Shown here: positions 1 through 64,000 of the stretch, one piece after another
How the letters are laid out: every line of letters starts with the position of its first letter
Numbering within the stretch: the stretch's first letter is position 1
Source: a virus
Length of the DNA: 64,000 nt
UHGV virus genome: UHGV-0200554
Reading direction: 5' to 3' (one strand)
The notes under the pieces: generated by a model
What the model was told of the DNA's origin: nothing
Database searches by the model: none
The model's input: only the letters and a program-made list of their open reading frames with translations
Position numbers and translations under genes: made by a program

Positions 1-362
1 TCAAAGTCAGCAGCAGCTGCCTCAACACACATATGATAGATCGCAATTTCAAGGTCGTCAAGCCCCAACATCAATTCGACCATCATATTTTCATCATCTG
101 TTGGGTGAGCCGGATCAGAGATCATATCCATTGGTACGATGACTTTCCAGTCTTCTTTAGTCCCCACAGGACCTTGAATTTTACGGCTAATCTCTATCAG
201 ATGCTTGGTGTAAAAGGCTTCGTACTGAACAATCTCGTAGTTATTACGGTAGTAAACGTAGTCGAGGTAAGTACCCAGCCGAAGCTGGCATACTTCAACC
301 CCAAACCACTCCTTCTTCCACTGTTTTTCGCCTGAAGATTGGCATTGGCGTTTAGTCAGCAT
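1..362 (-). CDS. hypothetical protein, partial (3' end beyond window start)
   Basis: Open minus-strand frame from ATG at 362 running off the window; RBS-like AGGAGA upstream; absent from ORF track because no stop in window. Confidence 0.35.
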   Translation of the reverse strand, partial: MLTKRQCQSSGEKQWKKEWFGVEVCQLRLGTYLDYVYYRNNYEIVQYEAFYTKHLIEISRKIQGPVGTKEDWKVIVPMDMISDPAHPTDDENMMVELMLGLDDLEIAIYHMCVEAAAADF

Positions 363-377
363 GGCTGGGTTCTCCTG

Positions 378-629
378 TTATTGACGAGCGTATCCGCAGA
401 GGACGATGGTTGCATTAATTTCTGTTGCAGATAAGTCCCCATCCATAATTTGTAAAGAGAAATCTTCCAGGTCTACAGTGTAGATGCCTCCGTCATAAGA
501 GTTATCCTCCATGATTAGCACGTTGCGTACTTCAGCAGCCACTATGATTTCTACAATCGTACCTGGTTTAAAATTTTTGAGAGGTTTGACTACAGGTTCA
601 AGCTCTCTTAAAGATACAGATGTTGCCAT
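378..629 (-). CDS. hypothetical protein
   Basis: ORF track 378..656; start trimmed to ATG at 629 preceded by AGGAGA RBS. Confidence 0.5.
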   Translation of the reverse strand: MATSVSLRELEPVVKPLKNFKPGTIVEIIVAAEVRNVLIMEDNSYDGGIYTVDLEDFSLQIMDGDLSATEINATIVLCGYARQ

Positions 630-639
630 AATGTGTCTC

Positions 640-2091
640 CTATTTAACGTTTTCAATCAAATCTATAGTTCTGCCAAAAGATGGCGTATAGTCTTTGTTA
701 CCACCTTCTGTCCTAATCCAGAGCGTATTATACTTATCCCAACCGTTGCTGTCAACCTCTTTTTCAAAACCTGATTCAAGAAACAGGTCAGTAAAGATAA
801 TAACATCCTGAACATCAGACAGATGTTTATCCAGATATTCAAACACACAACCTGCACGAGTACCGAACGTAGACTTGATCTGGTAGTCTGGCATCTGTGC
901 AATATTCTGGTGAGTGTATACCTGAACATCACCAACTTCTGTTGACCAACAGAACATCGTAACTTTAAACTCTTTATACAGGCTGCACAACCCGCTGATT
1001 TCTGAAGTGATACGTTTCAGAGTCCGTGGAGAGATAGAGCCTGATACGTCGAATGCCACCACTATATCAATCGTTTTCTCCTGGTTGCGACCTGGGAGAA
1101 TAACAGACTGGCGATTGTTGATAGCCCCTCTGCTACGCAATGTGTGAGTTAAAGCACCAGAGCGACGGGCCGGACGACGATAAGTCATATCAGCTTTCCG
1201 GTGTGACAACATACGTTGACGAATCACATCCAGATAGTTGATGATAGGCTTATTGCGATTCTTGATCCACTCACGCACCTGTGCCGGACCTTCACCACCT
1301 GCCGCTTTCATAGCAGCTTCCATCATGTCACCAGAGTCCTGCATTGCTGCATCTTTCTCTGCCTGAGTCATTGCTGGTTGGTTGCCTTTTTCGTAGCCCA
1401 TAGCTTCACTGAGGTTGTCAGACTGGCCTTGTCCGTCCCCCATGTGAGTATCTGTGGCTCGTAGACCACCGCCACTAGCTTTACCTGGTTGTTGCTGTTG
1501 CTGTTGTTGTCTTTCCAGGTCTGCATAAACTTTTTCAGTTATCCACCCGTGGTATTTCTTATCACAATAACAATATTCAAGAAATGCAAACGGCTGGCCT
1601 TTTTTCAGCTGTGTGCGAATCCCGTGTGGGAACATTGCACATGGCGGTTCGGCTAAATCTACCATCAGACCAGTATTAATAACGTGGTCAGCGGCCTGAT
1701 TAAACAGGTTGTGATCAGAGAAGGCTTTACCACGGCTGAGGTGATCAGCAATGATGTGACCTATCTCATGGCACAGGAGAAAAGCAACCTCTTTAAGCGT
1801 TTTAGGTGCATAGAAAGCGTCCAGCTGTTCTTTCATCTTATCATCGCACTTAGGCAGAATGATAGCACGGCGTTCCTGGCAAACACCTATGATGAACTCT
1901 GGATTGTAGTAAATCCGCTTATGGTCTGTGGCGATAGTGTCACACCATGTGTGGTTCTCAACAAATTGTAAGCCTGACAGGAGCACACCGTAGAAGCTCA
2001 ATCTTTCCATGAGCCACATGCGAGCACCCTGAAGCATACGTAGAGCTTCTGGTTTCTGTGCTAAAATCAGTTCTGAACTTCTTGCGTCCAC
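640..2091 (-). CDS. vWA-domain protein with HExxH zinc-metallopeptidase-like motif
   Basis: HEIGH motif in N-terminal half; MIDAS-like DVSGS motif (IVVAFDVSGSIS) in C-terminal half; GTG start with GGAGG RBS. Confidence 0.7.
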   Translation of the reverse strand: MDARSSELILAQKPEALRMLQGARMWLMERLSFYGVLLSGLQFVENHTWCDTIATDHKRIYYNPEFIIGVCQERRAIILPKCDDKMKEQLDAFYAPKTLKEVAFLLCHEIGHIIADHLSRGKAFSDHNLFNQAADHVINTGLMVDLAEPPCAMFPHGIRTQLKKGQPFAFLEYCYCDKKYHGWITEKVYADLERQQQQQQQPGKASGGGLRATDTHMGDGQGQSDNLSEAMGYEKGNQPAMTQAEKDAAMQDSGDMMEAAMKAAGGEGPAQVREWIKNRNKPIINYLDVIRQRMLSHRKADMTYRRPARRSGALTHTLRSRGAINNRQSVILPGRNQEKTIDIVVAFDVSGSISPRTLKRITSEISGLCSLYKEFKVTMFCWSTEVGDVQVYTHQNIAQMPDYQIKSTFGTRAGCVFEYLDKHLSDVQDVIIFTDLFLESGFEKEVDSNGWDKYNTLWIRTEGGNKDYTPSFGRTIDLIENVK

Positions 2092-2104
2092 TACGATCCT
2101 CCAA

Positions 2105-2122
2105 AGGGGGCAAAAGCCCCCT
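2105..2122 (-). terminator. GC hairpin (7-bp stem, AAAA loop) between tandem minus-strand genes
   Basis: AGGGGGC-AAAA-GCCCCCT perfect inverted repeat; weak U-tract, so terminator or processing site. Confidence 0.4.
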
Positions 2123-2142
2123 CGTTGTTATTTTCTGCTATC

Positions 2143-3177
2143 TTACACCTTTTTAAAGATGTTTGCAAGCTCTGCCATCGTCATGTTAGTCGTTTTCATG
2201 AGGTCAGTCATCGCCTTTTCCATCACAGGTGTAACTACCATGAAGTTGCCTTTGACAAAACCTTTATCGCGATCAGCCACCAGGATAGATTTAAGGCCGT
2301 CACCCAGACGTTCACCAGTCAGTGCACAACATTTTTTCTGGTACACTTGTTTGAACTGTCCGAATGTCAGATCTACTTTCATGCCTATATCATAGAAGAC
2401 CTGACAGTAGAAAGCGTAAGCCTGAGCAATAGCCACATCTGGTGGTAATGCCTGAGGTAGCGGTTTAGGCTCTTCAGGAGCGTCTGTACGGTCCTCAACA
2501 ACTTCGGCTTGTACTTCTTCAACTTCAGCCGTTTCTTCAACCACAGGCTCACTCATGATGTTCCTGACATGTTTTTCAGCACGTTTGTCCATGAACTCAC
2601 GTAATTCCTGTGCAGGTGTCATAGGTTCTTCCTCCTTAGCTTCAATTTGTTGCAAAAGTGCTTCACCACCCAACAGGCCAAGTTCAGCTTTGTCATCTTC
2701 AGAGCCATATTGGCGCATGAAGTTTTCGAAAGAGTATTCTTCTTTCAAGGCCTCCATACTTTCTTCTGACAGGTGTAGCATCATCTGCTGAACAATTTTA
2801 CGGTCAGTACGGTCTTTAATAAGGACCGCATTCTTCTTATCAACCAGCGAATCCTTGAGTTCATTACACCGTGTTCCGACCACACAGCAGTTATGCAGAG
2901 CATACGCCCCGTCATCGTCGATACGCTCTAACGATGGGTAGAACGGGTTGCCTAAACCGTTCTCGTCAGTGTGCATATCAAAAGGAAGAAGAGTGTAGTC
3001 ACATACACCGTCCCCAAGTAATTTCTTACCGAAGAACAGCCACTCTTCCCACGTCAACGTAAACATGATGCCCCTTTTCTTAGCATTACCTTGTTTACGT
3101 TTATACTTTTTATTCAGCTTCTCCAACTCCCACGGTTGATAGCAGCCCTCCAGATATTGAATGTGTGTCTTAGCCAT
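2143..3177 (-). CDS. hypothetical Cys-rich protein
   Basis: ORF track; 344 aa; Cys/His cluster (GDGVCDY...HNCCVVGTRCNE) suggests metal binding; no confident family. Confidence 0.55.
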   Translation of the reverse strand: MAKTHIQYLEGCYQPWELEKLNKKYKRKQGNAKKRGIMFTLTWEEWLFFGKKLLGDGVCDYTLLPFDMHTDENGLGNPFYPSLERIDDDGAYALHNCCVVGTRCNELKDSLVDKKNAVLIKDRTDRKIVQQMMLHLSEESMEALKEEYSFENFMRQYGSEDDKAELGLLGGEALLQQIEAKEEEPMTPAQELREFMDKRAEKHVRNIMSEPVVEETAEVEEVQAEVVEDRTDAPEEPKPLPQALPPDVAIAQAYAFYCQVFYDIGMKVDLTFGQFKQVYQKKCCALTGERLGDGLKSILVADRDKGFVKGNFMVVTPVMEKAMTDLMKTTNMTMAELANIFKKV

Positions 3178-3315
3178 AGCAAATGTCCTTGCTTGTGTTT
3201 ATGTAAGGCGAACATTAGCATGAAAATTAATTCTTGTCAACTGAAAAATGTTGTTGACTTTTGGTTCATCTTGATCTATTCTTCGCCAATAACAGAACGA
3301 GAGAGGAACCTTTCA

Positions 3316-4211
3316 TGTTTGAGCATCATATTACACCATTTGACCCTATGAGTCAAGCCCCAACAGATGTAGGAACAATACTTTCTTCTTTGTATGAGAG
3401 TATCCTGTACCGTCGCAGACTATTTACAGCTTGCCATCCATTCTACAACTTCATAGCAAACGCGATCAATACCACACTCAACAGTGCAGGCTTTGACGAT
3501 TTCCACTGGGTCTTCACTAAAGAAGACAAACCGGACAAGGTTTTTGTAGGCAGCTTCAGCATGGAGATCAATAAGGCTGTGTCATGGCAGCGTGCAGGTT
3601 GTGTCATGTTCCGTTTCCAACAAGGTTTTGCCTCTATAGCGGAGCATCCTTCTTTTATGAACGGCATTGAAGGTGGAGAGAAAGGTTTCTTCAAAATGCT
3701 TGCAAAAGTATTTGACATGCAGCCTTTTATGATATATGTTTATTATAGCCTGAATGGCAGGAGCGTATGCTACTCTTCAGATATCTCTATTGATCTGCTT
3801 GACTTGCCATACGTTTTCTGCTACGATGGAAAAATAACTAGCAGGATGACTGGTAATCAGAATGTAGCAGACTTCGCCCCGTTGCAGATTAAGTCACGGG
3901 AATACACAGCTTTGGGTGGAGAACCTGTTATGTTGATCAACAAGTATCACACAACAGGGGAATTTCTGATGTTCCAGTACCGGAAGCGGGATAGCCGGAT
4001 GGAGTATGCCCGTGTCAGCTCAGACACTCTGGAGTCATTTCAGGGTGAGGATGGTAGCTATACAGCTGAATCTCTTGAAGTTATGGAAGCGATGGGAATA
4101 AAAGATCAATTATGGGTTGACAACCTGTTGGGTAATGAGTTAGAATTACTACGTCCTATGTTGAAGTGGGACGAAGAAACTAAAGCTAAATACGAAGGAG
4201 ACTTCCAATGA
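3316..4211 (+). CDS. hypothetical protein
   Basis: ORF track 3261..4211; start moved to ATG at 3316 with GAGAGGAA RBS. Confidence 0.55.
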
Positions 4212-4486
4212 AAAAACACCAGATTTTTCACGTAGGTGAAGACGCACAGGCAGATGCTGTATGGTTCGCAATGCACCACACAACGGATGACGAACTGGCT
4301 ATGGGCCATGCATTCGTTAACCCTGGTGATAAACTGCCGTATCCTGGTGATTATGTTGTGGCAGCAATGGACGGTTACACTTTGTGTTTGCGGGTAACTA
4401 AAATCTTCCTGGATCCGCGCCACAATCATCGTCTGGTTCTGGCATTTGAAGAAGCTCCTGCATATGCTCTGGGGGATGGAGAATGA
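4208..4486 (+). CDS. hypothetical protein
   Basis: ORF track; ATGA stop-start overlap with neighbours (operon). Confidence 0.55.
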   Translation: MKKHQIFHVGEDAQADAVWFAMHHTTDDELAMGHAFVNPGDKLPYPGDYVVAAMDGYTLCLRVTKIFLDPRHNHRLVLAFEEAPAYALGDGE

Positions 4487-4761
4487 AAGTAGTTGTATTA
4501 CGCAATCTTGAACCTGTGATGCTGGATCAAATTACACTTCTGAATAAAGGTGAGTGTTTAGCTGTCTGTATCCCTGAACAAGACATAGCCTACCTGATGG
4601 GATGCTTACCGGAGAATGTGGATAAAAAAATAGCTCATTTAAAGGAAAAAGGTATAGAAGATTTATTGAAGCACGGGTATGGTGATTCTATCTTTGCAGC
4701 CGAAGAGTTCATCAATCCGTCTGAATGTGTAGCAGAATTTGAAGTGGAGATCGAAGAATGA
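4483..4761 (+). CDS. hypothetical protein
   Basis: ORF track; ATGA overlap coupling. Confidence 0.55.
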   Translation: MKVVVLRNLEPVMLDQITLLNKGECLAVCIPEQDIAYLMGCLPENVDKKIAHLKEKGIEDLLKHGYGDSIFAAEEFINPSECVAEFEVEIEE

Positions 4762-5024
4762 AAAAAGTTGTAAACGTTTATCTGAATGCAGAAGAAGTTA
4801 AAGTTGATGGTAGCCTTTTTGAAGTTGGCGATCTGATGATTATCCACTTCGTAAAAGAGGATAAAGGATACATCTCATTGAACCTGCTGGAGTATGTTCC
4901 TGAAGAGATGATGCCTACAGTGTGTCAGGCTTTGTATGCAGGTGGTGATTCTAAACCTCTGGCAGAGCTGAATATTGGCCCTAAAAATCTGGTCATCTCT
5001 ACAACAGTAGACGTGGGAGAATGA
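4758..5024 (+). CDS. hypothetical protein
   Basis: ORF track; ATGA overlap coupling. Confidence 0.55.
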   Translation: MKKVVNVYLNAEEVKVDGSLFEVGDLMIIHFVKEDKGYISLNLLEYVPEEMMPTVCQALYAGGDSKPLAELNIGPKNLVISTTVDVGE

Positions 5025-5395
5025 CTATGGCACAGTGGAACAAGACGCTGGATTTATCTGACTGGTGGGCAGGACTACCACTTGGGGATGGTACAATCCA
5101 GGTATGGACTGGCAATAATGTCCACAAGTTCGCCAAACGGATAGCCCGAAAAATAGCTGAACTCTACCCACGGCAATTAAACAAAGATTGCCCAGAGTAT
5201 GATTGGGTTCTTGATGATGTGGTTGATCACTTCCTGGCAATTCTCCCACCAGAGGAGTTCAACAAACAGGTTCACGCCTACATCAACGAAGAAACTGATT
5301 TTCTGGTCACACCTATAGAAGATTTCAATTATGCTATGTCTGAGCTTTACGACTGGGCAGACAGGCACAATCTATGGGTGAAAACAACTTTCTAA
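5021..5395 (+). CDS. hypothetical protein
   Basis: ORF track; overlap coupling with upstream gene. Confidence 0.55.
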   Translation: MTMAQWNKTLDLSDWWAGLPLGDGTIQVWTGNNVHKFAKRIARKIAELYPRQLNKDCPEYDWVLDDVVDHFLAILPPEEFNKQVHAYINEETDFLVTPIEDFNYAMSELYDWADRHNLWVKTTF

Positions 5396-5410
5396 CACGG
5401 AGGTTGATCT

Positions 5411-5662
5411 ATGTCAAACAAATACAGAGAATTAGACTTTGACAGGGACTACGAAAAGTATTATCATAGCGGCATGAGGGGTGGATCACGCAGGTGCACC
5501 CCTGCATACTTCTACGCTAATCGGGCAATTGACCCACAAGAAGTTGTAGCTTGCAGAATGGCTTATAATTTCGACATAGCGTATGGCATCCCTGTCTTCG
5601 ATGTAATGACAGAACTTGAAAACTTTGAACATACTTACGAAGTAAGAGAGGAGCTTTACTAA
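5411..5662 (+). CDS. hypothetical protein
   Basis: ORF track; GGAGG RBS upstream. Confidence 0.5.
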   Translation: MSNKYRELDFDRDYEKYYHSGMRGGSRRCTPAYFYANRAIDPQEVVACRMAYNFDIAYGIPVFDVMTELENFEHTYEVREELY

Positions 5663-6855
5663 TGTCAAGAAATATTTTCGAGAGTGGGCAGATTACGGTT
5701 CGTGAATTGCCCACTATGATCAAGTTTGCCAAGCGTCACGGCAAATCTTTATTTATACTGGGTTCTCCGGGCGTTGGTAAGAGCCAGGTCATCAAGCAAA
5801 CTGCCGATAAACTGTTTGGAGAACGGGAAGATAACCTGATTGATATCCGTCTGTCGGATAAAGACCCAACAGACCTGTCTGGCCTGCCTGTTCCGGTGAC
5901 AGAGGAAGATGGCACTACTCGCACTGTGTTTGCCACACCTAGCTTCTGGCCTACTGACCCAGACTGGGAAGGTATTATCCTGCTGGATGAAATGAACCAT
6001 GCAGATAATTTTCTCCAGAAAGTAGCCATGCAGATCATGTTGGACCACAAATGTGGTTGCTACAAATTCCCGAAAGGTGCGGTGTTTGTAGGTGCAGGTA
6101 ACCGTTCTGGTGATGGTGCAGTGCTGTCTGTGTTGGAAGCACCTCTGGCAAACCGTTTAACGATTGTAGAAGTTATCCCAGATGCCAACGTCTTCCTGGA
6201 AGACTATGCATTCTCACGAGGTGTACATTCTTCTGTGATCGGTTATCTGAAACGCCAGCCGTCATCGATTGAGAACTATGAAGCAATGGCAGACTGCAAC
6301 TGTCCTGCATTCGCCACACCTCGTTCATGGGTGACTGCTTCGGATATTATGTGGGACCTTGATCGCCATCTGGTTTCAGAAGCTGAAGCCCGTGTCTTGT
6401 TACAAGGGACGATTGGTCACACGATGATGTTGGAGATTATGACTTACCACATGAAGAAACGCAATCTGCCGGAGATTGGGGATATCTTTGCTGGGGCTGT
6501 CAAAGAGTTCAAAGGTCAGAAATCTCCAGACCTCATCTGGATTCTGGGTTCAGAAGGTTGTATTGGTTTACGCAACATGATGGCTAACATTGAAGTTGAT
6601 GATGACGAAGTGGTTAGCAGTGCTGCAAACTTCCTGGACTACTTATGGAGTAACTTCCAGAACGACAACAGAGACTTCGTATTCTCTGTGTTCAAAGCAA
6701 TGATTAGCCCGAATGCACTTGGCAATGCTATTCTGGTGAACAAAGAGCATGGTCGTGAGAAAATCATGGCTAAACTGATTAAAGCGTACCCTAACCTGAT
6801 GGCTATCGTCAAACAGTTTGGGGAAGAGTTCCGTGACTTGTTAGCTAAGGCTTAA
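5662..6855 (+). CDS. AAA+ ATPase, MoxR-like
   Basis: Walker A GSPGVGKSQ, Walker B ILLDEMNH; about 400 aa. Confidence 0.75.
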   Translation: MSRNIFESGQITVRELPTMIKFAKRHGKSLFILGSPGVGKSQVIKQTADKLFGEREDNLIDIRLSDKDPTDLSGLPVPVTEEDGTTRTVFATPSFWPTDPDWEGIILLDEMNHADNFLQKVAMQIMLDHKCGCYKFPKGAVFVGAGNRSGDGAVLSVLEAPLANRLTIVEVIPDANVFLEDYAFSRGVHSSVIGYLKRQPSSIENYEAMADCNCPAFATPRSWVTASDIMWDLDRHLVSEAEARVLLQGTIGHTMMLEIMTYHMKKRNLPEIGDIFAGAVKEFKGQKSPDLIWILGSEGCIGLRNMMANIEVDDDEVVSSAANFLDYLWSNFQNDNRDFVFSVFKAMISPNALGNAILVNKEHGREKIMAKLIKAYPNLMAIVKQFGEEFRDLLAKA

Positions 6856-6865
6856 GGAGTGCACA

Positions 6866-7234
6866 ATGGCTGCATTAGGTAAGAAACGCCGTGGTAATTT
6901 CCTGGTGGTCTTGACAGACCATCCAGAGGAAGAGTATCATTGCAGATCAACACGGGTTATCCCAGTCCAGGATCGTGAAGGTGATGAAATCTGGGATGAA
7001 TTAATGTTGACTTGTTCTGACAGTGAATATTTCTTCATCTACGTTAAAGACAAAGCAGGTTTCTTTGAAAATGATGATCTGCTGCGTTATGATATTGCAG
7101 ATATGGTAAGAGCTTGCCACAAAGACAGTGCTGAACTCTTCGGTCTGCAACTTAAGGATAAAACTTTCTTCTATCAGGACGAATGCGTGGAGATTTACAG
7201 GGAAGTGGAAGATGAATTACTCCACGATAACTGA
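6866..7234 (+). CDS. hypothetical protein
   Basis: ORF track; RBS AAGGAG upstream. Confidence 0.5.
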   Translation: MAALGKKRRGNFLVVLTDHPEEEYHCRSTRVIPVQDREGDEIWDELMLTCSDSEYFFIYVKDKAGFFENDDLLRYDIADMVRACHKDSAELFGLQLKDKTFFYQDECVEIYREVEDELLHDN

Positions 7235-7293
7235 TACTAATCCACAACACTTTGCCCCTCTTACTGAGGGGCTAACTGCTATGGAGCTGACCA

Positions 7294-9309
7294 ATGATTA
7301 TTAAAAGTGACCATAAAGAAGCAACCATTCTCGGTAAGAGTGAAGTTACCACAGGGACAATTGCGCTGAATGCTGAGACGTTTGGCCTGATTATCAAAGG
7401 TATTTACAAAGATCCTTTACTTGCTTCCTGCCGTGAGCCTATCTTTAATGCTGTGGATGCTCATGTTGAAGCGGGTCGTAAAGATGTGCCTATCAAGATC
7501 CATACACCAACCGACCTTGAGCCTTACTTCTCTGTACAGGACGAAGGCCTCGGCATGTCTGAAGAGACTGTACGCACAATCTTTATGACATTGGGCGACT
7601 CCACTAAGCGTCAGAGCAACGAATTGGTGGGTGCCAAAGGTATTGGTTCGAAAGCACCTCTGAGCAAGGTGGAAGCCTTTAACGTTATAAGCGTCTATAA
7701 CGGCACAAGAAGCGAATATCTTGTCTTTATGGACAAAGGTATACCGAAAGTCACTAAAACGCGTAGCGAGCCTTCTACGCAGCATAACGGCATCACAATC
7801 AGGTTCCCTGTGAACAAAAAAGATGTGTCTGCGTATCGCCATGCAATAGCTTCATGCCTGAACTATGCTAAGTTTCCGTTTGAGGTGTCGGATCCGATCA
7901 CCACACGGATGCTGGAGCAATTTAAAAGCAACATTGACTACACATACAAAAAAGATGGGTGGACTCTGTACATCTACCACGGCAATACTTGCTCTCTGGA
8001 AAGTCGTGTTGTGATGGGGCACCAGCCTTATCGTTCAGAGTATCTTGAATCTATGATAGATTATCCGCGTCTGGTGGTAGAGATTCCGATTGGTGATTGC
8101 GATATCAACCCTGGCCGTGAATGGACGATTGAAGGTGATGATGATGGTGGGTTCCTTGAACAACTGAAAGCCTTTGTGGACGAAGGTATCAGTAAACGTG
8201 GTGAAGAGATTGAAGTGCTGCTGAATAAAGCCACTTCTGCTATTGAAGCTCGCCGTATCATTAAAGAGTCTGGTGGCTTCTTCTCGCGTCTGGTAGGCTG
8301 GAAGTTTATGACTGCTAAATGGAAAGCCATAATGCAGGGGCATACTGTCCCAGTTATCAGTGAGTTGCCTGTGTTTGTAGGTGGTACTCGGATTGGCGCT
8401 AACTCTCTGAAACGAGATATGTACGGACCTTCTGAGTTTTCAGCAGGTCGTAAGCTGGTACTGAATGACGCAAATGGTAAATTCAACCGGATTAAATGTA
8501 ACTATCTGGCTAATGAGACTAGTCGCAACGTCTACTATGTAGAAGACCCATACCTGTCAGAAGAGTTGGCTAAGTATGTGGACGATCCATTCTACAGTGA
8601 CGTGCTGTTCCTGTTGTCTGAGCTGCCTAAGCCACCAAAAGACCAACGTCAGGCGAGCAGTACGTATCAGCCGGGTTATTTTGTCAAAAAGCTGGATGAA
8701 CACGGTTGGTTCTGCCGCGAACGCATAAGCAAGCAGGATTTTAAAGATATCAAGTATTGCATCCCGTATGATGGGGATATCCAAAGAGGCCGTAGTTGGT
8801 TGGGTGAGAACAATAACATCTACCAACAGGATCCGGTAGTCTTCCGTGAGGCCTTTGGTATCCCACAGGATGAAGATGTTTACATGGTTGCTGAAAGTCG
8901 CTTGACATGGGTGGCAGAAGATTGTAAGATTATCACAGAGGTTGATGCAAAACCTGTTCTGGAACAGGACGCCTGGAACTGGCTCTTGATGAGAGCTGCA
9001 AACACGACAGGTTACACAAAATACAAAATGCAACTGGGTAAACTGGGTGTGAAAATGTGCATTGACCCAGAAGTAAAAGAAAACGAGTATAAGGTTCGTA
9101 TGTGGATGGGATGCTACTCGTGGAAGTACAGAGATCTGGCTGACAGAGCAGATCATCTTGTGAACCTTCATGTGAAGTGTGCTCGCCGCTACATGGATGG
9201 TGTATACCAACGCTACCCGTTGCTGAAACGCATCCATGGGGATCACTGGGATAAACCGGAAGTTATTGAATATATTGAATTAATGAAAGCTAAGAAGGAG
9301 ACTGAATAA
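7294..9309 (+). CDS. GHKL (Bergerat-fold) ATPase domain protein
   Basis: N-box EPIFNAVDAH, G1 box DEGLGM, G2 box GAKGIGSKA near N-terminus; remainder unassigned. Confidence 0.6.
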   Translation: MIIKSDHKEATILGKSEVTTGTIALNAETFGLIIKGIYKDPLLASCREPIFNAVDAHVEAGRKDVPIKIHTPTDLEPYFSVQDEGLGMSEETVRTIFMTLGDSTKRQSNELVGAKGIGSKAPLSKVEAFNVISVYNGTRSEYLVFMDKGIPKVTKTRSEPSTQHNGITIRFPVNKKDVSAYRHAIASCLNYAKFPFEVSDPITTRMLEQFKSNIDYTYKKDGWTLYIYHGNTCSLESRVVMGHQPYRSEYLESMIDYPRLVVEIPIGDCDINPGREWTIEGDDDGGFLEQLKAFVDEGISKRGEEIEVLLNKATSAIEARRIIKESGGFFSRLVGWKFMTAKWKAIMQGHTVPVISELPVFVGGTRIGANSLKRDMYGPSEFSAGRKLVLNDANGKFNRIKCNYLANETSRNVYYVEDPYLSEELAKYVDDPFYSDVLFLLSELPKPPKDQRQASSTYQPGYFVKKLDEHGWFCRERISKQDFKDIKYCIPYDGDIQRGRSWLGENNNIYQQDPVVFREAFGIPQDEDVYMVAESRLTWVAEDCKIITEVDAKPVLEQDAWNWLLMRAANTTGYTKYKMQLGKLGVKMCIDPEVKENEYKVRMWMGCYSWKYRDLADRADHLVNLHVKCARRYMDGVYQRYPLLKRIHGDHWDKPEVIEYIELMKAKKETE

Positions 9310-10526
9310 TGTCAAACTGCTCAACCGTATCTGTATACGTGCGTACTTACAAAACTCGTAACGATGCTCGTGTAGCAAAAGCAAAATACGAAAGTCGCGG
9401 CTTTCCAGTAGGTAAACCATACCTTCTTGATGGTGAATGGTGGATAGACGTACATTCCCCAGTAAGTTGCGACATTGATAATGAATTTATGGAAGTGGAA
9501 TACCACTATGCAGAGTTCCCTTCTCGTGGGGAGGCTCGTAAGTTCAAAGAGAACTGCATGGAAGGTTCCACAATTATCGACCGTGGCCCTTATGCGACTG
9601 TACCGCGTTGGGTGGTCAAATACCCTGGCGATGTAGTAGGGGTATTACACTGGGAAAATGTAAGTCCTAAAACCCTTGTTTACACCCCAGCAGAAAACGC
9701 AGTGACTTACGATGTTGGCACTTTGGTGCCAAATAATGACCCTGTGGTGGTTATCTTCGGTAGCATGATCCAGATTATCACTCGTGAAGATACCTACACT
9801 GTAGAGTCTGAGGACAACGAAGCACTCTACAAAGAGGTATTTGCAAGAGTTAGTGCTAACGACTTCGATAGTGCTATTCAACTCATTAAGGACGCTGAAA
9901 AAGAGAGTAGTGAAGGTTATGAAGTGCTGGATGAAGAGAATCATCTTATAATGCTTGATGGTGAACTCTTCTACTACGGTGTACATCTGACTTCTACTAT
10001 CGCCAAACGTATTGAAAAGGATGCAGCAGAAGGTACTTTGGATGACCGCTATATTAAGTTCTTGGTCCGTCTGCTTCGTAACCCGTCTGCTAAGTCTGTA
10101 GAAATGCTCTACGACTTTATGCAGGCAAATGATATTGACATTCTACCAGATGGTCGTATAGAATGTTTCCGTGGTGTCACCCAGCTACCTGACGGAAGTT
10201 GCGTAGACTACCATTCTGGTAAAGTCCCACAATACGAAGGTTGCTTTATCTCAATGCCTCGTAACTTTGTAGAGGATAACCCAGAGGTGGCTTGCTCTCA
10301 CGGTCTGCACTGTGCAAGCGCTGAGTATGCCAAAGGTTATGGCGTGTTAACTAAAGTAGCTGTTGACCCAGCAGATGTGGTTAGCGTACCATATGACTAC
10401 GATTTTGCTAAATGCCGTTGCTGCCGATTCGAAATACTCACGGCCCCTGCTAAACGTACAGAGGGTATCCCAGATGAGTATGTAGTTGACCGAGATGGCA
10501 ACGTAATAGAAGAGATCTTCTTCTAA
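9309..10526 (+). CDS. hypothetical protein
   Basis: ORF track; 405 aa; start overlaps previous stop. Confidence 0.55.
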   Translation: MSNCSTVSVYVRTYKTRNDARVAKAKYESRGFPVGKPYLLDGEWWIDVHSPVSCDIDNEFMEVEYHYAEFPSRGEARKFKENCMEGSTIIDRGPYATVPRWVVKYPGDVVGVLHWENVSPKTLVYTPAENAVTYDVGTLVPNNDPVVVIFGSMIQIITREDTYTVESEDNEALYKEVFARVSANDFDSAIQLIKDAEKESSEGYEVLDEENHLIMLDGELFYYGVHLTSTIAKRIEKDAAEGTLDDRYIKFLVRLLRNPSAKSVEMLYDFMQANDIDILPDGRIECFRGVTQLPDGSCVDYHSGKVPQYEGCFISMPRNFVEDNPEVACSHGLHCASAEYAKGYGVLTKVAVDPADVVSVPYDYDFAKCRCCRFEILTAPAKRTEGIPDEYVVDRDGNVIEEIFF

Positions 10527-10535
10527 GGAGGAAGA

Positions 10536-11924
10536 GTGGGAGAACATACTTATGAGATTGGCACGGATGCCGCTCTCGCCGCTGTGTTATGTGGTGAAAA
10601 CGTCTATATCAGCGGACCTGGCGGGACCGGGAAGACTCATCTTTTACAAGATATACAGTCTTTACTTGGCGAATCCTGTATGGTTGTTGCCCCAACAGGG
10701 GTAGCCGCGCTTAACGCGGGAGGTGTTACCGCACACAGAGCTTTTGACCTGTCAGCAGGTGTGACTGTCCCAGAAGACTTCACAGAGATTCGTTCTAAAA
10801 CAGCAAAACCTCTCAAAAGTAAAGCGCTACGGACTTTAGTCATTGATGAAGTGTCTATGGTCCGTGCGGATAAGTTTGTGGAGATGGATAAGAAACTCCA
10901 GCACCTCCGTAAAACCAGTGAACCTTTCGGAGGTTTACAGGTGATCATGTTTGGGGATTTCTACCAGGCACAACCTGTTATCTCTACGCAAGAAAGGGAG
11001 GACTACTACAAATATTGGGATACTGACCTTTGTTTCTATACCCAATCGTGGAAAGATCTTAATCTGAAATGTGTTGCCCTTGTGGAGCAATTCAGGCAAG
11101 AGTCAATCCGGTTTGCCACAATGCTGAACTGCGTTCGTGAAGGTAGGAGAACAGGCGATGTGGTTAAAGAATTAAACTCTCGTTGTTACCACGGGGGGCA
11201 GGCCTCTGATGCTATCATCCTTTGCTCAACCAACAAAAGAGTGGAGGAGATAAACAGAGAGTTCTATGACCGTATTGATGGTGAGGAGAGGATGTATAAA
11301 GGGACGCTGAAAGGTAAATTCCCTCCCAATCAGCTACCTGTGGAAGATTTGATGTGCCTTAAAGTGGGAATGAAAGTCATGATTGTTGCCAACGACCTTA
11401 ATCCTAATCACAAAGTTCCTTGTTATGTTAACGGTTCTCGTGGCACAATATTAAAATTCTATGATGATAAGGTTGACATTGAACTAGATAATGGTACACT
11501 TGTGACTGTACCTAAAAAGCTATGGGAAAGCTACGAATACAAACCGTCCCTGAAAATGGATTGGAAGGCTCGTAAACAGAAAAGAGTGATTGAGAGAATA
11601 ACCACAGGGTCATTTGAACAGTTGCCTTTGAAGTCTGGATACGCGTACACAATTCACAAAAGCCAGGGTCTTACGTTAGATGCCTATAACTTGGATCTTG
11701 GTAAGAGAGGCGCATTCGCAGCGGGAATGACTTATGTTGCTCTTAGTCGTGCTAAGAAAATTCAGAGCATTACCCTCTTGCGTCCTGTCAGAGAAAGTGA
11801 TATTATTGTAGACCCAAGAGTGGTACAGTTTTACGCTGATACGTTCCCGGGGTTGGATGAAAAAGTAAGAAAAGATCTTGAAGTCAAAGTTAAAAAGGAG
11901 GCCGAGAATGAGTCTACTGGCTAA
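10536..11924 (+). CDS. SF1B DNA helicase (Dda/RecD/Pif1-like)
   Basis: Motif I GPGGTGKTH, motif Ia VVAPTGVAA, C-terminal YAYTIHKSQGLTLD. Confidence 0.8.
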   Translation: MGEHTYEIGTDAALAAVLCGENVYISGPGGTGKTHLLQDIQSLLGESCMVVAPTGVAALNAGGVTAHRAFDLSAGVTVPEDFTEIRSKTAKPLKSKALRTLVIDEVSMVRADKFVEMDKKLQHLRKTSEPFGGLQVIMFGDFYQAQPVISTQEREDYYKYWDTDLCFYTQSWKDLNLKCVALVEQFRQESIRFATMLNCVREGRRTGDVVKELNSRCYHGGQASDAIILCSTNKRVEEINREFYDRIDGEERMYKGTLKGKFPPNQLPVEDLMCLKVGMKVMIVANDLNPNHKVPCYVNGSRGTILKFYDDKVDIELDNGTLVTVPKKLWESYEYKPSLKMDWKARKQKRVIERITTGSFEQLPLKSGYAYTIHKSQGLTLDAYNLDLGKRGAFAAGMTYVALSRAKKIQSITLLRPVRESDIIVDPRVVQFYADTFPGLDEKVRKDLEVKVKKEAENESTG

Positions 11925-12231
11925 TGTGGTTAATTATGTCGCCGATATTGATACATCTGAACCACAAGATGTAACAGTGCACGACTTTACACAACGTCAT
12001 AAAAATCATGATCTTTTGTTGGTGGCAGACAGTGAGGATTATGATGTTTACCATGCTTTTGTGTTCTCTGATACTGTTTTTGAAGTAGGTCAATTCCTGA
12101 CTGTTAACTTCGGAGAAGATACAGGTGTGGAAGATATTGTAACTTTCATTATCGAAGGTCTGGATTGTGTTGACGAAGACGGTACTGCGTTTGAATTGAT
12201 TCTTCGTGTTGTAGAAGAGCTTGACATATAA
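11908..12231 (+). CDS. hypothetical acidic protein
   Basis: ORF track 11878..12231 trimmed to ATG at 11908 with AAGGAGG RBS. Confidence 0.45.
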   Translation: MSLLANVVNYVADIDTSEPQDVTVHDFTQRHKNHDLLLVADSEDYDVYHAFVFSDTVFEVGQFLTVNFGEDTGVEDIVTFIIEGLDCVDEDGTAFELILRVVEELDI

Positions 12232-12297
12232 TCCCAACTTTGGTAACATCAGAAGCATGAAGGGGAGTAGGTGCTCCCCACTACTAAGGAGACAGTC

Positions 12298-12588
12298 ATG
12301 GCTAACAAATTACACAGTTTCTATCTAGATTTCACACACGAAGAGTATGTATGTGAATGCCTATGCCGAGTCCAATTGCCAGATTACAATGAACGGGCAT
12401 CGGACATTGATTACTACGGCTTCCGCGAAATCGCAGAGATTGAAGTCTACAAAGATGGTAACAAATTACCGTTCTTACCTAAAGGTTTACGTAATAAAAT
12501 CAACTTTGCAGCACACAAAGCTCTGGAAGAACACTTGCACTCTGCTGATGTGCTCTCTTCGTTTGCTGAAGAAACAGGTGGCTTTTGA
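12298..12588 (+). CDS. hypothetical protein
   Basis: ORF track trimmed to ATG 12298 with AGGAGA RBS. Confidence 0.5.
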   Translation: MANKLHSFYLDFTHEEYVCECLCRVQLPDYNERASDIDYYGFREIAEIEVYKDGNKLPFLPKGLRNKINFAAHKALEEHLHSADVLSSFAEETGGF

Positions 12589-12782
12589 TGGATGTTAAAA
12601 TTCTGAGCTTCAACTTAAGTGTCAGTTATGAGTGTGCTGAACAACAGTTGGCTAGTTACCTAAGACTTGGCTACAAGATCAAAGGTCAATCTCATAACGA
12701 CAAATACCTTATTTATACTTTAGTTGAAGATTCTCCAACACTCGAAGATAAAGAACGAAAACAATGTATGGGAGGCTTCTGA
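12585..12782 (+). CDS. hypothetical protein
   Basis: ORF track; overlap coupling. Confidence 0.45.
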   Translation: MMDVKILSFNLSVSYECAEQQLASYLRLGYKIKGQSHNDKYLIYTLVEDSPTLEDKERKQCMGGF

Positions 12783-13063
12783 TGGCTGCTGATGTAAAAA
12801 TTATCGGGGTCCCGTGTATCGATAGTTGCCTTAATTCTCTGGAAGAGGATTTAAGCAAATATGTTGACGAAGGTTATGCTATCACAGGCCAATGCATAAC
12901 ACCTCAGGGCAATATCATCTATACACTGGTTAAAAACGTAGACGAAGCTAAGGTTGTTCCTACGCCAACACCAGTGCTTGAAGAGATCGATATTGATTTT
13001 GTTCTGGAAACACTGGAAGCAGACTGGATCAAAAACAAAAGTAGGAGGGTAGCTAAAAAATGA
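12782..13063 (+). CDS. hypothetical protein
   Basis: ORF track 12764..13063; probable start ATG 12782; sequence similar in pattern to previous ORF (possible paralog). Confidence 0.45.
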   Translation: MAADVKIIGVPCIDSCLNSLEEDLSKYVDEGYAITGQCITPQGNIIYTLVKNVDEAKVVPTPTPVLEEIDIDFVLETLEADWIKNKSRRVAKK

Positions 13064-13533
13064 TTTACGAAAGTGACTATATCTGGAAGATTGGCCCTGC
13101 TGCACAAGATCTGATTGAAGTGCCACGGGAAACGCTACAAAAAGCTGCTTTTAAGTTCCGTGATCTTGCAGTGATTGGTAACAGGATCCTGAAATATCTT
13201 AAAAACAAACGTTATGTTGAAGAGAAGTTCTTCGGATTGATCAAAAAAGAAACTACAGTATGGGAACACTACTTGAAAGAGTCTCAGAGCTTCTATGCTG
13301 GGCTGGGCGTAGCTCAGATGGTGATGCATGACGGTTACATCAACCCAACTGAAATGCGTTGCCTACGCTACGCTATAAGCGATTACCCTGGGTTCCTGAA
13401 GTATCATTTAACTGGCACAGCCTCTGAAAAGATTTATCTGACAGAGGAACATTTCGAACAACTGAATAAAATTTTAAACATAGACTTGACATTAGTCTCA
13501 ACAGAGTATACAATTGGGATTCGTGTCGAGTAA
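13060..13533 (+). CDS. hypothetical protein
   Basis: ORF track; followed by terminator. Confidence 0.55.
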   Translation: MIYESDYIWKIGPAAQDLIEVPRETLQKAAFKFRDLAVIGNRILKYLKNKRYVEEKFFGLIKKETTVWEHYLKESQSFYAGLGVAQMVMHDGYINPTEMRCLRYAISDYPGFLKYHLTGTASEKIYLTEEHFEQLNKILNIDLTLVSTEYTIGIRVE

Positions 13534-13538
13534 TAACA

Positions 13539-13565
13539 GCCCTGCCCGAAAGGGCGGGGTTTTTG
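13539..13565 (+). terminator. rho-independent terminator
   Basis: Hairpin CCTGCCCGAAAGGGCGGGG followed by TTTTT. Confidence 0.6.
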
Positions 13566-13585
13566 TGTTTGGAGGGCTAAATAGT

Positions 13586-14320
13586 ATGAAGCAAGGTGTA
13601 GTGTGGGCTTTATTCAATGGCTCCGATATTGCTGTCAAACCCTGGGCTGATGCAGGGTATTTGTGCTTCTGCTTCAATGCAGAAGGGGCAGATCACGGGA
13701 GCTATGCAGAGGTAGTAGAAGAACATCCCAACATTAAGTACATAGATTACTGGATTGACCCGTGGTTCCCACAAGAAACCTTGGGGATGTATCCTGCACC
13801 AGATTTCATCCTGTCGTTTCCACCATGTACCCACTTAGCGGTATCTGGAGCAGCACATTTCAAGAAAAAATTACAAAAAGATCCGTTGATTCAGGTCAAT
13901 GCTGTAAAAGATGCACGTATTGCAGAAACATTGGGTAACATGTATAATTGTCCGTGGCATGTGGAGAACCCTGTTGGGGTTATGTCTAATATGTGGCGTA
14001 AACCAGACTACAAGTTCCATCCGTCTGAGTATGGTGGCTATCTGCCGGAAGATGACCAGAACCCGTGGTTCCCTGACCTGATTAAGCCCAGAGATGCTTA
14101 TCCGAAGCTAACCTGTGGATGGTTTGGGAATGGTTTTGTTGTCCCTGAGAAACGACCTGTGCCGCAGATTTGTGATGTAAATGGGTATTCTTTCCAACAT
14201 ACCAAACTGGGAGGAAAATCTCCTCGTACCAAAATGATCAGAAGCCTGACACCTCGTGGTTGGGCATTAGCCGTGTTTGAAGCCAACGAACCCGTTGTAA
14301 GGAGCAAACTCAATGGTTGA
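13586..14320 (+). CDS. C5-cytosine methyltransferase-like protein (short, atypical)
   Basis: Motif I-like LFNGSD, motif IV-like SFPPCT (PC-T instead of PCQ), motif VI HVENPVG (ENV); start ATG 13586 with GGAGGG RBS. Confidence 0.45.
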   Translation: MKQGVVWALFNGSDIAVKPWADAGYLCFCFNAEGADHGSYAEVVEEHPNIKYIDYWIDPWFPQETLGMYPAPDFILSFPPCTHLAVSGAAHFKKKLQKDPLIQVNAVKDARIAETLGNMYNCPWHVENPVGVMSNMWRKPDYKFHPSEYGGYLPEDDQNPWFPDLIKPRDAYPKLTCGWFGNGFVVPEKRPVPQICDVNGYSFQHTKLGGKSPRTKMIRSLTPRGWALAVFEANEPVVRSKLNG

Positions 14321-14984
14321 CTGGAGCAAATATTTCACCTACAGTGACGGTAAACTGTTCTGGGCGTATACCGCAAAAGCCGGAAGAGGCAGGGTTATAC
14401 ATCACGCAGGCGAGGAGGCCACAGGTACAGACACAGATGGCTATAGGGTGATAAGTGTGTCAGGTGTTGGACGTGTTAGTAGGCATAGAATAATTTGGGA
14501 GATGCATTACGGGGAGATACCTGAAGGCCTTGTTGTGCGGCACAAGAACGACATAGCAGGCGATGATAGGATAGAGAACTTAGTCCTAGGAACACAGGGA
14601 GATAATGTACGAGACATGATCTACAGTGACAAATTGAACATTAACAATACCTCAGGGTGTCGAGGTGTATGCTACCATAGGGGTGTAAAAAGATGGATTG
14701 CATCTGCTGGAGACATATATTTAGGATGTTTTAAGACAAAAGAGGATGCAATTACATGCAGAAAGTTATGGGAGGAGGGAAAATTCGTCCCGCAAGAATT
14801 AGATGTTAGAAATACCAGCGGTGTAACAGGGGTGTTCTATGTGCCAAGCTCTGGAAGGTGGAGAGTTAGAGTACAAAGTGGCAAAAAGAGAAAGAGCTAT
14901 GGTAGTTACAACACTTTAGAAGAAGCAAGAGCTGTAAGGGACAGAGTGATGAAAGAGATTGAGGAGTCTAAAGATGGGGAATAA
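14313..14984 (+). CDS. HNH homing endonuclease with two AP2-type DNA-binding domains
   Basis: HNH_3-like N-terminus (GYRVISV...RHRIIWE...HKN...DNRIENL-like), two AP2-like repeats (GVCYHRGVKRWIA..., GVFYVPSSGRWRVRV...). Confidence 0.7.
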   Translation: MVDWSKYFTYSDGKLFWAYTAKAGRGRVIHHAGEEATGTDTDGYRVISVSGVGRVSRHRIIWEMHYGEIPEGLVVRHKNDIAGDDRIENLVLGTQGDNVRDMIYSDKLNINNTSGCRGVCYHRGVKRWIASAGDIYLGCFKTKEDAITCRKLWEEGKFVPQELDVRNTSGVTGVFYVPSSGRWRVRVQSGKKRKSYGSYNTLEEARAVRDRVMKEIEESKDGE

Positions 14985-17900
14985 GTTTATACCCTCTGCG
15001 TATAGTCGTTATGGGGAACCGAACCCAGTTGCAACAAGATACAAAAGCGGAGGCAGTATGGCACGAGACTATCGTGATGAAAAAGAGGTTGAAACTGTAG
15101 AGACTGTTTTAGAAAATACTAAAATTGTCCCTGTTCCACAACAAAATATCGGACTGACGGCTGCACAATATTTCGGTGTGCGATCAGCATTGTCCCAAGA
15201 AGATGGTGTGACAGTCGTTGCAACATATTTCCCATATTACAACCGCTACGGCAATCTATCTGGCTTTAAAAAGCGTGATTGGTCTAAGCCAAAAGAGCAG
15301 AAAGGGCACTGGTCTGTAGTAGGCATTGTTAAGGCCAACAGCCAGTTCTTCGGTCAGAAAATGGTTGGTGAAGGCTCAGACCATCGTAAAATCATTGTCT
15401 GCGAAGGTGAAGGCGATGTTATTGCTGCGTGGCAGACTGAATGGATGATGGTCAGGAAAATAGCTACAGACCCGTCATCAAATAAGAAAGCTAAAGCGTG
15501 GGCACAAAGCGTTCTTGACGGTATTAAAGCCGTGCAGGATGGTGGTTCTGCTAAAGGTTTTCCCACAATTAACGTGGTAGGGCTTAATTGTGGTTGTGCG
15601 AATGCCGTAGACGCTTTTGCCAACAACGAGAAGTTTATTCGTGGCTTTGATGAGATTGTCCTGGCCTTCGATAATGACGCTGCAAATGATGTTGAGAAGC
15701 TAAAACATGTCACCAAAGGTGTTGAAGCCACTCACAATGTTGCAGCTTTCCTGATGGCTGACAACGTTTTCCATGTGCAGTATCCGAGCGAGGTAAATGA
15801 TCCAGAGGGTTACAAAGATATCCGTGATTTGTTCCAGGCTAAAAAGTATGATCAAATTCACGATATGTTCAAAAACCCGATCAAATACGTGCCAGACGCT
15901 GTAGCAGGCCTGAATGATTTCTCAATTGAAGATTTACGTAAAAAATCCACCAATGGTGTTGACATTGGGGCAGAGTTCCCTAAACTCCAGAAAATGTTGA
16001 AAGGTTTGCATAAAGGCACACTGGTCATGTTGACTGGCCCTTCCGGCGGTGGTAAGACTACGGTAGCTAAGAAGATTGAGCACCAGATAGCTAAATACCT
16101 GATGGATCCTACGGTGGCTAAAGCTGATGACTACGACCCCGAAGACAGGTTGTGTATGATTCACCTGGAAGAGGACCCAGAAGAAGCCATCAACTCGCTG
16201 TATGCTAACCAGCTGGGGTATGATATCAAGAATTTCATGGAGGACCCAAGCAAGTATCTGACCGAGCAGGAACACTTTGAAATCCACAAAGCCTGGGTTG
16301 ATGCTGATAAAATCAGAGTATTCCGGCACTTCGGTTCAATACCTGTAAACGACCTGATCACCAAGCTGAAACAGATGGTGTGCTTGTATCATTGTCGTTA
16401 CATCGTACTGGATCATCTGTCAATGGTTATTTCTGGTTTGAATGTAAAAGATGAGCGTAAAGAGCTGGACCTTGCAATGACGCAGCTTGCAGCATTCTGT
16501 AAGCAATTCAATGTGTTCATTTTGGTGATTGCACACTTACGTCGTACAGAGATTATCCCACCGAAGGATAAAGAAGGTAGGGCTTTACCGTTCTGGTATC
16601 CTGTCCGTAAAGAAAACCTTCGTGGTTGTGTTTCTGCGGACACAGAGTTTTTAACCCCGCAGGGGTGGAAACGCATAGATAACTATGCAGAAGGGGATTT
16701 GGTTGCGCAGCACGATGAAAATGGCGTAATGACTTTCGTAACCCCGAAAGCCTACATCAATCTTCCTTGCGAAGAAATGTGGCATGTTTCCAACACTCAC
16801 GTTGTAGACATGTTGTTGAGCGATGAACATCGTGTTGTATATGTGAATGACAGAACGCCAGATGTTTTCCGTACGAAAACCATGTTGGAAGTTGTCTATG
16901 ACCACAACAACAAGCCTTCAGGTATGCGTGGGAAAATACCTGCTACGTTCCTCACAGGGTGCAATGGGACGCTGGGGTTGACTGATGACCAATTACGCCT
17001 ACAGGTTGCTGTAAATGCTGATGGGACAGTTCTTACTGAGTCAACAGGAAGAGTGGCTGTGAGAATCAAAAAAGATCGGAAAAAACAACGTCTCGAGATG
17101 CTGCTGGAGAAAACAAACACCACTTATAGGCGTCTTGATTTGCACGGGGTGCACGAAGGACGCACAGAGTACCAATTTAAAGCACCGTGTGGGTATAAAG
17201 GTGTGACTGGGGAATGGTTTAATCTCAAACAACACGAGTTGGAGATTATCTGTGATGAGGTTATGTATTGGGACGGAGATTCTGTGAACAAAAACAGGGT
17301 GTCCACCATTAACAAACTTGAAGCGGACTTCTTACAGTTTGCCTACAGCGCCTGTGGACATAGAACATCTTTATCCATGAAGGAGAACAACAGTGGCTTT
17401 GGCGGTAGTTACAACTGTAAACCTTTGTACGAGGTAAATGTTTGCAATACTAAGTACATGCATATACGCAAAGGTAGTAATAACAAACCCTCTATTGAAC
17501 GTGTACCTTCCCCAGATGGACGTAAGTATTGCTTTACGTTACCGTCGGGTATGTGGGTGGCGCGCCGCAATGGGCATATTTTTATCACAGGAAATTCGGG
17601 GAGTATGGAACAACTCAGTTGGGTTGTCATAGGGGTAGAAGCAGAAGAGATGCCTGACAGGTCCCGTGGGCGTGTCCGTTTAGTTAGCCTAAAAAACAGG
17701 CCAGCTAAAACCTTGGGTATCGCTGATGTGCTGATTATGAACCCTGAGACTGGTAAATTCTCCGATGCCAGTGACTGGGTGTGGGATAAAGAGACAGGTT
17801 TCTTCCTGAACAAAGATGGGGATATTGTCTGGAGGCCACAAGATATGTTCGACAATGAAGAACATGTTGTTGTGGAAACTCCTGAAGGTAAGGTTACCGC

Positions 17901-18015
17901 CGATGTGAAACCTCAACCAAAATCTGTTGACGCAGAAGGGGAAGAAGATGATGGAGTGGATGATCAGAGTGTAATCCAACAGGAGTTCCCTGAGGATGAA
18001 GATTGTCCGTTCTGA
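14974..18015 (+). CDS. bifunctional DNA primase-helicase (T7 gp4-like), intein-containing
   Basis: TOPRIM motifs (IIVCEGEGD, VLAFDNDAAND), Walker A GPSGGGKTT, helicase motif split by intein; acidic C-terminus ending DEDCPF; ATG 14974 with GAGGAG RBS. Confidence 0.8.
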   Translation: MGNKFIPSAYSRYGEPNPVATRYKSGGSMARDYRDEKEVETVETVLENTKIVPVPQQNIGLTAAQYFGVRSALSQEDGVTVVATYFPYYNRYGNLSGFKKRDWSKPKEQKGHWSVVGIVKANSQFFGQKMVGEGSDHRKIIVCEGEGDVIAAWQTEWMMVRKIATDPSSNKKAKAWAQSVLDGIKAVQDGGSAKGFPTINVVGLNCGCANAVDAFANNEKFIRGFDEIVLAFDNDAANDVEKLKHVTKGVEATHNVAAFLMADNVFHVQYPSEVNDPEGYKDIRDLFQAKKYDQIHDMFKNPIKYVPDAVAGLNDFSIEDLRKKSTNGVDIGAEFPKLQKMLKGLHKGTLVMLTGPSGGGKTTVAKKIEHQIAKYLMDPTVAKADDYDPEDRLCMIHLEEDPEEAINSLYANQLGYDIKNFMEDPSKYLTEQEHFEIHKAWVDADKIRVFRHFGSIPVNDLITKLKQMVCLYHCRYIVLDHLSMVISGLNVKDERKELDLAMTQLAAFCKQFNVFILVIAHLRRTEIIPPKDKEGRALPFWYPVRKENLRGCVSADTEFLTPQGWKRIDNYAEGDLVAQHDENGVMTFVTPKAYINLPCEEMWHVSNTHVVDMLLSDEHRVVYVNDRTPDVFRTKTMLEVVYDHNNKPSGMRGKIPATFLTGCNGTLGLTDDQLRLQVAVNADGTVLTESTGRVAVRIKKDRKKQRLEMLLEKTNTTYRRLDLHGVHEGRTEYQFKAPCGYKGVTGEWFNLKQHELEIICDEVMYWDGDSVNKNRVSTINKLEADFLQFAYSACGHRTSLSMKENNSGFGGSYNCKPLYEVNVCNTKYMHIRKGSNNKPSIERVPSPDGRKYCFTLPSGMWVARRNGHIFITGNSGSMEQLSWVVIGVEAEEMPDRSRGRVRLVSLKNRPAKTLGIADVLIMNPETGKFSDASDWVWDKETGFFLNKDGDIVWRPQDMFDNEEHVVVETPEGKVTADVKPQPKSVDAEGEEDDGVDDQSVIQQEFPEDEDCPF
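16627..17595 (+). other. intein (about 323 aa) inserted in helicase motif of primase-helicase
   Basis: Starts with Cys after ENLRG, ends ...ITGN followed by Ser; removal restores LRG-SGSMEQLS matching the T7 gp4 DLRGSGALRQLS motif; possible degenerate LAGLIDADG-like segments inside. Confidence 0.7.
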
Positions 18016-18079
18016 TGCTTAACTGAGAGTGGGGAGAGCAGTACAGCCAACTCCCCCTTACATGTAAGGTATTAATAAT

Positions 18080-20866
18080 ATGGCGCTTTTTTGTTATGAC
18101 TTTGAGGCCTCAGGCTTGCTCGATGAGCCTGAACTGTACTACCATTGTGGACTGTTTAAACAGCACCACAAAAACAATTTCATGCTATTCCTGCCGCTAA
18201 ACGACAGGACCCATTACACAGAGGAAGATGTAGAAACAGCAAAACAATTTGCTCTCAATAAGCAGACAATTTACAAAAACTGTCAGGTGCGGGTTGCCGA
18301 CTTCGGGTATCTGGAAGAGTGGTTGACAGGACATTCTGATTGGTCACCAACAGCTCTTGCCTGCCACAACTGCTTTGATTATGACCAGATTTTGATGGAA
18401 AAACTGTCAGGCATTCATTTCGACCTGTTCGAAGATAAAGATTGCATGGGAACCATCAACGGTCACAGGGTTAACCTGTTCGATACTCTGCCGATGAGTC
18501 GTATACTGTGGCCTGATCGCCCGTTACCGAAGGGTTGCCCAGAATCAGTATTCAACCCGGTAACGAAGAAAAGTCAAGCTGTAGGTCCACACGGGTTGAT
18601 GGCCTGGGGCTATGCACTTGGCAACCAGAAAGTTAAGATTGATGACTGGCGCAATCTTCCACTCTGGAAATACGTAGACCGTGTGTGGGAAGACGTTATC
18701 ATCCAGGAATTGCTCTGGGACGAACTGATCGCCGAGTCCAAAGGGACATTCTACGGTAAATCTGACATGCAAAACTTTATGTATGATCCAGACAAAGAGA
18801 AACCTGGTGGATTCAAACAGATCACTTGGAAGTATGCTCTGCGTCGTGGGATGCTTCAGCACTTCCTGATGGGCTTACAGGCAAGACAAGGTGTTTATTT
18901 TGATATTGATGGGGCGATAGCTTTACGTCAGAAGTGTGACGACATGATGAAAGAGATCGCTGATCGTGTGGAACCGCAGCTGCCACTGAAAGAAATTTCA
19001 GAGGCCCAGAAGCCTAAGTTCCCACAGAAACCGTTTAATACGGATGGTAGTATCTCTTCTCACGGCTACAGCTGGTTGAAGAACAAACTGGGGTATCCAG
19101 TTAATGAAGCAGCTTTCGACTTCAAACCTGCACCTAAACGGGCTTTCAACAAAGATGGTAGTGTTAGTGCCACAGGTGCTAAATGGTGTGTAGAAAGAGG
19201 TTGCACCGATCCTGAAAAACAGGCAGACTTCCTGAGGGCAGCACGGTCAGAGGAAGCACCTAAACCTCTGCCGGATGACCTGATGCAACAGGCAATTAAG
19301 GATTTGCAGGATAAGAAAATGCCTGATTGCATGGTGCCTATGAGAATGAATAACCAGATGGATATCAAGCGTTATCTAATCTCTGTAGGCTGGCAACCAA
19401 CAATGTGGAGAACGAAAGATTTAACCCGTGATTACCACAAAAAACAGTTGCCGGATGCTGAAGTTGATGCTAAAGTAAGGGAGTATATGGATGAACTGGA
19501 AACATCTGAGTATCGTGCCCTGATCATCCGTGAACTGAACAAGGATGCACGATTCAAAATTTCAGAAGCGAAGTTTCTGAGTCGTAAGAACTCCCCGAGG
19601 GTTGAGCAGGAGGTGTTCGCTAAGTTCCGGCGTAAAGCCAGAGGACTACCAACATCCCCGCAGCTGAAAGATAGCTTCGGGCATTTGTGTCCTAACCTGG
19701 CAAGACTGCAAGGAGAGATGGCAAAAGATATTGTGTTCTGGCTGTCATTGCGTAACCGTAGGTCAGTACTTGACCCAATCAAGGAAGATAAAGTTGATAC
19801 CGGATTGTTGAATCATCCGAGATTGCAGATCGATCACCGCTTACCCGCAGAAAGCTCTGGTTTGACTGCTACCGGACGACAGAAGCATAAAATATGTGCC
19901 AACCAGCCTAAACCTTCACCAAAAGTTGTATTGGGTAAGGAGATGCGTAGCCTCTGGAAACCTGCTCCTGGTAAGTATCAGTTGGGGGTGGATGGTTCCA
20001 ACCTTGAACAGCTGATAGGTGCATGGGGTGCTTACGATTTCGACAACGGGGCGTATTACAGGATTATAAGCGAAGGGGACGCACATGCTTTGAACGCCAA
20101 AGCCTACTCTAAAGTTGTGGGCAGGGAAGTTTCCCGTGGTGATGGTAAACCAATCACCTATGGTGTGATGTATGGCGCTCAAAAGGATAAAGTAGCGGAT
20201 ATGCTCGACGTTGTGCCGGAGGTTGGTCAGCAGGTAATTGATGCATTCTGGGATACCAACTTCGGCCTGAAAGGTCGTAAAGAGGCACTTGAGAAATTCT
20301 GGGAGGCAACAGGTAAGAAATTTATCTATGCTTTCGATGGTCATGCCATCTGGACACGCTCTAAACACTCCTTGCTGAATGCATATCAGCAGAATGGTGG
20401 CGCTTCATTGTGTGACTTGGTAGGCTTACTGGTTCATCGCAACCTAGTGACCTTGAAAATAGATAATAAAACTTGGTATGACCTAGGTGTCAGAAGAATA
20501 ATTTATTACCATGACGAATTTCAGTATGAAATTCCAGATAATGGCTTATTTAAAACAGTTTATGAGTTTGATACTCTGGAAGAACTGGAAAAATTCAAAG
20601 CAGAGGAGGAAGCAAAAGGTCGTATCTTTACTGGCAACAAATACAAAAAAGCCCGTAAAGATGAAAATGGTGAAGAAGTAGTTGACAGCAACGGTAAAAC
20701 CGTGTATGATCCAATCATAAACGAAAACGGCAAATGCCAGTTGATTCATTGCAAGGTTGGTGAAATGGTTGTTAAATGCTTCCACCAGGCATCTCGCATC
20801 ATGAAAGTACCTTTCCAGATCACAGGTGAAGGTCTTGTGGGATACTCGTGGGGCGAATGCCACTGA
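18080..20866 (+). CDS. DNA polymerase, family A, with 3'-5' exonuclease domain
   Basis: Exo I YDFEASG at N-terminus; motif B-like KPITYGVMYGAQ; motif C YHDEFQYE; 928 aa. Confidence 0.85.
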   Translation: MALFCYDFEASGLLDEPELYYHCGLFKQHHKNNFMLFLPLNDRTHYTEEDVETAKQFALNKQTIYKNCQVRVADFGYLEEWLTGHSDWSPTALACHNCFDYDQILMEKLSGIHFDLFEDKDCMGTINGHRVNLFDTLPMSRILWPDRPLPKGCPESVFNPVTKKSQAVGPHGLMAWGYALGNQKVKIDDWRNLPLWKYVDRVWEDVIIQELLWDELIAESKGTFYGKSDMQNFMYDPDKEKPGGFKQITWKYALRRGMLQHFLMGLQARQGVYFDIDGAIALRQKCDDMMKEIADRVEPQLPLKEISEAQKPKFPQKPFNTDGSISSHGYSWLKNKLGYPVNEAAFDFKPAPKRAFNKDGSVSATGAKWCVERGCTDPEKQADFLRAARSEEAPKPLPDDLMQQAIKDLQDKKMPDCMVPMRMNNQMDIKRYLISVGWQPTMWRTKDLTRDYHKKQLPDAEVDAKVREYMDELETSEYRALIIRELNKDARFKISEAKFLSRKNSPRVEQEVFAKFRRKARGLPTSPQLKDSFGHLCPNLARLQGEMAKDIVFWLSLRNRRSVLDPIKEDKVDTGLLNHPRLQIDHRLPAESSGLTATGRQKHKICANQPKPSPKVVLGKEMRSLWKPAPGKYQLGVDGSNLEQLIGAWGAYDFDNGAYYRIISEGDAHALNAKAYSKVVGREVSRGDGKPITYGVMYGAQKDKVADMLDVVPEVGQQVIDAFWDTNFGLKGRKEALEKFWEATGKKFIYAFDGHAIWTRSKHSLLNAYQQNGGASLCDLVGLLVHRNLVTLKIDNKTWYDLGVRRIIYYHDEFQYEIPDNGLFKTVYEFDTLEELEKFKAEEEAKGRIFTGNKYKKARKDENGEEVVDSNGKTVYDPIINENGKCQLIHCKVGEMVVKCFHQASRIMKVPFQITGEGLVGYSWGECH

Positions 20867-20932
20867 TAAATCAATAACTTACGTAACATACTGGAGGGGA
20901 ATACTTCCCCTCCCCAATCAGGAGAGTTAGCC

Positions 20933-21184
20933 ATGACAGAACGTGAAGTAATCCCAGTAGTATGTGTTTACGCAGCAGGTGAAGATGACGGTTATCCACA
21001 CCTGGAAGGTTTATTTGTTGAAGGCCATGAGTACGTACTCGTCCGGTCAGAGGAAGAAGACGAAGAAGGGATCTACCTGGTTAAAGACGAAAGAGTACCG
21101 TTTGAATGGTCAGCAATAGAACAGGAAGATGGTGTGTGGACTGTCGAAGGTCTGGAGCTGATTGCAGAATTCGAAGAACTTTAA
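20933..21184 (+). CDS. hypothetical acidic protein
   Basis: ORF track; RBS AGGAGAG. Confidence 0.5.
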   Translation: MTEREVIPVVCVYAAGEDDGYPHLEGLFVEGHEYVLVRSEEEDEEGIYLVKDERVPFEWSAIEQEDGVWTVEGLELIAEFEEL

Positions 21185-21195
21185 GGGGCACCACA

Positions 21196-21417
21196 ATGGA
21201 AGACTGTATCTTAGTAAAAGCTAAATTCGTCAATCCTAGAGCATTTTGGTTTACAGAAGGTGGTACTTACGTACTCCAGAAGTCTCCTCAAATAGCTGGC
21301 AATTTAATAGTCATTGACGACGATGGTGAATCATGGTTCACAACTCCACAGTTTGACGGTACGTGGGAAGTAGTGGGCACTTACACTCACGCTGTATTCG
21401 AGGAGATAGAGGAATGA
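21196..21417 (+). CDS. hypothetical protein
   Basis: ORF track 21106..21417 trimmed to ATG 21196 (RBS AAGGGG). Confidence 0.45.
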   Translation: MEDCILVKAKFVNPRAFWFTEGGTYVLQKSPQIAGNLIVIDDDGESWFTTPQFDGTWEVVGTYTHAVFEEIEE

Positions 21418-21791
21418 AAGTTAAAGGCACAGAACACATAGAACGCGCTGTGGAGGTTGAACTGGATGCCCGTGAAGTGGGCGAACTCATCGACAACACA
21501 GCAGAAGAAGTGCTCCTGCATTCGATTCAGTGCCGTGCAATGCAACGTTTCTATGAACGGGTTGCAGGTTTTGAAGGCTCTTTTTGTGTGCGGCAGCGGC
21601 AGGGAGATAATGGTATACTTGTGTACCAACTGTGGAAAATTGATGCTGACTGGGACTACCACAATGATGTTGGCATCGATGAAAAAATAAAAGACTTGAC
21701 AACAGAGGAGGTTGTGGAGTATATTTACCTCCGTGGTTGGGTAGAGAACGCAATATTCCAGTTAAGAATTCCAGTTGGAGAAGCCAAATGA
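21414..21791 (+). CDS. hypothetical protein
   Basis: ORF track trimmed to ATG 21414 (GAGGAATGA overlap). Confidence 0.5.
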   Translation: MKVKGTEHIERAVEVELDAREVGELIDNTAEEVLLHSIQCRAMQRFYERVAGFEGSFCVRQRQGDNGILVYQLWKIDADWDYHNDVGIDEKIKDLTTEEVVEYIYLRGWVENAIFQLRIPVGEAK

Positions 21792-22045
21792 AAATTATTA
21801 TCAAAGAAGACAAACTGATTTCTGATGAAACTTTCCGTGATTGCACTGCTGGTGCAGTCTATGAAGCGAAAATGTGTGAAAATCCGCTAATTGCACTCTG
21901 CGAACAACTCGGTATCCACCTTGACGAAGAAGATATTCGTTACGCCGAAGAAGGTCTGCAATGTCTCCTCTTCCACGACGATAAAGGAGAGGCTGTGTAT
22001 TGCACTTTCAAAGACGTGGTTATTGTAAAACCTGAACATTATTGA
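21788..22045 (+). CDS. hypothetical protein
   Basis: ORF track trimmed to ATG 21788. Confidence 0.45.
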   Translation: MKIIIKEDKLISDETFRDCTAGAVYEAKMCENPLIALCEQLGIHLDEEDIRYAEEGLQCLLFHDDKGEAVYCTFKDVVIVKPEHY

Positions 22046-22054
22046 TATTAACTA

Positions 22055-22083
22055 TTGACAAGCGTGGCGGGGTTATGTATAAT
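22055..22083 (+). promoter_or_regulatory. sigma70-like promoter, consensus TTGACA-17-TATAAT, -10 in hairpin loop
   Basis: TTGACA 22055-22060, TATAAT 22078-22083; CGGGG...CCCCG inverted repeat brackets the -10. Confidence 0.6.
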
Positions 22084-22111
22084 AGCCCCGTTAACAAAGA
22101 GGAGAGCCAGA

Positions 22112-22369
22112 ATGAAAGCACAACGTGTCAAAGCTAAAGTAAAACGTTTCTGCCTTGAAGAAGACTGCGCATTTTGTGATTGTGAACTAGGTGTCATCTA
22201 TGATGCTATCATCAATCTGGATGACGAAGATGATCCTCAACTGGGCAAAGAATGTGTCCTGATCGACGGGCATGGTGATGATGTTTACTGCACAACAGCA
22301 GAGCTGGAAATCGTAGAAGAAGGTGAAGTCTACGAAACTACTTACACAGAACTTTTCCGTAGCTTTTAA
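22112..22369 (+). CDS. hypothetical Cys-containing protein
   Basis: ATG 22112 with GAGGAGAG RBS; CxxC pairs (CLEEDCAFCDC). Confidence 0.5.
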   Translation: MKAQRVKAKVKRFCLEEDCAFCDCELGVIYDAIINLDDEDDPQLGKECVLIDGHGDDVYCTTAELEIVEEGEVYETTYTELFRSF

Positions 22370-22381
22370 AGGTGCCACAAG

Positions 22382-22780
22382 ATGAAAAAACTTTGGGATT
22401 TAGACCTCTTCGATCTTACTGGGTTTGACGATTCATTCGGTGTTATCACAGTCCGTGATGGTGTGGCTGTGCTTAACTTGAATGGTCAGCAATTCCTGCT
22501 TGAAGATATGGCTTTGGTACGTGCAGATGACAATCCAAAAGCTGATCTGTTTGACCGTTTACAGCCGTTCAATTTCCGTAAAGGTACAAAAGCAGACCTT
22601 GATTGTAAGGTCAACGTGATGGTCACACAACAAGGTCCGTACCTGGTAATCTGCGCAGTAAAGAAAATGTGCAGCCTGAATGATCACGACCCACGGGCTA
22701 AAAACGATGTTATCATCCTCAAAGTGGGTGATGCGATGGAAGATTTGATGAATGCAACTGGAGGTACTGGTGAGGACTGA
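22382..22780 (+). CDS. hypothetical protein
   Basis: ORF track. Confidence 0.5.
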   Translation: MKKLWDLDLFDLTGFDDSFGVITVRDGVAVLNLNGQQFLLEDMALVRADDNPKADLFDRLQPFNFRKGTKADLDCKVNVMVTQQGPYLVICAVKKMCSLNDHDPRAKNDVIILKVGDAMEDLMNATGGTGED

Positions 22781-23072
22781 TTACGAAAATATGGATCCTG
22801 AAGACTTCCTGAAGATCTTACGCCGCGTAATGAACTCACAAAACGAGATCACTTTGGAAGATGAGTTACTTGCCTCTTACCTCGAAGAGGCTGGCGATGA
22901 GCTTCCAATCTATGCGGGTCCGGGGGGCATGTATGCTTTGTGGCGCAAGATAGACATTCTTGAAACAGGGAAAGATATGATTATCTGGCACCTGATCAAC
23001 AATGTTGGGGTCCCTGCATTTGACAAAGCGGTTGCAGAATTTTATCAACTTGACGAAGGCTACCCAGTATGA
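22770..23072 (+). CDS. hypothetical protein
   Basis: ORF track 22752..23072; start uncertain (GTG 22770 after GGAGG). Confidence 0.4.
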   Translation: MRTDYENMDPEDFLKILRRVMNSQNEITLEDELLASYLEEAGDELPIYAGPGGMYALWRKIDILETGKDMIIWHLINNVGVPAFDKAVAEFYQLDEGYPV

Positions 23073-23329
23073 AACGCTTAACAGACCATGTATTCAAAGA
23101 AGGTGACAAAATCGTATTCGATGAGTTAGGTCCTGGCGCTGAAGCATGTGAAAACCTGACAGTAGGTAAAGAGTATGAAGTTGTAACTCCTACTTACAAA
23201 CACACACAGCTGTTCGGTATTGATGCTGAAATCTTACTACCAGGTATGTTTGAAATCCGTGATGATGCAGGTGATCTGATCGTAGGCGTACTTGGTGACG
23301 GCCTGTGGGGTGTTGCACGCCCAGTGTGA
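23069..23329 (+). CDS. hypothetical protein
   Basis: ORF track; ATGA overlap. Confidence 0.5.
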   Translation: MKRLTDHVFKEGDKIVFDELGPGAEACENLTVGKEYEVVTPTYKHTQLFGIDAEILLPGMFEIRDDAGDLIVGVLGDGLWGVARPV

Positions 23330-23349
23330 TACTGTATAAACAATCAGTA

Positions 23350-23379
23350 TTGTTATTCCTGTAGGGAAGTGCTATAATG
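23350..23379 (+). promoter_or_regulatory. sigma70-like promoter with -10 TATAAT inside GC-clamped hairpin
   Basis: TTGTTA-18-TATAAT (23374-23379); GGGAAGT...ACTTCCC inverted repeat (23364-23388). Confidence 0.5.
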
Positions 23380-23425
23380 GTACTTCCCTTTAATACGTTG
23401 TTCAACTAATCGGAGATTTCCTATA

Positions 23426-23821
23426 ATGGAACAAATGAACGATCAAGAAACGGTGGCAATGAACGTGCCAAACGAAGAACAACCTCAAGAAGCTGTATTC
23501 TTAGGGTTATCACGAGATCAGGTAGCTTTGCTGGCTGTTCTCTCTTCCTTCTTCTCCAACCTTACCGAAGTCATGAAGCAACAAGATGCTGATCGACTCT
23601 TCCAGGCACTGGTTGAAGAACCAAATTACAGACGCTTAGATTATGCTTTAGGTTGGGTAGCTCGCAACCGGGATGATATCCTTGCTTTGGTGGGAACCTG
23701 CAACTTTGCACTGGGCCTACTGGCTAAAGTACAGGATACCTTAATCAAAGTCGGCTTCCAGGCTGGTGATCAGCAACAAGAAGCAGAGCAACCACAACAA
23801 ACTGAAGGAGACAAACAATGA
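23426..23821 (+). CDS. hypothetical protein
   Basis: ORF track; Q-rich acidic C-terminus. Confidence 0.5.
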   Translation: MEQMNDQETVAMNVPNEEQPQEAVFLGLSRDQVALLAVLSSFFSNLTEVMKQQDADRLFQALVEEPNYRRLDYALGWVARNRDDILALVGTCNFALGLLAKVQDTLIKVGFQAGDQQQEAEQPQQTEGDKQ

Positions 23822-25071
23822 GTGTTGTACAAGAATTCAAAAACCCAATGAATCCCCGTGAAACTATTCTCATGGCTCACGGTATCATCAAACGGGTAAG
23901 TATTAAACCTATCAAAGGGGCTGATCCTGAAACAGGCATCAAAACTACTGTGTGGCAAGGTAAGAAAATAGAATCCTCACACACTATTGCTCTTCTAATC
24001 GCTGAAGTGGATGAGAACGACAAACTGCTCCAGGGCGGTGAAGAGATGTGGGTTAGCATGGGCGATAAACTCCTGAAACCTGGTCATCAGGATTCTGTTA
24101 GCGTTAAGATTAATGACAAATGGGAAACTGTAGTACCTGGCTGGATTGTTAACATCCCGCTTAAATCCAACGAGTACAACGGTAAAACCTATTACAAAGG
24201 ATCTCTGGCTAAAATTGTTGTGTTAGGGGCTGGTGAAGTACCTGCAAGTGCTCCTAAAGCGCAGCAGAAAGGCCAACAACAGCCTAAACATGGTCAGGGT
24301 AAGCAACCACAAGGCAACCAACAAAAACCTGCTCAGAAAGGGGCTAATGACGTTTTACGCATTTATGGTACTATCACCGCCATTGATGGTAAATCCGTAA
24401 CCGTTGATGATCAGAAGATTGGTGTTGGTGTGATGGTTGTCAACAACCCAAATCAGTTGAAAGAGCTGGTTGTAGGTGGTCGTGTTGCAGCTGTATGCGA
24501 TACAGCGGGTAATGTCCTGAGTGGTTTTAAAGCATATCCACCACTGGAAAACAAAACACCTCGTAAGTCAACCTACGACCCTATTGGTGTGAGCACTGGT
24601 CATGCTCTTAATGCAATGCAAATTCTTCTGGATCGTGGATTGAATCCGGGGAGTACGACAGATTTAGGTATCGCAATGCAACTCCACACCTTGACAATTG
24701 ACCTTAAAATGGAGTATGCTAAGGCAACAGGGAATGAAGAGGATGCTGTTGGGGCAACTGTAGGTAATGCTGTACTTAATGCATGTCGCCGTGTTAACAT
24801 CGACAACCTACAGAATCTTGATTGTCTGTTCAAAGATATCAAAGCTGAAGCCAATAACGTTCTGGTAAATCTGGCTGAACCTTTGTATCAGTGGATCAAA
24901 ACTGGCAGCACAACCGCTGTTTCTAAACAGGGAACCAAACAGGAACCTGTGCCGGAACAGAAGCCAGAACCGCAACCGGAGCCTCAGCAGAATACTGTAG
25001 ATGCTCCACCAGTAGAAGAGGAGGAACCTGATCCTACAGAGTGGGCCTTTGATGAAGACATACCCTTCTGA
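23818..25071 (+). CDS. SSB-like protein with acidic C-terminal tail (DEDIPF)
   Basis: C-terminus EEEEPDPTEWAFDEDIPF resembles the E. coli SSB tip DFDDDIPF and T7 gp2.5-type acidic tails; Gln/Gly-rich linker; N-terminal fold unverified. Confidence 0.5.
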   Translation: MSVVQEFKNPMNPRETILMAHGIIKRVSIKPIKGADPETGIKTTVWQGKKIESSHTIALLIAEVDENDKLLQGGEEMWVSMGDKLLKPGHQDSVSVKINDKWETVVPGWIVNIPLKSNEYNGKTYYKGSLAKIVVLGAGEVPASAPKAQQKGQQQPKHGQGKQPQGNQQKPAQKGANDVLRIYGTITAIDGKSVTVDDQKIGVGVMVVNNPNQLKELVVGGRVAAVCDTAGNVLSGFKAYPPLENKTPRKSTYDPIGVSTGHALNAMQILLDRGLNPGSTTDLGIAMQLHTLTIDLKMEYAKATGNEEDAVGATVGNAVLNACRRVNIDNLQNLDCLFKDIKAEANNVLVNLAEPLYQWIKTGSTTAVSKQGTKQEPVPEQKPEPQPEPQQNTVDAPPVEEEEPDPTEWAFDEDIPF

Positions 25072-25135
25072 TAAGTCATTGATTTATAGAGGATTTTAGC
25101 CATGTTCAACGAAGAAAACTGGGATGTGTAACGAT

Positions 25136-25162
25136 AAGGCCACCTTCGGGTGGCCTTTTTTA
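25136..25162 (+). terminator. rho-independent terminator
   Basis: AAGGCCACC-TTCG-GGTGGCCTT hairpin followed by TTTTTT. Confidence 0.75.
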
Positions 25163-25191
25163 TTGACAAGAGAAAAATTTTAGGCTATAAT
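25163..25191 (+). promoter_or_regulatory. sigma70-like promoter TTGACA-17-TATAAT
   Basis: TTGACA 25163-25168; TATAAT 25186-25191, directly abutting the terminator. Confidence 0.6.
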
Positions 25192-25493
25192 GCGACCACT
25201 AAGAGAAAGATAAGGACTACCACTAGGATTAAGCAAGACATTATCAAAGCACGCAAACAGTTGACAGCGGAAGAAGCTCTTGATCGGGGTTATCGTTTTG
25301 CACAGACTTATAAAGCTATTCGTGAAGCACTGACTGATATGGTCAATGGGCAGCGGGAAGTGATGAAAAACAATATCAGCATTAAAATTTCTGAGTACAC
25401 AATTTGCAGGTTAGAAAGTTTAGGCATCACTGTTCGTGATTTTGCTTTCAAAGTCTTGTTCCGTTTGGAACGTTTGTGAGAGGGAGGTATTCC

Positions 25494-26132
25494 ATGAAAA
25501 AGTTTATTGGCAAGGTAGTGGCTGTAGATGTGGACCTTACTTTTGTTGATTCTGGTCGTGCATGGTTAGACTGGTGTCAGAAAAGGACTGGTCTACCTAT
25601 TAACGTTTTTCTGCCGCCACAGAATCCACAGATGCGTTTCTATTATGACCTGACAAAATACTTCCCTGAATGCTACAAGAAAGATTTGAGGCTTTTCTGG
25701 AAGTTGGGTGGCATCTATGACAACCTTGAGCCGTTGCCTGGTGCTGTTGACACTATCAAGTGGTTGCATGATGAAGGAGCCATCATCTGGTTTTTAACTG
25801 GGTCTTTAAGCCACAAACAACATGTTAATAAATTCGATTTCATTAACAAGTGGTGTCCTTTCCTGGAGATAAAATGGGGAGGCCACGGAAACAGGAACGA
25901 AAACGAACTGATCCGTGTGAAAGATATGTACGAGAAGGTAAATTTCGAGTGGGACGTGCTCATAGATGATCGCATAGAGGCATTTCCTCCTCGGAAAGAT
26001 TCTCACGCCGGAAGCACGATTCTGATGGATACTCCTTACGATCAGAGTTGTACGGATTGGACACGTGTTGACGCTGTTGTTAACGGTTGGGGTGATAAAA
26101 TGAAAGAGCACCTTGAATGGGCTTTAGCTTGA
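25494..26132 (+). CDS. HAD-superfamily hydrolase, 5'(3')-deoxyribonucleotidase-like
   Basis: DxDxT motif (VAVDVDLTF) at N-terminus; ATG 25494 with GGAGGGAGG RBS. Confidence 0.6.
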   Translation: MKKFIGKVVAVDVDLTFVDSGRAWLDWCQKRTGLPINVFLPPQNPQMRFYYDLTKYFPECYKKDLRLFWKLGGIYDNLEPLPGAVDTIKWLHDEGAIIWFLTGSLSHKQHVNKFDFINKWCPFLEIKWGGHGNRNENELIRVKDMYEKVNFEWDVLIDDRIEAFPPRKDSHAGSTILMDTPYDQSCTDWTRVDAVVNGWGDKMKEHLEWALA

Positions 26133-26590
26133 TGCCTTCCCACAAAGCAGAGGTACACCACATGTGCAAATGTAAATCTTACAATAAGAAAGTGAAGGGC
26201 GCTAAACACCCAAATGTTATTCTGGAAGTTCCTAAACGTCTTCGTACAAAACGGTTAGATGGGACGGAACAACGCACTATTGCAGTTGATAAATGCATGG
26301 CTAAACGGCTGGTTAGTTTGTGGGCAGCAGGTTTGCAGACTATGAACTGTTGCTGTGGTCACAACAAGTTTATGCCTACAATAATCATTCCAGAAGATGC
26401 TTGTCTGGAAGATTATTTCAAGATTCTTGATCGCTATGAGCAAACTTGTGTTGCACAGTGGCGTAAGTTCAAAGGTGAGTTTAGTCTGTTCTACTACATT
26501 AAGGTGGGTTCAGCTATACTTTGTATCAGTGAGCCTCCAAAAGTTCATGGCCCAGATTTTTATATAGCCACCAAAGTGTTCAATCAATAA
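26132..26590 (+). CDS. hypothetical Cys-rich protein
   Basis: ORF track trimmed to ATG 26132 (TGATG overlap); several Cys/His (CKCKS, CCCGHNKF). Confidence 0.45.
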   Translation: MPSHKAEVHHMCKCKSYNKKVKGAKHPNVILEVPKRLRTKRLDGTEQRTIAVDKCMAKRLVSLWAAGLQTMNCCCGHNKFMPTIIIPEDACLEDYFKILDRYEQTCVAQWRKFKGEFSLFYYIKVGSAILCISEPPKVHGPDFYIATKVFNQ

Positions 26591-26607
26591 GTTAAGATAT
26601 TAAGTTC

Positions 26608-26865
26608 ATGAAAAGAAAACTAATTAAGCGCAATAAGGCATTTTTAAGTAAGTGTATTAAGGACGCTAAGGGCTGGCCTCTATACCTCTTCCTTTATGAC
26701 AGGTATTCTAAAATGTCGGTTATGGAAATGCGGTACTACAAGAAGCTCAGAAAGGAATCATATACGAAACAGGGCCGCATTAACGGACTTTACCTGATGT
26801 GGTACGGTAAAGAACCGTCCAGAATCTGTGTTGGGTTAAAGGGGCGTATACGGAACAAAAATTAA
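26608..26865 (+). CDS. hypothetical basic protein
   Basis: ORF track. Confidence 0.45.
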   Translation: MKRKLIKRNKAFLSKCIKDAKGWPLYLFLYDRYSKMSVMEMRYYKKLRKESYTKQGRINGLYLMWYGKEPSRICVGLKGRIRNKN

Positions 26866-26916
26866 TATTTTGCAACTTTACCTCTTGACAACACCAACAA
26901 AAAAGAGTACATTAAA

Positions 26917-26945
26917 GGCCAACAAAGATTGTTGGCCTTTTTATT
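26917..26945 (+). terminator. rho-independent terminator
   Basis: GGCCAACA-AAGAT-TGTTGGCC hairpin then TTTTT. Confidence 0.7.
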
Positions 26946-26961
26946 TTCGGAGAGACATATC

Positions 26962-27465
26962 ATGGCACTTAGTCTGAAACACGAATTTGGCGGTCTTGTT
27001 AACAGAGAACTTTTCGGTATTGACTGGTGTGTAGAGAAGTTTACTGGTTATCAAGACAAGGAAGAGGCTTACGTTACGCTGTCTGTACAAATTTACACTA
27101 CAAGAATCACTATCCACCAGGGTGATGGAAATGTAACTCTTGACGAAATGTATGCCAAATACGATCTTATCCGTGATATGATCGAGCGCTGGATGTTTGC
27201 TCTGGATAACAACATCAAATGTAGTGATCGTATCTGGTTAGACAACTCTCACGCCAAAGGGCACATGCACGGGAATTGCACTTTCGAGGTCTGTGTTGAC
27301 GGCGACAGTAGTGATGACACTTTCACTTTAGCTGATTGTCAAAAACGGCTGTATTTTTCTCCTTACCAAATAGACCAAGTAAAATTACTGCATAAAGAAC
27401 TTTGCAACCTTCTTAAAGCAATCAAGTATTGCAAAACTCATGACGTTTATGGGGGTGCATTATGA
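26962..27465 (+). CDS. hypothetical protein
   Basis: ORF track trimmed to ATG 26962 (GGAGAGA RBS). Confidence 0.5.
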   Translation: MALSLKHEFGGLVNRELFGIDWCVEKFTGYQDKEEAYVTLSVQIYTTRITIHQGDGNVTLDEMYAKYDLIRDMIERWMFALDNNIKCSDRIWLDNSHAKGHMHGNCTFEVCVDGDSSDDTFTLADCQKRLYFSPYQIDQVKLLHKELCNLLKAIKYCKTHDVYGGAL

Positions 27466-27917
27466 TTTTTGGTAGTGACGGTGGCAAATGGTACGGTGAT
27501 GACTACTACGGAATCAGCTACCACATAGAACTGAACAAAAAGCTGCCTTGTGTGTTTGAACTGTGCATTAAAAAGGCAGAACGTGTTGTTCGCCTGCACA
27601 ATGATCATTTTGCAGACTTCCTGATAAAAATCGAAAGACTGCAAGACTGTTTGTGTGATTTTTTACAAGCAGTAGATAACGGTGAGAAAAGTTACGGCAG
27701 GGTTGATCTCGACAGCAGTGATGAATTTTTCAAAATGCTGGCGCGTTGTTGCTGGCATGTCGGGATGGAAGGGGCTTGCTATCCAGAGTTTTGTATCTCT
27801 GATTGCTACCGCATCAATCATTTTACTTCTATCGAGTTTTTAAAAGACCTCGAAAACGAGTTAAAGGTTGTGTTAGACTACCTGCACAAACACGCAGCAG
27901 AGTACGGAGATCGTTAA
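27462..27917 (+). CDS. hypothetical protein
   Basis: ORF track; ATGA overlap. Confidence 0.5.
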   Translation: MIFGSDGGKWYGDDYYGISYHIELNKKLPCVFELCIKKAERVVRLHNDHFADFLIKIERLQDCLCDFLQAVDNGEKSYGRVDLDSSDEFFKMLARCCWHVGMEGACYPEFCISDCYRINHFTSIEFLKDLENELKVVLDYLHKHAAEYGDR

Positions 27918-27938
27918 GCTAAGTAGAAGAGGGGCACT

Positions 27939-28400
27939 ATGATTATCGGTACTGTAAATGGGGATTTAATCTCTATCTTTAAAAGCGGGGCTGGTCACCT
28001 GATCCACGGTTGCAACTGCTTCCACACAATGGGTGCAGGCATAGCAAGGCAGATTGCCAAAGAGTTTCCTCAAGCGTTGGAGACTGATAGGATGACTGCT
28101 TACGGTGATCCAGACAAGTTGGGCACGCTCTCTTGTTGGGAGCATTTTGCCAAGAACAGGATTGTATACGGGATTAACATGTATACTCAATTCCGACCAG
28201 GGCCTAATGCTGATTACTCTTCAATCATGAATGGTTTTGAGCAAGTCAATGAGGTATTCGAAGGTATGTCGTTACCGTTCTACATCCCTAAGATTGGGTG
28301 CGGTATAGGAGGTCTTATGTGGGAGCATGTAGAGAATATCATCAACCTCACGACTCCTGATATAAAAGTGATCGTAGTGGAATACTGCAAAAAAGGTTGA
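27939..28400 (+). CDS. macro-domain (ADP-ribose binding/processing) protein
   Basis: GDLISIF...AGHLIHGCNCFHTMGAGIARQI pattern typical of macro domains; C-terminal IGCGIGG. Confidence 0.55.
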   Translation: MIIGTVNGDLISIFKSGAGHLIHGCNCFHTMGAGIARQIAKEFPQALETDRMTAYGDPDKLGTLSCWEHFAKNRIVYGINMYTQFRPGPNADYSSIMNGFEQVNEVFEGMSLPFYIPKIGCGIGGLMWEHVENIINLTTPDIKVIVVEYCKKG

Positions 28401-28424
28401 CACCGGAAAATTATGGTGTATAAT
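28397..28424 (+). promoter_or_regulatory. sigma70-like promoter with extended -10 (TGTATAAT)
   Basis: TTGACA 28397-28402, 16-bp spacer, TATAAT 28419-28424. Confidence 0.6.
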
Positions 28425-28457
28425 GCAAACACATAAACCAACAGAGAGCGACATGTT

Positions 28458-28649
28458 ATGGTAATTTTTAATCGAGATGGTATTATTGTCCAACAGCACC
28501 CGTTCCTCGAATACTATCAGGTTGAGCAATGGAGCTACGGTGATTGCAGCCACACTTACGGTCAAGGCTGGGGGTATCATGTAGTTTTTGAATCAACTGA
28601 CCTTAATGAAGTAAAACAGAAAGTTTTAGAACTCCTTAACAGCAAGTAA
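28458..28649 (+). CDS. hypothetical protein
   Basis: ORF track. Confidence 0.45.
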   Translation: MVIFNRDGIIVQQHPFLEYYQVEQWSYGDCSHTYGQGWGYHVVFESTDLNEVKQKVLELLNSK

Positions 28650-28675
28650 GTATTACCGCACCAGTTAAAAATTGG

Positions 28676-28704
28676 TTGACAACAGGTGTGGAATCTGGTA
28701 CAGT
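28676..28704 (+). promoter_or_regulatory. sigma70-like promoter
   Basis: TTGACA 28676-28681, 17-bp spacer, TACAGT -10. Confidence 0.45.
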
Positions 28705-28736
28705 ACATCCTATACAAAAGAGAAGGAGCACACACT

Positions 28737-28964
28737 ATGTTGTATCGAGTTAAAGTTGCAGCGGATGTTCAGGGTCCGTGGGCTGAGTGGGCAGGCTGGT
28801 ATTTACTTGCTCCAATGGAGGGTTGTACTGATATTAAGTACAATGCTTGCCTCTACAACGAAGAGGAACTTGAAGAGGAACTCTTCATTGCAGATGGTAT
28901 AGAGCACGGCCTGTTTGAAGTAGAGCCAGCTTTCGACTCTATACCGGGTTATTATTCTTATTGA
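28737..28964 (+). CDS. hypothetical protein
   Basis: ORF track trimmed to ATG 28737 (AGAAGGAG RBS). Confidence 0.5.
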   Translation: MLYRVKVAADVQGPWAEWAGWYLLAPMEGCTDIKYNACLYNEEELEEELFIADGIEHGLFEVEPAFDSIPGYYSY

Positions 28965-28975
28965 GGGGACGAAAA

Positions 28976-29194
28976 ATGAGCATTCAAGAACATGCAGCAC
29001 ATATGTGCCATATGATCACAACTCAGTACCCTCAGCAAATGGCATCAGACTTACGTCTGATCGAGATCCATAGCCGCTTTGCCAATATTGTAGAGGATCC
29101 TGTTTATTACTCTGGTGTACACGGTGAACGTGCATTTGATGCCGCTTGCAACGATTTTGTAGACTGGGAAGATGCACTTTGCTACCAGAGTTAA
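28976..29194 (+). CDS. hypothetical protein
   Basis: ORF track trimmed to ATG 28976. Confidence 0.45.
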   Translation: MSIQEHAAHMCHMITTQYPQQMASDLRLIEIHSRFANIVEDPVYYSGVHGERAFDAACNDFVDWEDALCYQS

Positions 29195-29215
29195 GATGGT
29201 TGAGGAGGTTCTCCG

Positions 29216-29374
29216 ATGGAAGTTTTAGGTTTATCAGTAATGCTCTGTGTTTTTGTGGTATTTTGTATTAGCTTTATGCCACTATCAACAGCTAACAAGG
29301 CGTTCTTCATCACGCTGATTCTGCTATTTATTATCGGCGGCACTATGTATGAAGCTGGAATTATCTTTCACTAG
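29216..29374 (+). CDS. small hydrophobic (membrane) protein, 52 aa
   Basis: Not in ORF track (under 60 aa); GAGGAGG RBS; translation hand-checked in frame to TAG 29372-29374. Confidence 0.45.
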   Translation: MEVLGLSVMLCVFVVFCISFMPLSTANKAFFITLILLFIIGGTMYEAGIIFH

Positions 29375-29385
29375 GAGGACGTACA

Positions 29386-29580
29386 ATGGGTGATTTACAG
29401 AAAATCTTATTTACTGTCCTGCTCCTTGTCGGTATGTTTGCGGCAGTAGGCTTTGTGGCTATTAGTGCTGCACACTACGCAGACTTTCCTGCATGGGTAC
29501 GTGCTTCGTATTCAGCTATTATGTTGGGGGGTTTGTGCGGTTTCTTAAAATATATAGGACGTGAGGTGCCTGAAAAATGA
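29386..29580 (+). CDS. small membrane protein
   Basis: ORF track; hydrophobic segments; AGGAGG RBS. Confidence 0.5.
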   Translation: MGDLQKILFTVLLLVGMFAAVGFVAISAAHYADFPAWVRASYSAIMLGGLCGFLKYIGREVPEK

Positions 29581-30005
29581 TCTACCCTGTACCTAAACTA
29601 ATTCCGGTATATGACAACGATTCTCGCTTTCAGGTAATGATTGCAGGTATCCTTGTCACTGGTAAAATCGATAGCTATGTGTTCAATGGTGAACGTTTTA
29701 AAGAATACTCTATTGAATGGGATGGCTATGACTATAACGTCTACTTCGATGAAAACGGGGAGATGTACTTCGAAGAAGTAGAAATGTTGTTAGGTGTTGC
29801 AGGTATCATCAAACCTAAGGATGTAGAATTTGCTGAAGGGGAATGCGATGACTGCGGTGACTATTGCGTCTGCGATATCCACTTACCTTCAGGGGAAACT
29901 ATCTATTTTGAAACGCATTTCGGTGAAACGAACTTCCCTAATGATTGGGAAGAGTTTTTCGAGATTGTGGAAAAAGAAAGGGAAGTGTTAAGAAGCCGTC
30001 GATAA
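29577..30005 (+). CDS. hypothetical protein
   Basis: ORF track; ATGA overlap; Cys cluster CDDCGDYCVCD. Confidence 0.5.
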   Translation: MIYPVPKLIPVYDNDSRFQVMIAGILVTGKIDSYVFNGERFKEYSIEWDGYDYNVYFDENGEMYFEEVEMLLGVAGIIKPKDVEFAEGECDDCGDYCVCDIHLPSGETIYFETHFGETNFPNDWEEFFEIVEKEREVLRSRR

Positions 30006-30036
30006 ACCCAGTGTAATAATTTTCACTTATTTGCTA

Positions 30037-30065
30037 TTGACAACTGTGTGGGAGAGTGTTATACT
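30037..30065 (+). promoter_or_regulatory. sigma70-like promoter with -10 inside GC-clamped hairpin
   Basis: TTGACA 30037-30042, 17-bp spacer, TATACT; GGGAGAG...CTCTCCC inverted repeat (30050-30070). Confidence 0.55.
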
Positions 30066-30094
30066 CTCCCCATCTTAAAAAGAAGGAGAGAGTT

Positions 30095-30289
30095 ATGGCA
30101 ACAGTACATCTTATGGCTATCAAACGTCACAATACTTTGTATGGCCCGATTTATGAAACTGTTCTCGGCAATCTGTATATCATCAATGGGACTAGCTTCA
30201 GCAAAATTGACATTCACCACATCGAAGCGTTTCGTGTAGCAGAGCCAGAGTTAGGTTGCTGGTTCCTTCCTGTAGAATGCAATTTATGA
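30095..30289 (+). CDS. hypothetical protein
   Basis: ORF track trimmed to ATG 30095 (AAGGAGAG RBS). Confidence 0.45.
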   Translation: MATVHLMAIKRHNTLYGPIYETVLGNLYIINGTSFSKIDIHHIEAFRVAEPELGCWFLPVECNL

Positions 30290-30297
30290 GGTGCAGC

Positions 30298-30510
30298 ATG
30301 GCTACTGCAACATGTGTATCTACGCAGCATGACAAATGGGAACTCTTCGAAGAGTATGAGGTCATCGGTGAGCCAAATGAATTTACTATACTGGTAAAAG
30401 CCTGTGATGGTGAAACATGGTGGTTCCATAAGAGCTGTGATTACCCTGGTTACCATTTTGCACGTACTTCAACTGGCAAATACATTTACTTACTGGTGAA
30501 CGAGGACTGA
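30298..30510 (+). CDS. hypothetical protein
   Basis: ORF track trimmed to ATG 30298. Confidence 0.45.
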   Translation: MATATCVSTQHDKWELFEEYEVIGEPNEFTILVKACDGETWWFHKSCDYPGYHFARTSTGKYIYLLVNED

Positions 30511-30511
30511 T

Positions 30512-30856
30512 ATGAAAAACCGTACACATCCGCTCTATCTTCGAGAACGTAATAGTATTGCTATGGTACTGTGCGATATCTTCAATGTTTCAGATCCGTA
30601 CGATACTCACAATATGTGGGAGACAGCACGCATCCTGTTCCCAACACCAGTGATTGTAGCCATCTCAAAGAATGGCTTGGTGAAAAGAGCATGGGATAAG
30701 TTTGGGCAGTCTTACGTCTGGGCTGATCAACTGGGGTGCTGGTTTGAAGAAAGAAACCCTGTTAGCCTGAACAATGAACGTATGCGGGGAATTGATATCA
30801 TCACGGGCAAAAACATTCGCCTGAAAGGCGAGATTGTTTTCTGGCTTCCACAATAA
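30512..30856 (+). CDS. hypothetical protein
   Basis: ORF track. Confidence 0.5.
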   Translation: MKNRTHPLYLRERNSIAMVLCDIFNVSDPYDTHNMWETARILFPTPVIVAISKNGLVKRAWDKFGQSYVWADQLGCWFEERNPVSLNNERMRGIDIITGKNIRLKGEIVFWLPQ

Positions 30857-30868
30857 CAGGAGAGATCA

Positions 30869-31210
30869 ATGAAGAATCAAACAGTAACAATGCAATGGGT
30901 AGATGTTGATGGCGTGGAGAACATGCCAATCGGTGTATATTTCGTATGTATGCGGGACTGTAATGGTCTGCAACAATATGGTGTATGCGAAGTTGTTATG
31001 GCTGGGCAGGGCAAATATGCACATAAAGTTGGCGTGATCAGTGGTCAATTTTATTTTGAATTCCCACCAATCGTAGCATACATGGTTATCCCAGACTATG
31101 TGCCGATTCAGGACGGAAAACGCCGTTGCCCACACTGTGGTAGCACTGATATCGGTATGGCGCGGGACGATTTATTCTGCTTCTGCTGCCGCCGTTTCCT
31201 GGTGGAATAA
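30869..31210 (+). CDS. hypothetical protein with C-terminal zinc-ribbon-like motif
   Basis: CPHCGS...CFCC near C-terminus; AGGAGAG RBS. Confidence 0.5.
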   Translation: MKNQTVTMQWVDVDGVENMPIGVYFVCMRDCNGLQQYGVCEVVMAGQGKYAHKVGVISGQFYFEFPPIVAYMVIPDYVPIQDGKRRCPHCGSTDIGMARDDLFCFCCRRFLVE

Positions 31211-31220
31211 GGAGTGTACT

Positions 31221-31415
31221 ATGTTCGAGCTTAAATCTTGCACAATCGTAGCACCAGGGGATCGTATCCGTATCCCAGGCCGTCACGAAATCCTACAGGT
31301 TAAAAGCATCGAGTCTGTAGGTAACCGTGTTCTCCTGTTCAAATTTGAAAATGGACACCAGGTGTACATGAGAATGAGAAGCAAAGTGTACATTGACAGG
31401 GGTGCTAAAGAATGA
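31221..31415 (+). CDS. hypothetical protein
   Basis: ORF track trimmed to ATG 31221 (AAGGAG RBS). Confidence 0.45.
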   Translation: MFELKSCTIVAPGDRIRIPGRHEILQVKSIESVGNRVLLFKFENGHQVYMRMRSKVYIDRGAKE

Positions 31416-31738
31416 ATGAAGTATGGGAAATCTGTGTAGACGTAGCAGGAATCACGCTTATAGGTGCTCTGGTTATTGCTCTGGCGCTGGTAGGATACAA
31501 GATGGCACTTCTGCCTTTCCTGGAAGCATTCAGCCTGTGTCATTGCTGGCGTAGAGCATATGGACCACAACCTGTAAAAGACTGGTTCACTTTGTACCGT
31601 ATTGCACTATCTTACACGTTTGATCATTCACGCTTAAACTGCATTGAAAGCTATCATGCTGATGGTTGGTGGTGGGTAGGATTATTCAGATGGGAGGTGA
31701 CAGAGGTAACTCCGAAACGAATGCTTAAGAAAAATTGA
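31412..31738 (+). CDS. hypothetical membrane protein
   Basis: ORF track; N-terminal hydrophobic helix; last gene of plus-strand module. Confidence 0.5.
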   Translation: MNEVWEICVDVAGITLIGALVIALALVGYKMALLPFLEAFSLCHCWRRAYGPQPVKDWFTLYRIALSYTFDHSRLNCIESYHADGWWWVGLFRWEVTEVTPKRMLKKN

Positions 31739-32059
31739 TTTTAGAATTATAAAAGTTTTAGATGACAAGGGGAAATCTGTAATAGATTTTCCCTTATTTA
31801 TCAGATATTTGCAGATATTTGAAAATCATTAGAAACTTAGGTAATTAGGAGCGTACGAAAATGGATTTTTTAAAAGCATAAGCAATCATTTAGCAAATTA
31901 GCCAAATAGATTTTAGCCTATTGCTATTGTGTATGCATGTATTTGCATATGCCTTGCACATATCCCCACACACCTCTTCCCACATTCCCACACAGTTCTC
32001 GGTTGACCCGCCAATCTCCCCTCCACAACTCTCCCAGTAATTTCCTTAAGTACTCGATC

Positions 32060-32160
32060 TGTTTTTCAAAATCGAAATCGGATTCTGAAAATCTCGACAG
32101 CTTTTCTCCTCGGTTCTCGATAGGTTTTTTATTTTCGATTTTGGATTCTGGATCTCGGTC
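32060..32160. repeat. inverted repeats (AAAATCGAAAT / ATTTCGATTTT) in non-coding leader
   Basis: AAAATCGAAATCGGATTCTG and TTTTCGATTTTGGATTCTGG copies about 60 bp apart. Confidence 0.45.
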
Positions 32161-32316
32161 TGGTTCTGGCTAGGCCTGCGCCTGAGGAACGAAAGCACTT
32201 TTTTATTTTTGAAAGTGGATTTTGAATTTCTATATAGAAAAAATTTACCCCCTACCATTTTTGGTAGATAGTCACGGTACGTAATTAGCCTGCTAACTAA
32301 ATTTTAGATAGTTTCA

Positions 32317-32500
32317 TGAGTGATTATCACCGTTACTATAAATTGCCGTAACTATAAATCACCGTGCGTTACTATTTTAATTTCACCATGCAACTATAAA
32401 TCACGGGCCGTTATTATTTATATAGAAAACTATTACTAACCGTGCGTTATTACCTCAATTTGCTTAGGTTACTATTAATCACCGTAAGTAACTATTTTTT
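32317..32500. repeat. iteron-like array (CACCGT...ACTAT(A/T)AAT units, about 8 copies)
   Basis: Repeated ATCACCGT and (T/A)ACTATAAAT-like units at irregular spacing; non-coding. Confidence 0.5.
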
Positions 32501-32859
32501 AAATGATAATCATTCTCAAAATATATTGCGTGCATCCCCGGTGATTGTCTCCCGGCCCCTGGTGCCCCGGCTTGATTATATAATAACAGATCCGGCCCCC
32601 ATGTCAACAGCTTTTTTAGAAAAATATTAGTTACAACATCCTGGCGCCACCTGGCAGGGCCATCATGACCATGATCCGGTCCGGCGCTTGCGCCCTGGTC
32701 CATCCTCCGCACATTAGTTACAGCATTCCAACGACCGATCCCCGATAGTCTGCAACCTGGCGGGGCCGCCTGGTCCACTGGACCGCCTCCCCTGGTCCGG
32801 TGGGGAGTCCGGCTTGCAATTCAAAATGTGATCTGTGTCAACCTTTCACCATGTAGCTA

Positions 32860-32888
32860 TTGATCAGGTTACGGCCTAGTGTATTCTA
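32860..32888 (+). promoter_or_regulatory. promoter-like element (TTGATC-17-ATTCTA) with conserved GTATTCTATAG(G/C)TGAA start region
   Basis: Paralogous to element at 38496; followed by purine-rich leader. Confidence 0.4.
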
Positions 32889-32955
32889 TAGGTGAAGGGA
32901 AACAAAGGGGAAACGGAAAGCAAAACACCAGGCCGCAAGGCAGGAGGAAAATAAA

Positions 32956-33132
32956 ATGAAAGGCATGGTTAACAACAACAACGTAAAAGAGAGGGAAATT
33001 ATTGTTAATGGTCGTGAGATTGACAATAAACGCCGGAAAGCTATGCGTGATGCCCTGGTCAACTGGTTGGATTATGAAAAAATGATGGTAATGGCAGCGG
33101 GTGCCGCAGCTGGTGAATTTAACCACAGATAA
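32956..33132 (+). CDS. small hypothetical protein (58 aa)
   Basis: Not in ORF track; GGAGGAAAATAAAATG initiation module; hand translated. Confidence 0.45.
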   Translation: MKGMVNNNNVKEREIIVNGREIDNKRRKAMRDALVNWLDYEKMMVMAAGAAAGEFNHR

Positions 33133-33148
33133 CCACAGGGGGGCAAAG

Positions 33149-33343
33149 GTGTTAGCTTATAATCTTCCAGGCCGTCGCCGTACGGTTGCCGACCAGGTAA
33201 CGGCAAAGGCAGACGTAACAATCAACAACGGGCAGGGCCTTTACAAGTTTAAACGGGGGAACAGCTATACGATCCAGTTTCTTAACCGTTGTGCTTTAAC
33301 ACCTGGTCAGATCAACCATTGGTTTAAAGCTAAAAAATTTTAA
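33149..33343 (+). CDS. hypothetical basic protein
   Basis: ORF track 33101..33343; possible GTG start 33149 after AGGGGGG; start uncertain. Confidence 0.35.
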   Translation: MLAYNLPGRRRTVADQVTAKADVTINNGQGLYKFKRGNSYTIQFLNRCALTPGQINHWFKAKKF

Positions 33344-33351
33344 AAAATTAG

Positions 33352-33380
33352 TTGACACCAGAAAGAAATAAAGTATTATA
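33352..33380 (+). promoter_or_regulatory. sigma70-like promoter with A-tract UP element
   Basis: AAAAAATTAGTTGACA, 17-bp spacer, ATTATA; conserved GAAAGCAGTA downstream. Confidence 0.55.
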
Positions 33381-33428
33381 GATAGTGAAAGCAGTACACA
33401 AGGTTAACAAAATATAAGGAGTAACATC

Positions 33429-33830
33429 ATGAGCGCTTTTAACACTGATTTCGATTTCTCTGGTCTGGAAGAAGTTCGCGATCTTCGTAACTGCCGCCGC
33501 GAAAACGGTTTTTATAAATCTCTGGACCTGGTGGCACTGGACCACAAAATGGACCTGGAAGAAGTAGCAACGATTCGTTTCTACCAGTCACCGCGCGGTA
33601 ACACTGTTTACTGTGTAGTATGGGTACATGAAGCAGGGCACGAATTTTATGCCACTGCTGGCGGGAAAGCTGGTGGCTATGGTTACGATAAAGAGGAGGC
33701 CGCATTACGGGAAGCTATCGAGGCGATGGGTGTAAAAGCTGGCGATTATGCTCACCCTGAAAAATTTTTAATCCAGCTTGCTCGCTACTTCGGATATGAA
33801 AAAGCTAAAGTGATTGAAGCACACGCATAA
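33429..33830 (+). CDS. hypothetical protein
   Basis: ORF track; AAGGAG RBS; CGY-biased Arg codons. Confidence 0.55.
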   Translation: MSAFNTDFDFSGLEEVRDLRNCRRENGFYKSLDLVALDHKMDLEEVATIRFYQSPRGNTVYCVVWVHEAGHEFYATAGGKAGGYGYDKEEAALREAIEAMGVKAGDYAHPEKFLIQLARYFGYEKAKVIEAHA

Positions 33831-33842
33831 GCTGCCTTTTAG

Positions 33843-33863
33843 ATGGCCCCCTGGTGGGGCCAT
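33843..33863 (+). repeat. intergenic palindromic element (TTTTAGATGGCC...GGCCAT family)
   Basis: ATGGCCCC-CTGGT-GGGGCCAT hairpin preceded by GCCTTTTAG and followed by TGATAAAG. Confidence 0.5.
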
Positions 33864-33907
33864 TGATAAAGGTAACTTGGGGCAACAATAACCGAGAGAA
33901 AGAAAAT

Positions 33908-34342
33908 ATGAAACGTTTACCACGCTGGATCCGCTTTATTAATAAACTTGCCGCAGATGAAAAAATCCAGGCTATGCATAAAGATAACCGCGAACGCCGT
34001 GCTGCCTTACGAGATTATCGCCGCATGTTGGCAAAGTTAGCCAATAAAAATGGCGTTCTTAAACCGTTCCGCAAAGTGATCCACCTGGTCGCTATGGGAG
34101 CGCCTAAGGTGGCAAACGTTCCAAACGTCCATAAGATTGATGACCGCGACGTTGTAAGAGATATTGATAAAGATTTTTCTCCGAAGGCCATCAATCAGCG
34201 GATCAACAGCTGCAAAAATAAGAAAGATCTTGATAATTTGTTAGATAGCCTCGACGCTTTAGGGTGTGATTATGATTTCTTAGATGACAAGATTAATAAA
34301 AAATACCGCGAATTGGCTGGTTATCGCGTCAACCGGATTTAA
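33908..34342 (+). CDS. hypothetical basic protein
   Basis: ORF track trimmed to ATG 33908. Confidence 0.5.
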   Translation: MKRLPRWIRFINKLAADEKIQAMHKDNRERRAALRDYRRMLAKLANKNGVLKPFRKVIHLVAMGAPKVANVPNVHKIDDRDVVRDIDKDFSPKAINQRINSCKNKKDLDNLLDSLDALGCDYDFLDDKINKKYRELAGYRVNRI

Positions 34343-34629
34343 CATATCAGAATAGTTGGCCCTGGTGGATCCGATCCGTGCACGGTCCAGGGTATGCCCG
34401 AAAACCTCCCCCATTACGCCGCTACGCCTGTTTTGAAGGTGTGGCGGTGTAGTTGCACCTCTTTGCAAAACACCTCGCCATAATACTTATTTGATGCCTT
34501 ATTTTCGATACGCTCAAATAATGACCAATCAATCGCCCCCACCATGATTTTTTTCTTGCAATCCCCCAATGTATGAATACAATAACAATTGAAGGCAGTA
34601 TTAACAAAAACACAAGAAGGGGAAACAAA

Positions 34630-34800
34630 ATGGATAAAATCTATTACGTTGTTTATCGCGGCCTTAATGTTGCCTGGTACGACAATTTGGCTGAGGCAAT
34701 GGAAGAGGCGCACGACCGTTACGACCTGGGGCGTAACCGCCTTGAAGTGGTGGATAGCGACGGCGTGATCTATTGGTGTAGTGAGGATCTGGAATACTGA
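34630..34800 (+). CDS. small hypothetical protein (56 aa)
   Basis: ORF track 34573..34800 trimmed to ATG 34630 (AAGGGGAAAC RBS). Confidence 0.45.
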   Translation: MDKIYYVVYRGLNVAWYDNLAEAMEEAHDRYDLGRNRLEVVDSDGVIYWCSEDLEY

Positions 34801-34811
34801 AAAAAAAATAG

Positions 34812-34840
34812 TTGACACGACCGTTTGAAAGTGTAGTATA
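34812..34840 (+). promoter_or_regulatory. sigma70-like promoter with A-tract UP element
   Basis: AAAAAAAATAGTTGACA, 17-bp spacer, AGTATA. Confidence 0.5.
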
Positions 34841-34895
34841 TAAACCGAAGGGGAAAGAAATTTCCCAGAGGTAAAAAACAAAGAGGATAAAAATC

Positions 34896-35171
34896 ATGGC
34901 TATCATCGAAAAAGTAAACGTTCCAGCCACTTATAATAAAGGTTATAACGGTTGGAAAAATTACAATCAGTGGAACGTTGCACTGTGGATCAATAACGAC
35001 GAAAGTTTATACTTCTTTGCCCTGGGCTTGATTAATGAGTGTGGCAATAAAGACGCGGCAGCTGATTTGATGGTTTACCGCTTGAAAGAAGAGGGGATCA
35101 CTCATACGCCTGATGGGGTGCCTTACAATAAAACTAACATCCGCGCCGCTATGGTCGGAATGCCGCACTGA
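34896..35171 (+). CDS. hypothetical protein
   Basis: ORF track; RBS GAGGAT. Confidence 0.5.
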   Translation: MAIIEKVNVPATYNKGYNGWKNYNQWNVALWINNDESLYFFALGLINECGNKDAAADLMVYRLKEEGITHTPDGVPYNKTNIRAAMVGMPH

Positions 35172-35247
35172 TAGCCGCCTTACCCTGGGGCCGTGGCAGC
35201 GCCCCATGAATAAGGTTACTACCCCCACAATAACAGGAGGTAACATT

Positions 35248-35358
35248 ATGAACATTATCGCGGCAATCATTGTAGGCTATGCCCTCTTTTTGCTGGGCTT
35301 GCACCTGGCGGCAGTTATCAAAGGCCTGATCGATTTCTTTAAAAAAGATGAAAAATAG
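35248..35358 (+). CDS. small membrane peptide (36 aa)
   Basis: ORF track 35113..35358 trimmed to ATG 35248 with AGGAGG RBS; hydrophobic. Confidence 0.4.
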   Translation: MNIIAAIIVGYALFLLGLHLAAVIKGLIDFFKKDEK

Positions 35359-35360
35359 TG

Positions 35361-35389
35361 TTGACAGGTGAGAGAAAATAAATATACTT
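35361..35389 (+). promoter_or_regulatory. sigma70-like promoter
   Basis: TTGACA 35361-35366, 17-bp spacer, ATACTT; GAAAGCAGTA downstream. Confidence 0.5.
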
Positions 35390-35438
35390 AACCATGAAAG
35401 CAGTAAACGAGATTAATAAAACACAGGAGAAAAAGATC

Positions 35439-35849
35439 ATGAAAACTACTTTCCGTAATGCAAATGGTTTAACTGCATTCGCTTTAGCTTGTGGATATGT
35501 TCAAATGGTAGAGGGGCGGGATCGTGAAATGGTGGATCTGTTTAAAGCCCACGGTTGCTACCATGTTCGCGCTTTTAATGCTGATGGCGAGCGGCAAGCA
35601 TGGTTTAGTGTGCCATCTTTAACTGATGCCCGTCGCCATTGGAAAGAACTGGTAAAACTGATTTTCGGTGCACGCATTGCACAAGTGAAACGCTGCAAAC
35701 GTTACGAAGTGCGCCACGTCCTGGACCTGAGAGGGGAGGCAGTTTACCAGGTTATCTATCGCTACGATGGGGAGTCTCGCCACGTCGGCTACTGTGAAAA
35801 CGTGGACGCGGCATGGATGATTGCACACCGCGACTATGTAAGCCTATAG
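35439..35849 (+). CDS. hypothetical protein
   Basis: ORF track trimmed to ATG 35439 (CAGGAGAAAAAG RBS). Confidence 0.5.
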   Translation: MKTTFRNANGLTAFALACGYVQMVEGRDREMVDLFKAHGCYHVRAFNADGERQAWFSVPSLTDARRHWKELVKLIFGARIAQVKRCKRYEVRHVLDLRGEAVYQVIYRYDGESRHVGYCENVDAAWMIAHRDYVSL

Positions 35850-35872
35850 GTTATTTTTCGGTGGCCTGGGTA

Positions 35873-35901
35873 TTGACACCGGGCCATCTATAAAGTAACC
35901 T
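35873..35901 (+). promoter_or_regulatory. promoter-like element with -35 inside palindromic loop
   Basis: GGTGGCC-TGGGTATTGACACC-GGGCCATC; TTGACA 35873-35878. Confidence 0.35.
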
Positions 35902-35933
35902 AAAGATCCACACAACGAAGGGGGGGAACAATC

Positions 35934-36026
35934 ATGAAAAACTATTCTCACTATTTGATCCGTCGTGATGTTATGATTATGGCCCTGGGCTACCTGGTTA
36001 TGTTTGCTTTTCGTGTAATGCTGTAA
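35934..36026 (+). CDS. small hydrophobic peptide (30 aa)
   Basis: Not in ORF track; RBS GAAGGGGGGGAA; hand translated. Confidence 0.35.
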   Translation: MKNYSHYLIRRDVMIMALGYLVMFAFRVML

Positions 36027-36044
36027 AATAAATTAAAAAATTAG

Positions 36045-36073
36045 TTGACACAGTAGCAAAAATAAGTAAACTT
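36045..36073 (+). promoter_or_regulatory. sigma70-like promoter with A-tract UP element
   Basis: AAAAAATTAGTTGACA; weak -10; GAAAGAAGTAATTAG downstream. Confidence 0.45.
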
Positions 36074-36117
36074 AAAACTGAAAGAAGTAATTAGTAAACC
36101 ACAAAGAGGAAAACATC

Positions 36118-36477
36118 ATGAAACGCATCAATAAGGCTATGGCTAACGCAATCCGTGCTTATGTAGTTGACAGCTTAAACTTTGACGACATGGAACACGA
36201 CAACGACGTTGAGGAACTGAAAGCACGCTTTGAAGCTGAGCATTTTGACGGCTATTATATCCGTCGCTTTAACGGCAACCGTGTAAAAGCAATGGCCGAC
36301 TGGTTAGCAGGACTGCCGAGCGGTGTAGACATTGACTTCTGTAATGATGACATTTTAAACCGCTTGCGTGAGTTCGGAATCATTGACGAAAAAACTAAAG
36401 AAGACACTAAAGATCGCTACATTGACGAATGGTTTGAACTGATGGCGCGGTTTTATGTGGAACTAGCATACAAATAA
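36118..36477 (+). CDS. hypothetical protein
   Basis: ORF track; AGAGGAAAACATCATG module. Confidence 0.55.
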   Translation: MKRINKAMANAIRAYVVDSLNFDDMEHDNDVEELKARFEAEHFDGYYIRRFNGNRVKAMADWLAGLPSGVDIDFCNDDILNRLREFGIIDEKTKEDTKDRYIDEWFELMARFYVELAYK

Positions 36478-36516
36478 AATAGCTTGCTTTTAGATGGCCT
36501 CGAAAAAAAAAAATAG

Positions 36517-36545
36517 TTGACACGGGGCCATCGATAAAGTAAACT
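36517..36545 (+). promoter_or_regulatory. promoter-like element with -35 inside TTTTAGATGGCC...GGCCATC palindrome
   Basis: GATGGCC-TCGAAAAAAAAAAATAGTTGACACG-GGGCCATC; TTGACA 36517-36522. Confidence 0.4.
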
Positions 36546-36583
36546 AACACACAGTAAGAAGTAACAACAAAGGAGAAAACATT

Positions 36584-36922
36584 ATGAACGCTAACATTGA
36601 ACTGATTGCACGTCGTGCCGCCCTGGTTGCAGCTATCGAACAATTGAACAATAAAATTGAAAACTTTGAAATTGATCCAGATGACTACGAAAACGACTAC
36701 GATGATTTACTAGACGAAGGCGGTGCGGTAGTGGTAGGCGGTTGCGAATTTCTCCCGTCTAGAATCCTCCGCGAACTGGATCCGATTGCTTATCGTTGCG
36801 GCCTGAATGATTATATAGACAACATTGATGTAAGCGATGACGCAAACTATTGTGATTTGTGTGACGATCTGGCTGACCTTGAGGCAGAACTAGGGGAAGT
36901 CGAGGAAGCGCTACGTAACTAA
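36584..36922 (+). CDS. highly acidic small protein (DNA-mimic candidate)
   Basis: ORF track; 112 aa very rich in Asp/Glu (DPDDYENDYDDLLDE..., DVSDDANYCDLCDDLADLEAELGEVEE). Confidence 0.55.
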   Translation: MNANIELIARRAALVAAIEQLNNKIENFEIDPDDYENDYDDLLDEGGAVVVGGCEFLPSRILRELDPIAYRCGLNDYIDNIDVSDDANYCDLCDDLADLEAELGEVEEALRN

Positions 36923-36933
36923 GTTGCCTTTTA

Positions 36934-36957
36934 GATGGCCTCCCTGGCGGGGCCATC
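36934..36957 (+). repeat. intergenic palindromic element (TTTTAGATGGCC...GGCCATC family)
   Basis: GATGGCC-TCCCTGGCGG-GGCCATC preceded by GCCTTTTA, followed by CATAAAG. Confidence 0.5.
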
Positions 36958-37001
36958 CATAAAGATAATTTAGTGTAACCACAATAAAAAGGAGTTACGC
37001 A

Positions 37002-37250
37002 ATGGCAAAATTAATTAACTTTGCAGCGGTGGACCTGGTAAAAGCTGATTGGTATTATAGCAATGGTCGCGCCGTTTGGTGGCGTGAAGGGGGTGCCGAG
37101 GGCAAAGTAAAAGCGCGTATGATTAAAGGTTACCATTTAGATCGCCCTGTAATTCGTATCAATGGGAAGCTGGTCGCTTTCATGCATATCAAAGCGGTTG
37201 ACGATATTGAAAAAATTTTGAACGTCAACTATTTTAAAATGTTAGGGTGA
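37002..37250 (+). CDS. hypothetical protein
   Basis: ORF track; AAGGAG RBS. Confidence 0.5.
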   Translation: MAKLINFAAVDLVKADWYYSNGRAVWWREGGAEGKVKARMIKGYHLDRPVIRINGKLVAFMHIKAVDDIEKILNVNYFKMLG

Positions 37251-37339
37251 CATGCCAGGCGGGGGCCGTTAGTCCGGCCCCCTCTATCCAACCAGGAGGA
37301 GGTGACACTATGCCCAGTTAACAACAGAGAGGAAAATAT

Positions 37340-37678
37340 ATGGACCTCATGACGTGCATACTCGCATTTATTGCAATAGGTGTAGTCTGGAACAAAGTAA
37401 AAAACCAGAGTTATTACGCCAGATGCCAGGCTTTTCGGGTGAATCCGTGGGATATTGATCCGGGTGCTGATTATGTTATCAAGTACCAGGACCGACACGG
37501 CAAACAATATGTAACGCCGTCGCCGATACCGGCCTATTGCTTGCTGGAATACACAGACAAGATAAAACAGGCAGGTTTTTTAATTGTTGACCTGTGGGGC
37601 CGCCACGGTGACGCGAAAAAATTTATTAAAGCAGTGGCTGCAAATATTGCAGCACAAGAAAACGACGATGAAGAGTAA
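37340..37678 (+). CDS. hypothetical protein with N-terminal hydrophobic segment
   Basis: ORF track; GAGAGGAAAATATATG. Confidence 0.5.
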   Translation: MDLMTCILAFIAIGVVWNKVKNQSYYARCQAFRVNPWDIDPGADYVIKYQDRHGKQYVTPSPIPAYCLLEYTDKIKQAGFLIVDLWGRHGDAKKFIKAVAANIAAQENDDEE

Positions 37679-37692
37679 CAGGAGCGCCGATT

Positions 37693-37914
37693 ATGAACAT
37701 GGTAAACTTTGAAAAAATTACTAAGCGCAATCATTTATCTGACGAACTACCGGAACGCCGCCAGCGTAACAACAAGCTGAATAAACCGCGTCGATTTGGT
37801 AAACTGTGGCGCAACTATTACGACCGTAATTTACGCCGCCTGTTACTTGAACGTGAACGCCAACAAATGAGATACGCAGCACGGCGGGAACGGATGAAAG
37901 CAGACGAAATTTAA
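37693..37914 (+). CDS. Arg-rich basic small protein
   Basis: ORF track; RRQRNNKLNKPRR...RRERMK. Confidence 0.5.
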   Translation: MNMVNFEKITKRNHLSDELPERRQRNNKLNKPRRFGKLWRNYYDRNLRRLLLERERQQMRYAARRERMKADEI

Positions 37915-37930
37915 CCGATAGGCCCCCAGG

Positions 37931-37954
37931 TGGGGGCCTTTCTTCATTTGTAAC
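37931..37954 (+). terminator. rho-independent terminator
   Basis: GGCCCCCA-GG-TGGGGGCC hairpin then TTTCTT. Confidence 0.6.
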
Positions 37955-38154
37955 ATAGCGCAATCAATTTTAAGGCCCTTAAAACGCCCTACAACGCAAA
38001 GAAGCCTAAAGGTGAACAATTGCATTACCCGCCCCCAATTAGTAATTTGTGATCAAGATCTCACAAAAATTAATAGGTAAAAACCTTATTTACTTCTTAT
38101 AGGATCTGCATACCATTTTAATTGAAAGAAGAAACACAGCAGGAGGAAAATAAA

Positions 38155-38364
38155 ATGGTCTACTGTGATTATGCCAATGATGCACTGGGCCGCTATGAGA
38201 AAGGCCGTTATTATGACCTGAGCGAAATAATTGATAACGAGGATTATTACATCGATAAGAATGATGATCATCTAGTCGTTATCCATCGCGTAGTCGATCC
38301 GATGTGCTTCGTGGACGTTAGCCCGATTGTGGCACGCTTTGAAATTATGGTATTGGAGGCTTGA
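38155..38364 (+). CDS. hypothetical acidic protein
   Basis: ORF track trimmed to ATG 38155 (CAGGAGGAAAATAAAATG). Confidence 0.5.
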   Translation: MVYCDYANDALGRYEKGRYYDLSEIIDNEDYYIDKNDDHLVVIHRVVDPMCFVDVSPIVARFEIMVLEA

Positions 38365-38366
38365 TT

Positions 38367-38468
38367 ATGTTACTTGAAATGCTGATGAATCCGATTATTT
38401 CTATGGGCCTGATCTTTGTAGTTGTCTGCCTGGTTGTTGGTTTTATCTTGAGCAATATGCGGAAGTAA
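38367..38468 (+). CDS. small membrane peptide (33 aa)
   Basis: Not in ORF track; hydrophobic; TGATTATG coupling; hand translated. Confidence 0.35.
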   Translation: MLLEMLMNPIISMGLIFVVVCLVVGFILSNMRK

Positions 38469-38495
38469 AAATTTTTAAAAAGCTATGAAAAAGTG

Positions 38496-38526
38496 TTGAC
38501 ACGGCCCCCCGGTTTGGTATTCTATA
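38496..38526 (+). promoter_or_regulatory. sigma70-like promoter with conserved GTATTCTATAGCTGAA start region
   Basis: TTGACA 38496-38501, 17-bp spacer, ATTCTA; paralogous to 32860 element; followed by about 250-nt purine-rich leader. Confidence 0.5.
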
Positions 38527-38777
38527 GCTGAAAGGAAAAGAAAGGGAACAAGAAGGAAAGTTCCGGGAGCGGGAAAAGAAGGGTAAGGGAAAAGCCTTGA
38601 AGCATAGCTAACCGAAGGACCGAGGGAGCCGGGAGCGGCCCTAAAAGATACTCAAAGAAGTAAAAAGAAGTTGACAAGGTAACACAAAGCAGTAAAATAA
38701 AGTTGAAAGGGAAGGATGCAGGGAGCAACAAGGACCGGATAAACCGGGGGGAGCTGAAAGAAAACGAGGAAAATAAA

Positions 38778-38864
38778 ATGAAAGACTACTACAAAGCAAA
38801 CGAATATGAAAGGGTAGCAGATTTCATTAAAGAAATGTTAAAAGGTCTGAATAATAAAAAATGA
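38778..38864 (+). CDS. tiny ORF (28 aa)
   Basis: GAGGAAAATAAAATG module; hand translated; coding status uncertain. Confidence 0.3.
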   Translation: MKDYYKANEYERVADFIKEMLKGLNNKK

Positions 38865-38872
38865 GGTGGGGT

Positions 38873-38986
38873 ATGAAAAACAAGCAAGAAAGGCCCGAAG
38901 ATGACAAATTTACATGGCGTGAGCTTTTAAACATCTGGTACATCATTTACGGGCAACATTATAAACACAGAGGAGGGAGGTTATAA
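38873..38986 (+). CDS. tiny ORF (37 aa)
   Basis: RBS GAGGTGGGG; followed by GGAGGGAGG-TTATAAA-CCTCCCACC hairpin; coding status uncertain. Confidence 0.3.
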   Translation: MKNKQERPEDDKFTWRELLNIWYIIYGQHYKHRGGRL

Positions 38987-39033
38987 ACCTCCCACCACAA
39001 AGAAAGAAACAACAACCAAGCGAGGAAAATAAA

Positions 39034-39261
39034 ATGAGCAACGTTATCAAGTTCCCCATGAATCGTGTAAAACCATCTAAAGGTGTGGTTAATTTCGATA
39101 ATAAGGTTTACCGCATGGCCTGGATCGTTAGAAACAGCGACAATAAGGGCGATATCTGGGTAGAGGCATTCAGGCGGGAGGTTGATGCTATTTTTTCAAG
39201 AAGTGTAAGGGGAGGCCGGATCATTAGAGGATTTTTCAAAGCGGCACCGGAAGAGGTTTAA
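39034..39261 (+). CDS. hypothetical protein
   Basis: ORF track; GCGAGGAAAATAAAATG module. Confidence 0.5.
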   Translation: MSNVIKFPMNRVKPSKGVVNFDNKVYRMAWIVRNSDNKGDIWVEAFRREVDAIFSRSVRGGRIIRGFFKAAPEEV

Positions 39262-39266
39262 AAAGG

Positions 39267-39300
39267 TTGACAAATCATAAAAAACAAGTAGACTGATAAT
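39267..39300 (+). promoter_or_regulatory. sigma70-like promoter (spacer ambiguous)
   Basis: AAAAAGGTTGACA; GATAAT -10 candidate; CGAAAGCAGTA downstream. Confidence 0.4.
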
Positions 39301-39336
39301 CGAAAGCAGTAAACAATTTAAAAGGAGAACATAATC

Positions 39337-39531
39337 ATGAAACACATCAACATCGTAAACCTGAAAAAAGTTTGCAAAATTGCAATTTTTGTGGAAGGTG
39401 TCGAGGCTTATCGTTGCGACTACGAAGATTATAAAGATGCGTTAGCTTTCCTCCTGGACGTGGCACACCACAACAATCTAGACTATGAAGCCATCGAGGC
39501 AGCCGAAAAAGTTATGGCAATTGCCGCATGA
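39337..39531 (+). CDS. hypothetical protein
   Basis: ORF track; AAGGAGAACATAATCATG. Confidence 0.5.
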   Translation: MKHINIVNLKKVCKIAIFVEGVEAYRCDYEDYKDALAFLLDVAHHNNLDYEAIEAAEKVMAIAA

Positions 39532-39542
39532 GTTAGCTTTTA

Positions 39543-39569
39543 GATGGTCCACGATGCGAAAGTGGATCA
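39543..39569 (+). repeat. intergenic palindromic element (TTTTAGATGG...CATCAATAAAG family)
   Basis: ATGGTCCAC-GATGCGAAA-GTGGATCAT preceded by GCTTTTAG. Confidence 0.45.
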
Positions 39570-39612
39570 TCAATAAAGAAAACTCAACCACGAAGCAAGA
39601 AGGAGAAACATC

Positions 39613-39843
39613 ATGGACCTTATGACAGCTGTTGCAACATACGACTATAAAAACTTTTTTGATGTAGTCATGATTAAAAAACCAGCTAACGCCCGGATGC
39701 CTGCAAATGGTTACGGTAAAAAATTACCGACTAACTGGATGATCAATTTCGAGGGCCGTATGCGCCGCGTCTATGTTGATATCTGTGGCAATTCTGGACA
39801 CAGGTACATCATGGTTAAAGGCCGTAAATTTACTATCATGTAA
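39613..39843 (+). CDS. hypothetical protein
   Basis: ORF track; AGGAGAAACATCATG. Confidence 0.5.
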   Translation: MDLMTAVATYDYKNFFDVVMIKKPANARMPANGYGKKLPTNWMINFEGRMRRVYVDICGNSGHRYIMVKGRKFTIM

Positions 39844-39904
39844 CACGATTTCAACCAGGGCCGGAAGTCCGGCCCTATCATCAACCAACAAAGGGGATCA
39901 AAAA

Positions 39905-40024
39905 ATGAAAGACAAGCCTCGACCTTGCAGCGATACAATTTACCATCTGATAGCATGGTGTGAGATCCTGGCAATTGAAGCCCTTATGGGTGTTGGCATT
40001 TACTTTATAGCGATCTATAATTAA
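39905..40024 (+). CDS. small membrane peptide (39 aa)
   Basis: ORF track 39773..40024 trimmed to ATG 39905 (AAAGGGGA RBS). Confidence 0.35.
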   Translation: MKDKPRPCSDTIYHLIAWCEILAIEALMGVGIYFIAIYN

Positions 40025-40057
40025 CGCGAAAGGAAATAGCCATGAGGAATAAAAGCA

Positions 40058-40414
40058 ATGAGAATCATCGACCTGTTAAACCGTATGCCGGACGTCAACG
40101 AGATGGCCCCCGATATGAACGAAATTGATCGAGAAGCTGCCGAAAAAGCGGCCCGTAAAATTAAATGCCGTGGGGCCGCTATCGGTGCGGTGCTTTTTGG
40201 CCTTGCTTATGCTCATATTGATTTGGTCCATAACATTTTCCACAATGCACCGATCAAAATCGTGTTAGCCTGGATTGTCTGCTACGTGTGCGGTGAGTAC
40301 ATTTACCCGGTTGCCAAAAAATTGGCCCCGTGGGCCGTCCTGGGTGCGGTGATCTATTATGTTGCGCCTGTGATTATTGCAATCGTAAAACATTACACAG
40401 CGCAACAAATGTAA
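40058..40414 (+). CDS. membrane protein
   Basis: ORF track; multiple hydrophobic helices. Confidence 0.5.
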   Translation: MRIIDLLNRMPDVNEMAPDMNEIDREAAEKAARKIKCRGAAIGAVLFGLAYAHIDLVHNIFHNAPIKIVLAWIVCYVCGEYIYPVAKKLAPWAVLGAVIYYVAPVIIAIVKHYTAQQM

Positions 40415-40425
40415 GAGATTCTAAG

Positions 40426-40449
40426 GGCCGCAAATAAGCGGCCTTTTTT
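40426..40449 (+). terminator. rho-independent terminator (GGCCGCAAATAAGCGGCC + T6)
   Basis: Perfect 6-bp stem, AAATAA loop, TTTTTT; identical hairpin recurs at 43944. Confidence 0.75.
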
Positions 40450-40753
40450 ATGGCCCCGCCTCCTGTGTTTAAAATCCTTCCTGTAAGCCCCGCCATTGAG
40501 ATTTACCCGCAAGATAAGCAAGTGTAAAGCCCCACCATTCCAGGCCGTTGCAGGCCCTGCCAGGTGCCTAAAAATCGATTTATACGCTTCCACTATTGCC
40601 AACCTTCAAAGCGATCCAGACTTAAAAGTGTTGCCCCTGCAAAATGAGAATAGTTATCATCTTATAAATTTTTCTTGCAATGTGGTCTGTTGTGTGTATA
40701 CTTATTCTTGAAAGGGGAATACCTCCCCCACCAACAACAAAGGAGTTAAAATT

Positions 40754-41035
40754 ATGTTCCCTAACCTATTCCCTGGTGCGGTTATCAATTTTGAAGCCCG
40801 TTATTTGCAAGCTGGTATGATTATCATTCGAAATGATCGCCCATTGAAATTAACTAGGGTAGAATACAATGAAGGCCAGGCCCCTGGCGAGGAAACTGTA
40901 GACTACTTCTTCATGTATGCAGATGAGGATCCAAATGATAACACTGGCGAATGGTTTAACTTCTTCCTGCCGGACGAAATGATTAAAGTGCTTTATTATC
41001 CTGGTAACCGTTATCCGCTTCATGCGCTTTTCTAA
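40754..41035 (+). CDS. hypothetical protein
   Basis: ORF track; AAGGAG RBS. Confidence 0.5.
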   Translation: MFPNLFPGAVINFEARYLQAGMIIIRNDRPLKLTRVEYNEGQAPGEETVDYFFMYADEDPNDNTGEWFNFFLPDEMIKVLYYPGNRYPLHALF

Positions 41036-41130
41036 AAAAAATCTTCATAAAGGCTTGCAATGTGCAGGCCTTTTTCCTACTATAAAGGTGAAGAAAGAAG
41101 TAAGGCCAACAGTTAGAGGAGTAACAAATT

Positions 41131-41340
41131 ATGGGCATGGGAAGAGATAAACGTAAAGCGGCGAAAGCAAGAAAAGCGGCAGCAAAGGCCGCACCTGTTA
41201 AAGCTGTACCGTACCACGTCAATATAAACAACCTGGAAGTAATGAACAATCCGGCCCCTATGGAAGAATTTAACGATGCGGATTGGAGGGCGGTAGCAAG
41301 AATGGTTATCCGGCTTGAACGCCTTGCCAGGGAAGAGTAA
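41131..41340 (+). CDS. Lys/Ala-rich basic small protein
   Basis: ORF track; AGAGGAG RBS. Confidence 0.5.
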   Translation: MGMGRDKRKAAKARKAAAKAAPVKAVPYHVNINNLEVMNNPAPMEEFNDADWRAVARMVIRLERLAREE

Positions 41341-41361
41341 AAAAGTTAGAAAAAAAAACGG

Positions 41362-41389
41362 TTGACACAGAATAGAGAAGGCCTATAAT
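41362..41389 (+). promoter_or_regulatory. sigma70-like promoter TTGACA-16-TATAAT with A-tract UP element
   Basis: AAAAAAAAACGGTTGACA; TATAAT 41384-41389; GAAAGAAGTAATTAG downstream. Confidence 0.6.
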
Positions 41390-41439
41390 TAAAGTGAAAG
41401 AAGTAATTAGAAACAACAAAATAAGAAGAGGTAAGTATC

Positions 41440-41706
41440 ATGAAAATGGTAGACGTTAAAGGCATCAAGAACGTTAAAATGCAAAAAAATACTCCCGCAA
41501 ACGTTCTTAAAAAAGCCCTGAGCATCCTAGAAGCACACAACGCAAAAACGGTGCATCCTGTTAAATTAAATTGCGGTTATGGCTATAAATACAATATTAA
41601 TAAAGACTGGAGGCTGTTAAACCGTGATGGCGAATTTAAAGATTGGTTAATTGTTGAGCACTTGGAGTATAATCGTCTGGTTGGCGTAAAAGGCGCTCAT
41701 AAATAA
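41440..41706 (+). CDS. hypothetical basic protein
   Basis: ORF track. Confidence 0.5.
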   Translation: MKMVDVKGIKNVKMQKNTPANVLKKALSILEAHNAKTVHPVKLNCGYGYKYNINKDWRLLNRDGEFKDWLIVEHLEYNRLVGVKGAHK

Positions 41707-41751
41707 CGCCAGAACATGAAAACACAGCATAAAACACTAAGAGGGAACGCC

Positions 41752-41931
41752 ATGATTAGAGAATCCCAAATACTTTACGAAAATGGCAACTACTGGATCC
41801 TTGAGGCTAAACCGGGGGTTTACCAGGTGATGGTAAAAGGTTTAACGCATTCGACTTGCGATAGCGCCTACGCAGATTTTGATCTAGCATTGGCCCGGTG
41901 TGAGTACCTGGCACGAAGAGAAAACGCATAA
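41752..41931 (+). CDS. hypothetical protein
   Basis: ORF track 41716..41931 trimmed to ATG 41752 (AGAGGGAA RBS). Confidence 0.45.
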   Translation: MIRESQILYENGNYWILEAKPGVYQVMVKGLTHSTCDSAYADFDLALARCEYLARRENA

Positions 41932-41937
41932 AAGAAA

Positions 41938-41960
41938 GGCCCCACCCAGGGGCCTTAACT
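41938..41960 (+). terminator. terminator-like hairpin
   Basis: GGCCCC-ACCCA-GGGGCC then TTAACTTT. Confidence 0.45.
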
Positions 41961-41986
41961 TTATGAAAAAAAATCTGAAAAAATAG

Positions 41987-42015
41987 TTGACACCTTGCTG
42001 GGATAGTATATTATT
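41987..42015 (+). promoter_or_regulatory. sigma70-like promoter with A-tract UP element
   Basis: GAAAAAATAGTTGACA; TATATTATT -10 region; GAAAGCAGTA downstream. Confidence 0.5.
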
Positions 42016-42057
42016 AAATTGAAAGCAGTACTAAACCACTTGAAAGAGGAAAAGATC

Positions 42058-42540
42058 ATGAAAGCGTTCAAATATGTTTTAGCGGCCCTGGCGATGGTTA
42101 TCGGTGTAAATGTGAATGCTGGCGGTTTTAGAGTCGAGGCCCCCGAGCATATCAATCCGGTTTATGTGAAAGAAATTTTAATGAATTGCGCCGGGGAAAT
42201 GGTTGCACCTGATGCGGTGTTTAATCCTGATGCACCGATCAACGTTAAAAAAGGTTGGCTGGCTAAAGCTGACAAAGAATGTAAAACATTGGTAAATAAT
42301 GTTATCGTTCACGCCCTGATTGTTGACCTGATTATCAAGAAAGGCCCTGAAAATATGAAGGGCATGGACGAAGAGGAGTTTAAAGAGTATTTCTATAACG
42401 AAGAAATGAAAGTGGAGAATTACCATTTTGATGAAAACGGTTATGAAGATGTTAAAGCTAACTTGAAAGATGTTTACAATCTTGCGCTTGAAAATCCTAA
42501 AGCCGCCCATGCTATCAAGGTGCGAATGATGGGAAAATAA
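42058..42540 (+). CDS. secreted/periplasmic protein (signal peptide)
   Basis: ATG 42058 with AGAGGAAAAG RBS; N-terminus MKAFKYVLAALAMVIGVNVNA-GG resembles a Sec signal peptide with AXA-like site. Confidence 0.55.
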   Translation: MKAFKYVLAALAMVIGVNVNAGGFRVEAPEHINPVYVKEILMNCAGEMVAPDAVFNPDAPINVKKGWLAKADKECKTLVNNVIVHALIVDLIIKKGPENMKGMDEEEFKEYFYNEEMKVENYHFDENGYEDVKANLKDVYNLALENPKAAHAIKVRMMGK

Positions 42541-42544
42541 AAGT

Positions 42545-42573
42545 ATTGACAAGCTGCCAGGTTGTTGTAAGAT
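42545..42573 (+). promoter_or_regulatory. sigma70-like promoter
   Basis: TTGACA 42545-42550; weak -10 TAAGAT. Confidence 0.4.
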
Positions 42574-42617
42574 GTAAATAAAAGAAGTACCACACCAAAT
42601 AAGAGGAGTACCAAATC

Positions 42618-42797
42618 ATGAAACGGAATATTAAAAAGGTCAACAACCTGGTAAATGTTGCAATGCGTGAACGTGAAAATGCTCTAGACCTTCTCCCCGA
42701 TGACGATATCGATGAGGAGGTGGCAGAAAAAGCCGTCTACCTGGCTAAAAACCTTGAGAATTTCGACATGCACGAACTGTTAAAAATGGCCCTGTAA
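42618..42797 (+). CDS. small acidic protein (59 aa)
   Basis: Not in ORF track; AAGAGGAG RBS; hand translated to TAA 42795-42797. Confidence 0.45.
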   Translation: MKRNIKKVNNLVNVAMRERENALDLLPDDDIDEEVAEKAVYLAKNLENFDMHELLKMAL

Positions 42798-42849
42798 GGC
42801 GGGGCCGATACCCCGCCAGCTATCCACCAAATCGAAAGGAGTGATTATT

Positions 42850-43146
42850 ATGTTTATCCCTGCAAACGGTTTATTCTTCTTTGACGGTATGATCGACAAT
42901 GCCGCCGTAATGGTCGAGATTGCCAACAAAAACGGCGGCCAGGTGATGGCATTCCGTGATGACCATGACCATGATCGATGGTTAGAGGTCGAGATCCAAA
43001 AAGTGGACGAAAAAAGCTATCTAGTGATCTACCGCCTCTTTGAAGACGGTCGCCAGGAGGCAGGGGATCAGGCCATCTTCCCGCGCTACATGGTCCAGGG
43101 TGCGATCATCGCTTTCGTGAACGATGTTTTCCCTGTTGAAGAATAA
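42850..43146 (+). CDS. hypothetical protein
   Basis: ORF track; ATG 42850 with AAAGGAG RBS. Confidence 0.5.
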   Translation: MFIPANGLFFFDGMIDNAAVMVEIANKNGGQVMAFRDDHDHDRWLEVEIQKVDEKSYLVIYRLFEDGRQEAGDQAIFPRYMVQGAIIAFVNDVFPVEE

Positions 43147-43353
43147 CCGACTATACTCGAAAGCTGAAAATCAAAAAATAGCCCATCTAATCGCCACACA
43201 GGCGGGATAAACCTGGGGAGGCCTTGCAAGTGCATAGCCTCCTTTTTCATGCCCTTAAAACGCTTCCTGTTGCGTTTCCTGCGATACGGTCCAGGCCGTG
43301 ACGGCGGTCCGGTCCGGTGTAGGGTGTTCAAATGTTGTAACTAAAAATAATCC

Positions 43354-43381
43354 TTGCACCGATTCACAAATAGGCTATAAT
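43354..43381 (+). promoter_or_regulatory. sigma70-like promoter TTGCAC-16-TATAAT
   Basis: TATAAT 43376-43381; GAAAGAGGTAATTAC downstream. Confidence 0.5.
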
Positions 43382-43425
43382 AAAAATGAAAGAGGTAATT
43401 ACCTCACATAATAAGGGGCAAAATC

Positions 43426-43683
43426 ATGAAAGGCTGGATTAAAAAGGTGACCGAAAAACGTTTTAACGCCATTTGGGATCTTATTGAAAAGGAAGAAGGT
43501 GCCTCAAGCCGCTACCTCAATAATCTTGAATTTCATTACGTGGAAGCGATGAATGCAGAACATGACCACAAAGGCGGCGCGGATGATTTTGCAAAAAGGT
43601 ACGGTTTTAATAATGCCAACGAGATGATCGAGGCGGTTGTACTCCAGGCAGAAGAAGACTACGCAGAAAGGGCGCTTGGTTAA
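43426..43683 (+). CDS. hypothetical protein
   Basis: ORF track. Confidence 0.5.
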   Translation: MKGWIKKVTEKRFNAIWDLIEKEEGASSRYLNNLEFHYVEAMNAEHDHKGGADDFAKRYGFNNANEMIEAVVLQAEEDYAERALG

Positions 43684-43726
43684 TACACGGGCCGAAAGGC
43701 CCACCACACAAAGAGGAGTAAAAATT

Positions 43727-43921
43727 ATGGCACTTAAAAAATTAACTGAAAAAACTCGTTGGGATATGATCGACGGGGAAGTCTATATTTTCGCCCGTAA
43801 ACCTGGCGATCAAAAATGGGTAAAAGCGTTCACTTGTCACCCTGCTGTTATTGACCTCATTAAAAGTAAAGGCCTACGTGAAGCAGTGGCACGTAGTCTA
43901 TTAATCCCTTGCAAAGAATAA
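43727..43921 (+). CDS. hypothetical protein
   Basis: ORF track 43637..43921 trimmed to ATG 43727 (AAGAGGAG RBS). Confidence 0.5.
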   Translation: MALKKLTEKTRWDMIDGEVYIFARKPGDQKWVKAFTCHPAVIDLIKSKGLREAVARSLLIPCKE

Positions 43922-43943
43922 TATAACTGACGAAATAATAAGA

Positions 43944-43966
43944 GGCCGCAAATAAGCGGCCTTTTT
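43944..43966 (+). terminator. rho-independent terminator (GGCCGCAAATAAGCGGCC + T5), duplicate of 40426
   Basis: Identical 18-nt hairpin followed by TTTTT; last element of the small-gene array. Confidence 0.75.
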
Positions 43967-44630
43967 GTTGTCTGTAGTATAGTGAATCCGGTATTCAAAA
44001 CAGCGGATCATTCCGCGAACGCTATGCGTGATGTGTGCATAAAATAAAATGCCTATAAATTAACCACACCACAAAAAAGCTGTATGTGCATACATAGTTT
44101 TTAAGTTTTTTCAGTTTTCAGCTGTCAAATGTGGGGCATTTTGTGAAGTATCTCACACTTTTCGGCTGATGCACATTTTATATAGCTATGTCAACAACTA
44201 TAAATCTTTATAAAACAGTAAGTTACAAAGTCCATTTTTTGAAAAATCGGGTATAACTATAGGCGCGAAATTCTATTTTTCACGTAGCGTCACGATAAGA
44301 TGTATCTGATAGGTATGTTTTAATTATGCAATATTAATGCATAACCAACATGTGATAAATATTCTCAACAACCCGGCAGATGTATTAAATATGGTGACTA
44401 TTCCACCCCACATTATTTCAGACGGCAACTATTCCGATGTGTGATTAATATACTTTCAGGCGGTGATTATTCTGTATCTCAATAATCTATATAATATAAT
44501 ATTAGTAATATAATTAGATTATGAGATACAAGAAAACATCTAAAATAGTAAAATTACAATTAATGAAAATATATAAATTGCATAAAATAAAATAAGACAA
44601 ATAACAATTTGCGAATGCAATGATCACAAT

Positions 44631-45051
44631 ATGCAACGATAACATGGCGCGACCGGAGGGAGCGACATAATAACGCTGAGTGACAATAACACCCCCGTGT
44701 TATTATCCAGCATTATTATCTCGCTAATTTATGATTATCTCATAAATTAACATGTAATAATCCTCAGCGTTATTATGTCCTCCAATAACAATAAAAATTG
44801 TTATGGTAACGCTGAGTTATTACTATGTTAATAAAAGGGCATAAAGCCCGGTACTATGTACCATTAAATAATCTAAAACGATTACGTTTTCTCAGCGTTA
44901 TTGTGTCAAATGTTATGATAACAGTATATAATTATCTTGCTAACTTTCAGTATACATATTCCGCGTAGCGTCATGTGGAGCGTGTAGTAAACCTGTAGCA
45001 AGATAAGAATAACGCTGAGGTATTGTACCGTATGCAACGATAACATGGCGC
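44631..45051. repeat. 20-bp direct repeat ATGCAACGATAACATGGCGC (2 copies: 44631-44650, 45032-45051)
   Basis: Exact copies about 400 bp apart in AT-rich non-coding DNA. Confidence 0.7.
44669..45019. repeat. 12-bp motif AATAACGCTGAG, 5 copies in both orientations
   Basis: Copies at 44669, 44763 (inverted), 44807, 44891 (inverted), 45008. Confidence 0.7.
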
Positions 45052-45572
45052 AACTATAACAGGCCTAAAGAGTAAGATAAACAATAGTTTATGTGTATAA
45101 TCGGCGGGGCCTCCTGGCTGCGCTGTGTGAAACTATCATGTATGGAAACAGTCCAGGATGTTATGATTTCAGCATGGGATTGTGTGTTTTTGAATTGTGT
45201 ACGGGTAAACTGTGTGGGGTAAGTATAGGGGAAGTATAGGGGAAGTATAGGGGAAGTATAGGGGAAGTATGCCTAACAAATTTCGTTCTTTTTGTCAACA
45301 ATTTTTCTATGAAAGTGGTCCGACCAGTTATAAGATGCATCTACGGAGCATGTTATGTAGCTGGTATGGTAGTGTGCCAGTGCAATATGATGCCCGGTCA
45401 TAGCTTGTGTGGTGTACCTGTTACACCAGTAAATAGAATTAATAGCAGGCTAACTACTACAATGATTAATCTTTTAGTGCTGTAATAAACCGCAATTATT
45501 CTCCTTTCGATTGTTTTCGTTTCCTTTCGTTTCTTATCGTTTGAGCTGTGTTTTATTCCGCGTAGCGTCATG
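44959..45572. repeat. 17-bp direct repeat TTCCGCGTAGCGTCATG (2 copies: 44959-44975, 45556-45572)
   Basis: Exact copies; degenerate relatives near 44003 and 44281. Confidence 0.65.
45216..45270. repeat. tandem repeat, 11-bp unit GGGGAAGTATA, about 5 copies
   Basis: GGGGTAAGTATAGGGGAAGTATAGGGGAAGTATAGGGGAAGTATAGGGGAAGTAT. Confidence 0.85.
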
Positions 45573-45578
45573 CTGAGC

Positions 45579-45618
45579 TGTGGATAAGTCTGTGGATAAC
45601 CCTGCCTCCTGTGGATAA
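45579..45618. promoter_or_regulatory. cluster of three DnaA boxes (TGTGGATAA = complement of TTATCCACA)
   Basis: Perfect 9-mers at 45579-45587, 45591-45599, 45610-45618, same orientation. Confidence 0.65.
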
Positions 45619-46481
45619 CTGGCCTGCTATGCCTGCTGTGTGGTACTATTGAACTACTGTACAAATGATCATAAGTGCGTATAATCGGTGTTACGTATGA
45701 TGAACAATACGAAGTAATAATTATTCCCACATGAGAAGGCTTATCATTTACTTAAATGTTGCTGTGGAAAACTGTAACGCATGTTATTATTCAACCCCAC
45801 ACAATGAGGGCGTGAACAGTCCCCCCCTATAATCACTGTGTGCAACTATTAATCACTGTGAGTAACTACCATGCAATAACTAGGCCAATGGTCGCAAGGC
45901 CCCGGCTATCAATTGCGTAAACAGCCTCGATATTTGAGAATCATTCGCATTATGAGAAGGAGTCGCGTTTCGCCTGCCTAATACCTCAGATGTGAGTCTG
46001 GGTGTATCGGCCCCGCACTACCCCTGCTTCAGGACAGGACCTGCGGTCCGGTGACAACAACTTGTTGTGCACCATTGAGGATATTTGCCCCGGTTTGTAT
46101 GAATACCTCTTCAGGCTGTGTACCTCCCCGTAGGGGGGGTATGGTGAGAGGTAGTACGAATAAAAAAAAAATGAAGCCCTCTTCAGGCCTGTGATATTTG
46201 TGTGGCTGATATTTGTGGGGAATCCAGTATTTACGGGACTCCTGGACAGGGCGGGGAGGTATACACAAAGGAGGTATTATGTTAAAGATATGTTAAAATA
46301 TGTGGTGCTCTTTAGGCATTATTCTTCAATGAAATCAAGTGCTTAGGCTATGTGTGGGTATTTTCTGTGAATAATTGGCATGTTAATCGGATCAAAGAGG
46401 ATTAAAGAAGGGAAATGATTTGACTCTTCATGCCACTTGTGGTATATTTTCGATACTGGTAAAGGGGGTTCGGAGGTCAGG

Positions 46482-46856
46482 ATGTTTGAGTTCAAAGCTG
46501 ATGCTCAGGAGTTCTACAACAAAGTTGCTAAGCCTGTTGTGGAGTCTGTTCAGGAACACCCTGCAAGCAGACCTACTTCTGTGGGGATAAAAGGTGTTAG
46601 CAAGTACTACAGAGGTAAACATGTGTATTACAGGGCTTACATCTGGGTAACACGCCACACTGTGAACAAGCAGTTGATCAAAACGTTTAAAACTCTGGAA
46701 GAAGCTGTAGCTCAAAGGCAGGAATGGGAACAGGTGAAGGATATTTTGGACGGGAAAGTAGCGATGGTATTACCTTTTGAATGGGATATGGTGTATGCTT
46801 CTAAATACTGGGAAGTTTATCATGGAATGGCTCAGGAGCAGGATGAAGATTATTAA
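46482..46856 (+). CDS. AP2-domain DNA-binding protein (standalone)
   Basis: ORF track 46437..46856 trimmed to ATG 46482; GVSKYYRGKHVYYRAYIWV...TLEEAVAQRQEW resembles the AP2 repeats of the HNH-AP2 endonuclease at 14313. Confidence 0.45.
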   Translation: MFEFKADAQEFYNKVAKPVVESVQEHPASRPTSVGIKGVSKYYRGKHVYYRAYIWVTRHTVNKQLIKTFKTLEEAVAQRQEWEQVKDILDGKVAMVLPFEWDMVYASKYWEVYHGMAQEQDEDY

Positions 46857-47371
46857 TGGACCGTGAAGGTCCGGCATGTAATGCCAGTTTATGGAATGTA
46901 ATTTGTAGGCATGGAAGCTATTATTTTGCTTAGCTCTGTAATGATTAGCAGGCTGTGTGCTACAACCTTGTTGTACCTGAATCCTTAGGTTTCTAATGAT
47001 TAGTTTGCTAAGTATTTATATGTGCCTAACCCCCTACCCCCGGTTCTAGTCTCCCCAACAACGCTGGTACTTAAACTCTACCGTTATTGTGCCTTACTGC
47101 CCATATTACATCGCAGTTGGCTGGTCACTATAACCGCTCCCGCTCTCCAACCTCGACAAGCTCGTGCGATACTCCATTCATTCGGATGTTCACGCTGTTC
47201 ACTCAGTCGATATTCCCCTATCTCCTTCAATCCGAAGAGAGAGAAACCCAGAATCGTATTCTGGAAAAGAGAGAGAAGATCTAAATTATAGCAGGAGATG
47301 AGAGGAATTGCAATATGGAGGATACCTACCAGAATTGGTAGGCATATGTGGACAGCACTTATTGACAAAAA

Positions 47372-47599
47372 CTACTCCGTATCGATATCTACCTCTGTGC
47401 CTTCCTCAGGTACAGATAACATAGCCATCTGTAGAGCTTCCTCCCAGTTAGTGCGCTCAGCCTGAGCCACCAACTCATCCGGGTCTTTACCCAATGCTTC
47501 AGCTAACCGAGATACATAGAGTACACCAGGGAGAAGTTCAGGATCAAATTCAAGATAGAGAATCCCATCCCCATCTTCTGTGAAAAGCTCAAGTCGCAT
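47372..47599 (-). CDS. small acidic protein
   Basis: ORF track; first gene of minus-strand array. Confidence 0.5.
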   Translation of the reverse strand: MRLELFTEDGDGILYLEFDPELLPGVLYVSRLAEALGKDPDELVAQAERTNWEEALQMAMLSVPEEGTEVDIDTE

Positions 47600-47854
47600 A
47601 CTGGCTCCTTATGTTGACTTCATACAGGTTGTACGATGCCTAAAGAGTGAAATTACTTTGTCTCTTCAGGCAACAGAGCTTGCGATTGTTGTGGATGTGT
47701 GGGCAGAGAAGCTACATAGTAGTGAATAGCTCCACGACATACTACAACAGTATGCATATCATTGTGACCGCTCCAGCTACACACAATATAGCACTTATGA
47801 TTGCTAATGAGAACAGGCAGTAGCTGATAGCTGTGTCTGTAATATCACTTACCC

Positions 47855-48070
47855 TCATACGCTTCTCCTTGTTGCTCTTGCTACTTCAAAATAGTCTACA
47901 TATCTTGATTCTTGCAGGATACGATAGCCTTCCCTATCTGCGTCTTCGATTGTGTGGAAGCGATCTCCAAGCTCCATACGCTCACCAGATTGTAAAACAA
48001 TTATCAGCTTGTACATAGACCCTCCTTCATAATGCAAACTGATAATAGCACAGACAGGAGAAGGAGTCAA
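47855..48070 (-). CDS. hypothetical protein
   Basis: ORF track. Confidence 0.45.
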   Translation of the reverse strand: MTPSPVCAIISLHYEGGSMYKLIIVLQSGERMELGDRFHTIEDADREGYRILQESRYVDYFEVARATRRSV

Positions 48071-48312
48071 GCATAAACCGTGAAGAAAATAGATTATTTT
48101 CTGAGCAGTGAAGGTAAGGCTGGAAAAATTTTGGACAGCTCGCCGCTGGCGAGGAAATGTACAGACCCCCCCTAAAACGTAATAAGAGGGCCTGTAATGG
48201 GTTTTTAGGTTAGGGTAGGGTGTTTGCTCAAGTTCTTGCGAAAAATGCGTCAGAATTGCATCTAGGCCCCTTAAATTTGAAATCTGAGGTCTGTTTTTAG
48301 TCTTAGGGTCCT

Positions 48313-48528
48313 CTAAAAGTCCTCCCTTTCACGAAGTATTTTAGTGAACCCTTCAAGCCAGGTAGTGTCTGTGATCATATCAAGATCCTGTGCAAGTGCA
48401 CGTCTGACGTTCCTTTTATGCACCGCAGTTAGTGTTACCCAAAAGTCCAGAGGCATGTTGGCTAGACAAGAATTGTCGAAAGGGTAATTATGCACCTTAC
48501 CTTCAGAGCAGAGCACACTGAAATCCAT
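48313..48528 (-). CDS. hypothetical protein
   Basis: ORF track. Confidence 0.45.
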   Translation of the reverse strand: MDFSVLCSEGKVHNYPFDNSCLANMPLDFWVTLTAVHKRNVRRALAQDLDMITDTTWLEGFTKILREREDF

Positions 48529-48544
48529 TTGGCATCACCTCCGA

Positions 48545-48835
48545 TCACTTATGATCAGCGTCGTAGTCTTTCCAGGGGAGAAATTCGCAATCAAGGCCGG
48601 GGGCAACAACCTCACCAGTAGTAAGACCTTGCAGGAAGATAGTCTGCCCAGTTTCTGTAACGATGCATTCAAAATTCCTCTGATGGGCATAAAGCACCGT
48701 ATAGATCTCGCCGAGGTACAACCCTTTGATACCGCCTGTTTTTACGCACATGACGCTCATAAGAGGGTATAAACCTTCTTCACAAGTTAGTTTGCTCAGT
48801 TCTCTCATAGTGTATCTCATTGTGTCCTCCATCAT
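48545..48835 (-). CDS. hypothetical protein
   Basis: ORF track. Confidence 0.5.
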   Translation of the reverse strand: MMEDTMRYTMRELSKLTCEEGLYPLMSVMCVKTGGIKGLYLGEIYTVLYAHQRNFECIVTETGQTIFLQGLTTGEVVAPGLDCEFLPWKDYDADHK

Positions 48836-49140
48836 CCAAAAATTGTTTCGAGATAGGCAGCTCTGCGGTTTTTCGTGAAATCCTGCAAATCATTGAGATC
48901 GGCATCAGTCCTGGTACACAAAGACTCCCTGCATGTGTTCAGCCAATGCAGATCTATCATAACCTGACAGAAGTCCCTGGGTAGCATATTATCCATAACA
49001 TCCTTCTTGTCAAGGTTTGGGAAGATTTCATCGATAGTGCTATCATCGGGACTAATGATACTGAATGTTCTGTCAATACCTGTGCAGACAGCTACAAGTG
49101 TAGGGCTGTCACCAGGCAACAATTCGTGATCACGAGACAT
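48832..49140 (-). CDS. hypothetical protein
   Basis: ORF track; overlap coupling. Confidence 0.5.
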   Translation of the reverse strand: MSRDHELLPGDSPTLVAVCTGIDRTFSIISPDDSTIDEIFPNLDKKDVMDNMLPRDFCQVMIDLHWLNTCRESLCTRTDADLNDLQDFTKNRRAAYLETIFG

Positions 49141-49184
49141 GTAAACCTCAGATAAAGAAAAAGGGAGCCAAAGCTCCCTTCAGA

Positions 49185-49490
49185 TTATTCTGCTGAACGC
49201 TTGAAGAGGATATCAGTCTCTTCCATTGCGTCAACTTCGGCTTCCAGTTTCGCGCGACGTTTCTCTGATTCATATCTCTTATCGAATTCAGTAGCCACCA
49301 GTGACTTCAGGAATTTAGGAGAAATCAAGTGATCTTCTTTTTCCACCTTGATAATATCCTTCATTGCTTCCTTCATGTCTTTAATTTTCAACTGGAGATC
49401 AACCAGTTCTTCAACTGTTTTACGCAGACGTTCGCGTTCTGCTGGGTCAGCCGGAAGAGAAGTAAACAGTTCAACTTTAGTACGTGCCAT
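49185..49490 (-). CDS. hypothetical coiled-coil-like protein
   Basis: ORF track; charged heptad-like sequence. Confidence 0.5.
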   Translation of the reverse strand: MARTKVELFTSLPADPAERERLRKTVEELVDLQLKIKDMKEAMKDIIKVEKEDHLISPKFLKSLVATEFDKRYESEKRRAKLEAEVDAMEETDILFKRSAE

Positions 49491-49508
49491 CTTTAGAGGT
49501 CCCCTTTC

Positions 49509-49721
49509 TTAATCTAAAATGTCTACAATTTTGAAGTACTCTGGGCATTCGATTACATTCAGGCAGATGTAACGGCTATCACCATCGTCATCAATCGTAT
49601 AGAAAGCTAACTCACCGTCAACAGCTGGATGGTGGACGACGTAACCATCGTAGATTCCACCTTTAGTGAACCCCCAGTAATCACCGAGGCATTTCACTGC
49701 AAAGCAATCACCGTTTGTCAT
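49509..49721 (-). CDS. hypothetical protein
   Basis: ORF track. Confidence 0.45.
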   Translation of the reverse strand: MTNGDCFAVKCLGDYWGFTKGGIYDGYVVHHPAVDGELAFYTIDDDGDSRYICLNVIECPEYFKIVDILD

Positions 49722-49867
49722 TTCTTCAACTCCTCACGAATCCGGTCACAAACCACTTTCAGCAGATACGACACCCCAGCAAGTATCCCGCCAAGTACAA
49801 GGGATACACCGAAGATCATCAATAGGACATAGATATCTACCATGGAAACGTCCACAAGCCACCCCCC

Positions 49868-50125
49868 CTATCGAATACCTTTCAGGATATCTTCAAGTTT
49901 ATAGCCTTCGTCAATTGCATGGATAACTTCATCAGCTGTGTAGTAGTATTCTTTACACAAGCGGCAGGCTACAAACAGTTCACCACGAAGTTCCAGACGG
50001 CTGATATCAAACTCACTGAAACCCTGTTTACGAAGTTCTATCTTACACCATTCTACGGCAACCTTGCAAACAATAAACAGGATTAAGATTGCCAGAAGAA
50101 TGGCGGTCAAAGTACTGACTACCAC
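49868..50125 (-). CDS. membrane protein
   Basis: ORF track; N-terminal hydrophobic helix. Confidence 0.5.
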   Translation of the reverse strand: MVVSTLTAILLAILILFIVCKVAVEWCKIELRKQGFSEFDISRLELRGELFVACRLCKEYYYTADEVIHAIDEGYKLEDILKGIR

Positions 50126-50214
50126 AGAGTCCCCTTAGATTAGAATGATAAGTGCGATGACTGCTGCCGCTGTAATAGTTATTGTTCCTAAAAACAACTT
50201 CAGCATTTCTTTGT

Positions 50215-50523
50215 TCATGATATAATCTCCAAAATTTCATAACGGTTAGGTTTGAATATGAAGGCTTCTTCTTTTTGGTATTTGCTTTTTATCTTCTTGC
50301 CCCCTTTTTCTTTACGGCAGAAATAACAAATGATAACGTTATCTCTTACCATGTGGAACAGGATATCTTCTTCTGTCAACCCACAGGTAGAAAGGTCCTC
50401 GTAGGAGAGTGCTTTAGCTACAGATTCTTTGGTTGGGGTTTCACCAACAACTTCGTCACCTTCGTGAACCCCGTACTCTGCCAAAGCATCTCCCACACCA
50501 ATCAATCTAACTTTAACCAGCAT
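50215..50523 (-). CDS. hypothetical protein
   Basis: ORF track. Confidence 0.5.
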   Translation of the reverse strand: MLVKVRLIGVGDALAEYGVHEGDEVVGETPTKESVAKALSYEDLSTCGLTEEDILFHMVRDNVIICYFCRKEKGGKKIKSKYQKEEAFIFKPNRYEILEIIS

Positions 50524-50537
50524 GGGAGAGTCTCCTG

Positions 50538-50810
50538 CTATTCAACGATTTCGTAGCAATCACTGCAAACAATCATCGGGTCTGCTTCGAAGCCAGGGAT
50601 ATTTTCAAGAACGACCGCTTGGTTAAGAGTCAGCATAACCAGGAGAATACCAACATCTTCTTCTGCAACACCTAAGCTAAGCAGTTCTTCTTTATTCGGG
50701 TAGTGTGCATCAAGCACAGCACCTTCTTTGATCATACCAGACGCTTCAACCATTCCTTTCATGTCACTAGGCATCATGCAGTCTTCAACTTTAGTCAGGC
50801 GAATTTTCAT
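50538..50810 (-). CDS. small acidic protein, paralog family member
   Basis: MKIRL... start and ...YEIVE end shared with 51279..51551 and 50810..51103. Confidence 0.55.
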   Translation of the reverse strand: MKIRLTKVEDCMMPSDMKGMVEASGMIKEGAVLDAHYPNKEELLSLGVAEEDVGILLVMLTLNQAVVLENIPGFEADPMIVCSDCYEIVE

Positions 50811-51103
50811 TATTCGTCCTCCTCTTCTTCAACAACATCCCAGAAATCACCAGGGATAGCCAGACCTTTATCTTCATCACCGTTTGGGAAAATGAAAACA
50901 ACCCCTTCGAGGATCATCATCAGAGTGACCTGCTGTAATGCATCTTCACCAGGATCAGGATCTCCGTGAGAAGTGATCTCTTTCAACACATCTGCCGGAC
51001 TTGGGACAAATGCATCATGAATTTCACCATCTTTGATACCGAAGATTTTTGCTGTTTCTTCGTCTACACCTTTAAGCACTACTTTAAAATCTGGTTGACG
51101 CAT
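50810..51103 (-). CDS. small acidic protein, paralog family member
   Basis: Similar length and pattern; ends DVVEEEEDE. Confidence 0.5.
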   Translation of the reverse strand: MRQPDFKVVLKGVDEETAKIFGIKDGEIHDAFVPSPADVLKEITSHGDPDPGEDALQQVTLMMILEGVVFIFPNGDEDKGLAIPGDFWDVVEEEEDE

Positions 51104-51278
51104 TGTGAGTACCTTTTGTAAAAGGGCACATCCGCTGTGCCGATGAGTTAGGGAGGTAACTGCAAGTTTATCAGAGAAACTCTTTCAAAACTTTAGCTTG
51201 GGTGATCATAAAGACACCGTAAGCAAGAACTACAGGTGCTGTTACGACAGTTAAGAGATAAGCTACTGCCAACATGCT

Positions 51279-51551
51279 TTACTCCTCAACTACCTCGTAG
51301 TTTTCAGGTAAAACAATCAGGTTTTCACCACTACCCGGGGCATCAAAAGTAGCCATACCTTCCGGCAGGTGCAGTTCAACCAAAGTGAGCAGAGCTTCAC
51401 GTTCAGCTTCGCCCATACCTTCGAAAGTTTCGTCACCTAGGGCATCGCGAGCTACATCTTCCGGTGTAGGAATTTTAGCTTCTACGATCATACCTTCAGT
51501 CAGGCCGTGGATTGGATCAGCGATTTCAGTGTTCAGTAATTTAATTTTCAT
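51279..51551 (-). CDS. small acidic protein, paralog family member
   Basis: MKIKL... start and ...NYEVVEE end. Confidence 0.55.
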   Translation of the reverse strand: MKIKLLNTEIADPIHGLTEGMIVEAKIPTPEDVARDALGDETFEGMGEAEREALLTLVELHLPEGMATFDAPGSGENLIVLPENYEVVEE

Positions 51552-51917
51552 TAGAAGGTCCTCTTTTTGGGTAGAATTAATAGCCGTAGCCTAAGAAGTT
51601 AACAACAGCTATCAGGAAAATCATAACTAACAGACAAGCTATCTCTAAACGCATTACATGTTCTCTTTAGTTGGTAGTTATTTCTCTTGTTTGTAGTGTT
51701 CACGGAGGAGCTGGATTACAAAGTCCAGCCCTCCGATGATACCACAGACAAGGAAAGTATAGATGAGAAACATTAAAATCATGTCGTACATACTACACCA
51801 CCTTGCTGCTAGTGTCAAGTGCTTATTTGGAAAATAGGTGAATTATTTTTTACCTTTCCCGCCTTTGCCTTTGCCACCTTTTTTGCCACATGCCATACAC
51901 AATCTCCAGTTAGTTAA

Positions 51918-52238
51918 TTAAAAGTGGCCTTGCGCTAGTTTAATGAGCGCATCTGCCATTTGACGAACCGCTTTGGCGTGTTCCAAAGGCGAAAGTCCGT
52001 CTTCAGGATCGAAGCGTAATGCTTCCATTACTGCTTTCAGTTCACCATCTTCCGCATGGATTTCACCACGTACCGGAAGTGCCCCAGGACACGATTGGTC
52101 CATACTTTCTTCAACGTAATCAACACCAGCGATAAGACCAAATGCACCGTTGTTGTCGATAACAAGTTCTTGTTTCATCTTGGCACCCTCTTTGTTTCGA
52201 TGTGTGGTAACTATAACAGATTCAAATCGTGTTGTCAA
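51918..52238 (-). CDS. hypothetical protein
   Basis: ORF track; start may be the internal MKQEL. Confidence 0.45.
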   Translation of the reverse strand: MTTRFESVIVTTHRNKEGAKMKQELVIDNNGAFGLIAGVDYVEESMDQSCPGALPVRGEIHAEDGELKAVMEALRFDPEDGLSPLEHAKAVRQMADALIKLAQGHF

Positions 52239-52643
52239 CTACTTTTTAATCTCAATTTTGCCGTATGGAGGCATATCATCAAGATTACTGTTTTTAAGCA
52301 TTGTAGCACAATTTTTATCTGGTGTCCACTGTTTTTTATCATTGTCCCAATAATAAGGAGATCTGCTATCAGGATGTTTAATTATAAACACTTCAGGTGC
52401 TGTTGTCAAGTCAATTTTTTCAAAATCTACGTGGACTTTACCATTAAACCCGCCACGTTGATATCCACGGTCGAAATTTGATCTTGCAAATAAATATCCG
52501 GCTAACCAGCCAGCAGAGACACCATCCCCCGCGATGGCGTAGCCAATTACACGTTTTCTCTTCTGGTGGTCATCCTCAACATCCCAGGCATCTTCCACCA
52601 GAGTAGTTATTTTATACAGATTCACCTCTGTGGGCCTCCTCAT
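52239..52643 (-). CDS. hypothetical protein
   Basis: ORF track. Confidence 0.5.
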   Translation of the reverse strand: MRRPTEVNLYKITTLVEDAWDVEDDHQKRKRVIGYAIAGDGVSAGWLAGYLFARSNFDRGYQRGGFNGKVHVDFEKIDLTTAPEVFIIKHPDSRSPYYWDNDKKQWTPDKNCATMLKNSNLDDMPPYGKIEIKK

Positions 52644-52974
52644 AGTTCAGAATCATGGCATCTACAAACAACATCCGCATAACGTTGAGGTGTTTGTTCT
52701 TGCGGCTATAATACACGTATGCATCCCCGTTGTCAAACGGAAACTGTGTGTCACCATAAACTTTTTCCAGAGCATTTTCCAGCTCTTCCTGGAGCTGATA
52801 GTACGTCCCTGTATCAAGACCTTGATAAGAGGCATACTCAGCCAGGTTCCCACATAAACCGCGATGATCCTGGAACACAGGATCAGTGTCTTTAGCACCT
52901 CCCCATGCCCAGCTCCTGTACTCCATGTAAAACTGGTACATGAAGTCAGAAGGAATTACTGTCTCAATAACCAT
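52612..52974 (-). CDS. hypothetical protein
   Basis: ORF track. Confidence 0.5.
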   Translation of the reverse strand: MVIETVIPSDFMYQFYMEYRSWAWGGAKDTDPVFQDHRGLCGNLAEYASYQGLDTGTYYQLQEELENALEKVYGDTQFPFDNGDAYVYYSRKNKHLNVMRMLFVDAMILNYEEAHRGESV

Positions 52975-52983
52975 AACCCACCT

Positions 52984-53283
52984 CTACTCATCTACATATA
53001 TGAGCAGGATACGAGTATCCGGCACCCCAGTTACTTCCCAGTAGCCACCACCTGGATAAACTTTACCAAGCAGTACGCCGATATGGCGACGGATTTTCTC
53101 AACCATCTCTTCCATACGTTGTGCATCTTTGCGTCGGAACATGCGGAATGTGCCGTTTGACAAACGGTATTGGTATTCCATCATCTTATCGACTAATTCA
53201 GCTACACGGTTTACTACCGGATCGTCATCGAGGCCATCAAGTAAACGAACATGACGCATAACTCTCTCCTTACCAGCCTTCAT
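52984..53283 (-). CDS. hypothetical protein
   Basis: ORF track. Confidence 0.5.
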   Translation of the reverse strand: MKAGKERVMRHVRLLDGLDDDPVVNRVAELVDKMMEYQYRLSNGTFRMFRRKDAQRMEEMVEKIRRHIGVLLGKVYPGGGYWEVTGVPDTRILLIYVDE

Positions 53284-53331
53284 AGCGGATAATTGGTTGT
53301 GGGGGTTCAGGTGGACGTGGTTTATCGTCCT

Positions 53332-53595
53332 TTACAGCTTTTTTGGCGGTGCTGCCTTAGGCATATGAGCTTTAGTATGGATCTGGTCAGCAGTGTAATA
53401 CTGTGCACCCTGCTCTGTTAAAGCTCGGTCTTTCACATAGCAATCAGCAGCCCAAACGGCCTGTTCTTCACTATGCCATTTACGCTGACCATTTAGCCAA
53501 ATATCATGCCACATTGGGATAAAGCCAAGGTGAACTTTCTTCACCTGTGCCCTCCACCATACACCATCAAAGAAGATTTTAAATTCCACTTCCAT
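53332..53595 (-). CDS. hypothetical protein
   Basis: ORF track. Confidence 0.5.
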   Translation of the reverse strand: MEVEFKIFFDGVWWRAQVKKVHLGFIPMWHDIWLNGQRKWHSEEQAVWAADCYVKDRALTEQGAQYYTADQIHTKAHMPKAAPPKKL

Positions 53596-53867
53596 CAGTC
53601 ATCCTCCACCAGCTGTGCACCTGCCGGATAAATACCTGTTTCAACCCAAAGCTCACACTGAGCGTACCCTGGGATACGAGACAGCGAGCAAGGTTTAGAT
53701 GTAGTGTAGAAACGGCGTTCACCGTAACCGTTCTCCTGGAGGATCCAGAAACCTACGTCACCATCTCCAGGTATTTTCATGCCGTTCTCATCGAGCCACT
53801 CTATACTCCAGCGGCGATAAGCTACTGTGTGGAATTTACGTTTCTGCCACCAGTTAAAGAGCCACAT
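53595..53867 (-). CDS. hypothetical protein
   Basis: ORF track. Confidence 0.5.
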   Translation of the reverse strand: MWLFNWWQKRKFHTVAYRRWSIEWLDENGMKIPGDGDVGFWILQENGYGERRFYTTSKPCSLSRIPGYAQCELWVETGIYPAGAQLVEDD

Positions 53868-54048
53868 CTGTAACCTCCTCCAGCTTCACATAACGCCACG
53901 TACGGCTGTAGAGGGCACCAGCGTCATCAAGAGTATCACGGATGTACTCAGGAGTCGTGCCTTCTTTAAAAACGAGAACCCTGACCAGATGCCAGTCTTC
54001 GTCAATAGACATACGACCAGATATGATGAAAGTTGTTTCTGTAGGCAT
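53854..54048 (-). CDS. hypothetical protein
   Basis: ORF track. Confidence 0.45.
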   Translation of the reverse strand: MPTETTFIISGRMSIDEDWHLVRVLVFKEGTTPEYIRDTLDDAGALYSRTWRYVKLEEVTDVAL

Positions 54049-54245
54049 CAGAAGATCTCCTCTTCAAAAATACCTCTCTCAATAGCTTTTATCATAAGCT
54101 CTTTAGTGAAAGCAGAACCTTTCCCCTTACTTATATTTTCAGACCTACACACCATTACAATGTTTGGAGTGTCTGAGTGCACGATGTAATACAAACCATT
54201 CTGTTTGTTGAAGTAATAAGTGTCGTATTTAAATTTGTTAGCCAT
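54048..54245 (-). CDS. hypothetical protein
   Basis: ORF track. Confidence 0.45.
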   Translation of the reverse strand: MANKFKYDTYYFNKQNGLYYIVHSDTPNIVMVCRSENISKGKGSAFTKELMIKAIERGIFEEEIF

Positions 54246-54553
54246 TAGCGTCTACCTCTACCTTTTCTTTTTACTGCTTTCTTAGGTTTCTCAGCTTCAT
54301 CGTCTGCATTAAACATCTGCATGAGATGTGCCTGAGAATTCTTACCAAGGCCGGGTTTCTTCAAAGGATTATCATGTTCTTCAATGTCAATCTCTACTGA
54401 CTCAACCTCTCCGACCTTGTATGGCAATTCTAACAGAAGTTTACCATCCTTGTCAAATGTTTTTATAATAATTGTTTTCCCTTTTTCTTCTACCTCATAA
54501 CGGACACCCGCCGTATAGAAAAGTGTACCGTCATTATGATGGATCCACAGCAT
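54245..54553 (-). CDS. hypothetical protein
   Basis: ORF track; basic C-terminus. Confidence 0.5.
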   Translation of the reverse strand: MLWIHHNDGTLFYTAGVRYEVEEKGKTIIIKTFDKDGKLLLELPYKVGEVESVEIDIEEHDNPLKKPGLGKNSQAHLMQMFNADDEAEKPKKAVKRKGRGRR

Positions 54554-54737
54554 CGCCTTCCTCCTTCAACATCTGGTGGTAGATATCCATAATGGCATCG
54601 TATGCAACATCAAAACCTTGCTGACGCAGCATATCTTCCAGAGGAGACTCCATTGTTGGGTTGTAGTGACGAGCTACGATATCCCGATCCAGTTCGTCAA
54701 AAATGCGTTGGAATACCTCAAATTGCTCTTTTGTCAT
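54534..54737 (-). CDS. hypothetical protein
   Basis: ORF track. Confidence 0.45.
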   Translation of the reverse strand: MTKEQFEVFQRIFDELDRDIVARHYNPTMESPLEDMLRQQGFDVAYDAIMDIYHQMLKEEGDAVDPS

Positions 54738-55123
54738 ATACGAACCCCATCTGCTGGCCCAGAGTATCGCTCAGGTTCCGTTACCGGATCACTGGCTGCT
54801 GGAGCTTCCATTCGCATCTGAGCCTGATCTCCATCCATATAAAGCCAGAACTCTATCTCTTCACCAGAAGAAAGGATAGCATAACCGTGGAAGAAATCTT
54901 TGTTCTTAGTCAACTTTTCGTCAATTGTTGCTTCGACACAAACTTCTTCATAGCCACTTTTTTGTAGCGTGTACGTTGCAACCTGGCAAGCATAAGCCTC
55001 TTGATCTCTGTAATCTTCACCCAGTGAATGAATGATGAAACCCAAGCCTAATCCGCAAAACAGGATAATGCCTAAAGCAAGCATACACTTGGCGAAAGCA
55101 ACACTGAACAGAAAATTTTTCAT
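54734..55123 (-). CDS. membrane-anchored or secreted protein
   Basis: ORF track; N-terminal hydrophobic signal-like segment. Confidence 0.5.
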   Translation of the reverse strand: MKNFLFSVAFAKCMLALGIILFCGLGLGFIIHSLGEDYRDQEAYACQVATYTLQKSGYEEVCVEATIDEKLTKNKDFFHGYAILSSGEEIEFWLYMDGDQAQMRMEAPAASDPVTEPERYSGPADGVRI

Positions 55124-55253
55124 ACAATGAACCTCATAGCTTCAACAAACAGAAGACCTAATGCTGCACCGAACGCAAACCAGCACACCCCATCAATTAA
55201 CTCCTTAATGAACTTTTTCATGTTGCCCTCTCTTACACATCCTTGTGTAACAT

Positions 55254-55709
55254 TTATTCAAAAAGTAGCTCTACGTGGTGTAAAATAAGCATTAATTGCA
55301 TTAACACAATGACAAGAACTACCCAGTTGGCTTTATTATTAACAATTTTACGAATCTTTTCAGAACGTGATTCAGGTAGAGATCTCAGGATACGCTCTAC
55401 TGAACGATTCATATCACGGATAGCCATTTTAAAACTGTCCGATCCTTCATCTTGCTCCGTAACCACGTCGAAAGCACAGTCTTTAGCGTTACCTCCAGAA
55501 CCACGAGTCACAATGAGTCGATACATTGACACAGAATAATGTGTATTCGACTCAGCGTCATAGATGCTGAGAACTTCTTTGGTATGGTCAATTGCTGATG
55601 AAAGTTTAATCGCACCAGCTGTCGTCTCAATTTTACCAGCCTCAAGGAGCATTAACCAATGCTTTTTATCCAGATTCTCAAGACTAGATCTGACGTACTT
55701 CACAAACAT
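55254..55709 (-). CDS. hypothetical protein
   Basis: ORF track. Confidence 0.5.
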   Translation of the reverse strand: MFVKYVRSSLENLDKKHWLMLLEAGKIETTAGAIKLSSAIDHTKEVLSIYDAESNTHYSVSMYRLIVTRGSGGNAKDCAFDVVTEQDEGSDSFKMAIRDMNRSVERILRSLPESRSEKIRKIVNNKANWVVLVIVLMQLMLILHHVELLFE

Positions 55710-55922
55710 TTAATCCTCCTTGCCGAAAGTTAAAAAGAAGTTAAAATCATCAATCCAGTCCCAATTAGAGCGGATCATAGGCCACGATTTATCACCATGC
55801 TCAACATTGTGGGCGCGATAGTCCATCTCCCACACATCAATTAGCTGGTGCATATACTCTTTAGCCTGCTCAAGAGACATGTTGTCAGGATCAATTTTTG
55901 TAATGTCAATCATCTTCATCAT
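55710..55922 (-). CDS. hypothetical protein
   Basis: ORF track. Confidence 0.45.
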   Translation of the reverse strand: MMKMIDITKIDPDNMSLEQAKEYMHQLIDVWEMDYRAHNVEHGDKSWPMIRSNWDWIDDFNFFLTFGKED

Positions 55923-56153
55923 CCTCTTTTAGTTTGTGATAAAGGATAATTGCACCCGCTAAGATAACAAAAAACAGGCACACCCCAGTCAACATCTCAA
56001 CCAACATTGCTTGGCCCATGATCAACCTCTTCAATTAGCTCAACAACTTCATGTAGCAAGTTTTGCAACAAAATTTGATCAGCCAATGTTTTAGCATTGT
56101 TTCTGTGGTCTTTTATGATGTGGAGCACTTGCCACAACAATTGGGCATGAATA

Positions 56154-56372
56154 TCATCTTCCATCACCACCTCCTCTCAGCTTACGCATATTCTTAACCC
56201 AATCGATTACACCGATCAGCAAGCCCAGGAACAGGAAAGGCCACAATCCTGCCAACCCAAGGATATTATGAACATCATCACCATCAATCCGACGTTTAGT
56301 CTTCATACACAGGATTGCCAGAACAATCATCAACAATCCTGCTACACCGAAATATAGTTCAACAATGCCCAT
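56154..56372 (-). CDS. small membrane protein
   Basis: ORF track; two hydrophobic helices. Confidence 0.5.
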   Translation of the reverse strand: MGIVELYFGVAGLLMIVLAILCMKTKRRIDGDDVHNILGLAGLWPFLFLGLLIGVIDWVKNMRKLRGGGDGR

Positions 56373-56383
56373 TGTGTCAACTC

Positions 56384-56899
56384 CTATTTAAATTCTGCCA
56401 TACTGCGGATCATCCGATCACGAGCTTTTCTGTGATGAGTACGCATACATTCTTCAAACACTCCAGAGATAAATCTTGAAATGTAATCTCTTTCAGCTTT
56501 AGTTAGGAGTTCTTCCTCTTCTATTTCGACAGTTTTGTAAGCATATAGACCACATTCGTTGTAGCCTTCATAATAATTCACAGCAATTTTAACAGGAAGA
56601 TCATGACCTTCAAGGGTGAACGGTGTTAACCGACGCTCTGGGTGGCCTGTTTCCTCACCTTCAACAAAATAAAGCGTATTATCATCGAACGCTTTGTCCA
56701 TGCAAGCCACAAAAGCAGCTACTGCCTCAGAAACACCAGCGATAAAGTAAGCATATTTAGCTTTAGCCATCATGATTTGATGACGTTTTACATCTGCTTC
56801 AGTGTGCTTTCCTGAAGCATAGTAATAATATGTGTGGATCTTATCCGGCGATACGTAAAAGTCTTCCCAAGTGTACAGTAGCTTGCTCATAGTGGTCAC
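56384..56899 (-). CDS. hypothetical protein
   Basis: ORF track. Confidence 0.5.
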   Translation of the reverse strand: MTTMSKLLYTWEDFYVSPDKIHTYYYYASGKHTEADVKRHQIMMAKAKYAYFIAGVSEAVAAFVACMDKAFDDNTLYFVEGEETGHPERRLTPFTLEGHDLPVKIAVNYYEGYNECGLYAYKTVEIEEEELLTKAERDYISRFISGVFEECMRTHHRKARDRMIRSMAEFK

Positions 56900-57129
56900 T
56901 CCTCAACTATTTCGAACCCTAAACCGCCATGCTCTGGGAGCGGCAGAAGGGACATGTAGTAGGTATATCCGGGGGATATTCTTCCCTCTTTTGCACCTGC
57001 CTCTAATAAATCAACACCACGAATTATAACAATTGTCGGATCGGTTGTCAAGCGTTTACAGGGAACAATTTTGCCAACACAATCACAGAGGGATGGGTAA
57101 CCGTGGTCGGTAAGGAATTTGACTTTCAT
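56896..57129 (-). CDS. small protein, possible distant member of acidic paralog family
   Basis: Starts MKVKF and ends FEIVEE like 50538/51279 products. Confidence 0.45.
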   Translation of the reverse strand: MKVKFLTDHGYPSLCDCVGKIVPCKRLTTDPTIVIIRGVDLLEAGAKEGRISPGYTYYMSLLPLPEHGGLGFEIVEE

Positions 57130-57170
57130 TTAAACCTCCTGAAAGGCCATCCCTGGCAGGCTAAAGAAAC

Positions 57171-57581
57171 TTACTGAACTGTTTTTGGAGCTACCATTGA
57201 CAATTCTTCAATAGCGAAGAGTTCGTTACCCACAATGATATCTTCTTTTTCGCAGTTTTCAGGGTCTTCCGCGTAAATCAGAGCTACTTCATCAAATTTA
57301 CAACCGATGCGATTGCCCTTATTGTCTTCCATCTGCATACGAGGATGTTCAGTCATGCAGATGTATCCGTCTGTACCGACAGTACCTTCCATAGGTTCCT
57401 GACCTGCTACTAGGATCAGGATTGTTGCACCTTTAGGTACAAAACCCATCACCTGAACAGTGTCACCAACAATACTTTCACCGAAATGAGTTTTCTCAAA
57501 CATTGTGTCTTTCACCACTGTGGCGAATTCACCGTTCACTTCTTTCTTGCCGCTCTCACCTGTTACGATTTCGATTTTCAT
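57171..57581 (-). CDS. hypothetical protein
   Basis: ORF track; starts MKIEIV. Confidence 0.5.
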   Translation of the reverse strand: MKIEIVTGESGKKEVNGEFATVVKDTMFEKTHFGESIVGDTVQVMGFVPKGATILILVAGQEPMEGTVGTDGYICMTEHPRMQMEDNKGNRIGCKFDEVALIYAEDPENCEKEDIIVGNELFAIEELSMVAPKTVQ

Positions 57582-57593
57582 CGTGGACTCCTG

Positions 57594-57854
57594 TTATTTC
57601 CAAGTGTTCATGTATTTTATTAAATCTAACATATCCCTGCCATGATCCAGATCATAAATTTCATCAGCCGGAATCATGCCAGTCAGTCTTTTGAAGTGCT
57701 CATCCTTACGCAGCATCTCACGGCACCACCAACCGCTACCTTCAGGTTTTTCACCTTGTGTGATGAATAGCTCTGTATAGTGTTTGTTTTTGCGGAACCA
57801 GATGTTGAATTTAACGTAAGCCATAAGCACCTCCGATGTTTTGAATAGTAACAC
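57594..57854 (-). CDS. hypothetical protein
   Basis: ORF track. Confidence 0.45.
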   Translation of the reverse strand: MLLFKTSEVLMAYVKFNIWFRKNKHYTELFITQGEKPEGSGWWCREMLRKDEHFKRLTGMIPADEIYDLDHGRDMLDLIKYMNTWK

Positions 57855-57861
57855 ACATCTA

Positions 57862-58158
57862 TTACCATGTCAACATCAAAAACACAAATACAGCATCTTT
57901 TTCTGGATTCATCCCGATCACATCCACAGATATACCACCAGATCTTAGGTCAGCTATCATGTGAGGAATGTAATCTGACAGATGCTCAGGTATTTTCAGC
58001 GTGAATGAGCAGCCAAAGAAGCCTGCAACTGCCTTTTCTTTGGCTGTAGCCACAACTGCATCATAAAGCTCGTTCATCTCTTTAGGAAGCGTTACAGGAG
58101 CTTTCATGGCCAGGTTGTGTAGCGTATCTCTTGCGTTCATTATTCTGGTCCTATCCAC
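57862..58158 (-). CDS. hypothetical protein
   Basis: ORF track. Confidence 0.45.
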   Translation of the reverse strand: MDRTRIMNARDTLHNLAMKAPVTLPKEMNELYDAVVATAKEKAVAGFFGCSFTLKIPEHLSDYIPHMIADLRSGGISVDVIGMNPEKDAVFVFLMLTW

Positions 58159-58658
58159 ATGAATGGTGGAAGTTTCAGCAGGTCCTGTTTATCCCACACA
58201 AAGAAGGCATACGCCTGACCATCAGTTCTGCCGTTCTCCTGGAAGGATGGACGCTTGGCAATGGTGATTATCGTTGTGGGTTGGTGGGTTTGCCACCACT
58301 CATAACGTGTCTTTGACTCAAGAAAATTCAGACGAAGTAGCATGATCACCACATCAGCATCACTCAGACCTTTCTCAATAAACTCTTGAGCTTTAGAGAA
58401 GGGCGGGTTGGTCACAATGCAGTTAACATGTGGGTAATCTGTTTTCAGATAGTCCACACCTTCCTGAATTTCACCCCAGGCTGAACCTAACGGCATATTG
58501 CTGTAGAACGGCCCTGTTGCACTGTTTCTGCACGGCTCCATGAACGTGAAGTGGTCAGGGAAGTCAATCAGTTCGAATAGTGCATCCGCTAAATATTGTG
58601 GGGTGACATATTCATCATAGGGTTTACGTTCACTATCTGGCTTGCGAGCACAGGTCAT
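58140..58658 (-). CDS. small DNA N6-adenine methyltransferase-like protein (phage Dam-like)
   Basis: Catalytic motif IVTNPPF (N/D-PP-F/Y) and FTP-like N-terminal motif; 172 aa. Confidence 0.55.
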   Translation of the reverse strand: MTCARKPDSERKPYDEYVTPQYLADALFELIDFPDHFTFMEPCRNSATGPFYSNMPLGSAWGEIQEGVDYLKTDYPHVNCIVTNPPFSKAQEFIEKGLSDADVVIMLLRLNFLESKTRYEWWQTHQPTTIITIAKRPSFQENGRTDGQAYAFFVWDKQDLLKLPPFMWIGPE

Positions 58659-58712
58659 AAATAAATCTCCAGATCAAAAAAGCCCTCCGAAGAGGGCTTA
58701 GCGTTATGTTAA

Positions 58713-59768
58713 TCAGCCCAGCAATTTATCATGAAGATCTTTGCCAGCTTTGATGATTTTTTTAACCAGACGACCACGGTTGTTGTCTTTAACTTCAATT
58801 TCTTCACCAGTTAAAGCACCGTGTAACTGAACCAGAATCTCACGGAGTTCTGCAACAGTGAAGTCTTTCAGCTCTTCTTCACTTAACGTTGCAACGTTCA
58901 GTTTAAAGTTACGACCATCGTCCATCAGCAGATTCAGATAAACATCTTTCGGTTTATCTTCTTCCTTGTCTTTAGCTTTCGCTTCATGGATAGCTTTTAC
59001 CAGTTCTTCCATAGAATTGCATTGACGAACTTCCGGTAAACCTTCTTCACCTAACAAGCCACGGTCTTTGTTGAAAGGCAGAGCCTGCTGACCAGCCTGA
59101 ATACGTGCAATATTCTCTTCGTCAAGGATGATTGCACCAGTGCGTTCAGCCATGTCTTCTTCGTTCAACCAGACCTGACCACCACCTTTAATTTTCGCAA
59201 TCTCTTCTTCAGTCAGAACACCAGTGTACATTTTATCAATCAAGCGATCAAAATGACGTTTGAAGAAAGTTACCTGATCGTGCATGTTAGCACCGTCACC
59301 ATAAGTCCCGCCCTGGTAGTTATGGAACATGAATTCACAGTTCGGAGACAAAGTACGTTCTTTTGCACCTAACCACAGAATAGTACCAGCAGAGCAGACC
59401 ATACCTTCAGCGTGAGTAACTACATGGCCCTGAGATTCACGCATTGCTTGGAGATAAGCCATAGCAATGTTAACGCAACCCCCTGGGCTATTGATGATAA
59501 TTCTAATAGAATCATCAGGTTGCAGCATACGAATCAGTTGTAAACGAGATAGATGGTCCTGAAGGTCTTCTAAGTCATCAATATAGATGACATGATCCAT
59601 AACCGGAGCAGGATAGCTGTATGTTTCCATGATGCCACCAGGCATACCGAACATTTTGTTCTGCATCGGTTCTACTGCTTTCTCGTTGCGTTCAGGCTGA
59701 CGACGATTGTTATAAAATTTGTTCATGATAGCGATCCTTATGTGAGGGTAGACTTGTTGTAGCGTCAC
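58713..59768 (-). CDS. ClpP-family serine protease-like protein with C-terminal extension
   Basis: IINSPGGCVN...MVCSAGT...FMFHNYQGGTYG pattern matches the ClpP fold; extra charged C-terminal region. Confidence 0.6.
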   Translation of the reverse strand: MTLQQVYPHIRIAIMNKFYNNRRQPERNEKAVEPMQNKMFGMPGGIMETYSYPAPVMDHVIYIDDLEDLQDHLSRLQLIRMLQPDDSIRIIINSPGGCVNIAMAYLQAMRESQGHVVTHAEGMVCSAGTILWLGAKERTLSPNCEFMFHNYQGGTYGDGANMHDQVTFFKRHFDRLIDKMYTGVLTEEEIAKIKGGGQVWLNEEDMAERTGAIILDEENIARIQAGQQALPFNKDRGLLGEEGLPEVRQCNSMEELVKAIHEAKAKDKEEDKPKDVYLNLLMDDGRNFKLNVATLSEEELKDFTVAELREILVQLHGALTGEEIEVKDNNRGRLVKKIIKAGKDLHDKLLG

Positions 59769-59780
59769 TGCATCACCACC

Positions 59781-60098
59781 TTATCTTGCTACAACGTATT
59801 TGTAAGTGTTGTCGTTCTCTGGAATTCCTGCAATGTCAACAATGTACCAGATTACACCGTCTATGTCAACCTTTTCTCCAACAAATTTTACTTCACTTGT
59901 GAAATACTCCATAGACTCTGTGAACATCTTGTAAGACGAATTTGTCAAGATTGCCACACTTTCTACAGAACCGTCAGGATTCTTAATCCATGCATTACGT
60001 GTTCCCTTATTGGCTACGATATAACCTTCACCTTTAGGGACAAGGCAATACACTTTGTTTAGTCTTTCTTGCAATGATAGGAATCTCTTTTCTGCCAT
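59781..60098 (-). CDS. hypothetical protein
   Basis: ORF track. Confidence 0.5.
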   Translation of the reverse strand: MAEKRFLSLQERLNKVYCLVPKGEGYIVANKGTRNAWIKNPDGSVESVAILTNSSYKMFTESMEYFTSEVKFVGEKVDIDGVIWYIVDIAGIPENDNTYKYVVAR

Positions 60099-60192
60099 AC
60101 TTCGTTCTCCTCTTTATGGGACTAACTATAACAGAAACGATGAGGGTTGTCAACAGTTTTCTTTCAATAAATTTTAAAATACTACCCACAAA

Positions 60193-60208
60193 GGGGGCCG
60201 AAGCCCCC
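60193..60208 (-). terminator. GC hairpin GGGGGC-CGAA-GCCCCC between tandem minus-strand genes
   Basis: Perfect inverted repeat; same architecture as hairpin at 2105. Confidence 0.4.
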
Positions 60209-60221
60209 GTGTTGTGAGTGA

Positions 60222-61010
60222 TTATTCAGATACCGGAGTCCAGATTTTATTTTTACGGTCTTCAATAAGGTTAAGAGCAATCTGGCGACCAATACCAGAA
60301 CGGACTACATCATCTGGACTATCGAAGTCTACCATACCAACTTCTTCGTCCGGGTGACGAGTGAAGAAGTCAGTAACCCATGCAAGGCCAGAACGACCTG
60401 CAATATCGCGTTGCGAGTTATCACCCATGATTACCAGCGTTGCCTGGTCTGAAACACGAGTGATGATCGACAACATTTCTTCCGGTGAAGTTTGCTGTGC
60501 TTCGTCAATCAGTACAAAGCAGCGTTCGTCGAAAGAACGACCACGAATTGATTCAACTTCGCAAATCTCAATGCGGCTGTTCTGACCATCACCAAGCATA
60601 GCTGCAAATGCACCACCACCAACCTGACGGCGAATAGTGTCCATCATGCTACGCAAATAAGGCCAAAGTTTCTGCATCGCATTACCAGGTTTAAACCCTG
60701 AAGTTTTACCAGTCTGAACATATGGACGTGCAACAATGATTTTATCAATCTCATTTTTGCGTAACTGTTGACCAGCAAAAGCTGAAGCCATGAACGTTTT
60801 ACCGCTACCGAACACACCGTTTACGATAACAATCTTCTTAGTTTGTAAGAAGTGCAGATATAACCCTTGTTTTTTGTTGAGAGGACGGATAGCAGGAGCA
60901 TTATACTCACGTTCTTCAGCAAATTTTTCCGCTGCGTGTCTCATACGCTCGTTTTTACGAGCTTCTTTAGCATCTTCACGCATACGACGAGTTTCGCGAC
61001 TTCTACCCAT
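60222..61010 (-). CDS. phoH: PhoH-like ATPase
   Basis: Walker A GVFGSGKTF and overall PhoH-like pattern; 262 aa. Confidence 0.7.
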   Translation of the reverse strand: MGRSRETRRMREDAKEARKNERMRHAAEKFAEEREYNAPAIRPLNKKQGLYLHFLQTKKIVIVNGVFGSGKTFMASAFAGQQLRKNEIDKIIVARPYVQTGKTSGFKPGNAMQKLWPYLRSMMDTIRRQVGGGAFAAMLGDGQNSRIEICEVESIRGRSFDERCFVLIDEAQQTSPEEMLSIITRVSDQATLVIMGDNSQRDIAGRSGLAWVTDFFTRHPDEEVGMVDFDSPDDVVRSGIGRQIALNLIEDRKNKIWTPVSE

Positions 61011-61104
61011 TTTGGGACTCCTTAGTTGAGGATAATTGGGGAATATTGTTTCAGACCGCTACACTTCAGCACCGCACGGCCTAATCAACGGCTGTTTTCT
61101 TGAA

Positions 61105-61464
61105 TCATCCCAGGAGTTCAGTTAAAGATTGATCAAGTCCGGCTGCTACGCCTTGTACACGAATGTTGAGTTTCTCTGTGTGGATCAGTTCCTCCAGCTC
61201 TTTCACGGAGAACTCTTTCGCCATTGCATCCACCATAATCTCCCGCACTTTGGCCTGAGTTTTAGCTAACAATGCTTTTTCAAGTTGTTTAGCTTTTGCT
61301 TCCAGGTCTTTCATTAGGCGAGGATCGGTAGATTTCTGTAGTAACAGGCGAATACCTTCCAATTCAAATTGAATACTTTCAGCATGGCCTGCCATCATAC
61401 GTGGAAATACTAAATCCACAAATTCTTGAGCCAAAGCTCTGCGTTTGTCTACATTAATCGGCAT
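61105..61464 (-). CDS. hypothetical protein
   Basis: ORF track. Confidence 0.5.
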   Translation of the reverse strand: MPINVDKRRALAQEFVDLVFPRMMAGHAESIQFELEGIRLLLQKSTDPRLMKDLEAKAKQLEKALLAKTQAKVREIMVDAMAKEFSVKELEELIHTEKLNIRVQGVAAGLDQSLTELLG

Positions 61465-61684
61465 TATTCTTCTTCCTCTTCTTTTGCTTTACGTTTTGCC
61501 CTTTCCATTTCTTCATGTTTACGCCGACGTTTAAGCTCCAGTGCCATTTCTTTCTTCAGAGCTTTTTTCAGCATTTTCTTAGCCATCTCAAGGCCCCTCC
61601 TCTGTTTTGTTGAGCTAAGTATAACAAAGTTTACTGAGCTTTGTCAACCAATCTTTTAAGTATCATGTATTGTTTGCTTGCTTT

Positions 61685-62170
61685 TCAATCAACCTTGTGC
61701 CAGATACCATCTTTCTTAACATAAAAGCACTGATTATCAGAGCCACGGAAAGGTTTCTTTGTTGGCAGGTCTTTCTCATATCTGCCATCGATAAGCATGT
61801 CAGCAAGGCATTCTACCTGGGCACGTACCCAAATCGGTAGTTCTTCCAATACGTAGCCAGTATACACTAAAATGGTCTTCTTGTCACCAAATTTTTTGCG
61901 GATTTCTCGCATTACTGAAAGAATGCCTTCCACGTTATAAGGTGCAAGAGGTTCACCACCGAGGAAACTGATTCCGTCGATGTAGTTATTATCCAGATCT
62001 TGAAGTATTTTGTCAAGATGTTTTTCTGAAAATGGTGTACCTTTATCTGGGTCGAAATAGGAAGCGTTAAAACACCCCTTGCAGTGATGTATGCAACCAG
62101 ACACCCACACAGCAACCCTGATACCTGGCCCCTCTGTATAAGAGGCCGAATCATAACCAACTATGTTCAT
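61685..62170 (-). CDS. nrdG: anaerobic ribonucleotide reductase activating protein (radical SAM)
   Basis: GPGIRVAVWVSGCIHHCKGCFN cysteine motif; start trimmed to ATG 62170 with GGAGGGAGG RBS. Confidence 0.75.
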   Translation of the reverse strand: MNIVGYDSASYTEGPGIRVAVWVSGCIHHCKGCFNASYFDPDKGTPFSEKHLDKILQDLDNNYIDGISFLGGEPLAPYNVEGILSVMREIRKKFGDKKTILVYTGYVLEELPIWVRAQVECLADMLIDGRYEKDLPTKKPFRGSDNQCFYVKKDGIWHKVD

Positions 62171-62228
62171 CTTCCTCCCTCCAAAAAGATGCACATCCTT
62201 GTGCATCATTAGTAAATTACTCATCATC

Positions 62229-64000
62229 TCACAACATGCAGTGATCACCGCCTACATGTTTAACCCTCTCTATAACTTCCTGCTGTTTACCAACGTTGAA
62301 CGGACGAGCGTTTGGTGCACTCAAGTAACCAGATACACGCCGGATTACAGAGAGTGTTGCAGGATCATGGTTACCACATTCTGGGCATTCGAAACCTTTT
62401 GCTGTTGCCTTAGCTTCGCCTTTAAAGCCACATTTCATACAAAAATCAACAGGTTGGTTTACCCCGTAGTACATAATATGCTTGTAACCAAAATCAATAA
62501 GGGCTTCTAAAGCACCGAGGTTATTTCTCAGGTTTGGTGTCTCAATGTAACCAATGTTACCTCCGTTGGAGATCGTGGCAAAACCTTCCTCGTATAACCA
62601 TTTGTCAAAAGGTGTTGTATATAACCACACAGGTTGGTGGAAGCTGTTAGTCAGGTATTCACGTTCATGTTCCAGCACCCCAGGATACGCTCTGTCTAAG
62701 CAAGTAGCTGATTTATAGCATAAACTTTCGCTCGGCGTGCCGTACAAGCTAAAACCTAATCTGCTGCGTTCTTTGAACTCAACGCATTTATCCTTCATGT
62801 GCTGGAGGATACCCAGAGCAAGGTTTTTGTCGCCTTCCCTACCGAGGATTTGGCATGTTTCATAAACACCAATGTAGCCGATACTAATCGAAGCATAGCC
62901 ATCAAAAAACAAACTGTCTATGGTTTCTTCGGGGTCAAGACGGGCAAGAACACCCTCACACCACATGATCGGGTTCTGCCCCGCTTTTGTCCCTTTCAGG
63001 CGGTTGACACGAACCATGTGGGCATCGTATGCCAGTTCAAGATATTCATCAAGAACAGCGTAGAAGTCCGTACCCTCTGTCTTAGCTTTCGCTGCAATCA
63101 TAGGCAGGTTAAGGCTAACAACACCTAGATTGAAGCGCCCCAGATATTTCTCTTCACCTGTTTGTTGGTCGATATATTTAGAGAGGTAGCTTCTACATCC
63201 CATGCTTGTAACATCACCAGCAGTAGAACCTGTAACTTTTCTGTTCAAAGGCACAGAAACAAAGTCTGGGTAAATTCGTTCTGCTGAGCATTCCAAAGCC
63301 AGGCGTTTCAGGTCATAATTTGGGTCACCTGGGTTAAGGTTCACACCTTCTTCAAGGAAGAACAAAACTTTAGGGAATACCGGGGTTATATGATCCTCCC
63401 CAATACCACCTTTGTGAACCATAAGATAGTTTTTAGTAATCATCCTCCCAAATTTAGAAGTATCTAGACCTAAACTGATAGTCAAAAACGGAGTTTGGCC
63501 GTTGGTGCTGGTTAATGTGTTGATTTGATAGAGAAAACATTGCATACTATCGTACACATCTTTCTCTGTCATTTCATCGGCGACGCTTTCCGGCAAACCG
63601 TGTTTTTTACAGAAAGATAAGTTTTTATTATGTGTTTTTTCTACATAAGGTACAAGATAGCGGTCTATGTGGCTGTACGTCTGCCCACCATATTGCCCAC
63701 CAGAAACAGCAGCTGAAATTTGTGAAAGAACTGTTGCAGCTACATTAATAGAATTGGGTGTTCCTATAGTTGCGTTACCTATTGTAAATCCATGCTCCAG
63801 CATGTCTGGGTAATTTACAAGACAACAGTTTGTTAATGAACTGATAATATAGTCAAGATCGTGCACATGTATAAAACCATCGGTATGTGCCTTCGAAATA
63901 TGTTCCGGTAGGATCTGTGTCACAGCTAAGTGCTTGCTTAGAATCCCAGCCAGTAAATCACGATGAGTGTGCACATGCTTGGTGGGTTTGTTAGCATTCT
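62229..64000 (-). CDS. nrdD: anaerobic ribonucleoside-triphosphate reductase, 5' end beyond window
   Basis: C-terminal CPECGNHD zinc site and glycyl-radical motif RRVSGYL; frame stays open upstream of track start to window edge. Confidence 0.8.
   Translation of the reverse strand, partial: NANKPTKHVHTHRDLLAGILSKHLAVTQILPEHISKAHTDGFIHVHDLDYIISSLTNCCLVNYPDMLEHGFTIGNATIGTPNSINVAATVLSQISAAVSGGQYGGQTYSHIDRYLVPYVEKTHNKNLSFCKKHGLPESVADEMTEKDVYDSMQCFLYQINTLTSTNGQTPFLTISLGLDTSKFGRMITKNYLMVHKGGIGEDHITPVFPKVLFFLEEGVNLNPGDPNYDLKRLALECSAERIYPDFVSVPLNRKVTGSTAGDVTSMGCRSYLSKYIDQQTGEEKYLGRFNLGVVSLNLPMIAAKAKTEGTDFYAVLDEYLELAYDAHMVRVNRLKGTKAGQNPIMWCEGVLARLDPEETIDSLFFDGYASISIGYIGVYETCQILGREGDKNLALGILQHMKDKCVEFKERSRLGFSLYGTPSESLCYKSATCLDRAYPGVLEHEREYLTNSFHQPVWLYTTPFDKWLYEEGFATISNGGNIGYIETPNLRNNLGALEALIDFGYKHIMYYGVNQPVDFCMKCGFKGEAKATAKGFECPECGNHDPATLSVIRRVSGYLSAPNARPFNVGKQQEVIERVKHVGGDHCML

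Follow-up and report, generated by a model that had tools for sequence, protein, structure and literature searches.

The window analysed here is a stretch of 64,000 nucleotides from the viral genome UHGV-0200554, which comes from a new rV5-like (Vequintavirinae-related) myophage whose closest described genus is Vequintavirus. Near its beginning, genes for a vWA/zincin protein, a MoxR-class AAA+ ATPase and a GHKL ATPase lie within 8.7 kb (Table 1), and all three open reading frames are present at these coordinates with the domains that an earlier note on this DNA had assigned to them (ORFs, Pfam and fold evidence).

Table 1. Genes and other features of the window discussed in the text.
Feature	Coordinates	Strand	Basis or remark
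vWA/zincin protein, 483 aa	640..2091	-	GTG start; Pfam DUF2201_N and DUF2201
Divergent intergenic region	3178..3314	.	Read from sequence; gene calls of a 98%-identical relative agree
MoxR-class AAA+ ATPase, 397 aa	5662..6855	+	phrog_1297; homologues with AAA_3 and AAA_5; fold
rIIA, 671 aa	7294..9309	+	HATPase_c_3; phrog_612 'RIIA'; T4 rIIA match
rIIB, 405 aa	9309..10526	+	phrog_609, phrog_3803 and other 'RIIB' families; T4 rIIB match
Prohead-protease-like gene	58713-59768		Separate from the vWA/zincin gene
NrdD-like gene	62229-63974		Inside the window

Two units of opposite orientation depart from the divergent intergenic region. The leftward one carries a 344-aa Srd-like gene and then the vWA/zincin gene, and the rightward one a ~298-aa gene (ATG at 3315), five small ORFs, the MoxR gene, a 122-aa ORF, rIIA, rIIB and a helicase gene. 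Promoter-like hexamers face both directions (3254-3282 on the plus and 3356-3328 on the minus strand), at a frequency not above that in shuffles. The vWA and MoxR genes are thus on opposite strands, as previously described, but not directly divergent, as their starts are ~3.6 kb apart and enclose seven genes or ORFs (the 344-aa minus-strand gene and six plus-strand ORFs); likewise, a single 122-aa ORF, not two genes, separates the GHKL gene from MoxR, so that GHKL is the second gene further on. The same divergent layout is found in YP-6, Bas48, Bas58 and Bas54. The region lies in the early/middle part of the genome, directly upstream of replication genes that encode a Dda/PIF1-like helicase, methyltransferase, primase-helicase and family A DNA polymerase, in keeping with the earlier placement at the start of the replication module.

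The rIIA and rIIB genes

The GHKL ATPase is rIIA, a classical and long-known phage protein. Its residues 1-668 align to positions 1-723 of the 725 in phrog_612 'RIIA' (E 1.1e-105), BLASTP recovers T4 rIIA at 28% identity over 294 residues (E 3e-21), and Pfam detects HATPase_c_3 (E 5e-10). It is made up of an N-terminal GHKL (Bergerat-fold) ATPase domain, in which alignment with the T4 motifs shows the Bergerat motifs to be intact (E48/N52/D55, D83xG85xG87 and G113xxG116xG118), and a C-terminal region that varies between lineages; even to Vequintavirus rIIA its identity is only ~53%. Homologues occur in 2,653 phage records, and the annotated ones among the matches listed are mostly called rIIA.

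The assignment also follows from the adjoining 405-aa gene being rIIB, a gene that begins at the GHKL stop codon and was missed by the earlier note. Lying directly downstream, with its start overlapping the rIIA stop codon, it matches the PHROG RIIB families (phrog_609, phrog_3803 and others) with E-values down to 9.6e-54, and T4 rIIB with 39% identity over 164 residues (E 2e-32). The conserved core of rIIB is formed by its C-terminal ~160-235 residues, the N-terminal region being lineage-specific, and Pfam's Phage_T4_rIIB (PF26926) is found in the 405-aa protein at the rIIB position of a near-identical Logan relative, a phage locus whose MoxR is 98% identical to that of the window.

Other GHKL families were considered for the 671-aa protein and rejected, the NCBIfam models reaching 18.6 bits for topoisomerase VI B (cut-off 274) and 26 bits for HSP90 (cut-off 455). 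A PDB sequence search with the protein gave no match at E <= 1, and no transducer, dimerisation or DNA-gate domain was found in it. Nothing points to the DNA manipulation that had been suggested for the supposed module.

The T4 rII locus permits growth on hosts with the RexAB abortive-infection system. Knock-down of rIIA or rIIB renders T4, MM02, EdH4, SUSP1 and N4 sensitive to lambda RexAB, and causes no defect in these phages when RexAB is absent (PMC11879866); EdH4 is itself a Vequintavirus.

The MoxR-class ATPase and the vWA/zincin protein

At curated Pfam gathering thresholds, the vWA/zincin protein carries an N-terminal putative metallopeptidase domain (DUF2201_N; E 1.7e-30, 107 bits against a cut-off of 23.2) followed by a C-terminal VWA-like domain (DUF2201; E 6.2e-11, 42.9 bits against 26.4), the DUF2201 family comprising PF13203 and PF09967. 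The two are joined by a Gln/Gly-rich, low-confidence linker at about residues 200-225, and the same peptidase-VWA architecture is shared by all close homologues returned (n=20, 25-97% identity). The zincin HExxH reported earlier is confirmed as HEIGH at residues 108-112; since H108, E109 and H112 are invariant in 67/67 full-length relatives, it is not a chance motif. The MIDAS (DxSxS...T...D: D348, S350, S352, T411 and D435) is complete and equally invariant in these 67 relatives. Matches to M48 and M78 are sub-threshold and at the level of the motif only. We found no experimental report of peptidase activity for the DUF2201 vWA/metallopeptidase family in the literature; judged by its sequence, the zincin domain is probably an active peptidase. 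The HNH endonuclease label that PHROGs and GenBank attach to the family is a propagated misannotation, Pfam giving DUF2201_N and DUF2201 only.

The 397-aa ATPase belongs to the MoxR class, an assignment made on transitive and model-based structural evidence. While profile searches of the kind proposed earlier detect HATPase_c_3 and place VWA (DUF2201) above its cut-off, AAA matches on the MoxR ATPase are sub-threshold only: neither AAA_3 (PF07726) nor AAA_5 (PF07728) reaches its curated threshold, and AAA_14 and bpMoxR appear at E ~0.006. Yet both AAA_3 and AAA_5 are present in homologues of 30-37% identity, the protein matches phrog_1297 (E 3.8e-101) and is 72% identical to a Vequintavirus 'MoxR ATPase', and the family profile recovers the Midasin AAA module (E 7e-20). 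In its predicted structure (pLDDT 88), the helix-2 insert and pre-sensor-1 beta-hairpins are placed at residues 75-91 and about 130-135, an extra helical domain follows at the C-terminus, and the 12 best Foldseek matches are CbbQ2 (6l1q) and NorQ chains (E 8e-8 to 1.5e-6). Walker A (GSPGVGKS, 34-41), Walker B (D109/E110), sensor 1 (N147), the Arg finger (R165) and sensor 2 (R221) can all be located, and G37, K40, D109, E110, N147, R165 and R221 are invariant among 35 aligned relatives.

The two proteins form a true and widespread phage pair, as had been supposed from the habitual partnership of MoxR and vWA proteins. The vWA/HExxH gene is present at 73 of 82 related MoxR loci, and at the other 9 the contig ends <=1,064 nt downstream of MoxR, so that each locus with sufficient downstream DNA carries both genes. 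In 70 of the 73 two-gene loci, the vWA gene is on the same strand, 0-970 nt downstream of MoxR; a divergent junction splits the pair in this window and otherwise in rV5-like and PVP-SE1-like phages alone. Conversely, MoxR lies upstream in 11 of the 14 MAG loci found via the vWA protein, two of the three exceptions being contigs <1.5 kb. The pair spans N4-like podophages (it is gp24 and gp25 in N4, where the next gene encodes a dCTP deaminase), rV5-like and PVP-SE1-like myophages, and jumbo phages, and a MoxR with a vWA protein bearing an N-terminal metallopeptidase was already predicted computationally in 2021 for jumbo phage group 2.2 (Iyer et al.; PMC7824862). Recurrent neighbours over the 82 loci include thymidylate synthase (38), 5'-3' exonuclease (23) and DHFR (17), which belong to nucleotide and DNA metabolism and are not structural genes.

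Two accessory pairs and the probable role of MoxR/vWA

rII genes at 10 kb or less from MoxR are confined to two rV5-like loci, a PVP-SE1-like one and N4, with a gap of 439 to 6,201 nt between MoxR and rIIA. They are absent from the fetched flanks of all 78 other IMG/VR loci, 44 of which include 8 kb or more of sequence downstream; CR9, from the same subfamily, has adjacent MoxR and vWA genes and no rII nearby, and no MoxR or vWA gene is annotated in the fetched regions around the T4 rII genes. The co-occurrence analysis suggested earlier thus joins MoxR to vWA and leaves rII as a neighbour through lineage synteny, not joint function. The order MoxR, rIIA-rIIB, helicase is common to N4 and rV5-like phages, and a looser functional tie between the pairs therefore retains a small probability. 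The earlier note had named two things that would speak against its reading, a GHKL protein proving to be a standard topoisomerase or MutL-like subunit with its partner elsewhere, and a MoxR/vWA pair not conserved in relatives: on the GHKL side the reading is refuted, the protein being the standard phage protein rIIA with its partner rIIB adjoining, and on the MoxR/vWA side it is not, the pair being conserved.

Transposon data on Bas54, a Vequintavirus whose orthologues are 61-72% identical to the proteins of this phage, are available from one 2025 preprint (10.1101/2025.11.20.689424). In E. coli K-12, the Bas54 genes for MoxR (bas54_0063), the metallopeptidase/vWA protein (0055), rIIA and rIIB are all non-essential, and are therefore not replisome parts; in the MoxR and vWA genes, 94% of TA sites accept insertions, so infective virions form without either protein (10.1101/2025.11.20.689424). 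On the clinical isolate CFE311, in a comparison between whole hosts that yields 27 significant genes, MoxR is depleted with a log2FC of -7.23 (adjusted p 0) and vWA/zincin with one of -2.20 (adjusted p 0.009, ~4.6-fold), while rIIA (-0.01) and rIIB (-0.34) show no significant change (10.1101/2025.11.20.689424); as the sheet headed CFE303 in the supplement repeats the table for CFE311, depletion is known for CFE311 alone. A Bas54 MoxR knock-out is also sensitive, in a K-12 background, to cloned DS-28, a predicted two-gene defence system (10.1101/2025.11.20.689424), a validation that covers the MoxR knock-out only.

These observations bear on the earlier proposal of a single module that comprises the vWA/zincin, MoxR and GHKL proteins, is tied to the replisome genes and has a chaperone-like or DNA-manipulating function. 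Their proximity within 8.7 kb and beside helicase, primase and polymerase genes, a layout kept in Vequintavirus genomes, and the same gene order in the middle region of N4 speak for it, but the GHKL protein is rIIA with its own partner adjoining, scores far below the topoisomerase VI B and HSP90 cut-offs, has no counterpart near MoxR in CR9 or in the fetched flanks of any of the 78 more distant IMG/VR loci, and differs from MoxR/vWA in its transposon phenotype, as does rIIB, all four genes being dispensable on K-12; we regard such a module as extremely unlikely. What stands of the proposal is the partnership of MoxR and vWA and, for that pair without the GHKL ATPase, a possible chaperone-like remodelling role, which would fit NorQ-NorD as the closest solved system. 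For the MoxR/vWA pair itself, a role as virion-assembly chaperone and processing protease was proposed in jumbo phages for the same domain architecture, by analogy to the MoxR/vWA proteins that serve tail assembly in Acidianus two-tailed virus (Iyer et al., 2021; PMC7824862), and would suit the conserved HExxH of a probably active peptidase. Against this, the Bas54 genes tolerate insertions, the conserved neighbours, including the dCTP deaminase next to the N4 pair, are not structural, and the window has a separate prohead-protease-like gene, which together make this role very improbable. The likeness to the viral system is that of a virus-encoded MoxR ATPase with a vWA partner; the Acidianus proteins, by their description, lack a peptidase domain and have a structural role (PMC7824862, PMC7159879), whereas virions are produced without the Vequintavirus orthologues. 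It is very improbable, too, that the pair is a chaperone for metal-cofactor insertion or enzyme activation of the NorQD, CobST, BchID or CbbQO type, whose client would be an enzyme of phage nucleotide metabolism, for instance ribonucleotide reductase, with HExxH binding metal and no protein being cut. The nearest relatives of solved structure are all remodellers of metalloenzymes (PMC13036017), many phages carry the pair amid nucleotide-metabolism genes, the phage 'cobalamin biosynthesis protein' family phrog_5298 gives a weak match (E 5.9e-5), and an NrdD-like gene is present, but the pair is dispensable on K-12, the MoxR phenotype is reproduced there by the two cloned DS-28 genes, which points to immunity and not metabolism, and the Glu of HExxH is invariant, as is typical of a hydrolytic zincin.

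We thus consider it very probable that two accessory pairs, each known before and independent of the other, are encoded in the region, rIIA/rIIB and MoxR/vWA-zincin, the latter most likely acting in host-specific counter-defence rather than in virion assembly or DNA metabolism. The finding is largely an ordinary one, as both pairs have been described before and what is new is the phage that carries them. How the second pair might act can be sketched by analogy to NorQ-NorD (PMC13036017, PMC9976466): the ATPase would assemble as a hexamer, onto whose ring a single vWA protein would dock; the MIDAS site would grip an acidic residue on a target protein; ATP hydrolysis would pull on the flexible vWA-zincin linker; and the conserved HExxH domain would cleave the held target, or act on it otherwise. 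That the pair is an ATP-driven, MIDAS-targeted protease that captures and cuts a host immune component (DS-28 in E. coli) is a tentative proposal, and rather doubtful in this specific form. If true, MoxR/vWA-zincin would be an enzymatic anti-defence system that is widespread among phages and forms a new class by its mechanism; given the weaker vWA/zincin phenotype, the ATPase would then do part of the work without its partner.

Comparison with known systems

NorQ-NorD and CbbQ-CbbO provide the closest solved folds for the ATPase of the window, although the structural alignments have only 14-18% sequence identity. NorD and the phage partner are built alike, with a disordered linker leading from an N-terminal domain to a C-terminal, MIDAS-bearing VWA domain (PMC9976466), but the N-terminal domain is a zincin in the phage protein and not in NorD, no VWA 'finger' of the kind that reaches into the pore of NorQ was identified in the phage model, and the phage pair's target is not a respiratory metalloenzyme. 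With the pairs described by Iyer et al., N4 gp24/gp25 and Bas54 bas54_0063/0055, the window shares domain architecture, catalytic and MIDAS residues, and PHROG and Pfam families. It differs from them in an ATPase too divergent for the AAA_3 or AAA_5 thresholds and in gene arrangement, the two genes being adjacent elsewhere and on opposite strands here, as in rV5-like and PVP-SE1-like phages.

With topoisomerase VI B, GyrB, MutL and Hsp90, the 671-aa protein has in common the Bergerat ATP-binding fold of its N-terminal ~150 residues, while its NCBIfam scores for topoisomerase VI B and HSP90 are 10- to 20-fold under the cut-offs. Compared with T4, similarity is undetectable in the C-terminal two thirds of rIIA and the N-terminal ~215 residues of rIIB, but the GHKL domain at the N-terminus of rIIA, its ATP-binding motifs included, the C-terminal core of rIIB and the rIIA-rIIB order are shared, and the Vequintavirus orthologues in EdH4 and Bas54 occupy the same position as rIIA and rIIB of the window.

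Gene layout and placement of the phage

A megablast search of the 11.5-kb region against phage genomes returned one 70%-identical patch only; the phage is thus too divergent for nucleotide comparison, and protein searches were therefore used. The proteins of this region share 53-72% identity with their counterparts in Vequintavirus (rV5-like) coliphages, the gene order is exactly as in that genus (checked in YP-6, Bas48 and Bas58), and a relative with 98% identity is found on a 138,965-bp Logan contig. The three genes singled out in the earlier note, encoding a vWA protein with a zincin HExxH motif (vWA/zincin), a MoxR-like AAA+ ATPase and a GHKL ATPase, are real and carry the domains ascribed to them; their spacing had been loosely described and the 405-aa gene directly after the GHKL gene had been missed. 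Past 11924 follow a methyltransferase, an HNH endonuclease, a primase-helicase and a family A polymerase.

Features of the 640-11924 region
Feature	Position	Strand	Length
vWA/zincin, DUF2201_N + DUF2201	640-2091	-	483 aa
phrog_3118 gene, labelled 'anti-sigma factor' in relatives, Srd-like	2143-3177	-	344 aa
Divergent intergenic region	3178-3314	.	137 nt
Plus-strand gene	3315-4211	+	about 298 aa
Five small ORFs	4208-5662	+	
AAA+ ATPase (MoxR-class)	5662-6855	+	397 aa
ORF	6866-7234	+	122 aa
GHKL protein (rIIA)	7294-9309	+	671 aa
rIIB	9309-10526	+	405 aa
Dda/PIF1-like helicase	10536-11924	+	462 aa

A GC-rich hairpin at 2105-2122 (AGGGGGC-TTTT-GCCCCCT on the coding strand) lies within the 51-nt gap between the 344-aa and vWA/zincin genes, just upstream of the GGAGG ribosome-binding site and GTG start of the latter, and might serve to terminate transcription in part or to stabilise the RNA. 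The 3' end of the vWA/zincin gene also contains a perfect sigma-70 consensus (TTGACA, 17 nt, TATAAT; 755-727, minus strand), directed toward small leftward ORFs (378-656 and further). Further along, the primase-helicase (14959-18015) has 1,018 aa against 692 aa in Vequintavirus; its insertion of about 323 aa (~16627-17595), which starts with Cys (CVSADTEFLT...), ends in ...ITGN followed by Ser and also matches unrelated PHROGs (PhoH-like, ribonucleotide reductase), looks like an intein by these sequence features, and Pfam called no intein in it.

The stretch 26000-58700 holds about 100 small ORFs, none ≥180 aa, and no tRNA genes, a run that is unusually long, yet typical of rV5-like early regions. 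At 43900-45300, where plus-strand genes yield to minus-strand genes, the sequence is ORF-poor and AT-rich (GC 0.37); it has no tRNA and matches no Rfam family above threshold. It contains about 5 copies of the 11-nt tandem repeat GTATAGGGGAA (45212-45270), a 17-nt sequence repeated perfectly in inverted orientation at 44664-44680 and 44763-44779 and present once more at 44891-44907, and other dispersed repeats, and is perhaps an origin or regulatory region. It may be the same element as an intergenic region of ~2 kb between convergent gene blocks of the Vequintavirus phage Bas54 that, according to the HIDEN-SEQ preprint, tolerates zero transposon insertions (bioRxiv 10.1101/2025.11.20.689424).

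The MoxR-class ATPase and its vWA/zincin partner

The ATPase is MoxR-class. Because Pfam makes no call above threshold for it, other tests of this assignment were run: homologues at 30-37% identity have AAA_3 and AAA_5 domains, one being named 'MoxR family ATPase'; a profile of 35 relatives matches a Midasin AAA module (E 7e-20); no substitution occurs at the Walker A and B, sensor 1, Arg-finger or sensor 2 positions; and in the confident structural model (pLDDT 88) the helix-2 insert and the pre-sensor-1 hairpins are both visible, the top structural matches being two MoxR proteins, CbbQ2 and NorQ, of which NorQ was matched in complexes with the VWA domain of NorD. In the vWA/zincin protein, DUF2201_N and DUF2201 both score above Pfam thresholds. 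Its residues H108, E109 and H112 are 100% conserved in 67 full-length relatives, so that the HExxH is a family feature, no chance motif, and points to a peptidase, probably an active one judging by this conservation; the MIDAS residues D348, S350, S352, T411 and D435 are likewise 100% conserved in the same relatives. In its model (pLDDT 83), a disordered Gln/Gly-rich linker (202-224) joins a helical N-terminal domain to a C-terminal VWA fold.

Homologues of the ATPase were found in at least 813, and of the vWA/zincin protein in at least 516, sequenced phage genomes (E ≤ 1e-5). An NCBIfam search of the two proteins gave no match, and PADLOC nothing meaningful, with one marginal match for MoxR (PDC-M54A, E 5.5e-4); single-sequence PDB searches with the vWA protein and with the GHKL protein gave nothing useful. 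PHROGs (phrog_1314) and many GenBank records, including N4 gp25, CR9 gp127 and PVP-SE1, label the vWA/zincin family 'HNH endonuclease'. This is a propagated misannotation in need of correction, as no HNH domain is detectable, DUF2201_N and DUF2201 being the only domains found.

That MoxR and vWA proteins are partners, as the earlier note held, is borne out by their neighbourhoods. We collected 80 IMG/VR loci around ATPase relatives, scanned all their ORFs with iterative-search profiles of the window proteins, and added YP-6 and CR9, a phage of the same subfamily, for a set of 82 loci with the ATPase. The vWA/HExxH protein is present in 73, and each of the remaining nine loci breaks off no more than 1,064 nt past the ATPase gene. 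Among the 73, 70 carry the vWA gene on the same strand as the ATPase and 0-970 nt downstream of it; the three exceptions (two rV5-like loci and one PVP-SE1-like locus) resemble the window, with the vWA gene 3.6-3.9 kb upstream on the other strand. CR9 keeps the adjacency, and the split is therefore a lineage-specific rearrangement. Both gene pairs of the region, MoxR-vWA and the rIIA-rIIB pair described below, are already known, the window adding one divergent member and the small point that the MoxR-vWA pair, adjacent elsewhere, is split over a divergent promoter region in rV5-like and PVP-SE1-like phages. A separate scan of species-representative genomes for the vWA protein, whose subfamily-specific patterns lend it little weight on truly cellular homologues, yielded 14 loci, all on MAG contigs of phage-like appearance, with the ATPase upstream in 11; two of the other three are <1.5 kb.

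The genes that recur around the pair encode thymidylate synthase (38 loci), a 5'-3' exonuclease (23), an NDP-sugar epimerase (22), DHFR (17) and a QueE-like enzyme (14), a setting of nucleotide and DNA metabolism, not a structural one. Two candidates for a third component, the 122-aa ORF that follows MoxR and the Srd-like gene (344 aa) beside vWA, were rejected, being confined to rV5-like/PVP-SE1-like loci and having Bas54 orthologues with no conditional phenotype.

The GHKL protein as rIIA

The earlier note had joined the GHKL ATPase to MoxR and vWA in one possible chaperone-like or DNA-manipulating module, an interpretation that is only partly supported although the underlying observation is confirmed: this protein belongs to a separate, classical pair. 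It is rIIA, and the next gene is rIIB; both should be annotated as such. The GHKL protein matches the PHROG rIIA family over its full length (E 1.1e-105) and, in direct comparison, T4 rIIA (E 3e-21), the alignment covering all three Bergerat motifs, while the 405-aa protein is 39% identical to T4 rIIB over 164 residues (E 2e-32) and also matches several rIIB PHROGs; Pfam Phage_T4_rIIB matches the 405-aa protein at the rIIB position of the near-identical Logan relative. A homologue of rIIA is present in 2,653 phage records, and those of the listed sample that are annotated mostly bear the name rIIA. Iyer et al. 2021 (PMC7824862) noted that the GHKL domain stands at the N-terminus of rIIA and that the part C-terminal to it varies. 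A standard topoisomerase or MutL subunit, the alternative to a module member, is contradicted by scores an order of magnitude below curated cut-offs, as is Hsp90 membership; NCBIfam and PADLOC gave GHKL matches only, far below threshold, and a PDB sequence search gave no match. Knock-down of rIIA or rIIB in T4, MM02, EdH4 (a Vequintavirus), SUSP1 and N4 led to lambda RexAB sensitivity in each and otherwise had no effect (PMC11879866), and T6 RIIB triggers a bacterial gasdermin system (PMC10312443).

With rIIA and rIIB profiles whose sensitivity suffices to recover the N4 proteins (E 1e-33 and 2e-24), we found rII in the fetched flanks only at the three split-pair loci and in N4, whose gp24 and gp25 are the same MoxR/vWA pair. 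The MoxR-to-rIIA distance is 439 nt in the window, 937 in the rV5-like loci, 4,464 in N4 and 6,201 in the PVP-SE1-like locus; rII is nearby in none of the 78 other IMG/VR loci, of which 44 extend 8 kb or more downstream. N4 (L085, 9938-22276) and the window (5662-11924) share the order MoxR (plus vWA), rIIA-rIIB, SF1 helicase, located in early/middle regions of phages that are otherwise unrelated (podophage vs myophage), and this order could stem from an exchanged early-gene block.

Genetics of the pair in Bas54 and a possible mechanism

A role in virion assembly and processing has been proposed for the MoxR/vWA pair (Iyer et al. 2021, PMC7824862). Our literature searches found no biochemical study of a phage MoxR/vWA pair and, on DUF2201, experiments with the pair and the composition of the defence system DS-28, nothing past the papers cited here. 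Bas54 was studied by transposon sequencing (HIDEN-SEQ, bioRxiv 10.1101/2025.11.20.689424), and its map is collinear with the window from the metallopeptidase (0055), anti-sigma factor (0056) and MoxR (0063) genes on to rIIA (0066), rIIB (0067) and the helicase (0068). All six tabulated genes are non-essential on K-12 (bioRxiv 10.1101/2025.11.20.689424 supplement), and virion building in Bas54 thus needs neither MoxR nor vWA/zincin.

Transposon insertion in Bas54 genes (preprint supplement, K-12 vs CFE311 comparison)
Gene	TA sites hit, K-12	CFE311 log2FC	Adjusted p
bas54_0055 metallopeptidase/vWA	81/86	-2.20	0.009
bas54_0056 anti-sigma factor	55/55	-0.08	1.0
bas54_0063 MoxR ATPase	60/64	-7.23	0
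bas54_0064 hypothetical	20/22	+0.38	1.0
bas54_0066 rIIA	90/101	-0.01	1.0
bas54_0067 rIIB	56/59	-0.34	0.84

A host-specific requirement is common to MoxR and vWA/zincin in Bas54 and absent for the adjoining rII genes; these are preprint data on orthologues, obtained with one bacterial isolate, CFE311, in which the vWA effect is modest, and of the two genes only MoxR is linked to DS-28. The same preprint describes DS-28 as a two-gene defence system predicted in this uropathogenic isolate; to overcome it, Bas54 requires MoxR (bas54_0063) and also a small unrelated gene, bas54_0140, as knock-outs on a K-12 host bearing the cloned system confirmed (bioRxiv 10.1101/2025.11.20.689424). In Extended Data Table 8, sheet Data S6 ('resampling_K-12_vs_CFE303') holds the CFE311 comparison, with values identical to those of sheet S7 and a command line naming the 311 file, so that CFE303 results are absent from the stored supplement. 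The orthologue of the window's helicase, bas54_0068, is non-essential on K-12 and strongly depleted in CFE311 (log2FC -6.32, adjusted p 0), a depletion unmentioned in the main-text passages of the preprint; it may be a conditionally required helicase.

The MoxR-vWA/zincin pair is the part worth following for its biology, the first genetic hint being that its ATPase is tied to overcoming a host defence system. By analogy with NorQD, we infer a complex in which one vWA protein would be bound by the hexameric MoxR ATPase (PMC13036017, PMC9976466). The MIDAS site, which in NorD is dispensable for ring binding (PMC13036017, PMC9976466), would grip an acidic residue of the target protein, and ATP hydrolysis would put the linker under strain. 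With a zincin whose active site is intact at the other end of the linker, the simplest reading is that a specific protein would be captured and cut with the help of ATP, most likely, from the Bas54 genetics, a host defence component. If the pair is a targeted protease against immunity proteins, it would represent a new kind of phage counter-defence, a question already raised in the literature and not by this window in particular. The layout of the vWA/zincin protein, an N-terminal domain, a flexible linker and a VWA domain, is also that of NorD (PMC9976466).

Follow-up and report, generated by a model that had tools for sequence, protein, structure and literature searches.

The window, a 64-kb stretch of the phage genome UHGV-0200554, carries at positions 13586–14320 (+ strand) a gene for a short Dcm-like DNA cytosine-C5 methyltransferase, the orthologue of rV5 gp226. 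The gene belongs to a large family of phage cytosine-5 methyltransferases (the phrog_757 type) that are unusually short and have already been annotated; it is an ordinary member, and the sole unusual feature of this copy is a recurrent variant of its cofactor loop (motif I). Taken as a whole, the data are best explained by a gene product that works as a SAM-dependent DNA cytosine-C5 methyltransferase of this family, which we consider probable. The gene, its family membership, fold, conservation, purifying selection and covariation were obtained in the analysis; the activity of this copy, its use of SAM, its target site and its role we infer.

The ORF of about 245 codons described in an earlier note on this DNA proved real. 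It is intact, runs from an ATG at 13586 to a TGA at 14318–14320, encodes 244 residues, and is preceded by a ribosome-binding site that can be read directly from the sequence (GGAGG, 13571–13575, + strand, 10 nt 5′ of the ATG). A search of PHROGs gave a full-length match to phrog_757, ‘DNA methyltransferase’ (E = 1.8e-81, residues 1–242 against profile positions 12–226 of 247). An indexed search returned 1336 homologues, an exhaustive search of representatives returned 2131 clusters at 50% identity, and dN/dS within the clade that has Asp at position 14, as the window copy does, was 0.02–0.06 at a dS of about 0.4. The pattern of this ORF is therefore not due to chance. By tblastn the gene was found in 1500 phage records, with the best matches (about 80% identity) in rV5-like E. 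coli phages, where it is annotated as ‘DNA methyltransferase’ (rV5 gp226) or ‘Dcm-like C5 cytosine methyltransferase’ (BASEL phages). Some 39 records labelled ‘Campylobacter phage’, of about 135–143 kb (MG065654, MG065666 and others), also carry an rV5-type copy; its identity to the query, 79.8%, is the same as that of the E. coli rV5-like phages, which suggests that these records are mislabelled or contaminant E. coli phage genomes.

A search of methylase profiles had been proposed as a check, with the lack of a match counting against the assignment. Pfam and NCBIfam indeed gave no match to the window protein even at E ≤ 10, while PHROGs, the fold search described below and 39 of 60 relatives, which match PF00145 weakly (best E = 1.3e-6), lead to the C5-methylase family. 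Taken as a criterion, the absence of a profile match would thus have misled. A search of PDB sequences with the single window protein found no match. Because Pfam and NCBIfam miss this copy, automated pipelines would call the methyltransferase hypothetical, and the practical value of the present assignment is one of annotation; it leaves current understanding unchanged. The phrog_757-type family is among the most widespread phage methyltransferase families, which matters since one member triggers retron Ec86/Eco1, and its enzymes of about 240 residues are among the smallest cytosine-C5 methyltransferases.

Two of the three motifs named in the earlier note are present as described, LFNGSD (aa 9–14, 13610–13627; family consensus LFDGSG) and SFPPCT (aa 77–82, 13814–13831), both on the + strand. 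The third, given as ENV, really lies in V-E-N-P-V-G (aa 126–131) and so reads ENP; motif VI is E-N-P-V (aa 127–130, 13964–13975, + strand), with Glu127 as the counterpart of the ENV glutamate. Motif IV contains the catalytic Cys81 (codon TGT, 13826–13828), and its register places it opposite PCN of DNMT3B, C82 of K42 Dcm and PC of E. coli Dcm. Throughout the family, the residue after the Pro-Cys of this motif is Thr, not Gln. P79, P80 and C81 are invariant in an alignment of 60 homologues and PPCT occurs in 116 of 120 close homologues; E127, N128 and P129 are likewise invariant, ENP occurs in 119 of the 120, and E127 matches E128 of K42 Dcm. Towards the C-terminus a motif IX-like block, R-S-L-T-P-R-G (aa 219–225, 14240–14260, + strand), is conserved in distant representatives, and its R219, S220, L221, T222, R224 and G225 are invariant among the 60 homologues. 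The window protein thus has all three family signatures, FPPCT, ENP and RSLTPRG, which are invariant or nearly so both in this alignment and in distant representatives. A conserved R169-D170-x-Y172-x-K174 block and a conserved A-N234 are candidates for motifs VIII (Q-x-R-x-R) and X (G-N-x-V); no motif X was identifiable with certainty in the window protein. As almost all phrog_757-type members are 210–260 residues long, short length, PCT and ENP are the norm of this very large annotated family, and the idea that the protein is an atypical one-off does not hold.

At nine positions the window protein deviates from the ≥85% consensus of 57 homologues that do not belong to its clade. Several of these departures (H83, W124, H125, M133 and the loss of K175) are shared by the rV5-type sequence of the alignment, and the window protein has Leu (L175) where K42 Dcm has one lysine of the mutated K175/K176 pair. 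Distant family members (P0121–P0270) do not conserve the first Gly of F-x-G-x-G, with Tyr, His, Arg, Leu and Phe common at position 12, and the acidic residue of motif II is Asp in most family members, the enterobacterial-phage subfamily having Asn31 instead. The family therefore has a cofactor pocket that is generally atypical for C5-methyltransferases.

The window protein is predicted to have the C5-methyltransferase fold. An AlphaFold2 model built on the 60 homologues reached a pLDDT of 91.2 and a pTM of 0.90, and the top Foldseek matches in the PDB were the catalytic domains of DNMT3A and DNMT3B (E = 6e-6, probability 1.0), with DNMT3 and bacterial DNA methyltransferases outscoring DNMT2. 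Searched against PDB sequences, the family profile gave only weak matches to DNMT3B (E = 0.35), in register from motif I (LFDGIA) to motif IV (PCN), which we used for motif register and not as proof. The DNMT3A/DNMT3B catalytic domain is just 12–16% identical to the window protein; DNMT3 enzymes have motif X and act as oligomers with regulatory domains, whereas the window protein has no motif X that we could find and ends about 20 residues past motif IX. With E. coli Dcm and M.EcoRII (PF00145), from which both the ‘Dcm-like’ name and the proposed CCWGG target derive, it shares the superfamily chemistry of a Pro-Cys nucleophile and a conserved Glu. E. coli Dcm, however, has 472 residues, PCQ, ENV and a large target-recognition domain, in contrast to 244 residues, PCT, ENP and no large domain of this kind in the window protein. 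An hhalign comparison of the family profile with E. coli Dcm aligned motif IV alone (25 columns, probability 1.1%) and revealed no shared recognition domain.

The closest experimental evidence is found in a retron Ec86 preprint (bioRxiv 10.1101/2023.08.16.553469), which describes the 711-bp dcm gene of K42, a KarlJaspers-type phage of the Drexlerviridae. In that study, K42 escape mutants disrupted dcm, expression of dcm gave more 5mC in the retron Ec86 msDNA (by LC-MS), and a C82A/E128A/K175A/K176A mutant of the protein was inert. A K42 deletion that included dcm was viable, so dcm is not essential at least in K42. The K42 dcm finding is cited as established in a later paper (PMC12916289). Over its full length (E = 1e-84), the window protein shares 52% identity with bas06_0055 of KarlJaspers, also the product of a 711-bp gene, with C81 and E127 in register with C82 and E128. 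Given this identity and the K42 5mC data, the family has one member with reported DNA C5-methylating activity, and the assignment of the window protein as a short C5-cytosine methyltransferase is backed by its fold, by its motifs and by a relative at 52% identity, the K42 orthologue of which has been characterised experimentally.

The window protein and the KarlJaspers/K42 Dcm, the trigger of retron Ec86/Eco1, have in common an architecture of about 240 residues and the PPCT, ENP and RSLTPRG motifs. They differ in motif I (LFDGSG in KarlJaspers/K42, LFNGSD in the window), in the second Lys of K175/K176, which is Leu in the window, and in a variable loop (NPGW against GYSxQH type). Their settings also differ: K42/KarlJaspers dcm lies in the accessory region of a siphovirus, the window gene in the replication module of a myovirus. 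Closer relatives are rV5 gp226 and the BASEL Vequintavirinae enzymes, which share with the window gene about 80% identity, the GYSxQH loop, the position of an upstream promoter and the slot 5′ of the primase/helicase. These rV5-type proteins have a canonical LFDGSGG motif I, in contrast to N11/D14 in the window clade, and an annotated N-terminus that is 10 residues longer. The literature searched contained no methylome data, and no 5mC data, for rV5-like phages or Vequintavirinae C5 enzymes.

What sets the window clade apart is a change of G14 to Asp together with D11 to Asn, giving LFNGSD in place of LFDGSG. The F-x-G-x-G of motif I thus reads F-N-G-S-D, with its last Gly replaced at a position that is Gly in 55 of the 57 close homologues outside the clade. 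A sister lineage, the third Vequintavirinae-like one, has LFDGSE, that is D11/E14, and profile alignment puts the window motif I on LFDGIA of DNMT3B. In close relatives D14 is encoded by either GAT or GAC and has therefore been kept through synonymous changes. Covariation was analysed in 137 representatives of the 50%-identity clusters, namely those alignable at both position 11 and position 14. Gly14 accompanied Asn11 in none of 10 sequences, compared with 105 of 127 with other residues at position 11 (Fisher p = 1.4e-7, a value that ignores relatedness). Four mutually distant representatives combine Asn11 with Asp or Glu at position 14 (LFNVTD, ICNLTD, LFNSSD and LFNLTE), and all four retain PCT and ENP. 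As the nearest relatives of the window lineage are of the D..G type, the N..D state arose independently in this lineage. From these patterns we read LFNGSD as a compensated pair, in which the carboxylate of the loop would have shifted from position 11 to position 14 to give an alternative, working cofactor loop. That G14D is a sign of a decaying gene is ruled out by the low dN/dS, the synonymous D14 codons and the recurrent covariation. The paired N11/D14 change also offers a cheap mutational probe of SAM binding by a minimal enzyme.

Other explanations of the gene have to be set against this one. The LFNGSD clade might have lost or weakened SAM binding and kept the protein for a non-methylating role, for example in regulation, as a decoy for host defence or as a sequence-specific DNA binder near replication. 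We think this unlikely, since P80, C81, E127, N128, P129 and RSLTPRG are all retained under strong purifying selection, since distant members whose catalytic Cys and Glu are intact show the N..D/E state again, so that it resembles a compensated pair, and since DNMT3 enzymes, which have Ala at the position profile-aligned to G14, are active. The points that do speak for lost SAM binding are the Asp at an otherwise almost constant Gly, a score below every Pfam and NCBIfam threshold, and sequence conservation stronger than in the adjacent replication genes, an unusual trait for an accessory orphan methylase. A more ambitious proposal, and a similarly doubtful one, is that N-x-S-D/E in motif I marks a distinct subclass of mini-methyltransferases with altered cofactor handling or kinetics; the GYSxQH loop would be a minimal recognition element for a target other than CCWGG, and the enzyme would have a core role in replication or gene control in Vequintavirinae. 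If true, conservation of the gene above that of the primase/helicase would indicate a core role rather than simple anti-restriction.

Transfer of a different group in place of methyl, such as carboxymethyl taken from Cx-SAM in the manner of CmoX, or some other cytosine modification that is not 5mC, is very improbable. Its sole pointer is a fold match to CmoX (PDB 8yf3), a phage DNA cytosine C5-carboxymethyltransferase of 333 residues with an SPPC motif, a Cx-SAM-binding Arg350 and gene linkage to CmoA/CmoY, none of which was found in the window protein or the window. The selectivity of CmoX depends on an Arg in place of Asn304 of M.HhaI (PMC12783734), and the candidate counterpart of Asn304 in the window protein, its conserved C-terminal polar residue, is Asn234, not Arg. 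The added Asp in motif I would disfavour a carboxylated cofactor, the 64-kb window has no CmoA homologue, K42 Dcm, whose Bas06 counterpart shares 52% identity with the window protein, gives 5mC, and the high sensitivity of Vequintavirinae to restriction-modification also argues against such a modification. Lower still do we rate an RNA (tRNA) cytosine-5 methyltransferase of the DNMT2 type: RNA had been raised as a possible target, but DNMT3 and bacterial DNA methyltransferases rank above DNMT2 and the K42 orthologue methylates DNA.

If the window gene encodes an active DNA cytosine-C5 methyltransferase, as we favour, homology to C5-methyltransferases predicts that Cys81 (motif IV, PPCT) would attack C6 of a flipped-out cytosine and that Glu127 (motif VI, ENP) would protonate N3. 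The motif I loop would hold SAM, whose methyl group would move to C5, and β-elimination would follow. Encoded immediately 5′ of the primase/helicase, the enzyme would be expressed as part of the replication module and would mark newly made phage DNA at a short, specific site. Protection from a cognate class of restriction enzymes would be the likeliest benefit, with a CCWGG/EcoRII-type target as a candidate.

The absence of an obvious target-recognition domain was noted correctly: there is no large one. Between the motif VI/VIII region and motif IX, conservation is poor in one segment alone, a loop of about 23 residues (aa 185–207, 14138–14206, + strand; pLDDT 79–83), which lies at the position of a target-recognition domain. 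Among 120 close homologues, 58 have a loop of the GYSxQH type, as do the window and rV5, and 39 have one of the NPGW type, as do KarlJaspers and K42. Since the loops are of different types, the specificity of K42 Dcm, or CCWGG, is not simply transferable to the window enzyme. For K42 itself, CCWGG was assumed from the ‘Dcm’ name and from the loss of defence on mutation of CCTGG in the msDNA, and was not mapped; the host was dcm+ (bioRxiv 10.1101/2023.08.16.553469).

Some bounds on the role of the enzyme come from restriction data. Vequintavirinae are exceptionally sensitive to the restriction-modification systems tested with the BASEL collection (PMC8594841), so any protection by the window enzyme must be site-specific and narrow, not broad. 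We considered the ‘Dcm’ of Klebsiella phage KP27 (KP27_137), whose DNA is resistant to EcoRII (PMC3620542), as a characterised family member and rejected it, as it is a canonical 303-residue PCQ enzyme. Being unrelated to the window family, it lends its EcoRII evidence no bearing here. The 64-kb window, part of a genome of about 137 kb, holds no homologue of canonical Dcm, Vsr or CmoA (best tblastn E for CmoA, 0.89). McrBC does not act on CCWGG methylated at its inner C, which would make such a target safe in E. coli. For this reason, which is not evidence, CCWGG stays a candidate target.

The clustering of CCWGG in the central part of the window was borne out: of the 162 sites in the window, the density is 5.5 per kb at 31–44 kb, compared with 1.65 per kb at 1–31 kb and 2.0 per kb at 44–64 kb. 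Over the whole window, however, CCWGG is near its third-order Markov expectation (observed/expected 0.91), so that the count is uninformative on the methyltransferase gene. As footprints of methylation or repair, the observed/expected ratios of CCWGG, CTWGG and CCWAG were likewise uninformative. Within 31000–44000 the ratio is 1.32 for CCWGG, at a threefold density, and 0.64 for the depleted CTWGG/CCWAG. The region from 30 to 45 kb has very few long ORFs (7 of at least 120 aa), several CCWGG sites lie at the tips of GC-rich hairpins (33850, 36943, 37926 and 41946), and a run at 32558–32800 resembles a Gly/Pro-rich repeat. No tRNA genes were found anywhere in the 64-kb window.

The phage is a new, rV5-like (Vequintavirinae-like) one, with DNA similarity to known phages of at most about 83% over short stretches, and near-identical contigs of about 137 kb are present in metagenome assemblies. 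In the window, in rV5 and in the other loci compared, the methyltransferase gene always lies just upstream of the primase/helicase, save for inserted genes. Amino-acid identity to rV5 is 79–80% for the methyltransferase, 55–76% for the primase/helicase, 45–63% for the helicase and about 40% for small neighbouring ORFs.

Upstream of the gene, a consensus match identifies a putative sigma-70-like promoter (TTGACA-17-TACAAT, 11 of 12 positions; 13486–13514, + strand), which falls within the 3′ end of the preceding ORF; the rV5 record has a sigma-70 promoter, P231, annotated at the equivalent position. Between this site and the methyltransferase gene is a terminator-like GC-rich hairpin (13538–13570, + strand), with a 10-bp stem that includes 7 GC pairs, a GAAA loop and a subsequent T-run. 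The promoter-like site thus runs within about 25 nt into a strong hairpin and T-run, just 5′ of the methyltransferase start. Judged by its sequence, this arrangement (13486–13570) could be a leader or attenuator, could yield a tiny transcript, or could comprise the signals of separate transcription units.

Downstream, a homing-endonuclease gene with HNH_3 and AP2 domains (14313–14984) lies between the methyltransferase and the primase/helicase, and its start and the methyltransferase stop overlap (ATGGTTGA). EmilHeitz and Phage 203/206 carry the endonuclease gene and L004–L006 and L010 lack it, a patchy distribution that fits a mobile element. The primase/helicase gene (14974–18015) has an insertion of 323 residues (16627–17595) relative to rV5 gp225 (692 aa). 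With CVSADTEF at its start and HIFITGN|S at its end, the insertion resembles an intein; its one Pfam match, to Hint_2, is weak (E = 0.13). Among related loci, L007 carries an insertion at this site and L010 one at another site.

The rV5 N6-adenine methyltransferase (gp230) is absent from the window (syntenic slot 12204–12307) and from all loci of the D14/E14 clades, and is also missing from one rV5-type locus, L009. As L009 has G14, a tie between the D/E14 state and loss of this methylase is ruled out. The Bas51 orthologue of gp230 triggers retrons Asa1 and Squ1 (PMC12548924); we did not take this as evidence on the C5 gene, since it concerns the neighbouring N6-adenine methylase. Unlike the C5 enzyme, the N6-adenine methyltransferase appears to be an accessory gene.

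Follow-up and report, generated by a model that had tools for sequence, protein, structure and literature searches.

Very probably, the open reading frame at 14313..14984 of the virus genome UHGV-0200554 is a Vequintavirus-derived, free-standing homing endonuclease gene (HEG) of the HNH-AP2 class, and the open reading frame at 46482..46856 is a derivative of another such gene, whose product likely binds DNA. The window, i.e., the whole stretch of 64,000 nt that was analysed, thus holds a full-length and a nuclease-less member of one kind of protein. According to Magnani et al. 2004, cited in PMC10448857, HEGs that combine HNH and AP2 domains occur in ciliates and cyanobacteria as well as in phages; the phage members have been named 'IPA-HNH' HEGs (PMC10448857).

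Domains, fold and active site of the 223-aa protein

The gene and its predicted parts are as follows.

14313..14984, plus strand: putative free-standing HNH-AP2 homing endonuclease gene, 223 aa, ATG start (Pfam, phrog_99, AlphaFold2, Foldseek, presence/absence)
14481..14612, plus strand: HNH_3 (beta-beta-alpha-Me) nuclease core, aa 57-100 (Pfam and conserved residues)
14649..14780, plus strand: AP2-like module 1, aa ~113-156 (AlphaFold2 model and alignment to short homologues)
14817..14978, plus strand: AP2 module 2, aa 169-222 (Pfam AP2 and AlphaFold2 model)

An earlier note on this DNA had read an HNH_3-like N-terminus and two AP2-like repeats from the letters alone, and had proposed a profile search for both domains. 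Both were found: in Pfam, aa 57-100 match HNH_3 (PF13392) with E 1.9e-17 and 63 bits (cut-off 24.8) and aa 169-218 match AP2 (PF00847) with E 1.5e-8 and 35.3 bits (cut-off 33.3), and the PHROG family phrog_99, 'HNH endonuclease', matches at 9.5e-52. Module 1 had no match of its own in the Pfam scan. It aligns, however, with the PF00847 region of homologues that are ~160 aa long and have one such region, it shares the motif NTSGxxGV..RW with module 2, and the AlphaFold2 model (pLDDT 88) contains two beta-beta-beta-alpha modules, the first with strands 119-122, 127-132 and 135-140 followed by helix 143-154, and the second with strands 174-177, 182-189 and 192-199 followed by helix 202-222. The HNH core is modelled as strands 73-77 and 90-94 and helix 95-104. 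When this model was compared with the PDB by Foldseek, the best matches were I-HmuI (1U3E, E 7e-4, 167 aligned columns at a probability of 1.00) and WRINKLED1, a factor with two AP2 domains (7WQ5, E 2e-3), and the AP2 domain of TEM1 (7ET4) superposed with an rmsd of 1.1 A. An I-HmuI-like HNH_3 nuclease with two AP2-fold modules behind it is thus confirmed as the architecture.

I-HmuI, the closest structural match, and I-BasI, both from Bacillus phages, where introns encode these nicking HNH enzymes, likewise carry modular DNA-binding elements behind a monomeric HNH core. I-HmuI differs in its origin from a group I intron and in having other C-terminal DNA-binding modules, and its sequence match to the window enzyme is marginal (E 0.43), although it is the sole match in a PDB sequence search. 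With the HNH-AP2 (IPA-HNH) HEGs the window protein shares the N-terminal HNH_3 nuclease and C-terminal AP2, but it has two AP2 modules where most of the ~160-aa homologues found have one.

The HNH core aligns with VVDHK...NL...QKIN of I-HmuI, and H77, N89 and N98 are all intact; among 60 homologues, neither H77 nor N89 varies, and at least 90% have N98. The one departure lies just before the catalytic His, where at least 90% of the 60 homologues have Asp and the window protein has R76, as does every Vequintavirus copy (P0034 cluster). Some beta-beta-alpha-Me nucleases use the residue at this position to bind metal, and as a general statement it is poorly conserved over the superfamily (PMC2699513). 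I-HmuI is a nickase (PMC3017599). Because R76 replaces the common Asp, the 223-aa enzyme could be weakened, or could be a nickase like I-HmuI.

Insertion between a methylase and the primase-helicase

The HEG lies between two genes on the same strand.

13586..14320, plus strand: upstream neighbour, Dcm-like C5 cytosine methyltransferase (phrog_757, independent gene call)
14974..18015, plus strand: downstream neighbour and probable target gene, chimeric DNA primase-helicase of 1013 aa including an intein

The methylase matches the DNA methyltransferase family phrog_757 (5e-82), has a start that agrees with the independent gene call, and has orthologues in EmilHeitz and RudolfGeigy that are annotated as Dcm-like. 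The primase-helicase is identified by phrog_239 (5.9e-142) and by DnaB_C and AAA_25 in Pfam, and is backed by the gene call as well. The ATG of the HEG lies within ...CTCAATGGTTGA and overlaps the methylase 3' end by 8 nt. At the other end the HEG stop (14982-14984) overlaps the primase-helicase start, as the earlier note had stated, and does so by 11 nt. An independent gene call gave the same overlaps. The HEG starts at the very ribosome-binding site and ATG that open the primase-helicase in HEG-less genomes, and its own 3' end provides a new GAGGAG ribosome-binding site ahead of a new ATG at 14974. Neither neighbour is therefore harmed: the primase-helicase regains its start signals, and the methylase end (..KLNG*) gives a protein of equal length with or without the HEG. 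The arrangement also leaves the HEG translationally coupled to the essential primase-helicase.

Comparison with related phages, which the earlier note had suggested as a check, showed a patchy distribution. The HEG is missing in all four close relatives (L008, L009, L018 and L011, ~90-97% nt identity to the window phage), which read ...CAATGG/GTAATTTC... across the junction (slash, point of insertion). It is present at the same junction in 5 of ~116 Vequintavirus-type records and missing in more than 100. Among the carriers are EmilHeitz (bas49_0075), HeinrichReichert (bas58_0074) and Phage 203 (203_0205), whose putative homing endonucleases are orthologues with 91-92% aa identity and share the insertion point and the methylase and primase-helicase overlaps; these carriers differ from the window phage in a genome background that is only ~70% identical to it, and in the window, gene and flank were imported together. 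Four contigs, all of this phage type, encode the identical 223-aa protein; a search of IMG/VR for near copies of the HEG found none. In two genera, then, the HEG is a presence/absence polymorphism at a single fixed site in otherwise collinear genomes. The Vequintavirinae are known to be rich in HEGs and inteins (PMC7344957).

We considered whether the protein is now fixed, as an inactive or domesticated HNH protein that, for example, regulates primase-helicase expression. R76 where Asp is near-invariant, an intact reading frame despite ~8-10% divergence from the Vequintavirus copies, and the coupling to an essential gene would all fit. We nevertheless find this unlikely, as H77, N89 and N98 are unbroken and R76 is shared with all Vequintavirus copies, whose patchy distribution typifies active spread.

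An imported patch and a chimeric primase-helicase

Sliding identity and fixed-difference sites delimit one further feature.

14317..~15330, no strand assigned: imported Vequintavirus-type patch, HEG plus one-sided co-conversion tract

The patch measures ~1.0 kb and contains the HEG and the first ~118 codons (~350 nt) of the primase-helicase, and nothing else. Within it, sliding identity is 88-96% to Vequintavirus and 57-76% to the phage's own relatives; the flanks on both sides show the reverse pattern, the close relatives being 92-97% identical there. Strong conservation of the primase 5' end was rejected as a source of its likeness to Vequintavirus, since the dip towards the phage's own relatives is confined to this stretch. 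Up to 14316, the upstream flank has 96-100% nt identity to the close relatives, and it ends in a breakpoint inside CAATGG (14311-14316) that matches the start of the HEG to the base. Downstream, the break falls in the interval 15297-15340, at a common AAGGCCAAC. Fixed-difference sites follow the same boundaries: in the patch (14989-15297) 60 of 62 are of the Vequintavirus type and 2 of the relative type, as against 9 of 151 upstream (142 relative-type) and ~6 of 161 downstream (~155 relative-type). The encoded protein switches accordingly, with aa 1-118 of the primase-helicase 96% identical to EmilHeitz and 68% to L008, and aa 123-550 98% identical to L008 and 75% to EmilHeitz. Judged from these comparisons of sequence, the patch is a one-sided co-conversion tract that has given the phage a chimeric essential primase-helicase.

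As to direction, the imported flank type is also present in HEG-less Vequintavirus, and we therefore conclude that the transfer went from a Vequintavirus type into the window lineage and reject the opposite course. The patch is only ~90-92% identical to any sequenced donor, which means that the event is not recent and that the true donor is unsampled.

Homing would account for this pattern as follows. Co-infection of one cell, probably enterobacterial, would bring both genomes together, and the AP2 modules would bind either the junction without the HEG or the primase-helicase gene in its first tens of bases, where the enzyme would nick or cut. The HEG-carrying genome would then act as the repair template from which the HEG and the downstream tract are copied, with resolution at microhomologies, CAATGG upstream and AAGGCCAAC downstream, because the two genomes are just ~70% identical. 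Over the tract itself recipient and donor are ~60% identical, so that recognition of the recipient site by this enzyme is an assumption. Within Vequintavirus, differences linked to the presence of the HEG cluster in the first ~25 nt of the primase-helicase, and two mosaics, JEP1 and 241Ecol014PP, switch at ~25 nt and ~57 nt.

The same segment could have been swapped by ordinary recombination of co-infecting phages, with no break initiated by a nuclease and the HEG as a passenger. Such recombination would explain the short microhomologies at both breakpoints, it would fit R76 in place of the common Asp, and mosaic flanks that lack the HEG are seen in JEP1 and 241Ecol014PP. It would leave to chance, however, that the upstream breakpoint falls exactly, to the base, where the HEG begins, that besides the HEG only the end of the adjoining gene lies in the patch, and that a second genus has the gene in some genomes and not in others at this very site. 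We regard it as quite improbable, for homing is expected to leave just such a combination of features. It is also known that nucleases mark boundaries of exchange and that HEGs lie at them (PMC10448857); in being free-standing beside a replisome gene, patchily distributed and placed at an exchange boundary, the window gene resembles the IPA-HNH HEGs. The proposal of a mobile free-standing HEG at this junction is accordingly borne out by the profile matches, the patchy presence and the flank co-converted between genera.

A separate intein

16627..17595, plus strand: putative intein of 323 aa (Cys1...Asn, then Ser+1), an in-frame insertion relative to related phages

Besides the HEG, the primase-helicase gene carries a predicted intein, which is a separate selfish element. 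Its junctions are KENLRG/C...GN/SGSMEQ, against KENLRG/SGSMEQ in relatives without the intein (the intein-less sequence in L008 is KENLRGSGSMEQ), and a homologous intein is found at another site in L011. In PHROG, aa 552-884 of the primase-helicase match other intein-bearing proteins; a Pfam scan of the intein for a Hint domain gave only Hint_2 as best match (E 0.13).

An AP2-only protein derived from a second HNH-AP2 gene

The second open reading frame lies downstream of a region with DnaA boxes and repeats.

45212..45270, no strand assigned: 11-bp tandem repeat, ~5 copies, consensus unit GTATAGGGGAA, first copy degenerate
45579..45618, minus strand: cluster of three perfect DnaA boxes, TTATCCACA (consensus boxes)
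46420..46448, plus strand: candidate sigma-70-like promoter, TTGACT, 17 nt, TATATT, with TG (consensus scan, DNA alignment)
46482..46856, plus strand: AP2-only protein of 124 aa, nuclease-less derivative of a second HNH-AP2 gene, with a GGAGG ribosome-binding site

That the 124-aa protein is AP2-like and lacks the HNH part, as had been proposed, holds on profile comparison. Pfam AP2 (PF00847) gave no match at E values up to 10 and the PHROG matches were weak (phrog_99, 6.6e-5, on the AP2 portion), but hhalign against an HNH-AP2 alignment placed aa 36-84 on AP2 module 1 with a probability of 95.9% (E 5.9e-9). The AlphaFold2 model is poor (mean pLDDT 53; strands 33-44, 47-58 and 61-69, helix 72-89), and Foldseek on this model returned nothing with an E value below 0.1. 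A tblastn search with the protein in 50,697 phage records had no match; its relatives come from metagenomes only.

These relatives reveal the origin of the protein. At the same locus and with the same ends, L006 and L007 encode a full HNH-AP2 protein (236 aa) in which HNH_3 is found at E 2e-17 and 1e-18. The 124-aa protein matches the HNH_3-bearing L006 protein by BLASTP at E 1e-45, both begin with MFEFKADAQ, and its aa 9-124 are 56% identical to the C-terminal half of the L006 protein. The short form has lost ~110 aa of nuclease domain; its AP2 module has been kept, as has a C-terminal tail that is strongly conserved. We also asked whether this second gene lies in an intron or structured-RNA element, and rejected the idea: an Rfam scan of 44000-48200 gave sub-threshold matches only, and there are no tRNAs in the window.

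The loss of the nuclease domain, together with a linker that is hypervariable in the HNH-less proteins and carries tandem 11-aa repeats in some alleles, might be taken to indicate a functionless, decaying remnant of a dead HEG. Selection speaks strongly against such decay. HNH-less alleles have dN/dS values of 0.045-0.135 with dS up to ~0.5, as expected of a derivative that is retained, and all of the 33 protein clusters read through except P0031, with a divergent and apparently frameshifted C-terminus, and P0032, an 84-aa fragment. The ribosome-binding site and, by DNA alignment, the promoter upstream of the open reading frame are conserved in L006 and L007, although the total number of sites in a promoter and terminator consensus scan of the gap was no higher than in shuffles. 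We hold a mere remnant to be very unlikely; most likely the 124-aa protein persists as a sequence-specific DNA-binding protein.

The earlier note had placed this protein beside a DnaA-box and repeat region and suggested that it could act there as a regulator. The region itself stands: perfect TTATCCACA boxes number 5 in the whole window against 0.82 expected, a count reached in 0 of 100 shuffles, three of them are clustered with the same spacing in L005-L007, and two metagenome contigs end at the 11-bp tandem repeat. In the Vequintavirus AlexBoehm the gene-free gap is present, with no perfect DnaA boxes in the 6.6-kb stretch examined. The boxes lie ~860 bp upstream of the AP2-only gene, and boxes and repeats together are 0.9-1.3 kb away. 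The regulator role is borne out in part, in that purifying selection fits retained DNA binding; nothing found links the protein functionally to the boxes or repeats.

What the retained DNA binding might serve is suggested by analogy. In PLE CapR (PMC10448857) and in the CasPR anti-CRISPR repressors, with CapR and AP2 domains (bioRxiv 10.64898/2026.02.23.707548), HEG DNA-binding domains are reused as repressors, and the 124-aa protein may be comparable to both as a HEG DNA-binding module without nuclease. It differs from them in lacking the CapR zinc module and in being encoded at a locus that in relatives is still occupied by the full-length enzyme. One function that we consider rather unlikely would be to guard the phage's own genome, by sitting on the common target site, from the full-length HNH-AP2 enzyme that co-infecting relatives bring in, or to repress a host or competitor gene in the manner of CasPR or CapR. 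The AP2 module and C-terminal tail shared with the L006 and L007 enzyme at the same locus would favour such a role; the divergence between short and long forms disfavours it, their AP2 modules having a dN of 0.20-0.24 (~20% of non-synonymous sites), with ~40% of residues different. Only tentatively do we entertain the wider possibility of a domesticated HEG module, serving anti-homing immunity or acting as a regulator at the adjacent DnaA-box/iteron region, a possible origin.

Implications

The HEG itself is ordinary: it belongs to a described class, and in BASEL phages its orthologues already bear the annotation of putative homing endonuclease. New is a member with unusually clean evidence of transfer, in what amounts to a natural experiment with HEG-less sisters, donor-type HEG carriers and the recipient all at hand. 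This set of genomes shows breakpoints at base level, a strictly one-sided tract of ~350 nt and a chimeric primase-helicase, in phages that are ~70% identical. It offers direct support for the view that nuclease genes mark and drive exchange boundaries between phage genera, and the transfer implies a common host for both phage groups.

The second locus, where full-length and nuclease-less alleles occur within one clade, provides a tractable case of repurposing of a HEG DNA-binding domain. AP2 transcription factors are thought to stem from a step in which a selfish nuclease became a DNA-binding factor. If the 124-aa protein is indeed a domesticated module, then that step would be visible within one phage clade.

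An HNH-AP2 homing endonuclease gene overlaps the primase-helicase start

The ORF is real, and lies between a Dcm-like methylase gene and the primase-helicase gene:
upstream neighbour, Dcm-like C5 methyltransferase (phrog_757, 5e-82)
14313..14984, + strand, HNH-AP2 ORF, ATG start, 223 aa (the homing endonuclease gene, HEG)
14974..18015, downstream neighbour, DNA primase-helicase (phrog_239, 5.9e-142)

The HEG ATG lies within ...AAACTCAATGGTTGA, and the overlap with the methylase is therefore 8 nt, with the methylase end (...KLNG*) unchanged relative to relatives lacking the HEG. The overlap with the primase-helicase start claimed in the earlier note was borne out: the HEG stop falls 11 nt into that gene, the ATG of which (14974) is preceded by a GAGGAG site inside the last HEG codons.

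Pfam matched both expected domains in the 223-aa protein, HNH_3 at aa 57–100 (E 1.9e-17) and AP2 at aa 169–218 (E 1.5e-8, with a score barely over the gathering cut-off), and PHROGs assigned it to phrog_99, 'HNH endonuclease' (9.5e-52). Across 60 aligned homologues, H77 and N89 never vary and N98 is kept in at least 90%; all three residues are present in the window protein. Its one departure is Arg76, in place of the Asp found in at least 90% of the homologues; the equivalent residue binds metal in some beta-beta-alpha-Me nucleases, and its superfamily-wide conservation is poor (PMC2699513). The AlphaFold2 model built from this alignment is confident (pLDDT 88), and has a beta-beta-alpha nuclease core at the front followed by two beta-beta-beta-alpha modules (aa 119–154 and 174–222). 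When this model was compared with the PDB by Foldseek, the top match was I-HmuI (1U3E, E 7e-4), a nicking enzyme (PMC3017599), followed by WRINKLED1 (7WQ5, E 2e-3), a double-AP2 plant factor on DNA, and lower down by single AP2 domains and an integrase arm-binding domain. Pfam, AlphaFold2 and Foldseek thus agree with the initial description of HNH_3 plus two AP2-like repeats. The HNH + AP2 architecture is that of a described HEG family of phages, cyanobacteria and ciliates, recently named IPA-HNH (PMC10448857), and the window HEG thus belongs to a known class.

Patchy presence at a single junction

The window phage is a Vequintavirinae-like myophage, the DNA polymerase of which has only ~70% nucleotide identity to Vequintavirus (rV5-like E. 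coli phages). Its closest relatives are metagenomic, namely the IMG/VR contigs L008, L009, L018 and L011 (118–141 kb), ~87–93% identical over long stretches; one window protein is also identical to its counterpart on a 139.6-kb 'MAG TPA Caudoviricetes sp.' contig. None of these four relatives has the HEG; their junction reads ...GTAAGGAGCAAACTCAATGG|GTAATTTC..., and the ATG at which their primase-helicase begins is used in the window as the HEG start codon. The exact 223-aa protein is present on four contigs of the window phage type. Among ~116 Vequintavirus-type records matching the region, five carry the gene (EmilHeitz, HeinrichReichert, Phage 203, Phage 206 and a fragment of ECO121 2-1-1), with 91–92% protein identity to the window HEG and at the same junction every time. 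The remaining Vequintavirus have only paralogues of at most 38% identity at other genome positions, and in HEG-less RudolfGeigy, JEP1, nimi, S127 BCL3 and 241Ecol014PP the methylase and primase-helicase genes overlap directly.

The HEG and its flank form an imported patch

The key result on the HEG came from a mosaic scan, in which the identity of the window to the four relatives and to Vequintavirus was determined in 75-nt bins. Up to base 14316, most of the methylase gene is 91–100% identical to the relatives and ~64–80% identical to Vequintavirus. The HEG itself is 88–95% identical to that of EmilHeitz. From 14969 to ~15330, identity is 57–76% to three of the window's own relatives (L011 reaches 81% in the final bin) and 87–95% to EmilHeitz, with the other Vequintavirus, HEG-plus and HEG-less, mostly within the same range. 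From 15344 the pattern is reversed, with 88–97% identity to the relatives and ~50–75% to Vequintavirus. We also counted fixed differences, the positions at which none of the four relatives matches any of the five Vequintavirus sequences: 142 were relative-type and 9 Vequintavirus-type upstream (13469–14316), 2 and 60 in the patch (14989–15297), and ~155 and ~6 downstream (15340–16046). At the protein level, primase-helicase aa 1–118 share 96% identity with EmilHeitz and 68% with L008; for aa 123–550 the corresponding values are 75% and 98%. A ~1.0-kb patch, made up of the HEG and ~350 nt of the gene next to it, thus entered the window lineage from a Vequintavirus-type donor. The direction of transfer is unambiguous, because HEG-less Vequintavirus carry the same flank type. 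The HEG and flank are about equally diverged from known Vequintavirus (~8–10%), pointing to a joint and not very recent arrival from an unsampled donor. Patchy presence at one junction and the imported flank thus support the proposal of a mobile free-standing homing endonuclease.

The exception upstream is a stretch of the methylase gene, 14069..14218, with 73–89% identity to the relatives (73–81% to three of them, 84–89% to L011) in surroundings of >91%. It is not Vequintavirus-like (~67% identity), and is apparently a small mosaic piece in its own right.

A candidate target site

Both breakpoints lie in microhomology, CAATGG (14311–14316) upstream and AAGGCCAAC (~15330) downstream, as would be expected because the partners are only ~70% identical. 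The imported tract is strictly one-sided, which would place the initiating lesion at the junction or just downstream. Within Vequintavirus, the differences strictly linked to HEG presence lie in the first ~25 nt of the primase-helicase gene, ATGGGGAATAAGTTTATAYCC in HEG-plus and ATGGGMAGTAAATTYATGGCA in HEG-less genomes, and the HEG-less JEP1 and 241Ecol014PP change to the HEG-plus-type flank ~25 nt and ~57 nt in. Escherichia phage V18 (L004 ~3500..3900) lacks the HEG, apparently by deletion, and has the HEG-plus-type primase flank throughout. These observations point to a target overlapping the methylase stop/primase start region, the upstream half of which, GTAAGGAGCA.A.T.AATGGG, is common to HEG-less genomes of both genera. 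The V18 junction is disrupted (GTAAGGAG|AGGGGAATAAG, with the ATG missing and both gene annotations truncated), and may be either an HEG deletion scar or the product of sequencing errors.

Inteins and nearby genes

The primase-helicase gene also contains an intein (16627..17595, 323 aa, Cys1...Asn then Ser+1, site KENLRG|SGSMEQ), not recognised by Pfam (Hint_2 E 0.13) and found in neither the four close relatives nor Vequintavirus. L011 has a homologous intein (5072..6055, 41% aa identity, E 5e-72) in this gene at another site, GPSG|SGKT in the Walker A loop. The G|SG context common to both sites suggests that one intein lineage moved ectopically within one gene. The DNA polymerase gene that follows the primase-helicase is annotated as two joined pieces (an intron or similar) in EmilHeitz (6473 onward) and RudolfGeigy (5636 onward), whereas the window polymerase (18080..20866) is uninterrupted. 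Further upstream, the small ORF 12585..12782 (65 aa) represents an insertion, 12594..12771, that none of the four close relatives has; it seems to be a paralogue of the following ORF, 12764..13063.

A second HNH-AP2 gene that lacks its nuclease part

The second gene flagged previously is:
46482..46856, + strand, AP2-only ORF, 124 aa, GGAGG ribosome-binding site

A promoter-like TTGACT-17-TATATT lies directly upstream. The claim of a freestanding AP2-like protein without HNH held: HNH is absent and the protein is AP2-like by profile-profile comparison. Pfam AP2 gave no match. Nothing resembling the protein was found in phage GenBank records. Metagenomes yielded 33 protein clusters (62–100% identity), about one-third on 110–140 kb contigs of the same phage type and most others on contigs of at most a few kb; precomputed Pfam domains were found in none of the 33. 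The AlphaFold2 model has the right AP2-type topology at a pLDDT of only 53, and Foldseek with this low-confidence model matched nothing.

At exactly this locus, the close relatives L006 and L007 encode a 236-aa protein that shares the N-terminus MFEFKADAQ and the C-terminal 90 residues, with a canonical HNH_3 between the shared ends (IDHIDRDPSNNHLYNLRLVSRIQN, Pfam E 2e-17 and 1e-18). The C-terminal half of this long form can be aligned to the HNH and first AP2 module of the 223-aa protein, and the short family matched the HNH-AP2 alignment in profile-profile comparison (95.9% probability, E 5.9e-9, aa 36–84). The 124-aa protein is therefore the product of a second HNH-AP2 gene without its nuclease part. 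Among HNH-less alleles, dN/dS is 0.045–0.135 over the AP2 module and C-terminal tail (dS up to ~0.5), so the protein is not simply decaying. The linker that replaces the nuclease domain, running from the N-terminal 30 aa to the AP2 module, is hypervariable. Its length differs among alleles (L027 1170..1652 and others), and in some it includes tandem 11-aa repeats (AVGNSALPHGR, three copies).

The AP2-only gene is entirely missing from Vequintavirus, and the conserved non-coding blocks around it are 871 bp apart in the window vs 390 bp in the Vequintavirus AlexBoehm. These blocks (46171..46281 and 47153..47296) are ~75–76% identical to Vequintavirus, where they are unannotated, and thus more conserved than the DNA polymerase gene (~70%); no Rfam family matched them.

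The adjacent gene-free region

The AP2-only gene is the final plus-strand ORF ahead of a minus-strand gene block, at the edge of a ~2.5-kb stretch (~43950..46430) without convincing genes between the converging blocks. This stretch contains:
45579–45618 (40 bp), three perfect same-strand DnaA boxes, spacing kept in three relatives
45212–45270, 11-bp tandem repeat, ~5 copies, consensus GTATAGGGGAA, first copy degenerate

The DnaA-box/repeat region reported near the gene is thus present, 0.9–1.3 kb away, and the DnaA box total of the window is above chance. Several other short direct and inverted repeats also occur in the stretch. AlexBoehm has a comparable gap, with no perfect DnaA boxes in the 6.6 kb examined. 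Within ~43950..46430 lie the ends of several related-phage metagenome contigs; the stretch could be a replication origin, genome termini or a mere assembly-breaking repeat. The suggestion in the earlier note that the AP2-only protein could act as a DNA-binding regulator here is supported in part: a regulatory or origin-related role is possible, its sole link to the boxes and repeat being the distance of 0.9–1.3 kb. There is precedent for reuse of an HEG DNA-binding domain as a repressor in CapR (PMC10448857) and in the CapR+AP2 CasPR proteins (bioRxiv 10.64898/2026.02.23.707548).

IPA-HNH genes cluster near replisome genes and sit at genetic-exchange boundaries (PMC10448857), Vequintavirinae are rich in HEGs and inteins, CB7 having a helicase intein (PMC7344957), and the BASEL authors associated gene conversion with HEGs in large phages (PMC8594841). 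The present case is valuable in two ways. Its evidence for a transfer between genera that left a chimeric essential gene is unusually clean, and a second HEG occurs at a single locus in both full-length and nuclease-less alleles.
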